Translations under genes and position numbers: made by a program
Notes under the pieces: model-generated
The model's input: only the letters and a program-made list of their open reading frames with translations
Told to the model about the DNA's origin: nothing
The model's database searches: none
In this document: one piece after another, positions 1 through 29,411 of the stretch
Layout of the letters: each line of letters starts with the position of its first letter
How positions within the stretch are numbered: position 1 is the stretch's first letter
From: an uncultured Victivallales bacterium
GTDB lineage: Bacteria > Verrucomicrobiota > Kiritimatiellia > UBA8416 > CAYOBW01
Direction: 5' to 3'
Assembly: GCA_964555035.1 (NCBI GenBank)
Contig: CAZKRK010000046.1
Location: forward strand, 1-29,411
Length of the DNA stretch: 29,411 bases

Positions 1-2
1 TC

Positions 3-25
3 ACCTCTCCCCTCGGGGGAGAGGT
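3..25. other. Perfect hairpin at the window edge: 10-bp stem acctctcccc/ggggagaggt with loop tcg
   Basis: Read directly from the sequence. No U-tract follows. It could be a GC-type terminator of an upstream gene lying outside the window. Confidence 0.3.
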
Positions 26-132
26 CGGTCCGACGCAGGAGGACCGGGTGAGGGGGGAGGGCGGGAGACGCCCGCTCCGGCGGCCACAAAATCGCTGGGA
101 TCACCGCTCTGCCCATGTTACTCTGAGCGTCC

Positions 133-1581
133 ATGTCAAGCAGGAGACCGCCCATGAACCGTCCCCACTCTCGCCGCGCCTTTATGAAGCTTTCCGGGAT
201 CGGGGCGGCCGCACTGGCGCTGCCGGCCGCGGGCCGCGCACAGTCCGGCAAACGCCCACCGAACTTCGTGATCGTATTCCTAGACGATTCCGGCTGGGGG
301 GACTTCCGCCCGTTCGGCAAGCCGCAATACCCGACGCCCAACGTGGAGGAGCTTGCGCGGGGCGGGTGCCGTTTCAACCACTTCTGCGTACCGCAGGCCG
401 TCTGCTCCGCGTCACGTTCAGCGCTGATGACCGGCTGCTATCCCGGGCGCACCAAGGTGTTCGGCGCACACCCGCCGCGGGCCCGCGGCCTGGATCCGAA
501 ATTCGCCACCCTGGCGGAAGTGCTGAAGCCGAAGGGCTACAAGACCGCGGTCTTCGGCAAGTGGCATCTCGGCGATCAGCCCGACACGCGCCCGCCGGCG
601 CGAGGGTTCGACGAGTCCTGCGGCCTGATGTACTCCAACGACATGTGGAAGTACCATCCCGGCACGCGCCACTTCGACAAGTGGCCGCTCCAGTTCTGGG
701 ACAACGGCAAGATCACGATCGAAGACGTCACTCCCGAGGACCAGAAGAGCCTGACGAAGTGGTCCGCAGAGCACGCGGTGAGTTTCATCGAGCGGCACAA
801 GGACGAGCCGTTTCTCCTCTACGTCCCGCACTCCATGCCGCACGTTCCGCTCTTCTGCAGTGACGAGTTCGACGGCAAGTCGGGCCGGGGGCTGTACGCA
901 GACGTGATGATGGAGATCGACTGGTCCATGGGCGAAATCATGAAGGCGCTGAAGAAGGCCGGCATCGAAGACAATACGGTTGTCATGTTCACGTCCGACA
1001 ACGGCCCGTGGGTGTCTTACGGCAACCACGCCGGCGTTACGCCCTACCGCGAAGCCAAGGCCACCGGATTCGACGGCGGCATCCGTAGCGCCTGCATTGT
1101 CAAGTACCCGCCGCAAATCAAGGCGGGAACCACGTCCGAGCGTATGTTCAGTTCGCTCGACGTGCTGCCCACGTGCGCGGCCCTCGCCGGCGCGGAGCTG
1201 CCGAAAAACGAAGTCGACGGCAAGAACGTCTGGGATCTGATTACGGGCAAACCGGGCGCGTCGAATCCGCACGACTACTATCCCTTCTCAACCGGCGGTA
1301 CGTTTGAAGGCGTCATCGGCGGCGATGGGAAGTGGAAGCTGCACGTGCCCCATCGGTACCGGACGCTGGTGAAACCCGGCAACGACGGCAAGCCGGGCCA
1401 GTATAAGCAGGCGCGTATCGAACTCTCGCTGTTCGACATGGAAAACGACCCATACGAAACGACGAACGTGATCGACAAGCATCCGGAGGTCGCCAAAAAG
1501 CTGCAGGCCTACGCCGATGCACACAAGGCGAGATTCTACCGAAAATCGAAGCCCAAACCGAAAAGGAAAACCACCGGGTAG
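133..1581 (+). CDS. Formylglycine-dependent sulfatase (arylsulfatase family), TAT/Sec-exported
   Basis: The N-terminus SRRAFMKLSGIGAAALALPAAG is a twin-arginine-like signal. Sulfatase signature CSASRSALMTG (C-x-A/P-S-R) is present. FVIVFLDDSGWGD metal-binding motif is present. The C-terminal GKWKLH...ENDPYETTNV segment is typical of the family. The true start may be the internal Met at 154 (MNRPHSRRAF). Confidence 0.85.
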   Translation: MSSRRPPMNRPHSRRAFMKLSGIGAAALALPAAGRAQSGKRPPNFVIVFLDDSGWGDFRPFGKPQYPTPNVEELARGGCRFNHFCVPQAVCSASRSALMTGCYPGRTKVFGAHPPRARGLDPKFATLAEVLKPKGYKTAVFGKWHLGDQPDTRPPARGFDESCGLMYSNDMWKYHPGTRHFDKWPLQFWDNGKITIEDVTPEDQKSLTKWSAEHAVSFIERHKDEPFLLYVPHSMPHVPLFCSDEFDGKSGRGLYADVMMEIDWSMGEIMKALKKAGIEDNTVVMFTSDNGPWVSYGNHAGVTPYREAKATGFDGGIRSACIVKYPPQIKAGTTSERMFSSLDVLPTCAALAGAELPKNEVDGKNVWDLITGKPGASNPHDYYPFSTGGTFEGVIGGDGKWKLHVPHRYRTLVKPGNDGKPGQYKQARIELSLFDMENDPYETTNVIDKHPEVAKKLQAYADAHKARFYRKSKPKPKRKTTG

Positions 1582-1890
1582 CCCCCGTTCTGGCACTTCC
1601 CCAACACCTACGATCAACCGCCCTACAGCTCGGTGCGCAAAGGCGACTGGAAACTGATCTACCAGCACGTCACCCGGAAACTGGAGCTGTACAACCTTCG
1701 CGAGGATATCGGCGAGAAGAACAACCGTGCGCAGAGCAACCCGGCGAAGTTGAAGGAGTTGGCGGGCGCGCTGAGCGAACACCTGCGGGCATGCGGCGCC
1801 CCCATGTCGATCGACAAGGCTACAGGGAAGCGCATCGAGTACCCGTCGGAACTCTCAGTGGGCCGGATTTGTAATCCGGCCGAGAGATAG
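1582..1890 (+). pseudogene. 3'-terminal remnant (about 100 aa) of a second sulfatase gene, in frame just after the TAG of the upstream sulfatase
   Basis: The translation PPFWHFPNTYDQPPYSSVRKGDWKLIYQHV...LELYNLREDIGEKNNRAQSNPAKLKELAGAL matches the conserved sulfatase C-terminal subdomain (FWHxP, GDWKLI, LYNLxxDxxExNN). No N-terminal catalytic part is present. Its last codons and stop lie inside the TIR of the adjacent MITE-like element. Confidence 0.6.
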
Positions 1891-1984
1891 TCGAGGATGT
1901 TATCGAGAATGAACGGACCAAGGTCAGGCCATTCTCCCGGCATGCTCCACATTCTCTCGGCCGGATTACAAATCCGGCCCACTG
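1856..1984. repeat. MITE-like element with perfect 32-bp terminal inverted repeats (1856-1887 and 1953-1984), each carrying an inner 9-bp-stem hairpin ggccggatt-tgt-aatccggcc
   Basis: IR-L cagtgggccggatttgtaatccggccgagaga is the exact reverse complement of IR-R tctctcggccggattacaaatccggcccactg. The spacer is 65 bp. The element sits between two convergent sulfatase remnants. Confidence 0.75.
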
Positions 1985-2032
1985 AAGACGCACATGATTT
2001 GGGCGGTATCCGTCATTCCGCCGCGCTCCCGG

Positions 2033-2669
2033 TCACCGCTTCTTCTTGCGCGGCTTGCGTTGGCGCAACGGCGTGTTGTCCTCCGGCACCTTGAGCTCTT
2101 TGCGCAACCGGTGCAGCTCCGCCAGCAGCTCCTTCCGGACGGAGGCGTATTCGGGTTTGCCGTAGACGCTGTTGAGCTCGTTCGGGTCTTTCTCAAGGTC
2201 GAACAGCTCCCACTCCTTCAGTTGGTAGTAGTGGATCAGTTTGTGGTTGCCGGTGGTGACGCCGTAGTGCCGCGCCACGCTGTGGGCGCCCGGGAACTCG
2301 TAGTAGTGGTAATAGAACGACTTTCGCCAGTCCTCCGGCGTCCGTCCCTTGAAGAGCGGCACGAGGCTGCGTCCCTGCATGTCGGCCGGGACAGGCACAC
2401 CCGCCAGGTCGAGAAACGTCTCGGCTTGGCCCGCAGATGGAGTTGGTGACGTGACAGCGCGTGAACTTCATGCCGCCCTTGGCGATGCGGTCCATGTTGG
2501 GCGTCGTCATGCGCGTGGGGTCGTACGCGCTCAACGCCTGCTCGCAGTGGTCATCGGTGAAGATGAAGATGATGTTGGGTCGCTTGTCCTTGCCGACGGC
2601 GCGCGCCACGCCGCTAGCCAGTCCTGCCGTTCCCACCATCGCTGTCTTCATGAAATCACGTCGGTTCAT
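2033..2669 (-). pseudogene. Sulfatase pseudogene with an internal deletion of about 0.85-0.9 kb and a +1 frame change
   Basis: The N-terminal frame gives a TAT signal ([18 protein letters not shown]), [10 protein letters not shown] and the active-site motif [12 protein letters not shown]. At about 2421 the reading frame switches directly into [26 protein letters not shown]...[14 protein letters not shown]. That is the C-terminal PTLLDLAG/DGxSL/LYNLxxDPxE region of sulfatases. The locus is 637 bp, against about 1.4 kb for an intact gene. Confidence 0.7.
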
Positions 2670-2685
2670 GATATGTTCCCTTTCC

Positions 2686-2774
2686 GTAGAACCGTTCTCC
2701 AGGACGGTTCCAATCCGCGCGCGTTTGCAGTACCCCCTCAGGCTCTGCCGAACCGTCCTGGAGAACGGTTCTAC
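2686..2774. repeat. Inverted-repeat element with perfect 25-bp TIRs (gtagaaccgttctccaggacggttc), each with an inner 7-bp-stem hairpin gaaccgt/acggttc
   Basis: 2686-2710 is the exact reverse complement of 2750-2774, and the spacer is 39 bp. It lies between the tolC stop and the sulfatase pseudogene start. It may double as the transcription terminator of the macB-tolC operon. Confidence 0.65.
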
Positions 2775-2782
2775 AAGACAGC

Positions 2783-4111
2783 CTACCGCCCAACCGCGAA
2801 TTCGTACTCGCTCAACAGTTCCATGTACGTGGTCTGCAGGTTGATGAGCCTGATGCGGCTGTTTTCGAGGTCGTTCTGACTGCGGACGTATTCGAGGATG
2901 TCGATTTCGCCGTTGTCCCAGCGGTCGGCGTAGAGCTCGGCGCGCAGCTCGGAGACCTCGATTTTATCCTGCTGGATCCGGACAAGCTGCAGGGTCTCCT
3001 TGATGCGGCGGGCAAGTTCGCGGATGGACTTGATCCTGGATTGCTTAAGATCGTCGATAGCGATTTCGTCCGAGGCAATTTCGGTTGCGACTTTTCTGCT
3101 CTTGAGCCGCTCGGTCATGCTGCCCGGCTCCCACGAGAACGCCAACCCGACGGCGGTTTCGGTGTCGCCGTCCAGACCGAAGCCGTCCTCGCTGTCGCGG
3201 CCGGTCGTGGCCGAGAGCGTCACCTTCGGCCAACGGCGGGCGCGCTGCACGGGCAGTTCGTTTTCGCGTTGCTTCTTCTCGAGCTGCGCGTTGAGGATGT
3301 CCTCGTGGTTGGTTACTGCGAAAGCGGTATCCGCCCCGACATCGAGCTTGTGTTCGGCGAATTCGAAAGAGGCGTCGATTTCGATGTCCCGCGCGACATC
3401 CATGCCGATCAGTAGCTTCAGCTCGTCGAGCGCCGACTGTATCTGGCGCCTGGCCCGCAGGACCCCGGCTTCGGACTCGGGCACCTCGATCTTGGCCGTG
3501 GCGATGTCGAGGGGCCGTTCTCTCTCCAGGGCGTGCTCGAGGTTCTTACGTGAGCGCGCCAGCTTGAGCTCGTTGATGCGCAGGGTCTGGTGGTTGCGAA
3601 TCAGGCCGTAGTAGTCCTGCTTTACGCGGTAGACCAGCTCGCGTTCGTACTTGCGGACCTTGTTGCGTTCGATAAGCTCGCCGAGAATGCTGTTGTCGAT
3701 CTCCAGCATGGATTCCCGCCACGAGCCGCCGCCGACGATGACCTTCGAGAGCTTGAGGGAGAGGTTGGCGCTTTCCGTCTCGTCATCGCCGCTGTCTTCG
3801 CGCGTGGCCTTGCCCGTAGCCGAGGCCGTGATGCCGGCGGGAAGCTCCTGCTTGACCGTGGCGGATGCGCCGAGCTCGTCTTCATCGATGCCGCGGTCGG
3901 CGGATCCGCTGAGCGTCGGCCGGAACTTGCCGCGACGGATGTGCGTTGTCAGTTCCTGTCCGTCGAGAGCCAGCCGCCGCTTGGCCAACTCGCGCGAATG
4001 GCTCACCGCGTAGTCGGTGCAATCCTCGAGGGTCATGGCGTCCCGCGCCGAAACCGGCGCAAGCGAAACCAGCAGGGTCAGGATTGCGGCTGTGACCGGT
4101 CGCTTACTCAT
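2783..4111 (-). CDS. TolC-family outer-membrane efflux protein (OEP)
   Basis: There is a signal peptide [22 protein letters not shown]. The protein has alpha-helical coiled-coil-rich OEP repeats ([25 protein letters not shown]... and [19 protein letters not shown]). Its start overlaps the macB stop (TATGAGTAA), which indicates translational coupling. Confidence 0.8.
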
Positions 4112-6113
4112 ATCTCAACGCCTCAACGGGGTTCTCGGCGGCGGCCTGGGCCGCGGGGTAGATGCCAAACAGCAGGCCGGTCGCCGTCGATGCCAGAACC
4201 GAAAGCAGAACCATTGTCGGTGAGATCACGATCGGCAAGTCGAAAAACGTGCAGGTCGCGGCCACCACGGCGAAGGCGAGCAGGATTCCCGCAAACCCGC
4301 CGGTCACGGCGATGACCACGGACTCGGACAAAAACTGGTAGAGTATGTCCTGTCGCGTGCCGCCCACGGCGCGGCGGATGCCGATCTCCCGTGTGCGTTC
4401 CGTTACGGACGCCAACATGATGTTCATGATGCCGATGCCGCCGACCACGAGTGCGATGGAGGAAATGCATATCGTCAGAATGTCGAGCAACCGCTGCGAC
4501 TGCTGCTTCTGCTTCAAGAGATCGAGGGGCACCACAAGCTGAAAATCCTCCTGCCCGGCGTGAGTGGCATGCAGCAGCCGCCGGATGGCGACGCCGGCTT
4601 CGCGCAGGATGTCCTCGTCCTCCAGTTGGAGGTGGATTTCATCGATCTCGCTGCGCATATCGAGATGTCGCGTACGCGTGAGAATCGTGCGCAGGGGTAT
4701 GAGCAGATCGTAGTTCGCGTCGCTCACCCCCGTGGCTTCCAGTCCGGCGGTGTCGACCTGCCGGTTGGCCAGAACGCCGACAACGAGATACGGGTTGCCC
4801 CCGAGCAGAATCTGCCTGCCGATGATGCCGTCACGTCCCAGGCGTTCGGCAATGGCATGGCCCAACACGGCCACGCGCGCGCTGCGGGCCTGGTCGTCAG
4901 CGTCCGCGAAGCGGCCCTCTGCCAGCGACAGGTTGTTGACCGTCAGGTAGTCGCCGAAGACCCCGACGATTCGCGGTGACACCGGGCGCGCACTTTCGGT
5001 CACGAGGTTCAGCTTCACCTCCCGTGACGCCGCGGCCTTCTCTACCCCGGGGACACGCTCGACGATCTGCTCCATGTCCAGGAGGGAGAGCCCCTTCGAT
5101 CCGGCGATGCGGGTCTGCGACAGCTTCTCGCCTTCGAGGCGGCTGTCGGTTACGCGCACCAGGTTGGCCCCCAGAGCGCGGATCTGGTCGGCCTGCTTTT
5201 GCTTGCTGCCGAGCGAGAAGGATGACATGGCGATGACGCCCGCCACGGCGATGACGATGCCCAGCATCGTCAACGCCGTGCGCATCTTGTGGGCGAGAAG
5301 ACCTTCGCGAATACCGATGCGCAGCAGGTCCGCGAAGTGGATACCCCGGCGGCGCACCCGTTCTCCGGTCGCACGCGTCGCCTTGTGGCTGACCTTGCGC
5401 TTGCCGGGCACGTCTTCCACGACCAGCCCGTCGCGCATCACGATCTTCCGTGTTCCCGCATCGGCGAACTTGGCGTCGTGCGTCACCATGACGATCGTGT
5501 AGCCCTTGGCGTGGAGGTCGTAGAGCACGTCCAGGATCTCCTTGCCTGTGCGCGAGTCGAGGTTTCCGGTCGGTTCGTCGGCGAGGATGATGTCCGGCTC
5601 GTTCACGAGTGCACGGGCAATGGCCACGCGTTGGGCCTGTCCGCCGGAGAGCTCGCCCGGGCGGTGTTCGAGACGGTGTCCCAGTCCGAGCCGGTCAGCG
5701 TACTCGCAAGCGCGTTCGAGACGCGTGCGGCGGTTGATCCCGCTGTACACTTCAGCCAGGGCGACGTTCTCTTCTACCGTCAGGCCGCCGAGCAGGTTGA
5801 ATTGCTGAAAAACGAATCCCACGCGCTGGTTGCGTACCTGCGACAAACGTCCGTCCTCCAGCGCGGACACATCCTCACCGTCGAGAAGATACTCGCCCGA
5901 GCTGGGCACATCGAGACAACCCAGGATATGCATCAGCGTTGACTTGCCCGACCCGGAGCTGCCCATGATGACGACGAACTCGCCGCGGCGTATGTCGAGG
6001 TCGACCCCGTCGAGAGCCCGCACGACGTGCTCGCCCATGGTGTAGTGCCGCCGAATGCCGCGCAGCCGCATCAGCGGCGCGGCGGCGGAATCGGATGATG
6101 GAGGCGTGGGCAT
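4104..6113 (-). CDS. macB: MacB-type ABC transporter, fused ATPase plus FtsX-like permease
   Basis: The N-terminal ABC domain carries Walker [10 protein letters not shown], the signature [15 protein letters not shown] and Walker [13 protein letters not shown] helix is followed by a long periplasmic domain. The C-terminal FtsX permease segment reads [25 protein letters not shown]. The 669-aa length fits the MacB architecture. The likely true start is an internal Met ([10 protein letters not shown], about 6071). Confidence 0.85.
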
Positions 6114-6239
6114 GGGGCCTGCAGGAGGTGGGTGGGGCCAAAACCGATCTGACAGATCGGTCGGATCCGTCGGATCGGCCGGGCCAAATGGGCGCAGGTG
6201 CGGGACGCGACGCGTCCCGCATCTGCGCAGATGGTCGGT
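6114..6239. promoter_or_regulatory. Palindrome-dense region upstream of macB
   Basis: It contains ccgatctgacagatcgg (6144-6160) and tcggatc direct repeats. It also contains the 21-bp palindrome gcgggacgcg-a-cgcgtcccgc (6200-6220) and the 12-bp perfect palindrome atctgcgcagat (6221-6232). These are candidate operator or terminator structures. Confidence 0.4.
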
Positions 6240-7589
6240 CTAGCCGTTGAGCGGCCAGCCCTCGCGGTACTTGCGCTTGAAGCAAAGATCCTTCTCCGCT
6301 TCGGGCAAGTTCGTGATACGACCGGTCTTGGGATTGTACTCGATCTTCTTGCCCATGCGGTAGGCCACGAGGCCGAGCATGATGGACTCGAGCATCTTGC
6401 CGGAGTAGTCGAAGTCGCAGGATGTCTTGAGGTCGCCCTTGCAGGCTTTGACCCACTCGCCCTGGAAGTGACCCAGGTTCGGGATCATCTTCTCCTTCTC
6501 ACGCCGGTTGTAGTAGCTCATGTCCGCACTGTCGCCGAACGGAATAAGGAGACGGGACCTGAAATCGCAGATCAGGAAGCCCTTGTCGCCCTTGTACATC
6601 GCGCCGTGGCCGATCTTGTTGACGTCGACCCAGGATCTCGGCGACTTCGGCATCGCGCCACCCTGGTACCAGCTCATACCGATCTCCGGCCGCCAGTCGT
6701 TGGCGGGAAGCTTGCAGTGGACCTCGAGCTTGACCGGTGAAACTTCCGGATTGAACTTCTCGCCCTTGGCGGTGGCCTCGGTTGCGACGTCGGCATCCAG
6801 CGGGTTGAAGCAAAGATCCAGCGTGTGGCTGCCCATATCGCCGATCTGCCCTGTGCCGAAGTCCCAGTACATGTTCCACTTCAGGCAGTTTGCGCCGGGG
6901 CCGCCCGAGAAGTACTCCGGGTGGTAGGGATGGTACGGCGCCGGTCCGAGCCACAGGTCGTAATGCAGGTGGGGAGGCGGCTCGCCCTTGGCCGGATGAT
7001 AGCCGGGCTTCGGAATCTTGCGGTTGCCCCAGGCGTAGGCATGCTTCAGCTCGCCGATGGCTCCGTCCACGATCAGCTCACGGACGCGGTTGAAGTTGGG
7101 GCCGGCGTGGCGCTGCGTGCCGATCTGCGTCGCGAGCTTGTCCTTTTTCTCGTTATAGAGCTCGCGGACCGCGCGACACTCTTCAACGCTGATACCGATC
7201 GGCTTCTCCATGTAGACGTGGAGGTCGCGATTCAGCGCCCATGCGGAAATGTGCGCATGCGTGTGGTCGGGCGTGCAGCAGAGGATCGCATCGAGATTGA
7301 GACTCTTGTCGTCAAGCAGCTTGCGCCAGTCGATATACGTCTTTGCCTTGGGGAACTTCTTGTGCGCCGAGGCGAGGTGGTTCTCGTTAATGTCGCACAG
7401 CGCCACGACATTCTCGCTCTTGATCGAGCCTTGGTGTGCCAGGCCGCGACCCCAGACGCCGATCAGCCCGACGTTGAGCTTGTTGCTGGGAGCGTTCTGC
7501 CCGAACACCGAGATGCTCGGCAGAATGAGAGCCCCGGCTCCCGTGACAGTTGACCGCTGCAGGAATTGACGTCGGTTCATGGTGTGCAC
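6240..7589 (-). CDS. Gfo/Idh/MocA-family NAD(P)-dependent oxidoreductase with a TAT signal
   Basis: The N-terminus contains a TAT signal MNRRQFLQRSTVTGAGALILPS. The Rossmann motif is LNVGLIGVWGRG. The catalytic region is EKPIGISVEE. This family is abundant in Planctomycetota-type genomes. Confidence 0.85.
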   Translation of the reverse strand: MHTMNRRQFLQRSTVTGAGALILPSISVFGQNAPSNKLNVGLIGVWGRGLAHQGSIKSENVVALCDINENHLASAHKKFPKAKTYIDWRKLLDDKSLNLDAILCCTPDHTHAHISAWALNRDLHVYMEKPIGISVEECRAVRELYNEKKDKLATQIGTQRHAGPNFNRVRELIVDGAIGELKHAYAWGNRKIPKPGYHPAKGEPPPHLHYDLWLGPAPYHPYHPEYFSGGPGANCLKWNMYWDFGTGQIGDMGSHTLDLCFNPLDADVATEATAKGEKFNPEVSPVKLEVHCKLPANDWRPEIGMSWYQGGAMPKSPRSWVDVNKIGHGAMYKGDKGFLICDFRSRLLIPFGDSADMSYYNRREKEKMIPNLGHFQGEWVKACKGDLKTSCDFDYSGKMLESIMLGLVAYRMGKKIEYNPKTGRITNLPEAEKDLCFKRKYREGWPLNG

Positions 7590-7738
7590 TCCTTGTAGGT
7601 TACTGGGGTTCCTGGTCCCTCCCGGACAAGAAATCGGATACTAACGAAAAGGAGCCGAACAAATCAAGCACCGGTTCGCTGAGTCCGCGGCCGCGGGCGC
7701 ATCTCGATCTGCTGCACTTGCCGAGTGGCCCCCACCGG

Positions 7739-7784
7739 GATAAGCCCGGCGGGGGGGCCTCGGCAAATGCAACAAATCGGCGCC
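7739..7784 (+). promoter_or_regulatory. About 45-bp upstream motif (gataagcccggcgggg...aaatgcaacaaat) 72 bp before the helicase ATG
   Basis: The motif recurs at 17775-17824, upstream of the lipoprotein gene. It shares the identical 13-mer aagcccggcgggg and an aaRtgcaRcaaat block. The spacing to the ATG is nearly the same (72 vs 68 bp). Confidence 0.4.
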
Positions 7785-7856
7785 ATTGTCAATCCGCCCC
7801 GTTTGTGCCATTTTTCGAGCATTGTGAAGACCTCCACCGAGAACATTGCGGCCGGG

Positions 7857-10800
7857 ATGAGGCAGAACCGGCTCTTTCTCGACCTCGAAACAACCCGGAG
7901 CGGACGCATTCGCAAAGTCGGCGCCGTATTCGGCGATCGTGTTGTGTCGTCGGCACACGACGGGGGCGTGCAACGGGCGCTGTCCATTCTGGACCGAATA
8001 GCCGGCCAGGCCGAGTGCCTCGCGGGACACAACATCGTCGATCACGACCTGCCTGCTCTTCGCCATTGCCGTGCGGACTTGAAACTCCTGCAGGTTCCCG
8101 TGATCGATACGCTCTACCTCTCGCCGATCTGCTTTCCCGAAAATCCCTATCATTGCCTGGTCAAGGACTACAAGTTGGTCTCGGAAACCGTCAGCGATCC
8201 TGTCGAAGACGCCCGCCTGGCCGCAACGCTGTTCGAGGACGAAATCGCGTCTCTGATCGGTATCCGAGAAAGCAGTCCCGAGCTTTTCAAAGCGTTGCAC
8301 CTGCTGACCACAAAGACATCGCCGTCGGATCCCGGATCTCATGCGACCGGAATGAGGCATCTGTTCCGGAGCCTCGGGGCCGACGCGGTCACCGATGACG
8401 CGCTCGAGTGTGTCCGCGGGATGGCGGCGCAGTACGGCTGTCGAACGGCAGCCGTACGCTTGGACCACACGAACCTCACGTCCGCGCAGAAGTGCTGGGC
8501 GCTGGCCTTCGTGCTGACCTGGTTGCGCGTGTCCGGCTCGGATTCCGTCATTCCGCCCTGGGTGCGGCACCGCCACCCGTCCGTCAGCGTATTCCTTCAT
8601 GCGCTCCGGGATGTTCCTTGTGACGACGCGGATTGCCGGTATTGTGCCGAAACCCACAGTCCCGAGAAGCAGCTCAAGCGGTTCTTCGGGTTCGACTGCT
8701 TCCGACCCACGCCGCATGATGGGAACGGCGGCAGCCTGCAACGCCGCATCGTGTTGGCGGGGATGCAGGGAGAATCGCTCCTGGCGATCCTGCCGACAGG
8801 CGGCGGCAAGTCACTCTGCTACCAACTGCCCGCACTTGTCCGCAGCGTCCGGCGAGGGCAGTTGACGGTCGTGATCTCCCCCCTGCAGGCGTTGATGAAA
8901 GACCAGGTGGACGGGCTGCAACGCCGCACCGGCCTTGAAAACGCCGCCGCGCTCTACGGCCTTCTGACGCCGCCCGAGCGTGGTGACGTACTCCGACGTC
9001 TCAGGACAGGTGACATAGCGGTTCTGTACGTATCTCCGGAGCAACTCCGCAACGCTTCCTTCACCAGGGCAATCTCGCAGCGGGAGGTCGGTTGCTGGGT
9101 CGTCGACGAGGCGCATTGCCTGTCGAAATGGGGACACGATTTCCGCCCCGACTACCTCTACATCGGCCGCTTCATGCGCGAGCTCGCCAAGCGTCAGGGA
9201 TGCCCCTTGCCTCCCGTTGCCTGTTTCACCGCCACGGCCAAGCGCGATGTCGCCGAAGAGATCATGGCCTACTTTCAACGTGAGACGGCCATGCCCGTTG
9301 CCCTCTACCAGGGCGGCGTCGAACGCGAGAACCTGTGTTTCGAAGTGCAGACAGTCAGCGCGCCGGCCAAGCTGGGGCGAATCGACGAGTTGCTGCACGA
9401 CCGATTGGATGCGAACGGGAACGAAGGAAGCGCGATCGTCTTTCGTACTACGCGCCGGCTCGCCGAAGAAACGGCCGAGTACTTGTGCAACCAGGGGTGG
9501 CAGGCGGCGTTCTTTCACGCCGGCATGACGCCGCCGGAAAAGAAGCGCACGCAGGACGCGTTTCTCGACGGCGAGCTGCGCGTGATCTGCGCGACGAACG
9601 CGTTCGGCATGGGGATCGACAAGGACGACGTCAGGCTTGTCGTGCACGGCGATTCGCCGGCTTCGATCGAAAACTACCTGCAGGAAGCCGGCCGGGCGGG
9701 CCGTGATCGCGGCCGTGCCGACTGCGTGTTGCTCTATGACGAGGAGGACTGCGAGCAGCAGTTCCGTCTCGGCGCCTTTTCAGAACTGAGCCGGCGCGAT
9801 ATCGCCCAGATTCTGCGCGGGCTCCGTAAAGCCACCCGCACGCACGGCTCGGACAGCGTCGTGATCACGACCGGCGAGCTCATGCGCGACGAGGATGTCG
9901 ACACCACATTCGGGCCCGAAGACCTGTCGGCCGACACCAAAGTACGCGCCGCGATGTCCTGGCTCGAACGTGCCGGCTTCGTCGAACGCAACCAGAATCG
10001 CACCAACGTCTTTCAGGCGCGCCTCCTGGTACGCTCCACCGGGGAGGCGGAGGAGAAGCTCGCGCAGCTCGGCCTGTCCGACGCGGAGTCCCGGCTCTGG
10101 CTCGCCATCGTGCGTGAAATGATCAATGCCGGGGAAACCGACAGCCTGACCGTAGACGGGTTGGCTCTGCTGCCTGAATTCCAAGGCTATCTGAAGACCG
10201 GGGCGGAGTTCATACCGCACCATGTCGTGCGCGAGGGACGCAGCCAGGAGTATCTGAGTTCAAAGGTCCTCAAGGTCCTTAACTCCATGACGAACGTCGG
10301 GATCATGAAGAAGGATACGCTGCTCACCGCGTTCATTGCCTACAAGGTGGCCAACCACTCGCGCGTGCGTTTCGATCGGGTCTGCGCGAGCGATCGCGAA
10401 ATGCTGAAGGTGTTGATGGAAGAAGAGCCCGATCCGGAAGGCTGGCTGCCGCTCAATCTCCGTCTGCTGAACCAGACATTGCTGGATCGCGATGTTTCCG
10501 CGTCACCCCCTTTCCTGCGCAGGTTGTTGCGCAGCTTGAGCGAGGACGGCAAAGGGTTCTCGGGACAAAGGGGCAGCATCGAGTTGCGCCACGTCGGCCG
10601 CGATGCCTATCGGGTTCGGCTGCGGCGCGAGTGGGCACAGATCGCGGAGCTTGCCGAACGCAGGCGTCGCGTGGCCGGTGTGCTGCTCGACGCGATTGTC
10701 TCCAAAGTGCCGTCCGCCACTCCGCCTCGAGCGGACCTCCTCGTGGAGTTCTCTTTCGAAGAACTGACCGCCGCGCTCAACCGGGATCTCGCTCTGCGCT

Positions 10801-13073
10801 CGGACGTCCGCGACATGCAGGCCGCCATCGAACGGGGACTCATGTTCCTGCACGAGCAGAATGTCATTGTCTTGCAGCAAGGACTGGCGGTGTTCCGCTC
10901 GGCCATGACCGTTCGTGTGCTGCCTGAATCGAAAGGGCTGCGCTACACGCAGGACCAGTACCAGGCGCTCGAGCACCACTACCGCGAACGTGTGTTCCAG
11001 GTGCACGTCATGAACGAATACGCCCGGTACGGGATCGAGAAGATCCAGGAGGCGTTGGCTCTGGTTGTGGCATACTTCACAATGGAGAGGGAAGCCTTCA
11101 TTGCCCGCTTCTTCGGATCACGCCGCGAGCTCTTGGAACGTGCAACGACGGCACGCTCATACCGTCGGATTGTCGATGCCCTGGGCAACCGCGAACAGAT
11201 CCGCATCGTGACGGCGCCGCTCAACAAGAACATGCTCATCCTGGCGGGACCCGGATCGGGAAAGACGCGCACCGTCGTCCACCGGTGCGCCTACCTGTTG
11301 CGCGTGAAACGCGTGCGCCCCTCTTCCGTTCTCGTCTGTTGCTTCAACCACAAGGCAGCGCTCGAATTGCGCAGACGCCTCGCGGAGCTTGTCGGCCGCG
11401 ACGCCTGCGGCGTCACGGTTCAGACATACCACGGATTGGCCCTGCGACTGCTGGGGTTCTCGTGCAGCGCGATGAAACCGGACGCTCGCGATTCGCTCGA
11501 CTTCGACAGGTTGATCGTGGACGCCGTGGACCTTCTTGAAGGCGGAAAGGCCGCGGCTGGCCTCGAATCCGACGAAACGCGTGACCGGCTCTTGGCGGGA
11601 TACGAACACATCCTCGTCGACGAGTATCAGGACATCGACGAGGCGCAGTACCATATGATCGGCGCAATCGCCGGGCGGACCCTTGAAGATGGCGATCGCA
11701 AGCTCACCATCCTTGCCGTCGGAGACGATGACCAGTCCATCTACGGTTTCCGCGGCGCGAACGTCACGTTCATTCGCCGTTTCTGCGAAGACTTCGAGGC
11801 CGCCACACACCACCTCGTCGAGAACTACCGGTCTACCCGCTACATCATCGAAGCGGCGAACAGCGTCATTGCCCGCAACCGTGATCGAATGAAGTGCGAC
11901 TTGCCTATTCGCGTTGACGAAGGCCGCCAGCTTTCCCACCCCGGGGGGGCGATTGCCTCACTGCATCCGGAGACAAACGGACGCGTTGCCGTCGTCTCCG
12001 TGCGGGATGACGCCGCACAGGCTGTCGCCGCCGGGACCGAGATTGAGCGGCTTCGGACCCTTGGCGCGAAAGACTGGTCTCGAACGGCAATCCTCTCGCG
12101 AACGCGCCGCGATTTGTCGCTCGTACGCGTCGCGTTGGAGGCGAAATCGATTCCGGTCCAATGGCCTCTGCAGCGCAACAAGCTGCCCTCGATCTACCGA
12201 ATGCGCGAGGTCCATCGTGCTCTCGGCACACTCCGCGAGATGCGAAGCAGCAACAGAACGGCATCGGAGCTCTTCGAGCGCGTCGTCATGCCACCCGGTT
12301 CTTGCGGCAACGCGTGGGCGGGCATGATCGAATCCCTCTTGAGCGCATGGCAGGACGAAACCGGCAACGCCAGCCTTCCCGTTGGTGCTTGCGTCGATTT
12401 CCTCTACGAGTCGCTCGCACAGCGCCGGAGAGACGAACAGTTTGGCGTCGGCGTCGTCCTGAACACGGTCCACGCGGCCAAGGGAACGGAGTACGACCAC
12501 GTTATTCTTTGCGGCGATTGGTCCAATGGGAGCAATGCCGCGGACATCGAAGAAGAACGCCGCGTCTTCTACGTCGGCATGACACGTGCGCGGCATTCGC
12601 TGTGCATTCTCGATCGCGCCGATACGCGCAACCCGTTCCGTGGAGAGCTGGTTGGCCCTTGTTTCGCCCCGCGACATGAGATGGGCCCCGCGAACGGCAA
12701 TCTCGCCTATCGCGACTACACGCTGCTTGGTCTCGATGACATGTTCCTGGACTTTGCGGGCCGGCAGCCGGCCCGCCACCGCGTTCACGAGGCTCTGTCC
12801 GAGCTGAAGCCCGGAGCATCTCTGCAGGCACAAGCGCAGGATGGCCGCGTCTGGCTGGTCCATGGGGCAGGGACAACGATCGGCGCTTTGTCCGCACAGG
12901 CGACAGAACTCTGGCGCGATCGCCTCGACGACATCGACTCGATCCGCGTGGTCGGAATGTACACGCGCCTGCGCGAGGACATCGGCGACAGGAACTTCCT
13001 TGCCCGCATCCGCTGCGACTCGTGGGAAGTCCCGGTCTGCGAGGTCCGCTCCATGCCGGCCGGGCAGGACTGA
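7857..13073 (+). CDS. Giant multidomain DNA helicase: N-terminal DEDDh 3'-5' exonuclease, RecQ-family helicase core, and C-terminal UvrD/PcrA-type SF1 helicase (1738 aa)
   Basis: Exonuclease motifs are Exo I LFLDLETT, Exo II GHNIVDHDLPAL and Exo III DPVEDARLAATLF. RecQ motifs are PTGGGKSLCYQLPA (motif I), VVDEAHCLSKWGHDFRPDY (DEAH plus the RecQ signature) and FHAGMTPPEKKRTQDAFLDGELRVICATNAFGMGIDKDDV, ending at QEAGRAGRD (motifs IV-VI). UvrD motifs are AGPGSGKT (I), ILVDEYQDID (II), VGDDDQSIYGFRGA (III), ENYRSTRYI (IV), VHAAKGTEYDHV (V) and VFYVGMTRARHSL (VI). The start is placed at MRQNRLFLDLETT so that Exo I lies at the N-terminus. The ORF track starts it at 7725. Confidence 0.85.
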   Translation: MRQNRLFLDLETTRSGRIRKVGAVFGDRVVSSAHDGGVQRALSILDRIAGQAECLAGHNIVDHDLPALRHCRADLKLLQVPVIDTLYLSPICFPENPYHCLVKDYKLVSETVSDPVEDARLAATLFEDEIASLIGIRESSPELFKALHLLTTKTSPSDPGSHATGMRHLFRSLGADAVTDDALECVRGMAAQYGCRTAAVRLDHTNLTSAQKCWALAFVLTWLRVSGSDSVIPPWVRHRHPSVSVFLHALRDVPCDDADCRYCAETHSPEKQLKRFFGFDCFRPTPHDGNGGSLQRRIVLAGMQGESLLAILPTGGGKSLCYQLPALVRSVRRGQLTVVISPLQALMKDQVDGLQRRTGLENAAALYGLLTPPERGDVLRRLRTGDIAVLYVSPEQLRNASFTRAISQREVGCWVVDEAHCLSKWGHDFRPDYLYIGRFMRELAKRQGCPLPPVACFTATAKRDVAEEIMAYFQRETAMPVALYQGGVERENLCFEVQTVSAPAKLGRIDELLHDRLDANGNEGSAIVFRTTRRLAEETAEYLCNQGWQAAFFHAGMTPPEKKRTQDAFLDGELRVICATNAFGMGIDKDDVRLVVHGDSPASIENYLQEAGRAGRDRGRADCVLLYDEEDCEQQFRLGAFSELSRRDIAQILRGLRKATRTHGSDSVVITTGELMRDEDVDTTFGPEDLSADTKVRAAMSWLERAGFVERNQNRTNVFQARLLVRSTGEAEEKLAQLGLSDAESRLWLAIVREMINAGETDSLTVDGLALLPEFQGYLKTGAEFIPHHVVREGRSQEYLSSKVLKVLNSMTNVGIMKKDTLLTAFIAYKVANHSRVRFDRVCASDREMLKVLMEEEPDPEGWLPLNLRLLNQTLLDRDVSASPPFLRRLLRSLSEDGKGFSGQRGSIELRHVGRDAYRVRLRREWAQIAELAERRRRVAGVLLDAIVSKVPSATPPRADLLVEFSFEELTAALNRDLALRSDVRDMQAAIERGLMFLHEQNVIVLQQGLAVFRSAMTVRVLPESKGLRYTQDQYQALEHHYRERVFQVHVMNEYARYGIEKIQEALALVVAYFTMEREAFIARFFGSRRELLERATTARSYRRIVDALGNREQIRIVTAPLNKNMLILAGPGSGKTRTVVHRCAYLLRVKRVRPSSVLVCCFNHKAALELRRRLAELVGRDACGVTVQTYHGLALRLLGFSCSAMKPDARDSLDFDRLIVDAVDLLEGGKAAAGLESDETRDRLLAGYEHILVDEYQDIDEAQYHMIGAIAGRTLEDGDRKLTILAVGDDDQSIYGFRGANVTFIRRFCEDFEAATHHLVENYRSTRYIIEAANSVIARNRDRMKCDLPIRVDEGRQLSHPGGAIASLHPETNGRVAVVSVRDDAAQAVAAGTEIERLRTLGAKDWSRTAILSRTRRDLSLVRVALEAKSIPVQWPLQRNKLPSIYRMREVHRALGTLREMRSSNRTASELFERVVMPPGSCGNAWAGMIESLLSAWQDETGNASLPVGACVDFLYESLAQRRRDEQFGVGVVLNTVHAAKGTEYDHVILCGDWSNGSNAADIEEERRVFYVGMTRARHSLCILDRADTRNPFRGELVGPCFAPRHEMGPANGNLAYRDYTLLGLDDMFLDFAGRQPARHRVHEALSELKPGASLQAQAQDGRVWLVHGAGTTIGALSAQATELWRDRLDDIDSIRVVGMYTRLREDIGDRNFLARIRCDSWEVPVCEVRSMPAGQD

Positions 13074-13139
13074 GTTCGTCGATCGCTCCGCCTATGCCGC
13101 CCCTCCGGGGCTTGTTTCCATGCTCGACGCATGTGCGGC

Positions 13140-13251
13140 AAACGTAGGTCCGATTTGCAATCGGACCCAACTCCGGTCGGGTCTGGTCAGCCGTGGCGTT
13201 ATCTGAGGCAACCAGCGGGGTTGGGTCCGATTGCAAATCGGACCTACGTTT
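13140..13251. repeat. MITE-like element with perfect 32-bp TIRs (13140-13171 and 13220-13251), each with an inner hairpin ggtccgatt-tgc-aatcggacc
   Basis: IR-L aaacgtaggtccgatttgcaatcggacccaac is the exact reverse complement of IR-R. The spacer is 48 bp. The inner hairpin has the same architecture as the 1856-1984 element, with two compensatory stem changes (c:g to t:a and g:c to c:g). It lies between the convergent helicase genes. Confidence 0.75.
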
Positions 13252-13350
13252 ACCGCTCACGCACGTTCCGGCCCTCGGGGAGTCACGAAGCATCCGCTTC
13301 TTCCGCACGAAGGTGTCACAGTTGTTTCCGAGAGGTAAGGTAGTCTGGGC

Positions 13351-16122
13351 CTACGGTCGCGCCAACTCCGCCTCGACGCGCGCGACGAGGTCCAGTCCCT
13401 CTTGGAGAGCACCATCGCCGTCGCTTCCGCCGCCGTCGAAGGCGGCCAGGGCAGAGACGAGGGCTGCGGGTTCTGTCGGGAGCTCGGAACCGTCGCCGTC
13501 GGGCTTTGTTCCGGGACCGTGGTGCAGGACGACGACCGCTTCGCGCCCCGCTCCCAGAACCGTCGCAAGGTGCGGGAGTGCCTGCTCCGCAAGACCCACA
13601 CCCGCCAACGCCTCGACGGCCTTGCGCTCGGCTGCGGTCGTTGCCCAGACCTTGCGTGCCGCGGCACGGTGGAGCTTCGGCTTGGGCCGTTCCCGCGGGG
13701 GCAATGGCGTGTAGCCGTCGGCGGCATGTACCGTATCGATGTCGGCGGACAGCGTGAGGATGCCCATTTCCTGAAGCCGCAGCAGCATCGCGTGCATCTC
13801 CGGCGTAATGACCTCGGCCGTGGCGCCTGCCGCCTCGGCCGTATCGCGAAGCGCATCGAGGTCCGTTCCGGGGCGCGACACGACTACCGTCCCGCCGGTT
13901 TTGGCGTTGCGTTCGATGCCGAGGATGATGTCCGCGTGGCGCGCCGTGAGTTCTTCCTTCAGTGTCCTGGGTTTCTCTTCGCGAGCCGGTGGGGCAGGCG
14001 CCACGGGCTCCCCGCCCAGCAATTCGCCGACGCGCGCCGCAAAGGCCTGGCGACCGGTTTTGCCGCTCGGCCGTTCCTCGAACGCGGCCCCGTCCAGCAC
14101 GGAGTCGGCCAGCGCGGTCTTGTACGCCAACTTGTCGAGCATGGCGCTTTCGATCGAGCGTTCCGCGACCAGGTTGACGACGCGCACGCTTCGCTTCTGG
14201 TGCTTGCGCCAGGCCCGCGCGATGCGCTGCTCCAGCTTCGCCGGATTCCAGGGCAGGTCGAGGTTGATCACGATGTTCGCGGCCTGCAGGTTCAGACCCG
14301 CGCCGCCTGACTCGGACGAGAGAAACACGCGGCAGTCGGCATTCTGCTTGAACATGCGGATCTGCTCGCGCCGTTTCTGCTGGGGGATTCTGCCGGTGTG
14401 TTCCGCGAACCCGATTCCTTTTGCGGTCAGCAGTTCCTTTACGAGGTCGAGCATGCGCACCCACTCCGAGAATATGATGACCTTCGCCTCCGGGTCGTCA
14501 CCCAGCAGGTCGTCGAGGATGTTCTCCAGCTCCTCCAGCTTCGGACAGTCACGGCACTCGGGGTCAAGGATGTAGGGCGTGTCGCAGATCATGCGCATGC
14601 AACCCAGCAAGAGCAGAAGGCGTTCCTGCTCCTTCTTCGTCAACGGGCGCCGTTTCATGATCGAAACGAGCATGGCCACGTCGTATTCGATCTCGGCATA
14701 GCGCGCCCGCTGCTCTTTTGTCATGGAAACGAAGAAGTTCTTGTCGGTACGTTCCGGCAAGGCGTCTTCGACGTCGCTCTTGCGGCGGCGCAACATCACC
14801 GACGAGACCGTGCGGTGCAGCTTGTCCAGGTTCCTGGGGCGGACCTCGTTGTCGGAAGTGAGTTCCATAAACGCGCGCTGAAAACGGAAGAGCGACCCGA
14901 ACACGTGTGGGTCGACGAACTCGACCAACGAGTACAACTCCTCGATGCGGTTTTCCAAGGGCGTTCCGGTCAGCACGAATGCGTATGGACTGCGCACCCG
15001 CTTGATCGTTTTGGCGGTCTTCGTGGGCCAGTTCTTGATGCGTTGCGCCTCATCGAGGATGACGAGGTCCGGAACGAGCAGGCGGTTGATATCGTCCACG
15101 TCATTGCGTACCTGCTCGTAGTTGCAGAGGCTGTACGGATGCTCCTCGGCATAGAGGCGCAGGCGGGCGGGCCGCGATCCGAAGACCGGCTTGGCCTGGC
15201 GGCCGGTGAACTGCATGATCTGGTCCTCCCACTCCGCCTTGAGCGAAGCGGGGCTGACCACCAGCACGCGGCGCACGCGGCCGGACTGGCGCAGCAGCTC
15301 GGCGGCGGCAATCGCCTGCACCGTCTTGCCGAGCCCCATCTCGTCGGCCAGCAGGGCGCGACCGGTGAAAGCCAGATGTGCCATGCCCGCTTTCTGATAG
15401 GGGTACAAGGGAAGGACAACGGGGTTGTCGGTGCGTTTGGCGGCTGCCACGTCGCGATCGAAATGCCGCCGCAGCTCGTCAAGGTCCGTCCTGAACCTCT
15501 CTCGCTCGAGCCAGTAGTCGACGTGTTCGGACAGACGCACGCCCTTCCGCGCCGATGCGGTGAGCATGGCCGTGGCGCGTTCCGCGGCCGTGCACGCGTC
15601 CGTATTGCCGGCCAGGGCGAAGCCTTCATCGCCGAACAGCGACCCCACGCGCCTCTCGACCGCGGCGATGCCCGCTGCCGGCCGCAACAGGCGCAACCGC
15701 GGATTGGGTCCGCGAACGTCCATGAAAATCTCGTAGGCAGGCGATCCCGCCTTTGCCGCGCGGGCAAAGGCGCGCTTCTTGCGGTGCTGGATGAACTGCC
15801 GCACACGCTCGATGTGCTTGCAGCACCCGAGGCGGTTCATGCGGTAGTCCTGACACGAACAACTGTTCAGGTTCTCCGACAGACTCCGAATCTCGACGCG
15901 GTAGGGTTGCTCCCACTGCGTGGACGAGACCTCGAAGAGACCGTGGAAATCGTCACGCATCGCCACGCGGGTGACCTGCGCCTTTTCCTTCTCGGCACTC
16001 TCGCGCCGCAGCACGATGCTCTGCTCATCCGTCGGAAAGCCAACCCGTTTCGGTGGCCGTTTCTGGACCTGTTTGGCCTTCTTGCTTCTGCGTTTCTTCC
16101 GCGTCTTCCGTTCCAAGCTCAT
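13351..16122 (-). CDS. SNF2-family (Swi2/Snf2) DNA-dependent ATPase/helicase with an N-terminal SWIM zinc finger
   Basis: The SWIM finger is CSCQDYRMNRLGCCKH. SNF2 motifs are LADEMGLGKT (I), LVILDEAQRIKN (II, DEAQ), VLTGTPLENRIEELYSLVEFV (III), and the C-terminal helicase domain LSSESGGAGLNLQAANIVINLDLPWNPAKLEQRIARAWRKHQ. A basic N-terminal tail and an Ala/Gly-rich region of about 250 aa at the C-terminus are uncharacterised. Confidence 0.9.
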   Translation of the reverse strand: MSLERKTRKKRRSKKAKQVQKRPPKRVGFPTDEQSIVLRRESAEKEKAQVTRVAMRDDFHGLFEVSSTQWEQPYRVEIRSLSENLNSCSCQDYRMNRLGCCKHIERVRQFIQHRKKRAFARAAKAGSPAYEIFMDVRGPNPRLRLLRPAAGIAAVERRVGSLFGDEGFALAGNTDACTAAERATAMLTASARKGVRLSEHVDYWLERERFRTDLDELRRHFDRDVAAAKRTDNPVVLPLYPYQKAGMAHLAFTGRALLADEMGLGKTVQAIAAAELLRQSGRVRRVLVVSPASLKAEWEDQIMQFTGRQAKPVFGSRPARLRLYAEEHPYSLCNYEQVRNDVDDINRLLVPDLVILDEAQRIKNWPTKTAKTIKRVRSPYAFVLTGTPLENRIEELYSLVEFVDPHVFGSLFRFQRAFMELTSDNEVRPRNLDKLHRTVSSVMLRRRKSDVEDALPERTDKNFFVSMTKEQRARYAEIEYDVAMLVSIMKRRPLTKKEQERLLLLLGCMRMICDTPYILDPECRDCPKLEELENILDDLLGDDPEAKVIIFSEWVRMLDLVKELLTAKGIGFAEHTGRIPQQKRREQIRMFKQNADCRVFLSSESGGAGLNLQAANIVINLDLPWNPAKLEQRIARAWRKHQKRSVRVVNLVAERSIESAMLDKLAYKTALADSVLDGAAFEERPSGKTGRQAFAARVGELLGGEPVAPAPPAREEKPRTLKEELTARHADIILGIERNAKTGGTVVVSRPGTDLDALRDTAEAAGATAEVITPEMHAMLLRLQEMGILTLSADIDTVHAADGYTPLPPRERPKPKLHRAAARKVWATTAAERKAVEALAGVGLAEQALPHLATVLGAGREAVVVLHHGPGTKPDGDGSELPTEPAALVSALAAFDGGGSDGDGALQEGLDLVARVEAELARP

Positions 16123-16269
16123 GTGCGCCTCAATACGTTGTCCGTGAATAAGCGATGTCCGGCAAGACTAGCCATGGAGAGGGGCGGGGTGCAAGAACTC
16201 TCGCAACCCTAACGACAGAAACGTGACCGATGACGTGGGGTAGCCATAGAAGCAAGCTCGCCGGCGCTC

Positions 16270-16297
16270 AGGCTCACACCTTGTAAAGTGTGAGCCT
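16270..16297. terminator. Hairpin aggctcacac-cttgtaaa-gtgtgagcct overlapping the ArsR stop codon
   Basis: It has a 10-bp perfect stem. It is nearly identical to the palindrome at 16897-16930 at the other end of the same gene. Confidence 0.5.
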
Positions 16298-16907
16298 ACC
16301 CCTCCATGCAAGCGATTCGTACCAACTCATGCGCAAGAGGCGATAACTTCCGCGCCAGGGCGTATGTCCCGCGTTGGTTCCGGACGACAATGTCACGGCG
16401 CACCAGTTTGCTCACATGACGCTTCATCGCCGGCAGAGAAATGCCGCATCGAACAACCAGTGCCACAATCGACAACCCCGGCGAGCGATTCAGTTCCCGC
16501 ACGATCCGGATGCGTCTAGGATGTGTGAAAGCTGTAAGGTTCCGAAACGCCCCCTCGATGGCGCCTAGGCGCCTGGAAAGCTGTCGTTTCATCGCGGTGA
16601 CAAGGGCCTCGGAAAACGAGATCGTGCTGTTTGGAGACACAGTGTACACGACCCAACGACTCGTCCGCCGCGCATCCAGGATGCCTCTGGCGTTGAGAGC
16701 CCGAAGACATTGGCTCGCACTGGATTCCGATATGCCTACCTGCGCGGCGACATCGGAGACGCACTGCCGTTGATGTCGAAGCAGAAACCGCAACACAGCG
16801 AGCCGTCTCCGGTTCGCCAATGCCCGGCATGTGCGCCAAAGCGTAGGACTGAGTGAACGCGCGTTCTCCATACCATCTCCAAGTAGACACCTCAACGCCA
16901 GGCTCAC
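16296..16907 (-). CDS. Transcriptional regulator with two tandem ArsR/SmtB-type winged-HTH domains
   Basis: The first wHTH is CRALANRRRLAVLRFLL...VSDVAAQVGISESSASQCLRALNARGIL. The second is RRIRIVRELNRSPGLSIVALVVRCGISLPAMKRHVSKLVRRDIV. The track start is a GTG at 16907. An internal ATG start (MENARSL) at 16871 is possible. Confidence 0.7.
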   Translation of the reverse strand: MSLALRCLLGDGMENARSLSPTLWRTCRALANRRRLAVLRFLLRHQRQCVSDVAAQVGISESSASQCLRALNARGILDARRTSRWVVYTVSPNSTISFSEALVTAMKRQLSRRLGAIEGAFRNLTAFTHPRRIRIVRELNRSPGLSIVALVVRCGISLPAMKRHVSKLVRRDIVVRNQRGTYALARKLSPLAHELVRIACMEG

Positions 16908-16930
16908 ACGTTATAAGGTGTGAGCCTGGC
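16897..16930. promoter_or_regulatory. 13-bp-stem palindrome gccaggctcacac-gttataag-gtgtgagcctggc overlapping the ArsR start region (candidate operator)
   Basis: It is identical in core to the 16270-16297 hairpin (caggctcacac ... gtgtgagcct, loop ttRtaaRg). ArsR-family proteins bind dyad-symmetric operators that overlap their own promoters. Confidence 0.5.
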
Positions 16931-17062
16931 GTCAATCAGAAACTCGTGGCATCGGCATCCAAGCCAGGTTCCTTGACTGCGGCGACTACTACGACGTTGG
17001 TCTTGACAAGTACTGCCCACTGAGCGCTGGGATGGCAGAAGTCCTTACCTCGTGGAACTATC

Positions 17063-17170
17063 GGTGACACCATTGATTGATGATTCCCGATTGATGATTT
17101 GTGATTTTCGAAGTACTTCACAAATCATCAATCATAAATCGCTAGTCATCAATCAGACGAAGGTGTCACC
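17063..17170. repeat. AT-rich compound palindrome of about 108 bp (ggtgacacc ... ggtgtcacc) with internal gattgatgatt direct repeats and perfectly complementary arms ttgatgatttgtga/tcacaaatcatcaa around ttttcgaagtactt
   Basis: Seen directly. It is very AT-rich against a background of about 67% GC. It lies in the shared upstream region of the ArsR gene and the lipoprotein gene. Confidence 0.6.
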
Positions 17171-17360
17171 TTCATTTTCCGCGGTGCAGTCATCCCGGTC
17201 AGAGCGTAGATTCAACGTAGCCGCCCAGAGGACAAGTGTTTGCGACGAAGCCACGGTTCTGTGTGCGGCCGGGCGGGGTAAGGTTCTCTGGATGGAGTAG
17301 AAGGAAGTCCTCGTCTGTTTCCCAAAGTGCACTCACGTTTGCTCTCAACGCCGGTGTCGC

Positions 17361-17460
17361 CCACAACCCAAGTGTGGCATAGGTAGAAAAACGGGAAGGT
17401 AAGAAGATGGGAGAATTGACGGCATCATCTTTCTACCATCCCATCTTTCTGCCTATCATC
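17361..17460. repeat. Copy 1 of a 100-bp conserved structured element (the second copy is at 28361-28460)
   Basis: It shares 76 of 100 identities with 28361-28460, gap-free and collinear. It folds as an extended hairpin. The outer stem is ggtagaaaaacggg/cccatctttctgcc and the inner stem is ggtaagaagatg/catctttctacc. Each arm is a tandem duplication of a GG(Y)AGAAARATGGG-like unit. The loop contains a conserved attgaSgg. Confidence 0.6.
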
Positions 17461-17575
17461 TCCTACACAGGGCTTGGCCAGATTTCTAGTTCTTCTTGCG
17501 CCCCTCGCCCGGCTAAGCCACTACGCCTCGGCCGGGACTTCTCCCGGCAGAGGGGGGCCGCATTCGTGGGCAGTC

Positions 17576-17636
17576 CATTGATGATTGTCGATCGCCGATT
17601 GCCGATTTCTGAAGTTCGAAAACCAGCAATCAGACC
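17576..17636. repeat. Degenerate, more GC-rich relative of the 17063-17170 AT-rich palindrome
   Basis: The blocks cattgatgatt, ccgattg, gatttctgaagttcgaaaa and caatcagac run collinear with the left element. Confidence 0.4.
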
Positions 17637-17705
17637 GGACTGCGCGTCGTCGTCACTGCAGACTGAACAGTCTTTTGCCTATTCGCCCGCTGTAGGCGGC
17701 CTAGC

Positions 17706-17732
17706 GGCGGAGGACCGCCGTCTCCAGTGGCG
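17706..17732 (+). promoter_or_regulatory. 27-bp motif ggcggaggaccgccgtctccagtggcg, copy a
   Basis: The same motif, with one substitution, occurs at 20940-20966, 20 bp upstream of the membrane-protein ATG. It also occurs inverted at 20828-20849. It contains the inner dyad ggcgg-N4-ccgcc. Confidence 0.5.
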
Positions 17733-17774
17733 TCTCCGCAGGGCGCGTAGTCGCTTTCTGTGTGTAATAGGCAG

Positions 17775-17824
17775 GACAAGCCCGGCGGGGCTACTCTGAA
17801 AGTGCAGCAAATTGCAGATGCGCC
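17775..17824 (+). promoter_or_regulatory. Second copy of the aagcccggcgggg...aaRtgcaRcaaat upstream motif, 68 bp before the lipoprotein ATG
   Basis: See the 7739-7784 feature. The 13-mer is identical and the spacing to the start codon is conserved. Confidence 0.4.
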
Positions 17825-17892
17825 CAGCGGCAGCGTACGCTCATAACACTCTTGCCCCCGCCGCGCCTCTCGTGCATGCTTACCGGGAGCGC

Positions 17893-20811
17893 ATGAAAAG
17901 CAGCCCTTTCACACCTATCCGCCTTCTCCACCTCGCCGTCGCAGGCACAATCGCCGCCTGCGCCGGGGGATGTCGTGAGGAACAGGAACAGTCGCCGCGC
18001 CGGGCGTTCGAGCTCGACCTGCGCGATCGCGGAGTCGTGCTGCAGCGGATTACCTACGGGCTGCCCGAAGAGTCGACCGCACGCGTCATACGCTTCGACC
18101 GGCGCGGGTTGCTGCGCTGTGCCCTCTACCTGCGCGACAGCAGCGACGAGAACTCGTTCATATACGTGGACCACGTTGGTGTGGTCACCCGGAACGGCAG
18201 GATTGCGACGACCTTGAAGGAGTACGGGGAATTGCTGGTGACGGGCGACCAACAGGCCCTCTACATCGACGGTACGCCTTTGCCCGTCAACACAAAGGGA
18301 TGGGACACGTTCTGGGTGTCCGCTGACGAAGCCGAACCGGACGTGACCCAGAGAACGTATGCCCCCGTGGACCTGTTCGACAGCTTCATGCGCACCGAGC
18401 TGACGAACGGCTTCTGCCGCGTGACCGACGGTTCCTGGGAGCTCAAACAACGCGGCGGCGGAATGCCGACGGAGGAAGAGGACTACCACAACGCCAGTTT
18501 TCAGCGGGCCGTCAACCCCTTCTCCATCCGGGGCGAAGAGCAGGGCCGGTTGACGTACGGTGACGACGATTGGATGAACTATCACGCTGAGGCGAGCTTC
18601 TACTTCGGCATACCGCGAACGATAAGCTGGAGCGATGCAGAGAACCTGCCCGTCGAAACGGACATGCTCATCGCGCAGGGCACGACCAACGGAAACCAGG
18701 TAGCGTTCGGCTGGTCCGGGCGCCATCGCGGATTCGTCCTCATGTCCCGTAGCGGTTCGTCCCTCTGGAAGGTGCTCGAACGCTGGGGCGGCAAGCGTCC
18801 CCCGCTGACGAACTGGTGCCGTATCGGTCTGCGCATCCACGCCGGCTATATCGCCGAAGGCATGCTCGACCGCAAAGCCGTACTGCGCACAAACCTGGCC
18901 ACGTGCATTGTCGGTCCATTCCACGTCATTGCGGGAGAGGCCCCCATCGAGGCCGACACGATTCGCGCCTACTCCCTGCCGCCAAAGCCGAACCTGGGCG
19001 ATACGGCGCACGTCAAGAGCCGCTTCTTCTCGGCCAAGAAGGAGCTCGGCAAATCCCGCGACCCGACGCAGTTCGGGGAGTGGTCCAAGTCTACCAGCGT
19101 TTTCGTGGAGTCACGCGAGACCGATACCAACGGCAATCACAAGGCCGTCATCACGATGCGGGTGCCGCTCATGGGCGACTTCACGGTCGACTCGGTGCCG
19201 TTCGACGACGAGGCCGGCGCCATACCGCCGGGCCCGTACGAGTTCGCCTTCCGGATAGCCGATACAAACGAGTTCGAGGCCATCATGGAGCATCCGCCGG
19301 TCCTCTCGCTGAAGGCCAGGCTCTCAGGCACGGGCTGGGCGCTTGAAGACCTGCCGGAAGATGTCTGGCCCGCGGGCCACCGCGAATTCGCTCTCCGCTT
19401 CGCCCGGCGAAGGGCCGAGGACAACAGGATCGTCGTTCTCTGCGGCGGGTCTGCGACGCCGCTTTCGCCCCCGCTGACGGAGCCGTTGCTCGTATCGGTT
19501 GCGCGCGTGGAAAAGGGCGGCAAACCGGATTACCCGTTCCCGCAGCATCACCTCATCCGTTGCGCAAACCTCGCAAACGAGTTGTTCGAGGAAGCGCCGG
19601 CGGATTGGAGCTGGATCGAAGGCGCCTTCCGCATGGATTGCCGCTGGGCCTGCATGAACCAGTGGAATTTCATGGCGTGCGGCTCGCCCGGCATCCCCTA
19701 CATGACCAGCAAGCGGACTTTCACGGGCGACCAGGTGCACGAGTGCTTCATGTCGTTGCGGCCGGCCCAGCCCTGCGACGCGTACGACAAGGACTTCTTC
19801 TATGACCGCAAAAAGGACGGCGGTCTCAGGCTGTTCCGCGCCAACGGCGGCTGGTACAACCGACGCGATCTCAACGTCTGTTTCTGCACCAACGGCCGCG
19901 ACCCCCTTTCCGGCTACAGCATCGTGTTTGCCGGGAGAGACAACAAGGAGACGTTTCTCCTGCGCAAAGGACGCGTCGTGGCTGCCTCCCAGAACAAGAA
20001 GTTCCTCTTCCACGGCACAAGCCATTCGAGCGTTCACTGGAAATGGTGGAAGTTCACGGTCGACAAGCGTGGCGGCCGTATCCGGTGTTCGCTCAACGAC
20101 ACCGTTATGTTTGACTATCACGATCCCGAGCCGATTCCCGGGGGACACCTTGGTTTCTGGTCCGTGCGCAACGGCTTCACGCTGGCACGCGTCATTTCCG
20201 TCGCCGAATCGGTCGGTTTGGAGCCGCACGCCCTGTTCGTAGGTGACGATGAGGACAGCCCGTGGGTGCCCCTCAAGCGCGACAGCGTTGTTGTCACGCG
20301 CTCATCCGGGGCCGGACTCACCCGCGCCACCGCCACCGTAGGCGGCGGGTTCTTCGCCATGCGCTACACGCTCCCCGTTCCGGTCGATTTGAACAAAACG
20401 CCCGTCATGAAACTGCCGCTTGACATCGGCTACGAAGCGGCCGTGAATCTTCACGCCGATATCGGCGGCACCGCATACGTGATTCCCCTGACGGCGCCCA
20501 TCTCCGAGATGAAAGCGTTGCTGGCCCCGGAATTCGAAAAGGGAGAGTGTTTCAAAATCCCGACCATCGACGAAGCCGTCATTCTACAGACGCGCTACCT
20601 TCGCAACGCCCGCCTGACTCACAATCTGTTGACCGTGGACTTCGCCGCGGCCCTGGAGGAGACCGGCGAGAAGCCCGAGACGCTGGAGCTCAGGAGCATC
20701 ACCATCGGCAACAGCAGCAACCAGGGCTACCTGTTGGCCGGAGCGAACGGCAGAAACGCGGCCGGCGCATGGTACGAAGTAGGTGTGCCCACATTCCGGA
20801 CACGTCAGTAA
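17893..20811 (+). CDS. Large secreted lipoprotein (973 aa) with ConA/LamG-like (DUF1080-like) beta-sandwich signatures; function unknown
   Basis: The lipoprotein signal MKSSPFTPIRLLHLAVAGTIAAC has a lipobox. LamG/glucanase-like C-terminal strands are present (GGHLGFWSVRNGFTLARV and FGWSGRHRGFVLM). The start is placed at the internal Met. The track ORF begins at 17812. Confidence 0.65.
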   Translation: MKSSPFTPIRLLHLAVAGTIAACAGGCREEQEQSPRRAFELDLRDRGVVLQRITYGLPEESTARVIRFDRRGLLRCALYLRDSSDENSFIYVDHVGVVTRNGRIATTLKEYGELLVTGDQQALYIDGTPLPVNTKGWDTFWVSADEAEPDVTQRTYAPVDLFDSFMRTELTNGFCRVTDGSWELKQRGGGMPTEEEDYHNASFQRAVNPFSIRGEEQGRLTYGDDDWMNYHAEASFYFGIPRTISWSDAENLPVETDMLIAQGTTNGNQVAFGWSGRHRGFVLMSRSGSSLWKVLERWGGKRPPLTNWCRIGLRIHAGYIAEGMLDRKAVLRTNLATCIVGPFHVIAGEAPIEADTIRAYSLPPKPNLGDTAHVKSRFFSAKKELGKSRDPTQFGEWSKSTSVFVESRETDTNGNHKAVITMRVPLMGDFTVDSVPFDDEAGAIPPGPYEFAFRIADTNEFEAIMEHPPVLSLKARLSGTGWALEDLPEDVWPAGHREFALRFARRRAEDNRIVVLCGGSATPLSPPLTEPLLVSVARVEKGGKPDYPFPQHHLIRCANLANELFEEAPADWSWIEGAFRMDCRWACMNQWNFMACGSPGIPYMTSKRTFTGDQVHECFMSLRPAQPCDAYDKDFFYDRKKDGGLRLFRANGGWYNRRDLNVCFCTNGRDPLSGYSIVFAGRDNKETFLLRKGRVVAASQNKKFLFHGTSHSSVHWKWWKFTVDKRGGRIRCSLNDTVMFDYHDPEPIPGGHLGFWSVRNGFTLARVISVAESVGLEPHALFVGDDEDSPWVPLKRDSVVVTRSSGAGLTRATATVGGGFFAMRYTLPVPVDLNKTPVMKLPLDIGYEAAVNLHADIGGTAYVIPLTAPISEMKALLAPEFEKGECFKIPTIDEAVILQTRYLRNARLTHNLLTVDFAAALEETGEKPETLELRSITIGNSSNQGYLLAGANGRNAAGAWYEVGVPTFRTRQ

Positions 20812-20827
20812 CGCTCGGAGACTGGTA

Positions 20828-20966
20828 CTGGAGACGGCGGTCCTCCGCCGTTACGGAGCAAGGTGTTGAGCACAAACGGAAACAGAAGTGAACGAAGTTC
20901 CCGCATGTTCCACCAAGTGCGCACTCACTTGCGCGCAACGGCGGAGAACCGCCGTCTCCAGTGGCG
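20828..20966. promoter_or_regulatory. Inverted pair of the 27-bp ggcggagRaccgccgtctcc(agtggcg) motif flanking about 90 bp, immediately upstream of the membrane-protein gene
   Basis: 20828-20849 ctggagacggcggtcctccgcc is the reverse complement of the motif core. 20940-20966 is the forward copy. Confidence 0.5.
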
Positions 20967-20986
20967 GCGATACTGTCGGAAGTCCC

Positions 20987-22792
20987 ATGAAACGTATGCG
21001 TAAACTGAGCAGATTCTACACCGTAGCTGCCGCGGCCGTGTTGGGCGCGGCCGTCTGCCAGGTCGGCATTGGCGCTCAGTTCACGGCAACGGGAGAGCAG
21101 ACCGGCATCGCCGTTCCCGTTTCTTCGGTCGTAGTGGCAGTCTTCTTCCTTCTATGCGCCGTGGTGGATTGGCCGCCGCGTCTGCCGACCCTCGGCCGCA
21201 TGCAGTCGCTGTTCATCGTCCTGTTTGCAGTGGGCATCGTGGGATTGCCCCGCGTCCATATGGCCACGGGCGCCAAAGAGACGATCCAGCTCGCGGAGAT
21301 GACCGTTCTGGCCTCCTTCGTGTTCGAAGGCCTTTGCCGACGCGAGCACACGCGCCGAACAGCGCGCGTCTTCGCGGTACTGTGCGGCTTACTGCTCCTT
21401 CTGGCCTGTGCCAACCAGCTCGAGCATCCCTGGTTCGGCTTGAGCCATACCAAGTACGCCGCTTTCGTCATTCTTGCCTGGCCCTTCATGATGCTGGCGT
21501 TGAAGGATGCAAAGACATCGTTCAAACGGACCGCCGTTCTGCTCGCCGCCCTTGCCGTCGGTCTTACGTTCCGCCACGGGTGGTTGATCATCGTCTGGTA
21601 CATCGTCTTTCTAACCAGCTGCGCACGCTTCCGTACGGTTGCCGTGAAATGGATGCTGCTGTTCGCGCTCCTGGCGGGACTGGTCACGCCCCTGGCGATA
21701 TACGGGCGTGGGAACCCATGGAAGATGCTGACCCATCGTTACGATTCCGAGCACCTCTCCCGGTTTGCGGTCGAAGCCGTTGCCGCGGTCAAGGGGCCGC
21801 GCTACTTCCCCCTCGGCGGCGGACCGGGCCGCTACAAGCAAACGATCGACGAACTGAAGCAGTACCAGCCGCACGTGCCGCATCCCGAAGACCGCACGGT
21901 GCCCAGGGACGGCAACAACCAGTATCTGGTGACGCTGGTTGAGGCCGGGCTGCCCGCCGCGGTCGCTCTGCTTCTGCTGCTGACGGTAAACCTGTTCGGC
22001 ATAGGGATGCGGGACGACACCGACCGCGAATTCCAGTTTGCACGACGGGTTGCGATGCTTGGCGCCCTGCTCGCCGCGGCAACCTGCGTACTCGTCTCGC
22101 GCGGCGCCTGCATCTGGCTCGGCGCGCTGATCGGGCTCGGCAACGGTTCGCGCCCGACGCCCAGGTGGCTGGCGCGATTCGTACGGCTCGTGCTTCCCGC
22201 GGCAGCGGTGGCCGCCGCGGCGGTCGCGATGCAGTGGTACAACCGCCAGCTCAATCCCCTGGGCGGAGTCAGCACCGCAAACCGCGAAGTGCGCCAATAC
22301 ATGTACGGGGAAAAGGGACTCGAAAGCCTGGGGCTCAGAATCGTCCAGCTCCAGGACAAGGTCGAAACGGAGAAGCAGGGGGACGTCGTCGAGATCGAGG
22401 CAGAGACCTTTGACGAAGCCACTGTTCCTTTCACGGTCATTCGCGATAACGGCGCCTCGGGCGGCCACGCCGCGGCCATCCCGCAGGACAAGGGCAAAGG
22501 CACGGGCAAGGCGCTCTACACGATCGACATTCCCGTCGACGGCTTCTACCTGCTCTATGCCCGCGTCTTCTGGCTCGACGGCTGTTCCAACAGCTTCCTG
22601 TTCGAGGTCGCCGACAAGCGTATGCTGCTGGCCAGCGACATCTTCGGCCGCTGGCACACCCTCGAAACCAAGGAGCCCATGCGACTCGGCCGGGGCCCCG
22701 CCAAGATCACCGTCCACAACGTCGAAGACGGCGTGCGCCTCGACACCATCGGCCTACGCAGAGTCCCGCCGCCGAGCATGCGGGTGCAGTGA
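20987..22792 (+). CDS. Polytopic membrane protein (Wzy/O-antigen-ligase-like TM core) with a C-terminal extracytoplasmic beta-sandwich domain
   Basis: The N-terminal 430 aa hold at least 10 hydrophobic helices with a large loop, as in O-antigen ligase-like proteins. The C-terminal 170 aa are soluble (GDVVEIEAETFDEATVPF...YTIDIPVDGFYLLYARVFWLDG) and resemble carbohydrate-binding-module-like folds. The start is placed at MKRMRKL. The track begins at 20888. Confidence 0.5.
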   Translation: MKRMRKLSRFYTVAAAAVLGAAVCQVGIGAQFTATGEQTGIAVPVSSVVVAVFFLLCAVVDWPPRLPTLGRMQSLFIVLFAVGIVGLPRVHMATGAKETIQLAEMTVLASFVFEGLCRREHTRRTARVFAVLCGLLLLLACANQLEHPWFGLSHTKYAAFVILAWPFMMLALKDAKTSFKRTAVLLAALAVGLTFRHGWLIIVWYIVFLTSCARFRTVAVKWMLLFALLAGLVTPLAIYGRGNPWKMLTHRYDSEHLSRFAVEAVAAVKGPRYFPLGGGPGRYKQTIDELKQYQPHVPHPEDRTVPRDGNNQYLVTLVEAGLPAAVALLLLLTVNLFGIGMRDDTDREFQFARRVAMLGALLAAATCVLVSRGACIWLGALIGLGNGSRPTPRWLARFVRLVLPAAAVAAAAVAMQWYNRQLNPLGGVSTANREVRQYMYGEKGLESLGLRIVQLQDKVETEKQGDVVEIEAETFDEATVPFTVIRDNGASGGHAAAIPQDKGKGTGKALYTIDIPVDGFYLLYARVFWLDGCSNSFLFEVADKRMLLASDIFGRWHTLETKEPMRLGRGPAKITVHNVEDGVRLDTIGLRRVPPPSMRVQ

Positions 22793-22889
22793 GGGCGAGA
22801 AGAGGATCCGCGACGCGTCTCAACCAGGTGACGGTCGGGCGTGAACGATGTGCGAAGCCCCGAAGAAGGACGGCACTCCCGCGTCGGCA

Positions 22890-23008
22890 CATTTGGTTCA
22901 GTCAGCCAAAAACAGTCCGTTGCTGCATTTTTGGCTGATAATAGTTGCTTTATAATCAGCCACAATGCATGTTAATGCATGTATTTTGGCTGATTAAAAA
23001 GGTGTGAC
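22890..23008 (+). promoter_or_regulatory. AT-rich (about 35% GC) promoter-like island with four alternating copies of TTGGCTGAT(A/T)A and a perfect TATAAT (22951-22956)
   Basis: The copies are cagccaaaaa, tttttggctgataa, taatcagccac and ttttggctgattaa, plus an aatgcatg direct repeat. The island ends at the ATG of the ATPase gene. Confidence 0.5.
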
Positions 23009-24448
23009 ATGGACACGATAATCGGGCGAGAAGCGGAAAAACGAGTGCTGAGGGCGGCACTCGAATCGGGTGAGGCCGAGTTCATCGCCGTATACGGACG
23101 CCGGCGAGTGGGCAAGACTTACCTTGTCAGTCGGTTCTTCGACCGGGCCGCTTTCTACTTCGAGTTAACCGGCACGCGTGACGGGCCGCTGCACGAGCAA
23201 CTGGCGAACTTTGCGGACGTTCTTGGACGCAAGGCCGGTCTGGATTTGGCTGTGCCGAAAAGCTGGGCCGAGGCGTTTCGGCAGCTCGTTCGCGTGTTGG
23301 AGGCCCGGCCGGCCGCGGGGAAACGCGACCGAACCGTTCTCTTTTTCGATGAAACTCCCTGGCTGGCCTCACGACGCTCGCGCTTCTTGTCGGCGCTGAG
23401 CTATTTCTGGAACTCCTGGGCCGGTCGGCGCCCCGACATCGTCTTGATCGTCTGCGGTTCGTCGGCGTCCTGGATGCTGGAAAAGGTAGTGGCCGACAGA
23501 GGAGGCCTGCACAACCGTCTTACGCGACGAATTCGTCTGATGCCTTTCACATTGCAAGAGACGGAGGCCTTCTTGCGATCGCGTGGCGTGCGGCTCGACC
23601 GACGACAGATTATCGACGTCTTCATGGTGGCCGGCGGCATTCCTCAATACCTGAAGCAAGTCGAGCCGGGACGGTCGTCGGCGCAGAGCATCGATGCGAT
23701 GTGCTTCCAGCCGGATGGCTTCCTGTACGACGAGTTCGATCGCCTGTACGCTTCCCTGTTCCATGATTCGGCCAAGCACATTGCCGTTGTCCGTGCGTTG
23801 GCGAAAACGCGTTCAGGGTTGTCGCGAACGGCACTGTTGAAACGGGCCGGTCTCGCATCGGGCGGAACGTCGACACGGGTTCTGACCGCGCTCGAAGAGT
23901 CGGGCTTCATTGCCCGGCACGTACCCTTCGGCCAGAGAGTCAACAACGCGCGATACCGGCTGATCGACGAGTACAGTCTCTTCTACCTTACCTGGATGGA
24001 GGGGAAGCGGCACGACTTGCTGAGCGAGTCGTGGTCGACGCAGTCGCAGTCCCGGCGGTGGTCAGCCTGGGCGGGGTTCAGTTTCGAGGGAGTGTGTTGG
24101 AAGCATGTCGACCGGATTACAGCCGAGTTGGGCATAGCCGGAGTACAGACCAGAGCGTCGACGTGGCAGCACAGAGGCGGTCCGGGAGAACAAGGTGCGC
24201 AGATCGATTTGCTCATAGACCGTGCGGACCGATGTATCTCGATCTGCGAAATCAAACACGGTGAAGGTGTTTTTGCCATTGACCGGAAGTACGCGGCCGA
24301 ACTGAGACGCAAGCTGGACGTGTTTCGCCTGCAATCGGGCACCCGCAAGACCCTGTTTCTGGTGATGGTCACGCCGAGCGGTTGCAAGCACAACGACTAT
24401 TTCACGCAGTTGGTGACTGACGAAGTGCGTCTGGAGTGCTTGTTCTGA
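23009..24448 (+). CDS. AAA+ ATPase of the Arch_ATPase/DUF234 family (COG1672-like ATP-binding protein)
   Basis: Walker A is YGRRRVGKTYL and Walker B is VLFFDETPW. The C-terminal DUF234-like region is WAGFSFEGVCWKHV...IDLLIDRADRCISICEIK. The gene is slightly less GC-rich than its neighbours. Confidence 0.8.
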   Translation: MDTIIGREAEKRVLRAALESGEAEFIAVYGRRRVGKTYLVSRFFDRAAFYFELTGTRDGPLHEQLANFADVLGRKAGLDLAVPKSWAEAFRQLVRVLEARPAAGKRDRTVLFFDETPWLASRRSRFLSALSYFWNSWAGRRPDIVLIVCGSSASWMLEKVVADRGGLHNRLTRRIRLMPFTLQETEAFLRSRGVRLDRRQIIDVFMVAGGIPQYLKQVEPGRSSAQSIDAMCFQPDGFLYDEFDRLYASLFHDSAKHIAVVRALAKTRSGLSRTALLKRAGLASGGTSTRVLTALEESGFIARHVPFGQRVNNARYRLIDEYSLFYLTWMEGKRHDLLSESWSTQSQSRRWSAWAGFSFEGVCWKHVDRITAELGIAGVQTRASTWQHRGGPGEQGAQIDLLIDRADRCISICEIKHGEGVFAIDRKYAAELRRKLDVFRLQSGTRKTLFLVMVTPSGCKHNDYFTQLVTDEVRLECLF

Positions 24449-24477
24449 GTAGGTTGCCGGTAGCCAAATCCCCCTCC

Positions 24478-25860
24478 TCAATCCCCCCGCGACATCTTCA
24501 CCAGCTTCGGATCGAAACGGGCCAGGATTTCGACCAGATCCTTCTGGGCCGCCATTACTTTTTCGATATCCTTGTACCCCATCGGCACTTCGTCCAGGCC
24601 GGCGGAGATCAGAACCACATCGCGCTCCGCCAGGAACTTGCGGGCCTCGTTCCAGGTGAAGGATTTCTTCGTCATGGTGCGGCTCATGGCGCGGCCGGCG
24701 CCGTGCGAAGCGGAGTTGAGCGAATCGGGCTCGCCCCTGCCGCGCACAACGTACCCCGGCGTCGCCATCGATCCCGGAATAATGCCAATCGCGCCGGCGT
24801 CGGCCGGCGTCGCGCCCTTGCGGTGCACGATCACCTCCTCGCCGAAATGGGTCTCCTTCCACGCGAAGTTGTGGTGATTCTCGACGTCGAGCAACACCTT
24901 GGCCTTGAGAAAGCGCGCAATGCCGCGGTGGATCAACTCATGGTTGGCCGCCGCATAGCGCCCCATCAACTCCATCGCCGCCCAATACTCTCCGCCGGCT
25001 TCGCTCTCCAGATCAAACCACGCCAGGTGCTGCAGCTCCCGCGGCAGCTCGGGATGTTGCTTCATGGCCAGCTTGCTGTAGTGCTGCGCTACGCTGCCGC
25101 CCGTGCCGCGGCTGCCGCTGTGGCTCAACAGGGCAAAATAGACGCCCGGCTCAAGCCCCAGCTCGGCCCGTTCGAGCGTCAACGTCCCGAACTCCACAAA
25201 ATGGTTCCCGCTTCCACTTGAACCAAGCTGCTTCCACGCCTTGTCCCTGTTCCGCCCCGTCACCGGACTCACCGACCAATCCTCGTCCATCACCGCGTGC
25301 TCGCGACGATGCTCGAAACCGGAACCGACGCCGAAACGGGTTTCCGCGTCGATCGCCTTGCGCAACTGGCCTTCCGCGCCGCGGAGCATGGAAACGGGCA
25401 TGTCCAGCACCGTCATCTTCATGCGGCAGGCGATATCCATGCCGACCGCGTAGGGAATCACCGCGCCGCGCGTGGCCAGCACGCCGCCGATCGGCAGACC
25501 GTAGCCAGTGTGTGCGTCCGGCATCAGCGCCCCAACCGCCGAGACCGGCAAACGACACGCGTTCTCCATCTGCTGCACGGAAGTCCGGTCGAAGTCCGAT
25601 CCCCACGCCCGGTAGGACGCTGGTTTAGAGCGTGGCACGAAGCGTGCCCGCGCCGTGGAGGTCTTGATCATCGAGCGCGCCAACGCGCCGACCAGGTCGT
25701 GTTCCGCATGGTCTTTCGGCGCCTCGGCCACGGCCGCGATCAACGCCCGCACGTCGCGCTTCTTCATCCCGAGCCCCGCCGCCTTGCGCGCCGCTTCGAT
25801 CGCCAGATGAATGGGCTCCCCTCCCGGGATCCCCAGGTTGTACAGTTCACGCTTCTTCAT
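24478..25860 (-). CDS. rtcB: RNA ligase RtcB
   Basis: RtcB motifs are MPDAHTGYGLPIGG, SGSGNHFVEF, IPGSMATPGYV and SASHGAGR. An N-terminal extension of about 90 aa is present. The start at 25860 forms an ATGA overlap with the rtcA stop. The track's alternative upstream start is 25878. Confidence 0.9.
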   Translation of the reverse strand: MKKRELYNLGIPGGEPIHLAIEAARKAAGLGMKKRDVRALIAAVAEAPKDHAEHDLVGALARSMIKTSTARARFVPRSKPASYRAWGSDFDRTSVQQMENACRLPVSAVGALMPDAHTGYGLPIGGVLATRGAVIPYAVGMDIACRMKMTVLDMPVSMLRGAEGQLRKAIDAETRFGVGSGFEHRREHAVMDEDWSVSPVTGRNRDKAWKQLGSSGSGNHFVEFGTLTLERAELGLEPGVYFALLSHSGSRGTGGSVAQHYSKLAMKQHPELPRELQHLAWFDLESEAGGEYWAAMELMGRYAAANHELIHRGIARFLKAKVLLDVENHHNFAWKETHFGEEVIVHRKGATPADAGAIGIIPGSMATPGYVVRGRGEPDSLNSASHGAGRAMSRTMTKKSFTWNEARKFLAERDVVLISAGLDEVPMGYKDIEKVMAAQKDLVEILARFDPKLVKMSRGD

Positions 25861-26897
25861 GATACCCTCACATGCCATTTGAGCCGGTCAGGCTTGGTGA
25901 CCGTCACACCTACATCCAGAAACTGCTTCAACACTTCGACATTCGTGGCCGAATGCCTCGTCAGGGGCAGCGTCGTGAACTCGCCCTCTCCGGCCACCGC
26001 CATGGGCACCAGGAGCTGGTCCGCAAGGTAACGCCCAACTGGTACGTCTGACGTCAGGTACTCGCGTACCGGCTTCACAACCGAACGCGCGACCCGCTCG
26101 GACGGGACTCCCCTTTCGCCAAAACCGGTGAAGACTCCGCTAACGTGTTCGCTTTCGAGGATGACCATGACGACGTTGCCCGGTCCGCGCGGCGCCGTGA
26201 CCTGCTCAATGCGCGTGGCACCGTCCACGATCGGCAGCAGCCTCCCCAGGGTCGCAAGCTCCTTCTCCGCGATAGACCGTGGGAGCTGCGAGACTATCGC
26301 CACGGCCTCGTGCCGTACAAGCTCGCCGCGTTCGAGAAGCTCGATGGGCGCAAGCCCGCCGGCCGGAGCAATATCCACCGTGAAACACCCGCCGCCCGCC
26401 GGGTAAAAGCCGGGACGGTCGAGAGTGGCTGTCACCGTCGGCCCCATCCGGTTGACGATGGGCAGAAACGAGCGCGTCAGGAAGTCAAAAGGCGGCGCGT
26501 ACGGATTGTGAGTGCCGCCCTCCAGCGTCAGGCGCGACGGGCCGTCGGCCAACAGCAATGCCGGCAGCACCGTCTGCAGAACCAGCGTGGCGCTGCCCGC
26601 CGTGCCGACGGCAAAACGGTATTCGCCTGCCTTCGCGCGCTTCGGCCTGAACGTCAGTCCGCGCGACTTCATCTCGTTGCCGTCTACGGACGCGGAACTC
26701 ACCGCGGCCGCGGCATTCACGGCCGTGAGATGCTGCCGCAGCAACCCCGGCTTGCGCCGTCCCGCACGGATATTCGTGATCCGAAACGGCTGCCCCGTAA
26801 CGAGGGAAAGTGCCAGGGAAGTCCGCAGCACCTGTCCTCCGCCCTCACCAAATGAACCATCAATCGTAATCATTGTGATTCTCTCTCCCATGCTCAT
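25857..26897 (-). CDS. rtcA: RNA 3'-terminal phosphate cyclase RtcA
   Basis: MITIDGSFGEGGGQVLRTSLALSLVTGQPFRITNIRAGRRKPGL matches the RtcA N-terminal signature, and the catalytic His lies in the context RQHLTAV. The start is placed at MSMGERITM. The track ORF runs further upstream to 27158. Confidence 0.85.
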   Translation of the reverse strand: MSMGERITMITIDGSFGEGGGQVLRTSLALSLVTGQPFRITNIRAGRRKPGLLRQHLTAVNAAAAVSSASVDGNEMKSRGLTFRPKRAKAGEYRFAVGTAGSATLVLQTVLPALLLADGPSRLTLEGGTHNPYAPPFDFLTRSFLPIVNRMGPTVTATLDRPGFYPAGGGCFTVDIAPAGGLAPIELLERGELVRHEAVAIVSQLPRSIAEKELATLGRLLPIVDGATRIEQVTAPRGPGNVVMVILESEHVSGVFTGFGERGVPSERVARSVVKPVREYLTSDVPVGRYLADQLLVPMAVAGEGEFTTLPLTRHSATNVEVLKQFLDVGVTVTKPDRLKWHVRVS

Positions 26898-27043
26898 GCA
26901 CGGATCCGCCTTCGCCGAGCTACGGCGGGACACGACGGGTTTCCGCGCTACCGTCCGTCGCCCACGACCTCCCTCCCCCGTCGACAAGCCGAAACAGGTT
27001 CGGGACAAGACCCGCAAGCCCCGCGCTTCGTAGAGCGTCCGCA

Positions 27044-27066
27044 GGTGCGTCTTGGAAAGACGCACC
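27044..27066. other. Perfect hairpin ggtgcgtctt-gga-aagacgcacc between the SPFH gene and rtcA
   Basis: It has a 10-bp stem. It is flanked by a long-range imperfect inverted repeat, cttcgtagag (27028-27037) / gtctacgaag (27131-27140). It is a possible attenuator or terminator upstream of rtcAB. Confidence 0.4.
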
Positions 27067-27204
27067 GGAGGGCGCAGGCCGGGCAAACCCCACCTCTCGT
27101 CTCCGGCCCGCGCGACGCGCGGGCCTCCGGCGAGTCTACGAAGACACGCCCCCGCCACCGGGGGCCGGGGTACGCCCCTGCGTACCTCCGGCTCCCCGGG
27201 CCGA

Positions 27205-28311
27205 TTAGAGCAGGTTTACCACCCGCTCGGCCAGTCCCTTTTCACCCAACACAACGTTGAGCTTCGAGTTCTCGGCCACCTTTTCCAGAACCTCCAGTTC
27301 CTTCAGCCTCATGAGGGCGGGATTCCCGTCCATCAGTTTGGCCGTATTCACCTGGCTGCGCATCGCAGCCGTCTCTTCACGACGCGCAATCACGTTGGCC
27401 TCGGACGCTTTGCGCGCCTCGATGACCTTGTTGAGCAGCGCCTTCATGTCGCCGGGCAGGATGATGTCCTTGACGCCCAGGGCGACAACGTTCACGCCGA
27501 AGGCTGCGGCCCTCTTCCGCATTGCGGATCCGAGCTCGTCGGTCACGGCGGACTTGTCCGCCAGCAACAGGTCAAGCTCGCGCGTGCCGATGATGCCCCT
27601 GAGGGCAAGCTGCGCCTCACGGTAGAGCGCCTGGTCGACGTCAGCGACAGCCTCGACCGACTTGCGCGCGTCCGTCACGCGGTAGGTCACCACCGCGTTC
27701 AGTCGCAACGAGACCTTGTCGGCCGTCATGATCTCCTGGCCCGACACATCCAGCACCTTCTCGCGCATGTCTACGTGATAGAGCTTGACCTTGCCGACAC
27801 GCTTCCACGACGCGTACTGGCCGGGCGCGAGAGTCTTGACGTATTTCCCGTCACGGAAGTACACGCCCAGGTGACCCTCTTCGACCGTGAACGCGTTCAA
27901 CACGTCCGTAGTCACTGCCGACTTCAGGATCACGTTCAGGTCGGGGTGGTCGATCAGCACGTCACGCGCGTCGACGATGTCCGCCTTCACCTCCTTGAAC
28001 TGCGTCCAGAGCACGTAGCGACCCGAATCGAGGACGCCGTTGAACCTGCCGTCAATCCATACGAGCGCGCGCTCGTAGTCCTTCAGGTCCAACACCAGGG
28101 CGTCGTCGCCCAGGGCAGCGGACTTGACGATCACGTCGAGGTCCGCGTGTGCCAACCAGGGATCACGCTGCGACACGACGTCGACGCGCACCTTGTTGAA
28201 GGGGTCGAAGAACCAGTGACGCCCCGCGTCGAGGATCCCCTTGAACTCCCGATCCTTGAAGACCAGTCCCTTCTCGTACGTTCTAATTTTCACTTTTCCG
28301 ATGACAACCAT
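27205..28311 (-). CDS. SPFH/band-7 (stomatin/prohibitin/HflKC-like) domain protein with an N-terminal triple repeat of about 45 aa
   Basis: The C-terminal SPFH core is EIMTADKVSLRLNAVVTYRVTD...ALRGIIGTRELDLLLADK...AFGVNVVALGVKDIILPG. The N-terminus has three repeats of a G-(L/H)-x-V-(F/W/Y)-x-D-(R/G)-x-(F/Y)-x-G-x-L-x-(A/S)-G-x-(H/Y)-x-x-W motif. Confidence 0.85.
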   Translation of the reverse strand: MVVIGKVKIRTYEKGLVFKDREFKGILDAGRHWFFDPFNKVRVDVVSQRDPWLAHADLDVIVKSAALGDDALVLDLKDYERALVWIDGRFNGVLDSGRYVLWTQFKEVKADIVDARDVLIDHPDLNVILKSAVTTDVLNAFTVEEGHLGVYFRDGKYVKTLAPGQYASWKRVGKVKLYHVDMREKVLDVSGQEIMTADKVSLRLNAVVTYRVTDARKSVEAVADVDQALYREAQLALRGIIGTRELDLLLADKSAVTDELGSAMRKRAAAFGVNVVALGVKDIILPGDMKALLNKVIEARKASEANVIARREETAAMRSQVNTAKLMDGNPALMRLKELEVLEKVAENSKLNVVLGEKGLAERVVNLL

Positions 28312-28360
28312 CTTCCCCCTCCTTCCTTTCTCCTATTCGTTTCCCTAACGTGGGCACGGC

Positions 28361-28460
28361 CAACAACCCAAGTGTGGCACAGGCAGAAAAATGGGTTGGC
28401 AGAAAGATGGGGATATTGAGGGTGTCGTTCCTCTGCCAGCCCATTTTTCTGCCTTTCATT
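28361..28460. repeat. Copy 2 of the 100-bp conserved structured element, 50-150 bp upstream of the SPFH gene start
   Basis: It holds a perfect 14-bp inverted repeat, ggcagaaaaatggg (28383-28396) / cccatttttctgcc (28440-28453). These enclose the inner stem ggcagaaagatg/cgttcctctgcc and the loop atattgagggtgt. It is 76% identical to 17361-17460. Confidence 0.6.
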
Positions 28461-28885
28461 TCTATCCCGGCAACGCGCTCTCTCGTTCCTACTCTCGTTC
28501 CCCCAGTTCTCAAGAAGACCCTCCAGAGATGAACTCCATGACAATCACACTCAGGCCGCGGAGCGTCGCTTGAGCGCCGCTTGTTCCACCGTCACCGGCG
28601 GGCGGGGGATTGTCCGCCGCGGTTCCGAGGAACCGGGGACAGACCTCCATTCCGCCCGCCGGGCGGTCAAACTTCGCGGCGCGGTATCTGCGCGCTGCAA
28701 GGCGTCCGTCTTGTGCTGCCGGCGAAAGCGTCGCCCGAGCTCCCTGGCGCGTCTCGCGGGGGGACAGCCCCCCGCGCCGTGCTCGCTTGCTCGGTCAACC
28801 TCGATCGCCGGCCGATCCATCATGCGTCCATCTCCTTCGGGCATCGTTGAGGCCCTTGCAGGGCCAACCGGGTTTTCAGCCCAGG

Positions 28886-28959
28886 TGTTCGGTACGGGAA
28901 TCGAACCCGCAACACATGCATCCCAAGTGCATTGCTCTACCCAATTGAGCTAACCGATC
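28886..28959 (-). tRNA. tRNA-Pro (anticodon TGG), 74 nt, with one A2:A71 acceptor mismatch and a genomic 3' CCT (no encoded CCA)
   Basis: Manual cloverleaf: acceptor GATCGGT/ACCGAAC; D arm GCTC-AATTGGGTA-GAGC; anticodon arm ATGCA-CTTGGGA-TGCAT with U33 and G37; variable loop GTGTT; T arm GCGGG-TTCGATT-CCCGT; discriminator A. Confidence 0.55.
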
Positions 28960-29205
28960 CAACCTGCCTTCACGATCGTCGCCAGAACCCCTGCCGGTAC
29001 ACACGGGCCGGAACCTGCAGCACCAACAGCCGTACCGGGCCGGGTGCCGCGGTGGCCAACCCTGCGCCGCGGGCCGGATCGTGCCGGCGGTCGGGGTGTA
29101 CCGCAGCGGGTGTGCCAGGTTGAAAGCAAAAGTGATGACGCATACATAAGCTCTTCATGATTACGGATTAACGGTGATGGATCTTTGCGCCGCGTCGAAT
29201 CGGCA

Positions 29206-29234
29206 TTGACTTGGGGTACGAATGGACGTATACA
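29206..29234 (+). promoter_or_regulatory. Sigma70-like promoter candidate (TTGACT, 17 bp, TATACA) facing the window's right edge
   Basis: It was matched to the consensus by eye only. It lies in a locally AT-richer segment, and the downstream 170 bp are GC-rich and could be a structured leader. The prediction is weak. Confidence 0.2.
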
Positions 29235-29411
29235 GACGGCGAGTAATTTCGCTGTGGGGCTATAGATGTTGGGCTAGTTAGGCGGAGGGAGTATCACTTG
29301 CCATCCCGAGGGCAGGGGTGGGAGCGCGCGATTCACGGGGCTGTATCAAAAGGTCGTGGGCCGCTTGCGAGTGTCGGCGCGTAGCGTGCTCCAACCGGTC
29401 CACGCCACTCC

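Follow-up and report, generated by a model that had tools for sequence, protein, structure and literature searches.

The window, i.e. the whole 29,411-nt stretch analysed here, is a 29-kb metagenome scaffold, SUTE22-1 scaffold_3035 of ENA ERZ23498658, and the same sequence was also found in other samples; the population is represented in JGI 3300009128 and 3300009320 and in ERZ23498660 as well. Besides its protein-coding genes it carries a tRNA gene (28886-28959), which was the sole match in the window to Rfam at the gathering threshold; a permissive Rfam scan yielded only sub-threshold matches to generic miRNA-precursor hairpins. Four doublets of hairpins were located, all of them intergenic (Table 1). 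E1 lies between a sulfatase gene (133-1581, + strand) and a truncated sulfatase gene (2033-2669, - strand), and E2 between the gene for a 1782-aa DEAD/UvrD helicase (+ strand) and an SNF2 helicase gene (- strand). Both gene pairs are convergent, and this gene context agrees with that given in a first-pass annotation of the stretch, made from the sequence alone. E3 is located between an OEP gene and the truncated sulfatase gene, and the fourth element between rtcA and a Band7 gene, the flanking genes being co-directional in both cases.

Table 1. Repeat elements in the window and their components.
Feature	Position	Strand	Description
E1, complete doublet assigned to the REPINs, GGCCGG subfamily	1855..1985	.	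Perfect 33-bp arms; putative mobile unit GTGG...CCAC = 1858-1982
E1 left REP, GTGGGCCGGATTTGTAATCCGGCC	1858..1881	+	GTGG head, 9-bp stem and 3-nt loop
E1 spacer, 77 nt	1882..1958	.	Imperfect palindrome; conserved within the subfamily
E1 right REP	1959..1982	-	24-mer identical to the left REP
E3, third heads-outward doublet	2686..2774	.	25-nt perfect arms, 39-nt spacer
E2, complete doublet assigned to the REPINs, GGTCCG subfamily	13133..13258	.	Core GTAG...CTAC = 13144-13247
E2 left REP, GTAGGTCCGATTTGCAATCGGACC	13144..13167	+	
E2 right REP	13224..13247	-	24-mer identical to the left REP
Fourth GTAG...CTAC-bounded element, cttcGTAG...CTACgaag	27026..27143	.	Two different inner hairpins (heterodimer)

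The inverted arms are perfect over 33 bp in E1 (1855-1887 and 1953-1985) and over 32 bp in E2 (13140-13171 and 13220-13251), so that the 32-bp arms reported previously were correct to within 1 nt. With mismatches allowed, the inverted-repeat scan extended the arms to 45 nt at 91% in E1 and to 47 nt at 91% in E2 (13129-13175 and 13216-13262). The hairpin within each arm has a stem of 9 bp and reads GGCCGGATT-tgt-AATCCGGCC in E1 and GGTCCGATT-tgc-AATCGGACC in E2, and direct reading of the sequence confirmed that the two inner hairpins differ at two stem pairs, both of which are compensated. While this hairpin-in-arm architecture was found as first described, its defining component had been missed, namely a GT[AG]G head that adjoins the hairpin on the outward-facing side in every arm, the last G of which (GTGG in E1, GTAG in E2) is also the first base of the stem. 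According to the published definition of REPs (PMC6006769), a GTAG or GTGG tetranucleotide is followed, after 0-2 nt, by a hairpin whose loop measures 2-5 nt and whose stem is fully paired over 7 bp or more. All four arms of E1 and E2 have this structure, with the head 0 nt from the stem, a stem of 9 bp and a loop of 3 nt. In both elements the REPs are inverted, with their heads outward, and are separated by short spacers (77 nt in E1, 56 nt in E2); that of E1 forms an imperfect palindrome, GAGAGA..GAGCATG..GAGAATG / CATTCTC..CATGCTC..TCTCTC.

A chance origin is excluded by comparison with shuffled sequences. Of 200 shuffles, none folded as well as E1 (-54.1 kcal/mol, z = -13.4) or E2 (-49.6 kcal/mol, z = -13.3) when treated as single-stranded DNA. 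The minimum-free-energy structure of each element is one long hairpin; the left REP hairpin of E1 alone gave -10.5 kcal/mol. Regarding the window as a whole, GT[AG]G heads combined with a perfect hairpin of at least 7 bp occur nine times, compared with 1.17 times in block shuffles, and the degenerate hairpin pattern has four exact occurrences, compared with 0.07 expected in shuffles.

Strong, GC-rich hairpins between convergent genes might also be bidirectional intrinsic terminators of the ordinary kind, as the first-pass annotation had itself considered, or RNA structures specific to single genes that resemble each other by accident. Either origin is extremely improbable. No T-tract follows any of the hairpins, the tails of which read gagaga and caactc, and the terminator scan called no site at E1, E2 or E3; an identity as intrinsic terminators was rejected on these grounds. 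The helicase gene upstream of E2 has a terminator-like hairpin of its own (13099-13111), close homologues of the SNF2 gene are without a hairpin of this kind, and the genes on either side of E3 and of the 27026 element are co-directional. Moreover, the same 24-mers and whole elements recur beside unrelated genes in many genomes and metagenomes.

In the case of E1, the 125-nt unit (1858-1982) could be aligned over its entire length, spacer included, with 15 copies found in other metagenomes. For copies of the E1 type at least 11 different flank contexts were counted, most of them from one metagenome, and the flanks outside GTAG/CTAC are unrelated. In the alignment of the 16 elements including E1 the mean column identity was 79%, and the pairwise identity was 95% within the arms and 60% within the spacers; the similarity ends at GTAG/CTAC. 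The E1 spacer itself was 48-75% identical to those of the other copies, and 70-75% identical to those of the nearest relatives, and the E1-type doublets in the metagenome scan had spacers of 77-80 nt. The consensus fold of the 16 copies is a single long hairpin of 39 pairs in which the spacer is paired as well. In this fold 96.5% of the cells were paired, compared with 27-47% when the partners were slid against each other, and nine pairs were changed on both sides, compared with 3.2 +/- 1.2 in shuffles (0 of 500 shuffles reached nine).

A 24-mer identical to the REP of E2 is present in MAGs of Planctomycetota and Victivallales. Over its full length E2 is 80% identical to positions 5308-5418 of a Planctomycetota MAG locus (L027), and its spacer and outer flanks align with two further loci (L081 and L115). 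For E2, as for E1, it is thus the whole doublet that was copied, and not the REP alone. About 10 nt outside each head of E2 (GCGGCAAAC / GTTTACCGC) are common to these relatives, the outer sequence of the family being GCGGCAAAC-GTAG...CTAC-GTTTRCCGC in L027, L081 and L115. This shared outer sequence is not predicted by a simple picture in which GTAG marks the end of the element, and it counts against that picture: either the GTAG...CTAC core is not the whole unit, or palindromic targets are favoured for insertion. Nesting in palindromic flanks has been described by Di Nocera et al. for other families of GTAG REPs (PMC3733652). Contigs from other samples break inside E2, as would be expected of a repeat. 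The spacers of E1 and E2 had been called unrelated, which holds for the comparison between the two elements but not within their subfamilies, where each spacer is conserved. E1 and E2 accordingly represent two subfamilies, each with a conserved spacer of its own, and are not copies of one element with random spacers.

Regarding the two further doublets, each arm of E3 reads GTAG-AACCGT-tctccagg-ACGGTTC, and the element folds to -32.1 kcal/mol (z = -8.4); a second copy of E3 was not found among the fetched loci. The 27026 element (fold z = -5.1) is 80.5% identical over 118 nt to positions 5547-5662 of L027, with the second hairpin compensatorily changed. Among the fetched loci, copies of the 27026 type were found in L027 only, and this locus holds elements of the E1, E2 and 27026 types together.

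The distribution of the hairpin was determined with the pattern GTRGGNCNGATTTGNAATCNGNCC, in which four stem positions and one loop position are free, in a set of one genome per species (596 Gb), where about nine matches are expected by chance according to our calculation. At least 73 loci were found, mostly in Planctomycetota MAGs, including at least 16 loci in one Planctomycetaceae MAG and at least 14 in a Planctomycetota MAG from groundwater. Among the matches listed, several were from Gemmataceae and Schlesneria, and others from Verrucomicrobiota, Victivallales (Lentisphaerota), Ignavibacteriota, Chloroflexi and a few further groups. Searching metagenomes for the stem types of E1 and E2 yielded 60 loci. 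The element family postulated from the two copies in the window therefore exists, and it is present in multiple copies in related genomes and metagenomes. A scan of viral contigs gave three hits.

A loop-oriented rescan of the loci from the genome scan gave at least 133 copies, 131 of which (of 133) carry GTAG or GTGG, a proportion that includes about 100 seed matches already selected by the pattern for the head. Among the matches listed, neighbouring copies formed 43 heads-outward doublets versus nine other arrangements, and the spacers were mostly 8-10 nt long, ranging up to 125 nt. The free stem positions test the fold without bias, because complementarity at these positions was not demanded by the pattern. 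Among the matches listed, they were Watson-Crick paired in 95% and 94% of the 102 seed copies, respectively, a count that includes copies related by descent. Reduced to the 27 unique 24-mers, 81% and 78% were paired, compared with 33% and 37% under permutation; the highest values reached among 2000 permutations were 63% and 67%. The pair types observed were A:T, G:C, T:A and C:G at one position and G:C, A:T and C:G at the other, and seven fully complementary stem types occurred among the matches listed (GGACGG, GGACAG, GGTCGG, GGTCCG, GGCCGG, GGGCGG and GGGCAG). The head, the apical GATT/AATC and the TGY loop are invariant in the family. With Watson-Crick pairing at about 95% and three to four pair types per position, the fold is conserved by covariation; selection on the fold, which had been proposed from the two window copies, thus holds at the level of the family.

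REPINs consist of two GTAG-tagged palindromic repeats, and their copying around bacterial genomes is attributed to RAYT, a domesticated IS200-like tyrosine transposase. Such doublets are the REPINs of Bertels & Rainey (PMC3116915), and pairs of REPs with GTAG outward correspond to the 'HH dimers' of Di Nocera et al. (PMC3733652). E1 and E2 are ordinary members of this known class (REPINs, or GTAG-tagged REP doublets), and it is very probable that they are REPINs in the full sense, i.e. inverted pairs of REPs with the GT[AG]G heads outward and a subfamily-specific spacer between them.

The label 'MITE-like' in the first-pass annotation was appropriate insofar as a small, non-autonomous family is concerned, but not as to the type with terminal inverted repeats and target-site duplications; the proper name is REPIN, or GTAG-tagged REP dimer. 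Classical MITEs are deletion derivatives of insertion sequences with a DDE transposase and are mobilised via their terminal inverted repeats, and the small size of E1 and E2, their long and perfect terminal inverted repeats and their lack of coding capacity would all suit such elements. Target-site duplications, which had been suggested as a check, were not observed around the 15 related copies or around E1 and E2. If the flanks of the latter two show any symmetry, it is an inverted one (TCA-GTGG..CCAC-TGA at E1, AAAC-GTAG..CTAC-GTTT at E2), and those right outside GTAG/CTAC share no repeat across the 16 copies. Each arm is moreover a hairpin with a GT[AG]G head, which is the type of substrate used by HUH-Y1 enzymes, and the only transposase-type genes seen flanked by the hairpin were RAYTs (in the fetched loci, searched with RAYT motifs and queries only). 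An origin as DDE-type MITEs is accordingly very improbable, and this identity was rejected because of the missing target-site duplications and the linkage to RAYTs. An empty site was not found; the contigs of four SNF2 homologues (74-79% identity) keep neither the helicase pair nor the REP, and the neighbouring genes differ.

In three other genomes or contigs from metagenomes (L073, L028 and L149), RAYT genes have clear copies of this REP hairpin on both sides. The RAYT of a Melioribacteraceae locus (L073, 4720-5310) scored 92.8 bits on the NCBIfam model NF047646 (REP_Tyr_transpos; cut-off 80) and is located between heads-outward doublets, two on one side and three on the other. In an Akkermansiaceae locus (L028) the RAYT (2534-3229) scored 71.6 bits on the same model, which is below the cut-off of 80, and is flanked by REPs at 2446 and 3301; thousands of homologues of this protein were found, often named RayT by JGI. 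Both proteins carry the NHVH, WQ and Y..NP motifs and are about 29% identical to each other. Of the homologues of the L028 protein, the RAYT P0125 (in L149/L150) is enclosed by GTAGGGCGGATTTGCAATCCGCCA arrays. A second one (P0189, in L148) belongs to a Planctomycetaceae MAG that was also found in the REP scan and is accompanied by one degenerate REP copy, and a third homologue, from Planctomycetota (P0222), is flanked by a different GTAG hairpin. An ORF in L076, weakly RAYT-like (37.7 bits) and 1.1 kb away from the nearest REP, was set aside. The autonomous partner of IS200/IS605 type suggested in the first-pass annotation thus corresponds, in other genomes, to a RAYT, i.e. an HUH tyrosine transposase related to IS200/IS605 that has this hairpin at its sides.

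Within the window, no RAYT was detected by a motif search (regular expression) and by phmmer with two RAYT queries against all six-frame ORFs, nor any transposase by Pfam scans of 20 window ORFs, in line with the earlier statement that none is nearby. This absence is expected, since RAYTs are described as typically occurring in about one copy per genome (PMC5581495). A cognate RAYT is presumably encoded elsewhere in the genome of the source organism.

In the paradigm established for TnpA_REP of Escherichia coli and for TnpA of IS200/IS605, the enzyme acts on single-stranded DNA, binds the REP hairpin and reads the adjacent GTAG, where it cleaves and rejoins the strand without leaving a target-site duplication (PMC6006769). 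The anatomy of E1 and E2 fits this paradigm by analogy: the head and the apical stem are invariant, the basal stem covaries, target-site duplications are lacking and nothing is encoded. By the same analogy, the substrate would be transiently single-stranded DNA, e.g. the lagging-strand template. The RAYT would bind the REP hairpin, read the GTAG 'guide' and cleave and rejoin the DNA there, and the doublet might thereby be excised or copied and re-inserted without a target-site duplication. The whole unit of about 105-125 nt can also fold as one long hairpin. If recognition depends on the fold, the head and the apical GATT-TGY-AATC, basal stem pairs should change only with compensation, which is exactly the difference between E1 and E2. 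The copies E1 and E2 themselves may be mobile in this way.

Alternatively, E1 and E2 might be immobile relics, or REP-derived hairpins domesticated by a host that has no active RAYT left in its genome, with supposed roles in the protection of mRNA 3'-ends, in the attenuation of read-through between convergent genes or in the binding of nucleoid proteins or gyrase. The extragenic position of all four doublets, with E1 and E2 between convergent genes, and the lack of a RAYT in the window are compatible with this view, and roles of this kind are credited to REPs in the literature (as stated in PMC3733652). That decay occurs is evident from the E1-type copy in L027, which is without its right arm. 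The usual fate of REPINs is decay to single REPs, and this copy fits that course. Domestication would, however, add a function rather than provide a different identity, and the arms of E1 and E2 are perfect over 32-33 bp while the spacers of the family have diverged to about 60% identity, a combination more easily explained by recent copying or by continued recognition than by passive decay. E1 and E2 are thus unlikely to be immobile relics or domesticated hairpins. REPINs may nevertheless have a secondary role in the host here, e.g. in mRNA 3'-end protection or transcription attenuation.

Among known systems, E1 and E2 closely resemble the REPINs of Pseudomonas fluorescens SBW25 as described by Bertels & Rainey (2011, PMC3116915) and in PMC3337134: two inverted REPs fold together with their spacer into a single long hairpin, the elements lie outside genes and are non-coding, and single REPs occur as decayed remnants. 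Multiple copies and RAYT genes flanked by the same REPs are common features too, as far as the relatives of E1 and E2 in other genomes and metagenomes are concerned. They differ in the hairpin, which is GGNCNGATT-TGY-AATCNGNCC here, and in the host, an uncultured bacterium of the PVC superphylum and not a gammaproteobacterium. They share with the GTAG REPs of Di Nocera et al. (2013, PMC3733652) the GTAG head (GTGG in some families), stems of 6-9 bp, the predominance of dimers with GTAG outward and conserved spacers of 20-100 bp, the presence of several families per genome and the nesting of some dimers in palindromic flanks. GTAG REPs were reported in the same paper from Rhodopirellula baltica (Planctomycetes) and Opitutus terrae (Verrucomicrobia). 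As GTAG REPs, GTGG variants, HH dimers and their occurrence in PVC bacteria are all published, the kind of element is known, including from this superphylum. The sequence of the hairpin was absent from the searchable literature and from the supplements of PMC3733652 in a literal sequence search, and it probably represents a family not catalogued among the 24 families of Di Nocera et al., as judged from these supplements and the searchable literature.

The REP/BIME elements and TnpA_REP of E. coli (Quentin et al. 2018, PMC6006769) are alike in that a 5' GTAG guide lies beside the hairpin and that the enzyme is of the HUH-Y1 type, with the motifs HUH, WQ and Y...NP. The BIMEs of E. coli pair unlike REPs (Y and Z), whereas E1, E2 and E3 are homodimers, and the biochemistry is established for the E. 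coli enzyme only. In IS200/IS605 elements, too, a related Y1 transposase recognises subterminal hairpins on single-stranded DNA, and no target-site duplication is left, but these elements carry their own tnpA (and tnpB) and their left and right ends differ, whereas E1 and E2 are symmetric and have no coding capacity.

In annotations, the appropriate label for these loci is REPIN or REP repeat, and not terminator, sRNA or MITE; their identity as REPINs also accounts for the breaks in assemblies of the source population at these points. The poorly studied PVC superphylum thereby gains a well-defined family of REPINs, comprising two subfamilies with conserved spacers, and the natural covariation series of this family separates the constrained parts of a REP (head, apical stem and loop) from the changeable basal stem pairs. 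One REP core, consisting of a GTRG head, an apical GATT-TGY-AATC and covarying basal pairs, recurs across several phyla and beside RAYTs that are only about 29% identical. Whether this core belongs to a single, very old REPIN-RAYT lineage, or to one that moves between phyla, is a tentative idea that we consider possible rather than probable. In the prevailing picture, REPIN populations are lineage-restricted and strictly vertically inherited, and an old or phylum-crossing lineage, if real, would be awkward for that picture and would define the minimal DNA determinants recognised by a whole RAYT clade. Should the sharing across phyla reflect common descent or the transfer of REPIN-RAYT systems, it would bear on the persistence of intragenomic replicators.

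Contigs of the same population from other samples (L003 and L004) stop within E2, the REPIN at window 13133-13258, at positions 13176 and 13192, and among the contigs carrying the SNF2 gene the longest is just 2-5 kb in seven of the 14 blocks. Both observations are consistent with a repeat or palindrome that disrupts assemblies. The AT-rich palindrome at 17063-17170 looks like a further repeated element of this kind, because its left arm is matched at 88% by positions 199-239 of L027 (a locus from a Planctomycetota metagenome-assembled genome) and window position 17155 is the exact start of contigs from two other samples. Copies of the E2 family, including those in the fetched loci L081 and L115, have about 10 nt beyond the GTAG/CTAC heads in common, (A)GCGGCAAAC ... 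GTTTRCCGC(T). From this alignment, either the mobile unit would exceed the REP doublet or a palindromic target would be used for insertion. Coordinates of the features in the window are summarized below.

Features of the window discussed in the text (forward-strand coordinates)
Feature	Position	Strand	Remarks
Open frame beyond stop of plus-strand sulfatase	1579-1890	+	terminates inside E1
Truncated sulfatase	2033-2669	-	TAT signal, N-terminus and C-terminal SGSH_C part kept
Convergent helicase pair	7725-16122		1782-aa fusion protein vs 923-aa SNF2 helicase
E2 outer shared flanks	13133-13143 and 13248-13258		alignment with L081, L115
Hairpin AGGCTCACAC-n8-GTGTGAGCCT, two copies	16270-16299 and 16899-16929		either side of HTH regulator gene
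HTH regulator gene	16296-16907	-	between the two hairpin copies
AT-rich palindrome TGATTGATGATT...AATCATCAATCA	17063-17170		left arm matches L027
Inverted doublet of ACGGCGG-n4-CCGCCGT hairpins	20827-20962		29-nt arms (93%), 78-nt spacer
Hairpin AGGCAGAAAAATGGGTTGGCAGA	28381-28454		23-nt arms; upstream of Band7 gene

Other hairpins occur in the window. The two copies that flank the HTH regulator gene could represent paired operators or a different REP type; on the minus strand, the first copy bears a GTAG head. The inverted doublet at 20827-20962 is possibly a tails-inward REP dimer whose heads are degenerate. It has inward-facing GTAA and GCAA and lies between a Wzy_C gene and a 999-aa ORF without a Pfam match. 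The GGCAGAAAGATGGG motif of the hairpin upstream of the Band7 gene reappears at 17397-17454 as a second small inverted repeat.

Beside E1 (the REPIN at 1855-1985), the minus-strand sulfatase has about 250 aa of its middle absent. The plus-strand sulfatase ORF has its stop at 1581, and the same frame is open on to 1890.

Among loci elsewhere that carry a RAYT gene (REP-associated tyrosine transposase), the one on a Melioribacteraceae chromosome (L073) is surrounded by an array of five near-identical doublets (4174-6062) of about 170 nt each with a period of about 292-295 nt, each composed of GAATTGCATTC and GATTTGCAATC, two loop-proximal REP variants. On a Planctomycetota contig (L145, 3001-3675; also L146 and L147), the RAYT gene is located within a BREX defence operon, with pglY/brxC on one side and pglZ on the other, and is flanked by doublets of another GTAG hairpin, GTAGGATGGACT-tcca-AGTCCGTCC.

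Of the convergent helicases around E2, the 1782-aa protein is a fusion of DEAD/Helicase_C and UvrD modules. Close homologues of the SNF2 helicase elsewhere have AbiE, PIN/MazE and similar genes as neighbours, a hint of a defence-island context.

Follow-up and report, generated by a model that had tools for sequence, protein, structure and literature searches.

Repressors of the ArsR/SmtB type, such as SmtB, CzrA, NolR, HlyU, and BigR/SqrR, are chains of approximately 100 to 120 amino acids that form homodimers. The operator canonical for them is an inverted repeat of 12-2-12 geometry. In SarS, SarU, and SarY, the two-domain SarA homologues of Staphylococcus, the homodimer has given way to a fused internal duplication; for these proteins, we know of no self-bracketing pair of sites. 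Repressors of other families, namely LacI (O1/O2/O3), GalR (OE/OI), and DeoR, use a promoter operator together with a like operator located tens to hundreds of base pairs away, either upstream or downstream, and cooperative looping is the standard explanation for such auxiliary operators. In phage lambda, the gene of the CI repressor lies between the operator regions OL and OR, which are bound by its own product and engaged in a long-range interaction.

Here, we describe a regulator gene that lies between two palindromes in a 29,411-nucleotide stretch of DNA, the whole of which was analyzed and is called the window. As in the ArsR/SmtB autorepressors, each domain of its product has the α1-α2-α3-αR-β1-β2-α5 fold, and the predicted operator is a 12-2-12 inverted repeat over its own promoter; the smtA operator-promoter likewise contains two inverted repeats. 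Unlike the known members, however, it has two diverged folds fused in a chain of 191 amino acids and a second operator copy at the 3′ end of its gene, while known metal or thiol sensor motifs are not evident and the family is restricted to the PVC group. What sets it apart from the ArsR/SmtB autorepressors is the fused two-domain chain and a conserved, putative auxiliary operator, usually at the 3′ end of the regulator's own gene.

SarS, SarU, and SarY provide a precedent for a fused wHTH protein but differ in subfamily (SarA/MarR-like), phylum, and operators. The arrangement of a promoter operator and a distant like operator is shared with LacI, GalR, and DeoR, although these belong to other protein families and a loop here would enclose the whole gene of the regulator. 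In contrast to the lambda CI locus, the gene described here is not phage-borne, has no divergent lytic promoters, carries a single dyad at each end instead of a triple operator, and encodes a protein of a different fold. Autorepression through a palindrome is textbook knowledge, so the general significance is moderate, and the core mechanism is conventional; the comparison of loci gives a firm result that can be tested and is of use for PVC biology.

A tandem ArsR/SmtB-type regulator of the PVC group

The regulator gene is located at positions 16296 to 16871 on the minus strand, with its ATG at 16871 and its TAG stop codon at 16298 to 16296. Its product of 191 amino acids almost certainly starts at this ATG, not at the GTG at 16907 that opens a 203-amino-acid reading frame; public gene calls use the shorter form, and it fits the alignment of the family.

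The initial annotation, made without database searches, had called the product an ArsR-type tandem-wHTH regulator, and the domain searches bore this out. The Pfam families HTH_5, HTH_20, HTH_24, and MarR_2 matched residues 34 to 78 and 128 to 176, and the NCBIfam model HTH_metalloreg (NF033788) matched two stretches with a score of 85 bits (cutoff, 55). The chain holds two complete ArsR/SmtB folds, domain 1 at approximately residues 9 to 98 and domain 2 at approximately 100 to 189, which are 24% identical in register. In a sequence search of the PDB, domain 1 matched NolR, SmtB, and HlyU, and domain 2 matched YgaV. A highly confident AF2 model made with 31 homologues (pLDDT, 95.6; pTM, 0.89) had the order of secondary structure elements given above twice. 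By Foldseek, each half aligned to ArsR/SmtB structures with TM scores of approximately 0.6 to 0.7 relative to the targets, and no full-chain match was found in the PDB, where only single domains aligned; the whole-chain alignments to RPC62 and SelB were discarded as meaningless, with an rmsd of approximately 15 Å.

Two residues, C15 and H117, were the sole invariant candidate ligands in the family alignment, in which no known metal or thiol sensor motif (α3N/α5 metal sites or a Cys pair that senses persulfide or redox state) was recognized. They are candidate sensor residues for the signal that would release the regulator. No catalytic domain was found by Pfam, NCBIfam, or the AF2 model, nor was there a Rep family among the Pfam matches. 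PADLOC gave generic wHTH matches alone (Csa3/CasR HTH). A role as a member of a defence system was rejected on account of the generic nature of these matches and of defence-like neighbors that were not conserved partners.

The family is widespread, with 422 clusters at 50% identity (E ≤ 1e-10), and its members are all approximately 190 amino acids long and share the signatures PTLWRTCRALANRRRL and TAFTHPRR in the alignment. Those with a named source came from MAGs of Kiritimatiellae, Lentisphaeria/Lentisphaerae, Verrucomicrobiota, and Planctomycetes, and among the homologues found the family was restricted to PVC-group bacteria. A scan of 2.9 million viral contigs detected no homologue of the regulator, by which a phage origin was ruled out. 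Single matches to CTCACAC-N8-GTGTGAG do occur in viral contigs. Searches for literature on the dyad sequence, on tandem or duplicated ArsR proteins, and on ArsR palindromes in Kiritimatiellae returned nothing relevant, and as far as the searchable literature shows, both the family and the motif are apparently uncharacterized.

Two palindromes bracket the regulator gene

Two near-identical palindromes had been reported to bracket the gene, and both were present as described, except that the loop strings given for them (ttgtaaag and ttataagg) were off by one base, which is immaterial. The gene reads along the minus strand, which puts P2 upstream of it and P1 downstream. P1, the predicted downstream (auxiliary) operator, is located at 16269 to 16298 and reads CAGGCTCACAC-cttgtaaa-GTGTGAGCCTa, with 11-nt arms that have one mismatch at the last base. 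P2, the predicted primary operator, is located at 16897 to 16930 and reads GCCAGGCTCACAC-gttataag-GTGTGAGCCTGGC, with perfect 13-nt arms; a repeat search extended it to 19 + 19 nt with 95% complementarity (16895 to 16932). Nowhere else in the 29.4 kb of the window is there a perfect 10-8-10 palindrome, and when the window was shuffled 20 times, 19 of the shuffled sequences contained none and the remaining one contained one. The chance expectation for this particular dyad in the window is approximately 1e-8, and the pair is far beyond chance.

Over 119 sites collected from the family, the dyad symmetry extended to approximately 12 to 13 bp per half-site, and in all three site classes none of the inner twelve pairs was less symmetric than the central one. 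This makes the dyad a 12-2-12 inverted repeat. Its core in P1 is GGCTCACACCTT-GT-AAAGTGTGAGCC (16271 to 16296), and that in P2 is GGCTCACACGTT-AT-AAGGTGTGAGCC (16901 to 16926), from which the palindrome reaches out to 16895 and 16932.

As the initial annotation had it, the downstream copy is at the stop codon: P1 overlaps the TAG by 1 to 3 nt, and the G of the stop codon is the first base of GGCTCACAC. It is separated by 147 bp from the ATG (16122) of a co-directional SNF2 helicase gene, on the upstream side of which it lies. The other palindrome had been placed over the 5′ start of the gene. This has to be corrected, as translation almost certainly starts at the ATG at 16871, so P2 is in the promoter, 25 nt upstream of the start.

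Arms of 11 to 13 bp around an 8-bp spacer resemble the 13-8-13 geometry of core sites for site-specific recombinases (dif-, lox-, or attC-like), and the two sites bracket exactly one gene, as they would if they delimited an excisable or invertible cassette. We regard this as highly improbable. Such systems have a recombinase nearby and identical asymmetric spacers, whereas the 10 kb to each side contain no called recombinase gene, P1 and P2 have spacers (cttgtaaa and gttataag) that differ at 2 to 3 of 8 positions, and many, indeed most, spacers of the family are palindromic, hence directionless. Moreover, at other loci the second site is often upstream and does not flank the gene, and the upstream site is a promoter element, as described below.

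The upstream palindrome occupies a conserved promoter

A predicted −35 box, TTGACG, lies at 16930 to 16935 on the minus strand and starts 13 nt before the CACAC of P2. It is conserved at the homologous locus L054 and corresponds to a family-wide peak of TTGAC, which starts 13 to 15 nt before CACAC at promoter-proximal sites only. The predicted −10 hexamer, TAACGT (16908 to 16913, minus strand), was derived from the sequence and from the family pattern nAAAGT. It is composed of the last 4 nt of the spacer and the GT of the gene-side arm and thereby falls within the operator, with 16 nt between it and the −35 box; the −10-like nAAAGT of the family is likewise made of the last four spacer bases and GT. 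The strict σ70 and terminator scan called neither a promoter nor a terminator at P1 or P2. The promoter was recognized through family comparison only.

The first in-frame ATG was found 2 to 6 nt after GTGTG in 39 of 62 unique loci. The −35 hexamer of the family therefore starts approximately 35 nt ahead of the first base of the start codon, a spacing that is textbook for leaderless promoters. A leaderless mRNA is implied by the start codon being usually 2 to 6 nt after the dyad, and in most homologues the promoter would be leaderless, with the operator spanning about −25 to −1. The window, on the other hand, is predicted to have additionally acquired a 5′ leader of approximately 25 to 29 nt (16872 to 16900, minus strand), judged from the sequence and its alignment with L054, along with a Shine-Dalgarno sequence, GGAG (16880 to 16877), 5 nt ahead of the start codon. 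This leader is also present at L054.

The dyad is found directly upstream of the gene in 72 of 80 homologues, embedded in this conserved promoter, which strongly supports the initial proposal that the upstream palindrome is an autoregulatory site. P2 extends from the −35 box to the predicted transcription start with the −10 hexamer inside, and a protein bound there would therefore keep RNA polymerase off the regulator's own promoter, resulting in negative autoregulation.

Both palindromes may instead act as hairpins in RNA or DNA, P2 as a 5′ hairpin and P1 as a terminator that lacks a U-tract or as a stabilizer of the mRNA 3′ end, with a likeness between them that is structural and not read by a protein. 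Both do fold as very stable hairpins (−29.7 and −33.5 kcal/mol, with z-scores of −4.1 and −6.1). However, with the ATG 2 to 6 nt after the dyad and the −35 box in front of it in most homologues, the dyad on the upstream side belongs to the promoter and stays outside the transcript. Nor would two hairpins that belong to a single gene need a common sequence, and structure alone requires neither the invariant CACAC/GTGTG core nor a spacer whose center is itself palindromic, which is needless for a loop. We consider this explanation quite unlikely, although it bears further on the downstream copy (see below).

The dyads are conserved together with the gene

A metagenome scan with the family alignment yielded 80 homologous loci with 39% to 54% identity, in which sites were defined as CACAC-N8-GTGTG with at most one mismatch and a downstream site as one from −40 to +200 of the stop codon. 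A second dyad followed the stop codon in 42 of 75 homologues, at a distance of 0 to 140 bp, and dyads were present at both gene ends in 39 of 74. In approximately 15 homologues, a second upstream dyad was located 75 to 207 bp further out. Among the 61 unique loci with both flanks available, 48 had the promoter site and at least one auxiliary site, which was downstream in 34, distal upstream in 11, and on both sides in 3, while a single site suffices at 8. Four further loci, retrieved independently and with database gene calls, reproduced the layout, with both sites at three (P0003, P0005, and P0026) and the promoter site alone at the fourth (P0101).

The closest relative, P0002, with 81% identity, has different neighbors, i.e., genes for an ECF sigma factor and an alpha-2-macroglobulin, and its dyads are in the same register as those in the window, one located 27 nt before the ATG and the other overlapping the TAG. 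The nucleotide similarity between the two loci is confined to the stretch from the TTGACG of the −35 box through the final base of the downstream dyad. At L054, the downstream copy is in the same register as P1.

The CACAC/GTGTG core was invariant across phylum-level distances (Kiritimatiellae, Lentisphaerae, Verrucomicrobiota, and Planctomycetes). The outer bases and the spacer, on the other hand, were specific to each locus. At these 16 variable positions, the upstream and downstream copies of the same locus were 85% identical, compared with 50% between loci, and none of 5,000 permutations reached 85%. At L092, two adjacent tandem paralogues are each bracketed by their own variant of the dyad. 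Several of the protein positions that covaried most with the variable operator bases are in or next to the recognition helices (N60, P147, K150, C55, and E49), which, being confounded by phylogeny, is suggestive at most.

Such pairing of the dyads with the gene most likely marks a two-operator circuit of self-repression, and not chance or a generic repeat. The family is predicted to have an operator (12-2-12, CACAC/GTGTG), a mostly leaderless promoter, and an unusual wiring in which operators of the repressor lie on both sides of its gene. In these bacteria, which are little studied and for the most part uncultured, the prediction would offer a cis-element that can be tested directly, and motif searches with it could lead to regulons. 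The outer bases agree within a locus and differ from one tandem paralogue to the next; they provide a data set on operator specificity and on its coevolution with a fused pseudo-dimer repressor, and locus-specific dyads may serve as orthogonal repressor-operator pairs.

The downstream palindrome is predicted to be an auxiliary operator

The copy at the stop codon had been suggested to be either a second operator or a terminator. The latter is disfavored: an intrinsic terminator consists of a GC-rich hairpin and a U-tract directly behind it, and at P1 the hairpin is present, but no U-tract follows on the gene strand. The terminator scan was empty here, and the homologous downstream sites had no T-runs. 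Many auxiliary copies, nevertheless, carry locus-specific complementary flanks of up to 16 bp, with compensatory base changes, a feature that would also fit a hairpin or terminator role. The second copy may also contribute as a roadblock or a hairpin.

The comparison of loci favors a second operator, because the copy is kept after the stop codon in 42 of 75 homologues or replaced by a second upstream copy elsewhere. The same is argued by its locus-specific bases, which are common to the promoter copy, by the missing U-tract, and by the convergent orientation of half of the downstream neighbors. Across the sites of the family, no −35 box (TTGAC) was found beside downstream or auxiliary copies, so that the 48 of 61 loci mentioned above have what is known from looping repressors, i.e., at least two like operators with an auxiliary one that is promoter-less. 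Since the auxiliary site is upstream at some loci and downstream at others, a role that does not hinge on its place would fit best, and not one purely at the 3′ end; candidates are cooperative binding, DNA looping, and a raised local repressor concentration at the promoter, as in the lac, gal, and lambda paradigms.

P1 could also act mainly on the neighbors and without cooperating with P2, either by controlling read-through into the SNF2 helicase gene or by shielding the regulator gene from convergent transcription. It does lie between the regulator gene and this same-strand gene, with no recognizable terminator between them, and the next gene is co-directional in L054 and L185 as well; at L080/L083, the space ahead of a uvrA-like gene is taken up by an array of five dyads. 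However, among 32 loci with a downstream site, the downstream neighbors were co-directional in 17 and convergent in 15 (confirmed by database gene calls for L187 and L188). Neighbor calls made with our own GC3-based gene caller, which missed the regulator itself, are crude. No shared function was found among the genes adjoining downstream sites, the downstream dyads have no −35 box, and the auxiliary site is upstream, not downstream, in 11 of the 61 unique loci. Control of the neighbors is therefore rather unlikely as the main role of P1. A conserved target gene was likewise rejected, as the genes beside downstream sites and those beside the dispersed copies described in the next section are functionally unrelated.

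We consider it probable that a single-chain, two-domain repressor of the ArsR/SmtB type binds P2, by which it would repress its own promoter, and P1, which would serve as an auxiliary operator, probably in a cooperative or looping manner. That the regulator binds the dyads is suggested indirectly, by their co-occurrence with the gene, the locus-specific bases common to both copies, and the residue-base covariation; that binding represses and that the two sites cooperate is likewise what we infer. Both palindromes, with their 12-2-12 architecture and invariant CACAC...GTGTG core, would be bound by the regulator, and P1, as a second operator with no promoter, would most likely raise the occupancy of P2, either cooperatively or by a loop of approximately 630 bp that encloses the gene. 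It may also block transcription that leaves or enters the regulator gene. DNA looping specifically is a possibility that we put forward tentatively. When the helical phasing of paired sites was analyzed, upstream pairs gave R = 0.29 (P of approximately 0.3), and downstream pairs, whose loci are not independent of each other, gave R = 0.33 (P of approximately 0.02), at most a weak hint of phasing.

Two stoichiometries may be envisaged for the regulator on a dyad. Either a single chain mimics an ArsR dimer and its two domains recognize an identical half-site, or each dyad takes up two chains, and spare domains would then be free to bridge to a second dyad. The two domains have different recognition helices (SASQCLRAL and AMKRHVSKL), whereas the sites have strict two-fold symmetry, a point against the reading proposed above.

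Dispersed copies of the dyad and the question of mobility

The initial annotation had raised the possibility that the dyad is a widespread generic intergenic repeat, which was not borne out across the 80 loci. The site density was 1.62 per kb at the gene and 0.042 per kb elsewhere (283 kb of flanks), i.e., sites are 38-fold rarer away from the gene. An exception is one MAG, CALGXT01, with at least 16 exact copies of the dyad, mostly intergenic and beside unrelated genes. Many of them are inside a dispersed repeat of approximately 150 nt, and several are at contig ends. A repeat family seems to describe these copies better than a regulon does. Arrays of dyads were also found in L022 and, before the uvrA-like gene, in L080/L083.

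It had also been suggested that the gene is a cassette delimited by a repeat. The similarity between P0002 and the window, which runs from the −35 box to the end of the downstream palindrome, supports this weakly, but there is no evidence of mobility. In its strong form, the dyad would be a dispersed repeat like a REP/REPIN or a MITE, and the gene with its flanking copies a self-propagating or mobilized cassette, as with RAYT genes and the REPs on either side of them. Like REP/REPIN-RAYT systems, the locus has a palindrome-flanked gene and, in CALGXT01, dispersed dyads; the arrays and the occurrence of the unit in differing contexts, with similarity ending at the dyads, are in line with this. 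Such elements have many dispersed copies and a transposase, and REPs are lineage-specific, whereas here the core is conserved from Kiritimatiellae to Planctomycetes, and the dyad hardly occurs away from the gene in the 80 loci. The predicted protein is a wHTH DNA-binder only, with no catalytic domain, the upstream copy is integral to the promoter, the second copy varies in position, and the viral contigs contained no homologue. A cassette of this kind is accordingly very improbable.

The initiators of iteron plasmids (RepA, RepE, and π) also have two winged-helix domains per chain, autorepression through an inverted repeat in the promoter, and arrays of extra sites. Unlike them, the regulator has an ArsR-type fold and no Rep_3-type match, its gene is found in variable chromosomal contexts, and the window has no iterons or origin features; arrays of dyads were seen here only at L022 and L080/L083. 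An Rfam scan of positions 15800 to 18200 (E ≤ 1) gave spurious miRNA-type matches only.

As a long shot, the regulator may go beyond local autorepression and act as a bridge between DNA sites, with dyads that can multiply and spread. In that case, the gene together with the dyads on its two sides would form a self-contained module and would seed arrays, such as those in L022 and L080/L083, and, in some genomes, dispersed units, such as those of approximately 150 nt in CALGXT01. If true, this would be a REPIN/RAYT-like or nucleoid-organizing partnership in which the partner is a winged-helix binder, not a transposase.

Dyad variants and arrays at loci of regulator homologues

At the promoter-proximal sites of five compared loci (L064, L066, L068, L082, and L116), the gene-side arm of the CACAC-N8-GTGTG dyad, the predicted operator of the two-domain ArsR-type regulator, reads GTATG instead of GTGTG, which places an ATG within the operator, directly before the annotated ATG. 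The downstream dyad copy at each of these loci retains the perfect GTGTG.

Locus L092 (positions 2107 to 5090) has two paralogous regulator genes, which are separated by approximately 2.3 kb and a single intervening ORF. Each is bracketed by its own dyad variant, GTCT..TTTGCAAA..AGAC for one and TTCT..ATTATAAT..AGAA for the other, suggesting that regulator paralogues diverge in operator specificity.

Dyads were also found in arrays near regulator homologues. In the Lentisphaerales contig CAYLNH010000082 (L022, positions 6000 to 6660), at least seven dyads, with GACTCACACTTTGCAAAGTGTGAGTC or its GGCT variant as units, lie 170 to 800 bp upstream of the homologue, spaced approximately 65 to 145 bp apart within higher-order repeats, and the array is broken by a masked run of N. 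In L080 and L083, at least five copies of cttgCAGACTTCGCAAAGTGTGcaag with a period of 92 bp (about positions 3430 to 4420) occupy the gap from the homologue to a uvrA-like gene; no recognizable dyad was found upstream of the homologue at these two loci.

Dispersed dyad copies in one MAG

In the MAG R1_Bin_METABAT__307_1, represented by those L001 to L041 entries that come from contigs with the prefix CALGXT01, GGCTCACACTTTGCAAAGTGTGAGCC has at least 16 exact copies. Several are at contig ends, and many lie inside a dispersed repeat of approximately 150 nt with the consensus ...TATGGCCGAG..GGGGCGAGACCTCGCTTTCGCCCCGCGCGTCGGGGAGCGATGTC.... The adjoining genes are unrelated, including those for a sulfatase, a shikimate kinase, a mevalonate decarboxylase, and a NuoF-like gene, and only one copy (L018) has a regulator homologue beside it.

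Sequence and genes around the regulator

An imperfect, AT-rich palindrome of approximately 108 bp (window 17063 to 17170), with a partial copy at 17577 to 17632, lies outside the regulator unit; the window as a whole has 63% GC. It is made up of ATTGATGA-type repeats bounded by GGTGACACC and GGTGTCACC. It marks a breakpoint of assembly or strain, because two contigs of the same organism (L051 and L052) start within it, and contig L053 matches the window at 100% identity as far as 17158, with unrelated sequence beyond.

The regulator's surroundings are defence-like (window 7725 to 16122 and 23009 to 24448), with a ZorD/DpdE-like SNF2/SWIM helicase (E = 3e-62) and a 1782-aa fusion of DpdF-like and UvrD/GajB-like parts (E = 1e-106). 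The PADLOC candidate PDC-S27 also has a full-length match there (E = 4e-181). RtcB and RtcA are encoded farther along the same contig.

Follow-up and report, generated by a model that had tools for sequence, protein, structure and literature searches.

Between two divergent genes of an uncultured Victivallales bacterium lies a conspicuous AT-rich palindrome. Does it control the genes beside it, or is it there for other reasons? We analysed the 29,411-nt stretch of DNA that contains it (contig CAZKRK010000046.1; hereafter the window), whose proteins have named homologues in Kiritimatiellae, Lentisphaerae and Planctomycetes. The palindrome (17063-17170) occupies a 946-bp intergenic spacer (16872-17817) between genes that both point away from it, one encoding an ArsR-like double winged-helix regulator (191 aa; its start codon is 190 bp from the element) and the other 997 aa long. 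An initial annotation of the locus put the host at about 67% GC, which is too high, as the window measures about 63%, with a local minimum of 46%.

Anatomy of the palindrome

The intact element, hereafter copy 1, is a compound palindrome and a gene-less heptad-array hairpin, recognised from its sequence, its inverted repeats and its DNA fold. It is closed by a locus-specific GC clamp of 9 bp, in which GGTGACACC (17063-17071) pairs with GGTGTCACC (17162-17170), the right half being followed by the T-rich TTCATTTTCC. Inside the clamp, a left array whose five phased 7-nt units each end in GATT (17072-17106; ATTGATT, GATGATT, CCCGATT, GATGATT and TGTGATT) and a right array of five phased units starting with AATC (17123-17157; AATCATC, AATCATA, AATCGCT, AGTCATC and AATCAGA) are separated by a 16-nt centre (17107-17122). 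In this centre, or loop, lie GAAGTACTTC, which is self-complementary, and CTTCACA, a degenerate sixth unit; a longer version of the centre, GATTTATGAAGTAC...ACTTCATAAATC, is found in contig L010. The inner stem comprises 14 bp of perfect complementarity between TTGATGATTTGTGA (17091-17104) and TCACAAATCATCAA (17118-17131). Copy 1 thus has the features that define the heptad class, namely at least three core units per arm, a GATT arm 5' of an AATC arm, and a flank clamp.

Folded as single-stranded DNA, copy 1 reaches -29.2 kcal/mol against -11.8 +/- 2.7 kcal/mol for shuffled sequences (z = -6.46), and the nested palindrome with outer clamp and perfect 14-bp inner arms reported in the initial annotation is borne out. 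As RNA, a stem of about -50 kcal/mol is predicted from either strand. The direct gattgatgatt repeats noted earlier are also present: exact GATTGATGATT occurs at 17075 and 17089 on the forward strand and at 17123-17133 on the reverse strand, and with one mismatch at 17130, 17144 and 17576. In total the window holds seven matches compared to 0.28 expected, a number reached by none of 100 shuffles. As 11-nt iterons, however, they describe the element less well than the phased 7-nt units detected by TRF, whose period-7 tracts in the window are confined to 17074-17099, 17123-17155 and 17583-17607.

The last of these tracts belongs to a decayed second copy (17570-17643), detected as a 77% direct repeat with inverted repeats. 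Over 39 nt it is 77% identical to copy 1 and in register, which substantiates the degenerate relative that had been spotted nearby. Its outer clamp is its own and distinct (GCAGTCC at 17570-17576, GGACTGC at 17637-17643), its left array reads GATGATT, GTCGATC, GCCGATT, GCCGATT, and its right arm is down to one AATC unit. The fold has been lost, being no better than that of shuffled sequences (z = -0.5). The termini CCATTGAT...CAATCAGAC are common to both window copies and to contig L004. Heptads occur at this one locus only in the 29-kb window (in the two copies), and roughly 40 kb of DNA from related organisms has none.

The spacer and its neighbouring regulator

A scan of the spacer for promoters and terminators returned no promoter-like site and one terminator-like site, fewer than in shuffled sequences. 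Rfam searches, using gathering thresholds for the whole window and E-values for 16850-17850, yielded only generic miRNA-like hairpin noise and no rRNA in the window; the element sits between protein-coding genes. Inspection by eye against the consensus sequences for IHF, DnaA, CcrM and the Fur box, as well as dif and attC, led to all of them being set aside for mismatches in register or sequence.

One candidate is an operator of the adjacent ArsR-like regulator, or some other locus-specific control site, given the divergent intergenic position 190 bp from the regulator start codon and the palindromes that are typical for winged-helix dimers. However, in two paralogues of the regulator found in other contexts (P0002 and P0003, with 81% and 60% identity) the upstream region has no heptads. 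What it conserves, some 40 nt before the start, is another palindrome (CACACCTTATAA[A/C]GTGTG-like; compare window 16900-16927). ArsR/SmtB operators have an arrangement of about 12-2-12, a size that 108 bp far exceeds, and elsewhere elements of this kind adjoin unrelated genes. The closest ArsR-like homologues were in unrelated contexts, and no orthologous site was found at which presence or absence of the element could be scored. We therefore consider a local operator very improbable, and the ArsR-type protein that had been proposed as a candidate binder is not supported as one. The 0.9-kb divergent control region of the initial annotation is real as a 946-bp spacer between divergent genes; its local control role is unsupported, as the paralogues lack heptads.

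The arrays also resemble a plasmid partition site. In the inc18 plasmid pSM19035, the RHH-type ParB protein omega recognises parS sites made of WATCACW 7-bp heptads, one dimer each, of which at least four contiguous copies are needed (PMC9499535). Omega parS and the family to which the window element belongs share a 7-bp unit with an ATC core, and AATCACA is both an omega consensus heptad and a frequent unit of the family; in both, arrays are direct and inverted and having at least four units matters. Omega sites are, however, contiguous runs of 7-10 heptads at plasmid par and cop promoters, with delta and omega encoded and ATCAC required, whereas the window family leaves position 6 free, has a spacer between its arms, always has the GATT arm first and is chromosomal and dispersed. 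Only 1 of the 10 window units (AATCACA) fits WATCACW, the 16-nt centre splits the arms, and no gene for ParA or an RHH protein was found among the large ORFs scanned.

The element could also be what remains of a plasmid or phage replication origin (iterons) or partition site (parS): it is AT-rich, repeat-rich and palindromic, and it resembles the inc18 heptads. Yet collections of plasmids, phages and viral contigs gave no meaningful similarity to the element, and the large window ORFs scanned yielded no gene for Rep, Par, an integrase or a transposase (Y1 included). The flanking genes are constant in several independent assemblies, the heptads are non-contiguous and poor in WATCACW matches, and the 7-nt unit differs from the 17-22-bp direct repeats of an iteron origin, which lie beside a rep gene, DnaA boxes and an AT-rich unwinding element; here a rep gene is also missing. 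Such a relic is accordingly hard to credit. What survives of the earlier likening to iteron or operator arrays is that the heptad arrays exist and resemble omega/ParB sites; the local operator is not supported. Likewise, the proposed relic of foreign DNA holds only loosely, to the extent that the element is dispersed and probably selfish, with neither plasmid, phage or viral similarity nor mobility genes among the large ORFs scanned to back it.

A breakpoint at the array edge

Comparison of contigs revealed that the population has a structural-variation breakpoint at the right array edge, between 17158 and 17159. Contig L004 matches window 15837-17158 at 100% identity before running on into another gene, a homologue of PQQ-like beta-propeller and BamB-annotated proteins (no full-length entry of the protein collection is identical to it, the best match reaching 63% identity). 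Two further contigs (L002, L003) stop at 17155, and three (L006, L135, L136) begin at 17037, that is, 17159 minus 122. The window arrangement itself is confirmed by contig L138, which spans 16417-20883, and the same flanking genes recur in several independent assemblies.

A dispersed family of heptad-array hairpins

A single 18-mer seed, GATTGATGATTTGTGATT, was found in at least 120 metagenome contigs and 2 MAGs, and the family counts given here refer to the matches listed. About 100 of those listed are non-coding, most with at least four phased units, including 47 complete inverted pairs; the modal number among them is five units per arm, and the heptad architecture was seen in at least 100 contigs from several phyla. 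Period-7 arrays were found 60 times for GATT and 47 times for AATC, compared to 0-1 for control 4-mers. Whichever strand is read 5' to 3', (GATTNNN)n comes first, then the spacer and then (NNNAATC)n, and among the matches listed the G-array preceded the A-array in 34 cases and followed it in 0. From 251 units we derived the consensus AATC-R-N-M, with a core M-AATC-R kept in strict 7-nt register and one free position; within an array, units vary at positions 5-7 while the core is constant. Spacers range from 7 to 143 nt and differ in sequence between elements. Even where one contig holds two or three elements, as several do, the spacers are unrelated, the unit order differs and the copies are not near-identical.

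The elements neighbour unrelated housekeeping genes (trpB and trpA, cmk, dnaK, xseA, metF, flgG, ADOP permeases and others), and some sit within operons, for example between trpB and trpA. Gene context was called from a GC3-based reading frame, by which every orientation of flanking genes is represented. A plain ORF-boundary analysis was dropped, since AT-rich arrays stop all spurious frames and the result is an artefact.

Pairing with the element's own opposite arm was stronger than pairing between arms of different elements. This extended to the unique flanks: across 27 elements, flanks paired with their own partner at -6.9 kcal/mol compared to -4.8 kcal/mol with those of other elements, and 0 of 5000 permutations were as low (p<0.0002). 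In a G·U test on the 10 elements whose sense strand is known, RNA folding energy showed no strand bias (6 negative, 4 positive), and so gave no sign of RNA-level selection.

Such a dispersed, intergenic and palindromic family with fixed inside/outside polarity, in which gene-less copies far exceed gene-carrying ones and the termini CCATTGAT...CAATCAGAC recur in both window copies and L004, might be expected of a classical DNA miniature transposon of MITE or REPIN type, with the arrays as terminal inverted repeats and the transposase elsewhere. Several observations argue against it. Copy 1 has no target-site duplication (tatc/GGTG...CACC/ttca), its flanks being inverted-complementary instead of direct; spacers of 7-143 nt are unrelated and elements of one contig differ in spacer and unit order. 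No IS partner was found, nor any transposase among the large window ORFs scanned or between arrays at any locus. Two large inverted array pairs (L055, L042), considered as autonomous elements, were both foldback assemblies. Unit number, moreover, changes by slippage, as in the near-identical contigs L079, L093 and L127.

REP and REPIN sequences are mobilised by RAYT and carry a GTAG/CGTC head on a 20-40-bp GC-rich palindrome (PMC3733652, PMC3116915). Like the window family they are short dispersed extragenic palindromes, often in operons or at the 3' ends of genes, and commonly form hairpin pairs of about 100 nt. The window element, however, is 108 bp long, AT-rich and built of heptads, with no GTAG/CGTC tag at its ends (PMC3733652) and no RAYT seen; REP/REPIN copies are near-identical, whereas window-type copies in other contigs are not, and the available 29 kb of this genome has 2 copies. 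We consider a MITE-like transposon improbable.

Could the arrays be a functionless by-product of slippage, a heptanucleotide microsatellite on both arms of an earlier hairpin? Heptanucleotides are the commonest long SSRs in many prokaryotes (Mrazek 2007, summarised in PMC4679880), near-identical contigs do differ in unit number, and the second window copy is decaying. Pure slippage would, however, hardly leave units that diverge at positions 5-7 with the core kept, and it sits poorly with the strict polarity, an identical 18-mer in many distant genomes and the recurrent cross-phylum association with one gene family described below. This origin, too, is quite unlikely.

A recurrent link to PF05635 genes

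In three contigs (L039, between nuoE and nuoF; L102; L110), heptad arrays like those of the window bracket a gene for a PF05635 four-helix-bundle protein, a family that is Avd-like and annotated as "23S rRNA intervening-sequence protein" (intervening sequence, IVS), and in L025, between sucC and sucD, a variant heptad does so. In a protein-seeded test on plasmids, approximately 10 of 12 PF05635 genes were bracketed by complementary 7-nt arrays, and in two 50-kb control regions all period-7 arrays of at least 2.6 copies flanked a PF05635 gene. The heptads of these cassettes vary by lineage (GTCGGAG, GGAAAGN, AATTCAA, GATTTTA) with arm complementarity retained; plasmid cassettes of Nostoc and Planktothrix have AATCCCC, AATCGTA and GATTGCC arrays. 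Gene-less copies are far commoner than gene-carrying ones. PF05635 signal is absent from the six-frame translation of the window, including the stretch between both copies, where no decayed remnant was seen either. These observations suggest a general rule: complementary 7-nt arrays of fixed polarity bracket PF05635 genes as well as many hairpins that lack a gene. It spans Planctomycetota/PVC, probable Acidobacteriota, Cyanobacteriota, Chloroflexota and Spirochaetota, and the sites are often within essential or defence operons. We did not find this rule in the searchable literature, where literal heptad queries gave only primers and unrelated matches.

PF05635 proteins, also known as S23p, are homopentamers (PMC4990558) and have been likened to DGR Avd (PMC10053308). 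They are encoded in the 23S IVS of Coxiella burnetii, Leptospira and Xanthomonas, which like the window element are bordered by an inverted-repeat stem (PMC4990558). In Coxiella the IVS, a selfish element, combines an S23p ORF with a stem of 28-bp inverted repeats and with heptameric repeats that vary between strains, and RNase III cleaves it in vitro (PMC4990558). In both cases there are heptad arrays, those of the 23S IVS lying in the ORF-side arm with variable copy number; a PF05635 gene lies between the arms of the IVS and of the window element's relatives, and both kinds of element are regarded as selfish and tolerated within essential transcripts. The window element differs in that it is not in rRNA (no helix 25/45 insertion) and has a 16-nt spacer in place of an ORF. 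IVS hairpins of about 100 nt that have no ORF exist. The units also differ, being GATTNNN in the window and GACAGAT in the IVS, and 5 + 5 units make up most of the window stem. In its predicted fold, the window element nevertheless has the IVS hallmark of terminal inverted repeats forming a long stem that includes heptameric repeats.

A second precedent is the (ATCTTTC)n hairpin in the hmw1A/2A 5'-UTR of H. influenzae, which varies in repeat number and is processed by RNase III (PMC12721329). There, as in the window, a heptamer array forms an arm of a long hairpin. Unlike the window family, the hmw hairpin pairs a single array with a G-rich stretch, is locus-specific and not dispersed, has no PF05635 gene and controls phase variation of one adhesin.

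Heptamer repeats are also known as dispersed intergenic tandem arrays. The STRR (short tandemly repeated repetitive) heptanucleotides of heterocystous cyanobacteria, reportedly described by Mazel et al. in 1990 as direct tandem arrays, resemble the window family in this respect, and the arrays of the Nostoc and Planktothrix plasmid cassettes are of the STRR kind, but neither taxon (Kiritimatiellae, Lentisphaerae and Planctomycetes homologues) nor unit (GATTNNN versus STRR1-3) makes the window element an STRR. In the searchable literature, inverted pairing, strict polarity, cross-phylum spread and a PF05635 link are undescribed for STRR. TAACTGA repeats of marine Beggiatoaceae, Cyanobacteria and Bacteroidetes are likewise intergenic heptamer arrays, often abutting start codons and patchy across phyla, but they are direct repeats of an identical unit with an inverted partner in 1 of 170 sets (PMC4679880), whereas the window family has inverted arrays.

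Protein recognition or passenger hairpin

The strict G-then-A polarity and the conserved M-AATC-R core are not explained by the need for a hairpin alone, and are compatible with sequence-specific recognition by a protein. The heptads might then be sites for a cooperatively coating protein, each dimer or subunit covering 7 bp or nt, modelled either on the RHH omega/ParB of inc18 parS or on a PF05635 pentamer, with a role in silencing, nucleoid organisation or mobility recognition. This idea is close to the iterons or nucleation sites suggested by the initial annotation. Consistent with it are the core in strict 7-nt register, a polarity stricter than a hairpin needs, the modal five units per arm set beside the homopentameric S23p/PF05635 (PMC4990558), the precedent of WATCACW with one dimer per heptad and at least four contiguous repeats (PMC9499535), and the paralogous upstream regions of contig L113, which retain the array despite diverged flanks. 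On the other hand, no candidate binder was found among the large window ORFs scanned, the neighbouring genes are functionally incoherent, and complementarity reaches into the unique flanks, which binding does not predict. The heptads of PF05635 cassettes, furthermore, vary by lineage while complementarity is kept, which points to pairing or co-evolving recognition and not to a single motif. A coating protein as the explanation is, in our judgement, rather doubtful.

On balance the evidence tips, if modestly, towards the palindrome being a gene-less member of an IVS-like hairpin family, likely the remnant of a selfish or neutral passenger, and not a site that regulates the ArsR-like or the 997-aa gene. 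Its arms are closed by a short stem of locus-specific flanking sequence, and in larger relatives the same arrays surround a PF05635 gene placed between co-transcribed genes. Because gene-bearing relatives with the same arrays lie between co-transcribed genes, the window element is most likely a passenger, either selfish or neutral. Transcription of the element from either side, if it occurs, would produce a long interrupted dsRNA stem that, by analogy with the Coxiella IVS and hmw hairpins, may be cut by RNase III; such a cut would uncouple the RNA segments on either side. Mobility of the element is likewise argued by analogy. As DNA, the element would be a recombinogenic palindrome, and this may account for the fact that its edge is exactly where genome variants part. 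The second copy and other hairpins suggest that the 946-bp spacer is a zone of accumulation and not a control region.

A bolder, and doubtful, possibility is that heptad hairpins and the Avd-like PF05635 pentamer constitute one unrecognised cross-phylum mobile cassette, with the window element as a copy that lacks the gene and is mobilised or maintained in trans. In this scheme each protein subunit would recognise one heptad, about five for each arm. Insertion would take place in the loops of hairpins already present (rRNA helices 25/45, intra-operon intergenic stem-loops), and removal of the cassette from the transcript by RNase III would make it tolerable. If so, three features that have long lacked an explanation, STRR repeats, rRNA IVS with S23p ORFs and orphan Avd-like genes, would be brought together.

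Should the passenger reading be true, conspicuous AT-rich palindromes like that of the window ought not to be annotated as operators. It would predict intra-operon RNase III sites as well as recombination-prone palindromes that break metagenome assemblies, and would offer a testable handle on the nature of rRNA IVS with their ORFs and of the cyanobacterial STRR heptamers.

Anatomy of the palindrome

The palindrome at 17063-17170 is real, highly non-random and one of two copies in its spacer. When the sequence was read, the structure described in the initial annotation was found to be exact, with outer arms GGTGACACC and GGTGTCACC, inner arms at 17091-17104 and 17118-17131 that are perfectly complementary over 14 bp, and a centre containing GAAGTACTTC. 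Folded as single-stranded DNA, it reaches -29.2 kcal/mol against -11.8 +/- 2.7 kcal/mol for shuffles (z = -6.46). The GC content of the window was measured as ~63%, not the 67% quoted for its surroundings. The gattgatgatt iterons held as a repetition, since GATTGATGATT (at most one mismatch) has seven matches in the 29.4-kb window, six of them inside the intergenic region of this copy, where 0.28 were expected and 0 of 100 shuffles reached seven. The 11-nt unit did not hold; the true unit is 7 nt, with five phased units per side. The units of the left array (17072-17106) each end in GATT, and those of the right array (17123-17157) each begin with AATC (one with AGTC). Tandem Repeats Finder located period 7 only in this region of the window and at 17583-17607.

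The second copy (17570-17643), previously called a degenerate relative, is a true paralogue: its termini (CCATTGAT...CAATCAGAC) match those of the first copy, as does its centre (GATTT-YY-GAAGT). Its outer clamp, GCAGTCC/GGACTGC, is unlike that of copy 1 in sequence, most of its right arm is gone and it folds no better than chance. No further heptads were found in the rest of the 29-kb window or in ~40 kb of related contigs.

Flanking genes and a separate candidate operator

In the window, a metagenome scaffold (ENA ERZ23498658, scaffold_3035), the spacer separates two divergent genes by 946 bp. To the left, on the minus strand (16296-16871), lies a gene for a 191-aa protein with two tandem winged-helix domains of ArsR/MarR type (residues ~34-78 and ~132-175); to the right (17818-20811) lies one for a 997-aa protein, for which no Pfam family passes the threshold. 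Taxonomic statements here are based on homologue annotation strings and characteristic gene families. By annotation strings, both proteins have named homologues from Kiritimatiellae, Lentisphaerae, Verrucomicrobiota and Planctomycetes MAGs, which places the host in the PVC superphylum, probably in Kiritimatiellia. The ArsR-like family comprises more than 300 homologues of like length, mostly unnamed; those with names belong to Kiritimatiellae, Lentisphaeria, Verrucomicrobiota and Planctomycetes. Fourteen contigs record the 191-aa form with its start at 16871, and the first GTG of the open reading frame (16907) is probably not the true start. The scanned ORFs of the window included none for a transposase, integrase, Rep, Par, RHH or PF05635 protein.

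The closest homologues of the ArsR-like regulator, P0002 (L131; 81% identical) and P0003 (L132; 60%), have unrelated gene neighbourhoods, and no heptad arrays were found at either locus. Both carry a short palindrome (AGGCTCGCACCTTATAAAGTGTGAGCCT and AATCACACTTCGGAAGGTGTGATC) ~40 nt before the start codon, equivalent to a 28-bp palindrome of the window (16900-16927; AGGCTCACACGTTATAAGGTGTGAGCCT) situated ~30-55 nt before the ATG at 16871. Because the homologues keep this other palindrome and have no heptads, the element is very unlikely to be the operator of the adjacent ArsR-type protein, which had been put forward as a candidate regulator. By sequence comparison, 16900-16927, rather than the 108-bp element, is likely to be the conserved candidate autoregulatory operator of this double winged-helix family.

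A dispersed family of inverted heptad arrays

A genome scan queried with both inner arms of copy 1 returned a Planctomycetaceae MAG, whose hairpin separates a response-regulator gene from the following gene, and a Gemmatimonadetes-labelled MAG, whose hairpin exceeds 30 bp, is flanked by an rnhB-like gene and a tRNA, and has the centre motif GATTT-NN-GAAGTAC in common with the window. The metagenome sample of the family was seeded by a single 18-mer, GATTGATGATTTGTGATT, which matched at least 120 contigs. At least 22 of the matches listed (L019, L020, L023, L032 and 18 or more others) are coding coincidences: they lie antisense to a Bacteroidales gene start, by our reading that of rpsT, ribosomal protein S20 (MANHKSSIKR...); this coincidence contaminates any DNA-pattern search for the family. 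Most of the ~100 remaining listed matches have the window architecture of a GATTNNN run, a spacer and an NNNAATC run. Among the matches listed there are 47 complete array pairs, with a mode of five units per arm, and the spacers (7-143 nt) are unrelated from element to element. The same 753 kb contain 60 period-7 arrays of GATT and 47 of AATC against 0-1 for other 4-mers of equal composition, and with the seed excluded the unit consensus is A-A-T-C-R(87%)-N-M(94%).

In several contigs, two or three independent elements lie within a few kb of one another; their units are ordered differently and their spacers are unrelated. The near-identical contigs L079, L093 and L127 differ by whole units, which indicates slippage. 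Apparent two-copy elements in L055 (arms 1-4644 and 9553-14196) and L042 were rejected as foldback (inverted-duplication) assemblies whose second copies are artefactual. In L040 (1061-1349), L050 and L028, the element spacers hold a second widespread repeat, GTCATCCTGAGCGAAGCGAAGGATCTC and its complement; small unrelated repeats are nested within heptad elements.

The palindrome is a member of a class of inverted heptad arrays that is dispersed and spans phyla, and whose polarity is fixed while the clamps are locus-specific. Whichever strand is read, the GATT array comes first and the AATC array second (34 adjacent pairs against 0 in reverse, among the matches listed). A requirement for any hairpin is insufficient here, because it would allow both orders and only one occurs. 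Arms pair with their own partner at a mean of -33.2 kcal/mol versus -28.2 kcal/mol with the arms of other elements, the own arm ranking within the top three for 14 of 42 elements. In the 18 nt outside the arrays, the corresponding values are -6.9 and -4.8 kcal/mol (0 of 5000 permutations as low, p<0.0002). Therefore each element is closed by a locus-specific stem, as are both window copies, which reflects either selection for a closed hairpin or insertion into the loops of pre-existing hairpins. Strand-specific selection at the RNA level was not detected, as 10 elements between co-oriented genes gave no sense versus antisense bias in folding energy.

By a heuristic, GC3-based frame call, the gene contexts were 7 convergent, 10 tandem and 2 divergent; elements therefore occupy any intergenic setting, with gene 3' ends mildly in excess. 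Their neighbours are unrelated housekeeping genes and do not form a regulon pattern. Elements are situated inside operons, such as the gene-less one in L030, which has a tryptophan synthase beta-type (PALP) gene on one side and trpA on the other, and the arrays often provide the stop codon of the upstream gene and adjoin the downstream start codon.

Heptad arrays enclose PF05635 genes

Arrays with the identical 18-mer enclose a ~120-aa four-helix-bundle gene matching Pfam PF05635 ('23S rRNA-intervening sequence protein') in L039 (between nuoE and nuoF), L102 and L110, and in L025 a PF05635 gene between sucC and sucD is enclosed by the variant heptad CATTGNN. Since these loci had been chosen through the array, we ran a protein-seeded test by tblastn against 72,556 plasmids, which gave 20 plasmid records (Nostoc, Planktothrix, Gloeocapsa, Pseudanabaena, Chlorohelix, Bernardetia and Treponema). 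About 10 of the 12 loci examined had 7-nt tandem repeats on both sides, the upstream array being complementary to the downstream one. The units vary by lineage (GATTTTA/TAAAATC, GATTGCC/AATCTGC, AATCCCC and AATCGTA/GATTTAC, GAAGGAT/ATCTTTC, GTCGGAG/CTCCGAC, GGAAAGN/CTCTCCG and AATTCAA/TTGAATT). Within control regions of 50 kb from the Chlorohelix and Treponema plasmids, all period-7 arrays of at least 2.6 copies flank the PF05635 gene. Window-type arrays thus enclose PF05635 in relatives, and the PF05635 genes of unrelated plasmids likewise lie inside complementary heptad arrays. The plasmid cassettes are usually co-oriented within one operon (between drmD and MmeI, DUF1156 and HEPN, helicase and methylase, or fabH and M20). 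L102 (3-377) and L110 (1925-2044) hold tandem ~120-nt modules, each joining a heptad array to the final ~60 nt of a PF05635 gene (...AHELASIFIV...); they are serial partial duplications of the cassette 3' end, suggestive of recombination or slippage between arrays.

PF05635 is the family of S23p, encoded in the 23S rRNA intervening sequence (IVS) that Coxiella burnetii carries, described as a 428-nt selfish element whose inverted-repeat borders form a 28-bp stem that RNase III cuts in vitro (PMC4990558). Two to three tandem heptamers, GACAGAT, variable between strains, lie just upstream of its ORF, and the 5' cleavage site is at the first of them (PMC4990558). In Haemophilus influenzae, (ATCTTTC)n upstream of hmw1A is one arm of a long 5'-UTR hairpin processed by RNase III (PMC12721329). 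Heptad arrays can also serve as protein sites, as for omega/ParB of pSM19035, which binds one dimer per 7-bp WATCACW unit (PMC9499535). PF05635 proteins are similar to Avd of diversity-generating retroelements (PMC10053308), and the Xanthomonas S23p is a homopentameric toroid (PMC4990558), to which the modal five units per arm may be compared. Recognition by a protein, including a PF05635 pentamer, is kept alive as a model, because a hairpin requirement alone accounts for neither the strict polarity nor the conserved unit core. Inverted GATT/AATC arrays, their polarity and a general heptad-PF05635 association were not found in the literature searched, of which coverage was incomplete.

A population breakpoint and other features of the window

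In other samples, contigs with the ArsR-like gene stop at window position 17155 (L002, L003) and similar places, and those with the 997-aa gene begin at 17037 (L006, L135, L136) and similar places. L138 covers 16417-20883 in the same arrangement as the window. L004 matches 15837-17158 at 100% identity and from there runs into another gene, which is homologous to PQQ-like beta-propeller/BamB-annotated proteins; the fragment itself has no Pfam match. The simplest reading is a single real branch point between 17158 and 17159, where the right array has its outer edge; the overlap of 122 nt (17037-17158) presumably equals k-1 of an assembly with k = 123, which we take to be JGI practice. The alternative junction may reflect strain variation, recombination or the presence of a second identical copy, and whichever its origin, genomes differ at the element's edge. 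At a distance of 11.7 kb on the right side of the element there is a tRNA-Pro(TGG) gene (28884-28959, minus strand); a cursory look at the interval from 17159 to this tRNA revealed no integrase or direct repeat to mark it as an integrated island.

The 100-bp structured element noted initially is a hairpin at 17378-17457 (RNA fold -33.3 kcal/mol, z = -3.67; no Rfam family) whose 5' arm, GGTAGAAAAACGGGAAGGTAAGAAGATGGGAGAA, is rich in purines and whose 3' arm is rich in pyrimidines and includes a 16-nt direct repeat, CATCTTTCTACC/CATCTTTCTGCC. Its polarity, with G in the 5' arm and C in the 3' arm, and its GAAGATG/CATCTTT motifs resemble the heptad arrays that surround the PF05635 genes of L147 and L151, and the hairpin is perhaps a third element of this general type. 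A 22-nt GC-rich motif containing a small hairpin, GGCGGAG(G/A)ACCGCCGTCTCCAG, occurs three times against 0.01 expected (17706-17727, plus; 20828-20849, minus; 20940-20961, plus), on either side of the 997-aa gene and ahead of the gene that follows; a REP-like repeat is one possibility, a regulatory site shared within this genome another. Two regions (7725-16122 and 23009-24448) look like a defence island, with a SNF2 helicase matching ZorD/DpdE/DrmD models, a 1782-aa DEAD and UvrD fusion that hits models of DpdF and GajB, and a 479-aa ATPase with a full-length match to the PADLOC candidate PDC-S27 (E = 4e-181). Defence operons likewise house several of the plasmid PF05635 cassettes (drmD and MmeI, DUF1156 and HEPN, cas2 and cas1).

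To conclude, we infer that the window element is an ORF-less, IVS-like element without dedicated control of its neighbours. Its transcript, if made, would be a substrate of RNase III, and its DNA would be a recombination-prone palindrome.

What the first reader, a model, noticed from the sequence alone, without database searches (positions are those of the whole stretch)
17361..17460. Conserved 100-bp structured element present twice (17361-17460 and 28361-28460)
The two copies are 76% identical and gap-free. Each folds into an extended hairpin of about 26 bp. Each arm is a tandem duplication of a GG(C/T)AGAAA(A/G)ATGGG unit, and the loop core attgaSgg is conserved. The differences between copies include paired changes, ggtag...ctacc vs ggcag...ctgcc, that preserve pairing. 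One copy lies in the 5' region of the SPFH gene and the other in the large ArsR/lipoprotein control region. The first possibility is a cis-regulatory or small RNA. The second is a four-half-site protein-binding array.
Basis: seen in the sequence. Interest (0 to 1): 0.65.

Follow-up and report, generated by a model that had tools for sequence, protein, structure and literature searches.

The report
Two-copy palindromic intergenic repeat, lineage-specific
The two 100-base hairpin sequences are real and related, but they look like leftover copies of a small palindromic repeat found only in this one bacterial lineage, not a conserved regulatory RNA, so the finding is fairly ordinary.

Summary
17359-17462 and 28359-28462 are 80/104 identical without gaps, and homology extends to about 131 nt. 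Each copy folds into a long hairpin. Each arm carries two GGYAGAAARAYGGG units: 7 matches in the window, all inside the two copies, against 1.06 expected.

The regulatory-RNA reading is not supported.
- Relatives with the same gene order lack the element at both loci.
- A covariance model found no third copy in about 188 kb of related DNA.
- Scans of genome and metagenome collections with the 19-nt head, and of the viral collection with two other motifs, found no further copy.
- Rfam gives only generic hairpin noise.
- The two "compensatory" pairs are what transition-biased decay of a perfect palindrome produces by chance (P about 0.11).
- Wobble and A.C mismatches show no strand bias.

Best reading: two old, diverged copies of a lineage-specific foldback (MITE/REPIN-like) repeat. 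The four 14-bp units are probably protein-binding sites. Copy B landed in the transcribed leader of a sigma-54/RtcR-driven operon (tRNA-like gene, conserved block, slipin, rtcA, rtcB).

Mobility is inferred, not shown: there are only two copies, no target duplication and no transposase. Interest is low. The more interesting side observation is the tRNA-like gene with a variable anticodon at the head of the Rtc operon.

The parts
17336..17466 (+). Copy A of the repeat. Parts: left extension 17336-17358, head 17359-17378, long hairpin 17379-17456, short tail.
   Evidence: Alignment A3, blastn, covariance model R1 at 154.9 bits.
28338..28466 (+). Copy B of the repeat, same orientation as A. It lies 27-155 nt upstream of the slipin ATG (28311, - strand).
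   Evidence: R1 at 150.1 bits. Identical in 7 public contigs of the same organism that hold the full upstream region, apart from 1-2 base changes outside the element.
17359..17378 (+). Head of copy A (GCCCACAACCCAAGTGTGGC), a small 5-6 bp stem-loop. This is the best conserved part: 19 of 20 positions identical between copies.
28359..28378 (+). Head of copy B (GCCAACAACCCAAGTGTGGC).
17379..17456 (.). Long imperfect palindrome of copy A: 28 of 32 in-register pairs. Units at 17382-17395 (+), 17398-17411 (+), 17424-17437 (-), 17440-17453 (-). Loop about 17411-17424.
28381..28454 (.). Long palindrome of copy B: 23-bp near-perfect outer stem, 29 of 32 in-register pairs counted from 28379. Units at 28382-28395 (+), 28398-28411 (+), 28440-28453 (-), plus a degenerate one at 28424-28437 (-).
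   Evidence: (I17).
29102..29117 (-). Context: candidate sigma-54 promoter TGGCACacccgCTGCg. It would drive the transcript that contains copy B.
   Evidence: Equivalent TGGCAC-N5-TTGC-like sites lie 130-183 nt upstream of the tRNA-like gene in relatives L010, L012 and L013.
28884..28959 (-). Context: tRNA-like gene (Pro, anticodon UGG), the first gene of the RtcR-controlled operon.
   Evidence: Rfam tRNA 60 bits, ARAGORN, orthologues in relatives.
28512..28622 (-). Context: leader block of about 110 nt, conserved at nucleotide level in all five lineages. Copy B is inserted between it and the slipin ribosome-binding site.
24478..28311 (-). Context: operon of slipin/SPFH (27205-28311), RtcA (25857-26873 as called on the public contig, 338 aa; the ORF extends to 27158) and RtcB (24478-25878). 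RtcR is divergent, starting about 220 nt beyond the window end.
   Evidence: Pfam, gene calls on public contigs.

Best explanation
These are two old, diverged copies of a small, non-coding, palindromic (foldback) repeat specific to this lineage. They were added to two intergenic regions, either by a MITE/REPIN-like transposition or by ectopic copying.

At birth the element was a near-perfect inverted repeat. Each arm carried two 14-bp GGYAGAAARAYGGG sites 16 bp apart, next to a 20-nt head. By inference, the four sites are binding sites for the protein that moved or made the element. Two sites per end resembles transposon ends that carry several binding sites.

Since then both copies have drifted by ordinary, mostly transitional, substitutions.

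Copy B landed in the leader of the sigma-54/RtcR-driven operon, between a conserved leader block and the slipin ribosome-binding site. It should therefore be transcribed on the - strand as a hairpin of 23-30 bp. That is a by-product of its location and may affect mRNA processing or stability. Nothing shows that it was selected for this.

Shown: homology, palindromy, the unit structure, absence from relatives at both loci, absence of further detectable copies, and a substitution pattern consistent with neutrality. Inferred: mobility, protein binding and transcription.
For: (1) Absent at the slipin locus. Four relatives with 69-75% identical slipin keep the order rtcR, sigma-54 promoter, tRNA-like gene, conserved block, slipin. 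The distance from block to ATG is 29-99 nt in them and about 204 nt here; the excess matches the element's length. Model R1 finds nothing in them.

(2) Absent at the lipoprotein locus. Relatives with 60-75% identical lipoprotein plus Wzy-like pair have upstream intergenic regions of 97-207 nt, against about 985 nt here, and no element.

(3) Substitution pattern. Of 16 stem differences, 12 are transitions. Single-sided changes give 4 G.T and 6 mismatches, 5 of them A.C. The neutral simulation reproduces the observed 2 compensated pairs (P=0.11) and 7 broken pairs (P=0.20).

(4) Units are better kept than spacers and loop, as expected for binding sites at element ends.

(5) The same 29 kb holds other two-copy families of long intergenic palindromes (I1/I2, D11/I5, D10/I6/I8), so such repeats are common in this genome.

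(6) No Rfam family, promoter or terminator signal.
Against: Only two copies are known, and I could not scan the rest of this organism's genome.

Neither copy has a target-site duplication. No transposase or RAYT gene lies in the roughly 38 kb available.

The copies are 23% diverged, so there has been no recent mobility.

The 20-nt head lies outside the palindrome yet is the best conserved part: 1 of 20 positions differs, against 23 of 84 elsewhere. A simple terminal-inverted-repeat element does not predict this.

Both copies have the same orientation relative to the nearest - strand gene, which a functional 5'-leader element would also predict.

The relatives compared are fairly distant, so absence there dates the gain only loosely.
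Confidence: 0.5

Rival explanations
1. Cis-acting RNA hairpin in 5' leaders. Transcribed on the - strand, the 23-30 bp duplex would act as an RNase III-type processing site or a stability/attenuation element. It would separate the tRNA-like and leader RNA from the slipin-rtcAB mRNA. Copy A would do the same for the ArsR-like gene.
For: Copy B lies inside the predicted sigma-54 transcript, with no terminator-like site between promoter and slipin. The helix is long and stable. Both copies have the same orientation relative to the next - strand gene.
Against: Absent from every relative's leader. Copy A is about 465 nt from the ArsR-like start codon (16871) and no promoter is known upstream of it. 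Covariation is not above neutral expectation and there is no strand bias in wobble pairs.
Confidence: 0.15
2. Four-site operator for a DNA-binding regulator. The layout would be two direct plus two inverted 14-bp sites, bound for example by a dimer of a two-domain protein. It would co-regulate slipin-rtcAB and a gene next to copy A.
For: Four units share one motif with variable spacers. An ArsR-like protein with two winged-helix domains is encoded next to copy A.
Against: The ArsR-like gene has its own conserved flanking palindrome, AGGCTCACAC-N8-GTGTGAGCCT. It is retained around an 81% identical homologue that has no 14-mer units nearby. That palindrome, not the 14-mer, is its likely operator.

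Homology between the copies covers the head, loop and extension as well as the sites, which indicates common descent rather than convergent sites.

Unit centres are 16, 26 and 16 bp apart, so neighbouring sites face opposite sides of the helix.

Copy A is more than 400 bp from both flanking start codons.
Confidence: 0.15
3. One-off segmental duplication of an intergenic fragment, with no mobility and no function, followed by neutral drift.
For: Exactly two copies are known. No target duplication and no transposase. The substitution pattern is consistent with neutrality. Copy A sits in a lineage-specific region of about 1 kb made of assorted repeats.
Against: It does not explain how a near-perfect 30-bp palindrome with internal tandem units arose. 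It also does not explain why both sites are lineage-specific additions rather than one ancestral source and one copy.
Confidence: 0.12
4. Pair of paralogous small-RNA genes on the + strand. Each would have a small 5' stem-loop with an exposed ACCCAAG loop, then a long hairpin and a pyrimidine-rich tail acting as terminator.
For: The architecture resembles a seed hairpin plus terminator. In copy B the hairpin is followed by UUUCAUUUCU. The head is highly conserved.
Against: No promoter-like or terminator-like site was called. Copy A's tail is not U-rich. No homologues elsewhere. No Rfam match above noise.
Confidence: 0.08

Closest known systems
[quoted passage not shown]
   Same: Size of about 100-130 nt, non-coding and intergenic. 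Arms are long inverted repeats that fold into one hairpin. Present in one lineage and absent from syntenic relatives. Can land in 5' leaders and be co-transcribed.
   Different: No target-site duplication. Only two copies are known. No parent IS with matching ends was found. A conserved 20-nt head lies outside the inverted repeat.
REP / REPIN elements mobilised by RAYT transposases (Di Nocera et al. 2013, PMC3733652)
   Same: Extragenic palindromes. REPINs are inverted doublets that form long hairpins of about 100 nt, and they leave no target duplication.
   Different: The arms are not themselves palindromic REP units. The GTAG tag is present in three units of copy A but is GCAG in all units of copy B. 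No RAYT gene was seen and the copy number is unknown.
Transposon ends with several binding sites per end (IR/DR-type ends; IS21, Tn7 and Mu ends). This comparison rests on my own knowledge.
   Same: Two directly repeated protein-binding-size units in each arm, inverted between arms.
   Different: This is a resemblance of layout only. No such transposase or full-length element is present in the available sequence.
Y RNA / YrlA genes in rsr-yrlBA-rtcBA operons (Chen et al. 2014, PMC4201824; Hughes et al. 2020, PMC7790460)
   Same: A non-coding structured sequence inside an RtcR-controlled RNA-repair operon, next to a tRNA-like module.
   Different: There is no Ro/Rsr gene. No Rfam Y RNA or YrlA match, even at E up to 10. 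The hairpin is 430 nt away from the tRNA-like gene. It is missing from relatives' operons. A second copy lies outside any rtc operon.

Membership tests
MITE | Terminal inverted repeats forming the element ends | tested here: met
   In-register arms pair at 28 of 32 (A) and 29 of 32 (B) positions. However, homology continues about 43 nt beyond the left arm as the head plus extension.
MITE | Target-site duplication flanking each copy | tested here: not met
   Flanks were inspected at both possible boundaries. There is no direct repeat.
MITE | Multiple dispersed copies in the genome | tested here: inconclusive
   Two copies in about 38 kb of this organism.
MITE | Presence/absence polymorphism relative to related genomes | tested here: met
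   Absent at both syntenic loci in relatives.
MITE | Parent IS or transposase with matching ends | tested here: not met
   No transposase among the Pfam-annotated genes of the window and L028. The unit motif occurs only inside the two copies. Only about 38 kb could be examined.
REP/REPIN | Conserved GTAG or CGTC tag at the foot of each palindromic unit | tested here: not met
   GGTAG occurs in three units of copy A; GGCAG occurs in the fourth and in all units of copy B.
REP/REPIN | Cognate RAYT gene and tens to hundreds of copies | not testable with these tools
   This needs the whole genome. The organism is not in the genome collection, because the head scan did not return it.
Conserved cis-regulatory RNA or riboswitch | Conservation at the same position relative to orthologous genes across species | tested here: not met
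   Missing from the slipin leaders of L010-L013.
Conserved cis-regulatory RNA or riboswitch | Covariation above neutral expectation | tested here: inconclusive
   Only two sequences. Two compensated pairs, P=0.11 under neutral palindrome decay. RNAalifold covariation term is -2.75 kcal/mol.
Known Rfam family | Score at or above the family's gathering threshold | tested here: not met
   Only the tRNA passes. At E up to 10 there are only miRNA-precursor models, far below threshold.
Small RNA gene | Own promoter and intrinsic terminator | tested here: not met
   No sigma-70-like or terminator-like site at either copy. No correctly spaced sigma-54 site in the head: TGGCAC is followed by AGGCAGAAA. 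Planctomycete-type promoters are not covered by the scan.

The most novel reading that the evidence does not exclude
The element could be a functional RNA module of the Rtc RNA-damage response.

On the - strand, the strand on which copy B is transcribed with the operon, the conserved head folds into a 5-bp stem with a 7-nt loop, CUUGGGU. That is an anticodon-arm look-alike carrying UGG. The tRNA-like gene of this genome's own RtcR operon has the loop CUUGGGA, whereas the orthologous tRNA-like genes of relatives carry other anticodons.

The head, attached to a long duplex, might act as bait or decoy for an anticodon nuclease. Alternatively it might be a processing signal that releases the operon's non-coding RNAs.
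Probability: 0.05. Interest if true: 0.7.

Novelty: new member of a known kind. Interest (0 to 1): 0.2.

Why it matters
As a decaying palindromic repeat it matters little. It adds one more small foldback repeat family in an uncultured PVC-group bacterium. It also illustrates that two-sequence "compensatory changes" in a palindrome are expected by chance when substitutions are mostly transitions.

Its practical relevance is that copy B interrupts the leader of an RtcR/sigma-54 RNA-repair operon and could alter processing or translation of slipin-rtcAB in this lineage.

The surroundings are more valuable than the element. In five lineages the operon begins with an orthologous tRNA-like gene whose anticodon differs between lineages. 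That is relevant to how Rtc systems sense or buffer tRNA damage.

Tried and rejected
- **Rfam.** At gathering threshold on the window and at E up to 10 on both intergenic regions, only a tRNA and generic miRNA-hairpin noise appear.
- **Sigma-54 promoter in the head.** TGGCAC/TGGCAT is present but there is no GC at the -12 position. Rejected.
- **RtcR upstream activating site.** The element lies about 650 nt downstream of the only well-spaced sigma-54 site, and nothing like the 14-mer lies upstream of that promoter. Rejected.
- **attL/attR of an 11-kb island.** The copies are direct repeats exactly 11,000 bp apart. However, rtcR and the promoter outside the segment are syntenic with slipin-rtcAB inside it in all relatives. 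Rejected. The round spacing is also present in public contigs, so it is not an artefact.
- **Integron attC, retron, terminator.** There are no R'/R'' cores, no reverse transcriptase, and no U-tract on the strand of any upstream gene.
- **Coding potential.** ORFs starting inside the units (17407-17799 and 28391-28573) are not conserved in frame.
- **ArsR-like protein as the binder.** It has its own conserved palindrome.
- **Head motif scans.** The 19-mer found a Phycisphaerae MAG (L017), metagenome contigs L019/L020 with 25-nt tandem repeats of the head, and L021/L022, each followed by different hairpins. R1 scores them at 13 bits or less. Whether they are related is undecided.
- **Viral collection scans** returned only single-strand chance matches, or nothing.
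- **TRF** does not report the two-unit tandems.
- **DNA unavailable.** Two JGI relatives (P0004, P0006) gave gene maps but no DNA.

Full report
**1.

The two stretches 17359-17462 and 28359-28462 align without gaps at 77% identity. By my count that is 80/104 identical, with 17 transitions and 7 transversions. With one 2-nt indel, the homology extends left to 17336 and 28338, so the element is about 131 nt. No other similarity links the two intergenic regions.

Each copy folds into a long hairpin on either strand. Energies range from -40.7 to -50.3 kcal/mol and z-scores from -3.5 to -4.9.
- Copy B has a 23-bp near-perfect outer stem (I17).
- In register, 29 of 32 positions pair in B and 28 of 32 in A.
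- Each arm carries two GGYAGAAARAYGGG units 16 nt apart. With up to 2 mismatches the motif matches 7 times in the window, all inside the two copies, against 1.06 expected.
- The loop core ATTGA(C/G)GG is shared.
- A 20-nt head (GCC[C/A]ACAACCCAAGTGTGGC) sits to the left of the palindrome. It forms a small stem-loop and is the best conserved part, at 19/20.

**2. Context**

Copy B lies 27-155 nt upstream of the start codon (28311, - strand) of a slipin/SPFH gene. RtcA and RtcB follow that gene. Public contigs of the same organism show RtcR, the sigma-54 activator of Rtc operons, transcribed divergently just beyond the window end.

A well-spaced sigma-54 site, TGGCACacccgCTGC, lies at 29102-29117 on the - strand. 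It is 158 nt upstream of a tRNA-like gene (28884-28959, -, Pro/UGG).

Four relatives have 69-75% identical slipin. L010, L012 and L013 keep the same order: rtcR, sigma-54 site, tRNA-like gene, a nucleotide-conserved block of about 110 nt, slipin, rtcA, and rtcB except in L010. L011 starts at the tRNA-like gene, so its rtcR and promoter are not on the contig. Copy B is therefore expected to be transcribed on the - strand as part of the operon leader. No terminator-like site intervenes.

Copy A lies in an intergenic region of about 1 kb. On one side is an ArsR-like protein with two winged-helix domains (true start 16871, 191 aa). On the other is a 972-aa lipoprotein that is followed by a Wzy-like gene.

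**3. The element is lineage-specific at both loci**

At the slipin locus, the conserved leader block ends 29, 60, 98 and 99 nt before the ATG in the four relatives, but about 204 nt before it here. The excess corresponds to the element.

At the other locus, relatives with 60-75% identical lipoprotein plus Wzy-like pairs have upstream intergenic regions of 97-207 nt and no element.

A covariance model built from the two copies (R1) finds only the two copies themselves. It was run on 178 kb made up of the window, about 9 kb more of this genome and the related loci, and separately on a contig carrying an 81% identical ArsR-like gene.

Collection scans found no further copy:
- The 19-nt head pattern was run against 596 Gb of genomes and against the metagenome collection. 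It returned only unrelated coding hits plus a Phycisphaerae-type repeat family that shares the head but continues with different hairpins.
- Two other motifs were run against the viral collection. They returned only chance matches, or nothing.
- This organism's own genome is not in the genome or metagenome collections, since neither scan returned it. Its total copy number therefore remains unknown.

**4. The covariation argument does not hold**

Of the 16 differences in the 32-pair stem, 12 are transitions.
- Three pairs changed on both sides. Two of them remain paired in both copies (17396/17439 and 17400/17435).
- Ten pairs changed on one side only. These give 4 G.T wobbles and 6 mismatches, 5 of them A.C.

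An A.C on one strand is a G.U on the other, so the near-equal numbers show no preference for either strand as RNA.

I simulated neutral decay of a perfect 32-bp palindrome with the observed number of changes and the observed transition fraction. It gave at least 2 compensated pairs in 10.5% of runs, and at most 7 broken pair-instances in 19.6%. A double hit by two transitions always restores a Watson-Crick pair. That is why compensation is cheap here. The data fit drift from a perfect palindrome and do not require selection on structure.

**5. What it most likely is**

The features are these:
- a near-perfect palindrome at birth,
- internal tandem units that are better conserved than the spacers and loop (12/56 vs 8/16 positions changed),
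- a non-coding, intergenic location,
- presence in one lineage only,
- a genome that holds several other two-copy families of long intergenic palindromes within the same 29 kb.

Together they point to a small foldback repeat of the MITE/REPIN kind. The four 14-bp units would be the binding sites of whatever protein mobilised it. Mobility is an inference. There is no target-site duplication, no transposase in the roughly 38 kb available, only two copies, and 23% divergence. The conserved head outside the palindrome is not explained by a simple inverted-repeat element. It could be part of the element or a preferred target.

**6. Rivals**

- **Leader hairpin.** An RNase III processing or stability hairpin is mechanically plausible for copy B, but it is not conserved in any relative.
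- **Regulator array.** No candidate binder remains. The neighbouring ArsR-like gene is flanked by its own palindrome, AGGCTCACAC-N8-GTGTGAGCCT (16269-16297 and 16899-16928). That palindrome is retained around the 81% homologue in L050, where no 14-mer units occur.
- **+ strand small RNA.** There are no promoter or terminator calls and no homologues.
- **One-off duplication.** A single neutral duplication cannot be excluded.

**7. Comparison with known families**

The element works like a MITE or foldback repeat, but I do not file it as a member of any named family. The target duplication and parent IS tests were not met, the REP tag test was not met, and copy number could not be tested. It is not a Y RNA or YrlA: there is no Ro gene, no Rfam match, and it is absent from relatives' operons.

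**8. Verdict**

The RNA interpretation is not supported, and the protein-site reading remains open. The element is a new member of a known kind, small palindromic intergenic repeats, and is of low interest (0.2).

The most novel reading not excluded rests on the - strand head, which looks like an anticodon arm. Its loop CUUGGGU matches the UGG anticodon loop (CUUGGGA) of this genome's operon-encoded tRNA-like gene. I noticed this after the fact, and an 11-mer with one mismatch between the two sequences is not rare by chance. My rough estimate is 0.1 expected before the shared loop position is taken into account. I give this reading about 5%.

Noticed in passing
window 28884-28959 (-); L010 2111-2184; L011 62-134; L012 2503-2577; L013 2462-2527: A tRNA-like gene sits between rtcR and slipin in five lineages; in four a sigma-54 site lies 130-183 nt upstream of it (L011's contig starts too late to show one). 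The copies are orthologous, with D and T arms nearly identical (about 75% column identity). Their anticodon loops differ: Pro UGG, Tyr GUA (twice, on a short class I scaffold), Ile AAU and Lys UUU. This suggests a non-decoding tRNA mimic or bait within the RNA-repair operon, analogous to the YrlA tRNA-like module. Four literature searches, none aimed squarely at it, turned up no description of it.
   Followed up: partly
window about 28512-28622 (-); L001 about 2690-2800: A block of about 110 nt between the tRNA-like gene and slipin is conserved at nucleotide level in all five lineages (…AGCGGCGCTCAAGCGACGCTCCGCGGCCTGAGTGTGRTTGTCAT…TCTCCnGAGGGCTCTT). Conservation runs past the stop codon of the arginine-rich ORF that gene callers place there. 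A leader RNA motif is therefore more likely than a protein. There is no Rfam match.
   Followed up: partly
window 17359-17378 and 28359-28378, read on the - strand: The element's head folds as a 5-bp stem with the 7-nt loop CUUGGGU. This resembles the anticodon arm of the operon's tRNA-like gene (loop CUUGGGA; shared CACUUGGG.UG). It may be chance.
   Followed up: partly
L017 4690-4830 (Phycisphaerae MAG DATKXO010000234.1); L019, L020; L021, L022: The head motif CCAACCCAAGTGTGGCAC occurs as 4-6 tandem 25-nt repeats, followed by two short hairpins enclosed by AAGTGTGGC/GCCACACTT. In L017 this lies upstream of an ECF sigma factor gene. It is a separate repeat family that shares only the head.
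   Followed up: partly
window 16269-16297 and 16899-16928; L050 3888-3915 and 4514-4541: The ArsR-like gene with two winged-helix domains is bracketed at both ends by the palindrome AGGCTCACAC-N8-GTGTGAGCCT. The same arrangement is conserved around an 81% identical homologue. It is probably the protein's own operator, or a cassette boundary.
   Followed up: partly
window 1855-1985 and 13129-13262: Another two-copy family of long palindromes, about 130 nt with 45-47-nt arms at 91% complementarity. The copies share the core GGnCCGATTTGCAATCGGnCC. One lies after the sulfatase gene and one between the convergent helicase and SNF2 genes.
   Followed up: partly
window 17702-17732, 20827-20855, 20934-20966: A repeated GC-rich hairpin (CGGCGGAGGACCGCCGTCTCCAGT) flanks the lipoprotein gene on both sides. 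It is REP-like or terminator-like.
   Followed up: no
window 17074-17155 and 17577-17615: An AT-rich palindrome with 41-nt arms built from GATTGATGATT-like words, with a partial third copy 500 nt away. Both lie in the same lineage-specific intergenic region of about 1 kb as copy A.
   Followed up: no
window 7725-16122: A 1782-aa fused DEAD/UvrD helicase lies next to a 923-aa SNF2 helicase. They occupy the position where relatives carry unrelated genes (a PAS histidine kinase and others). This may be an inserted defence-type island ending near copy A.
   Followed up: no
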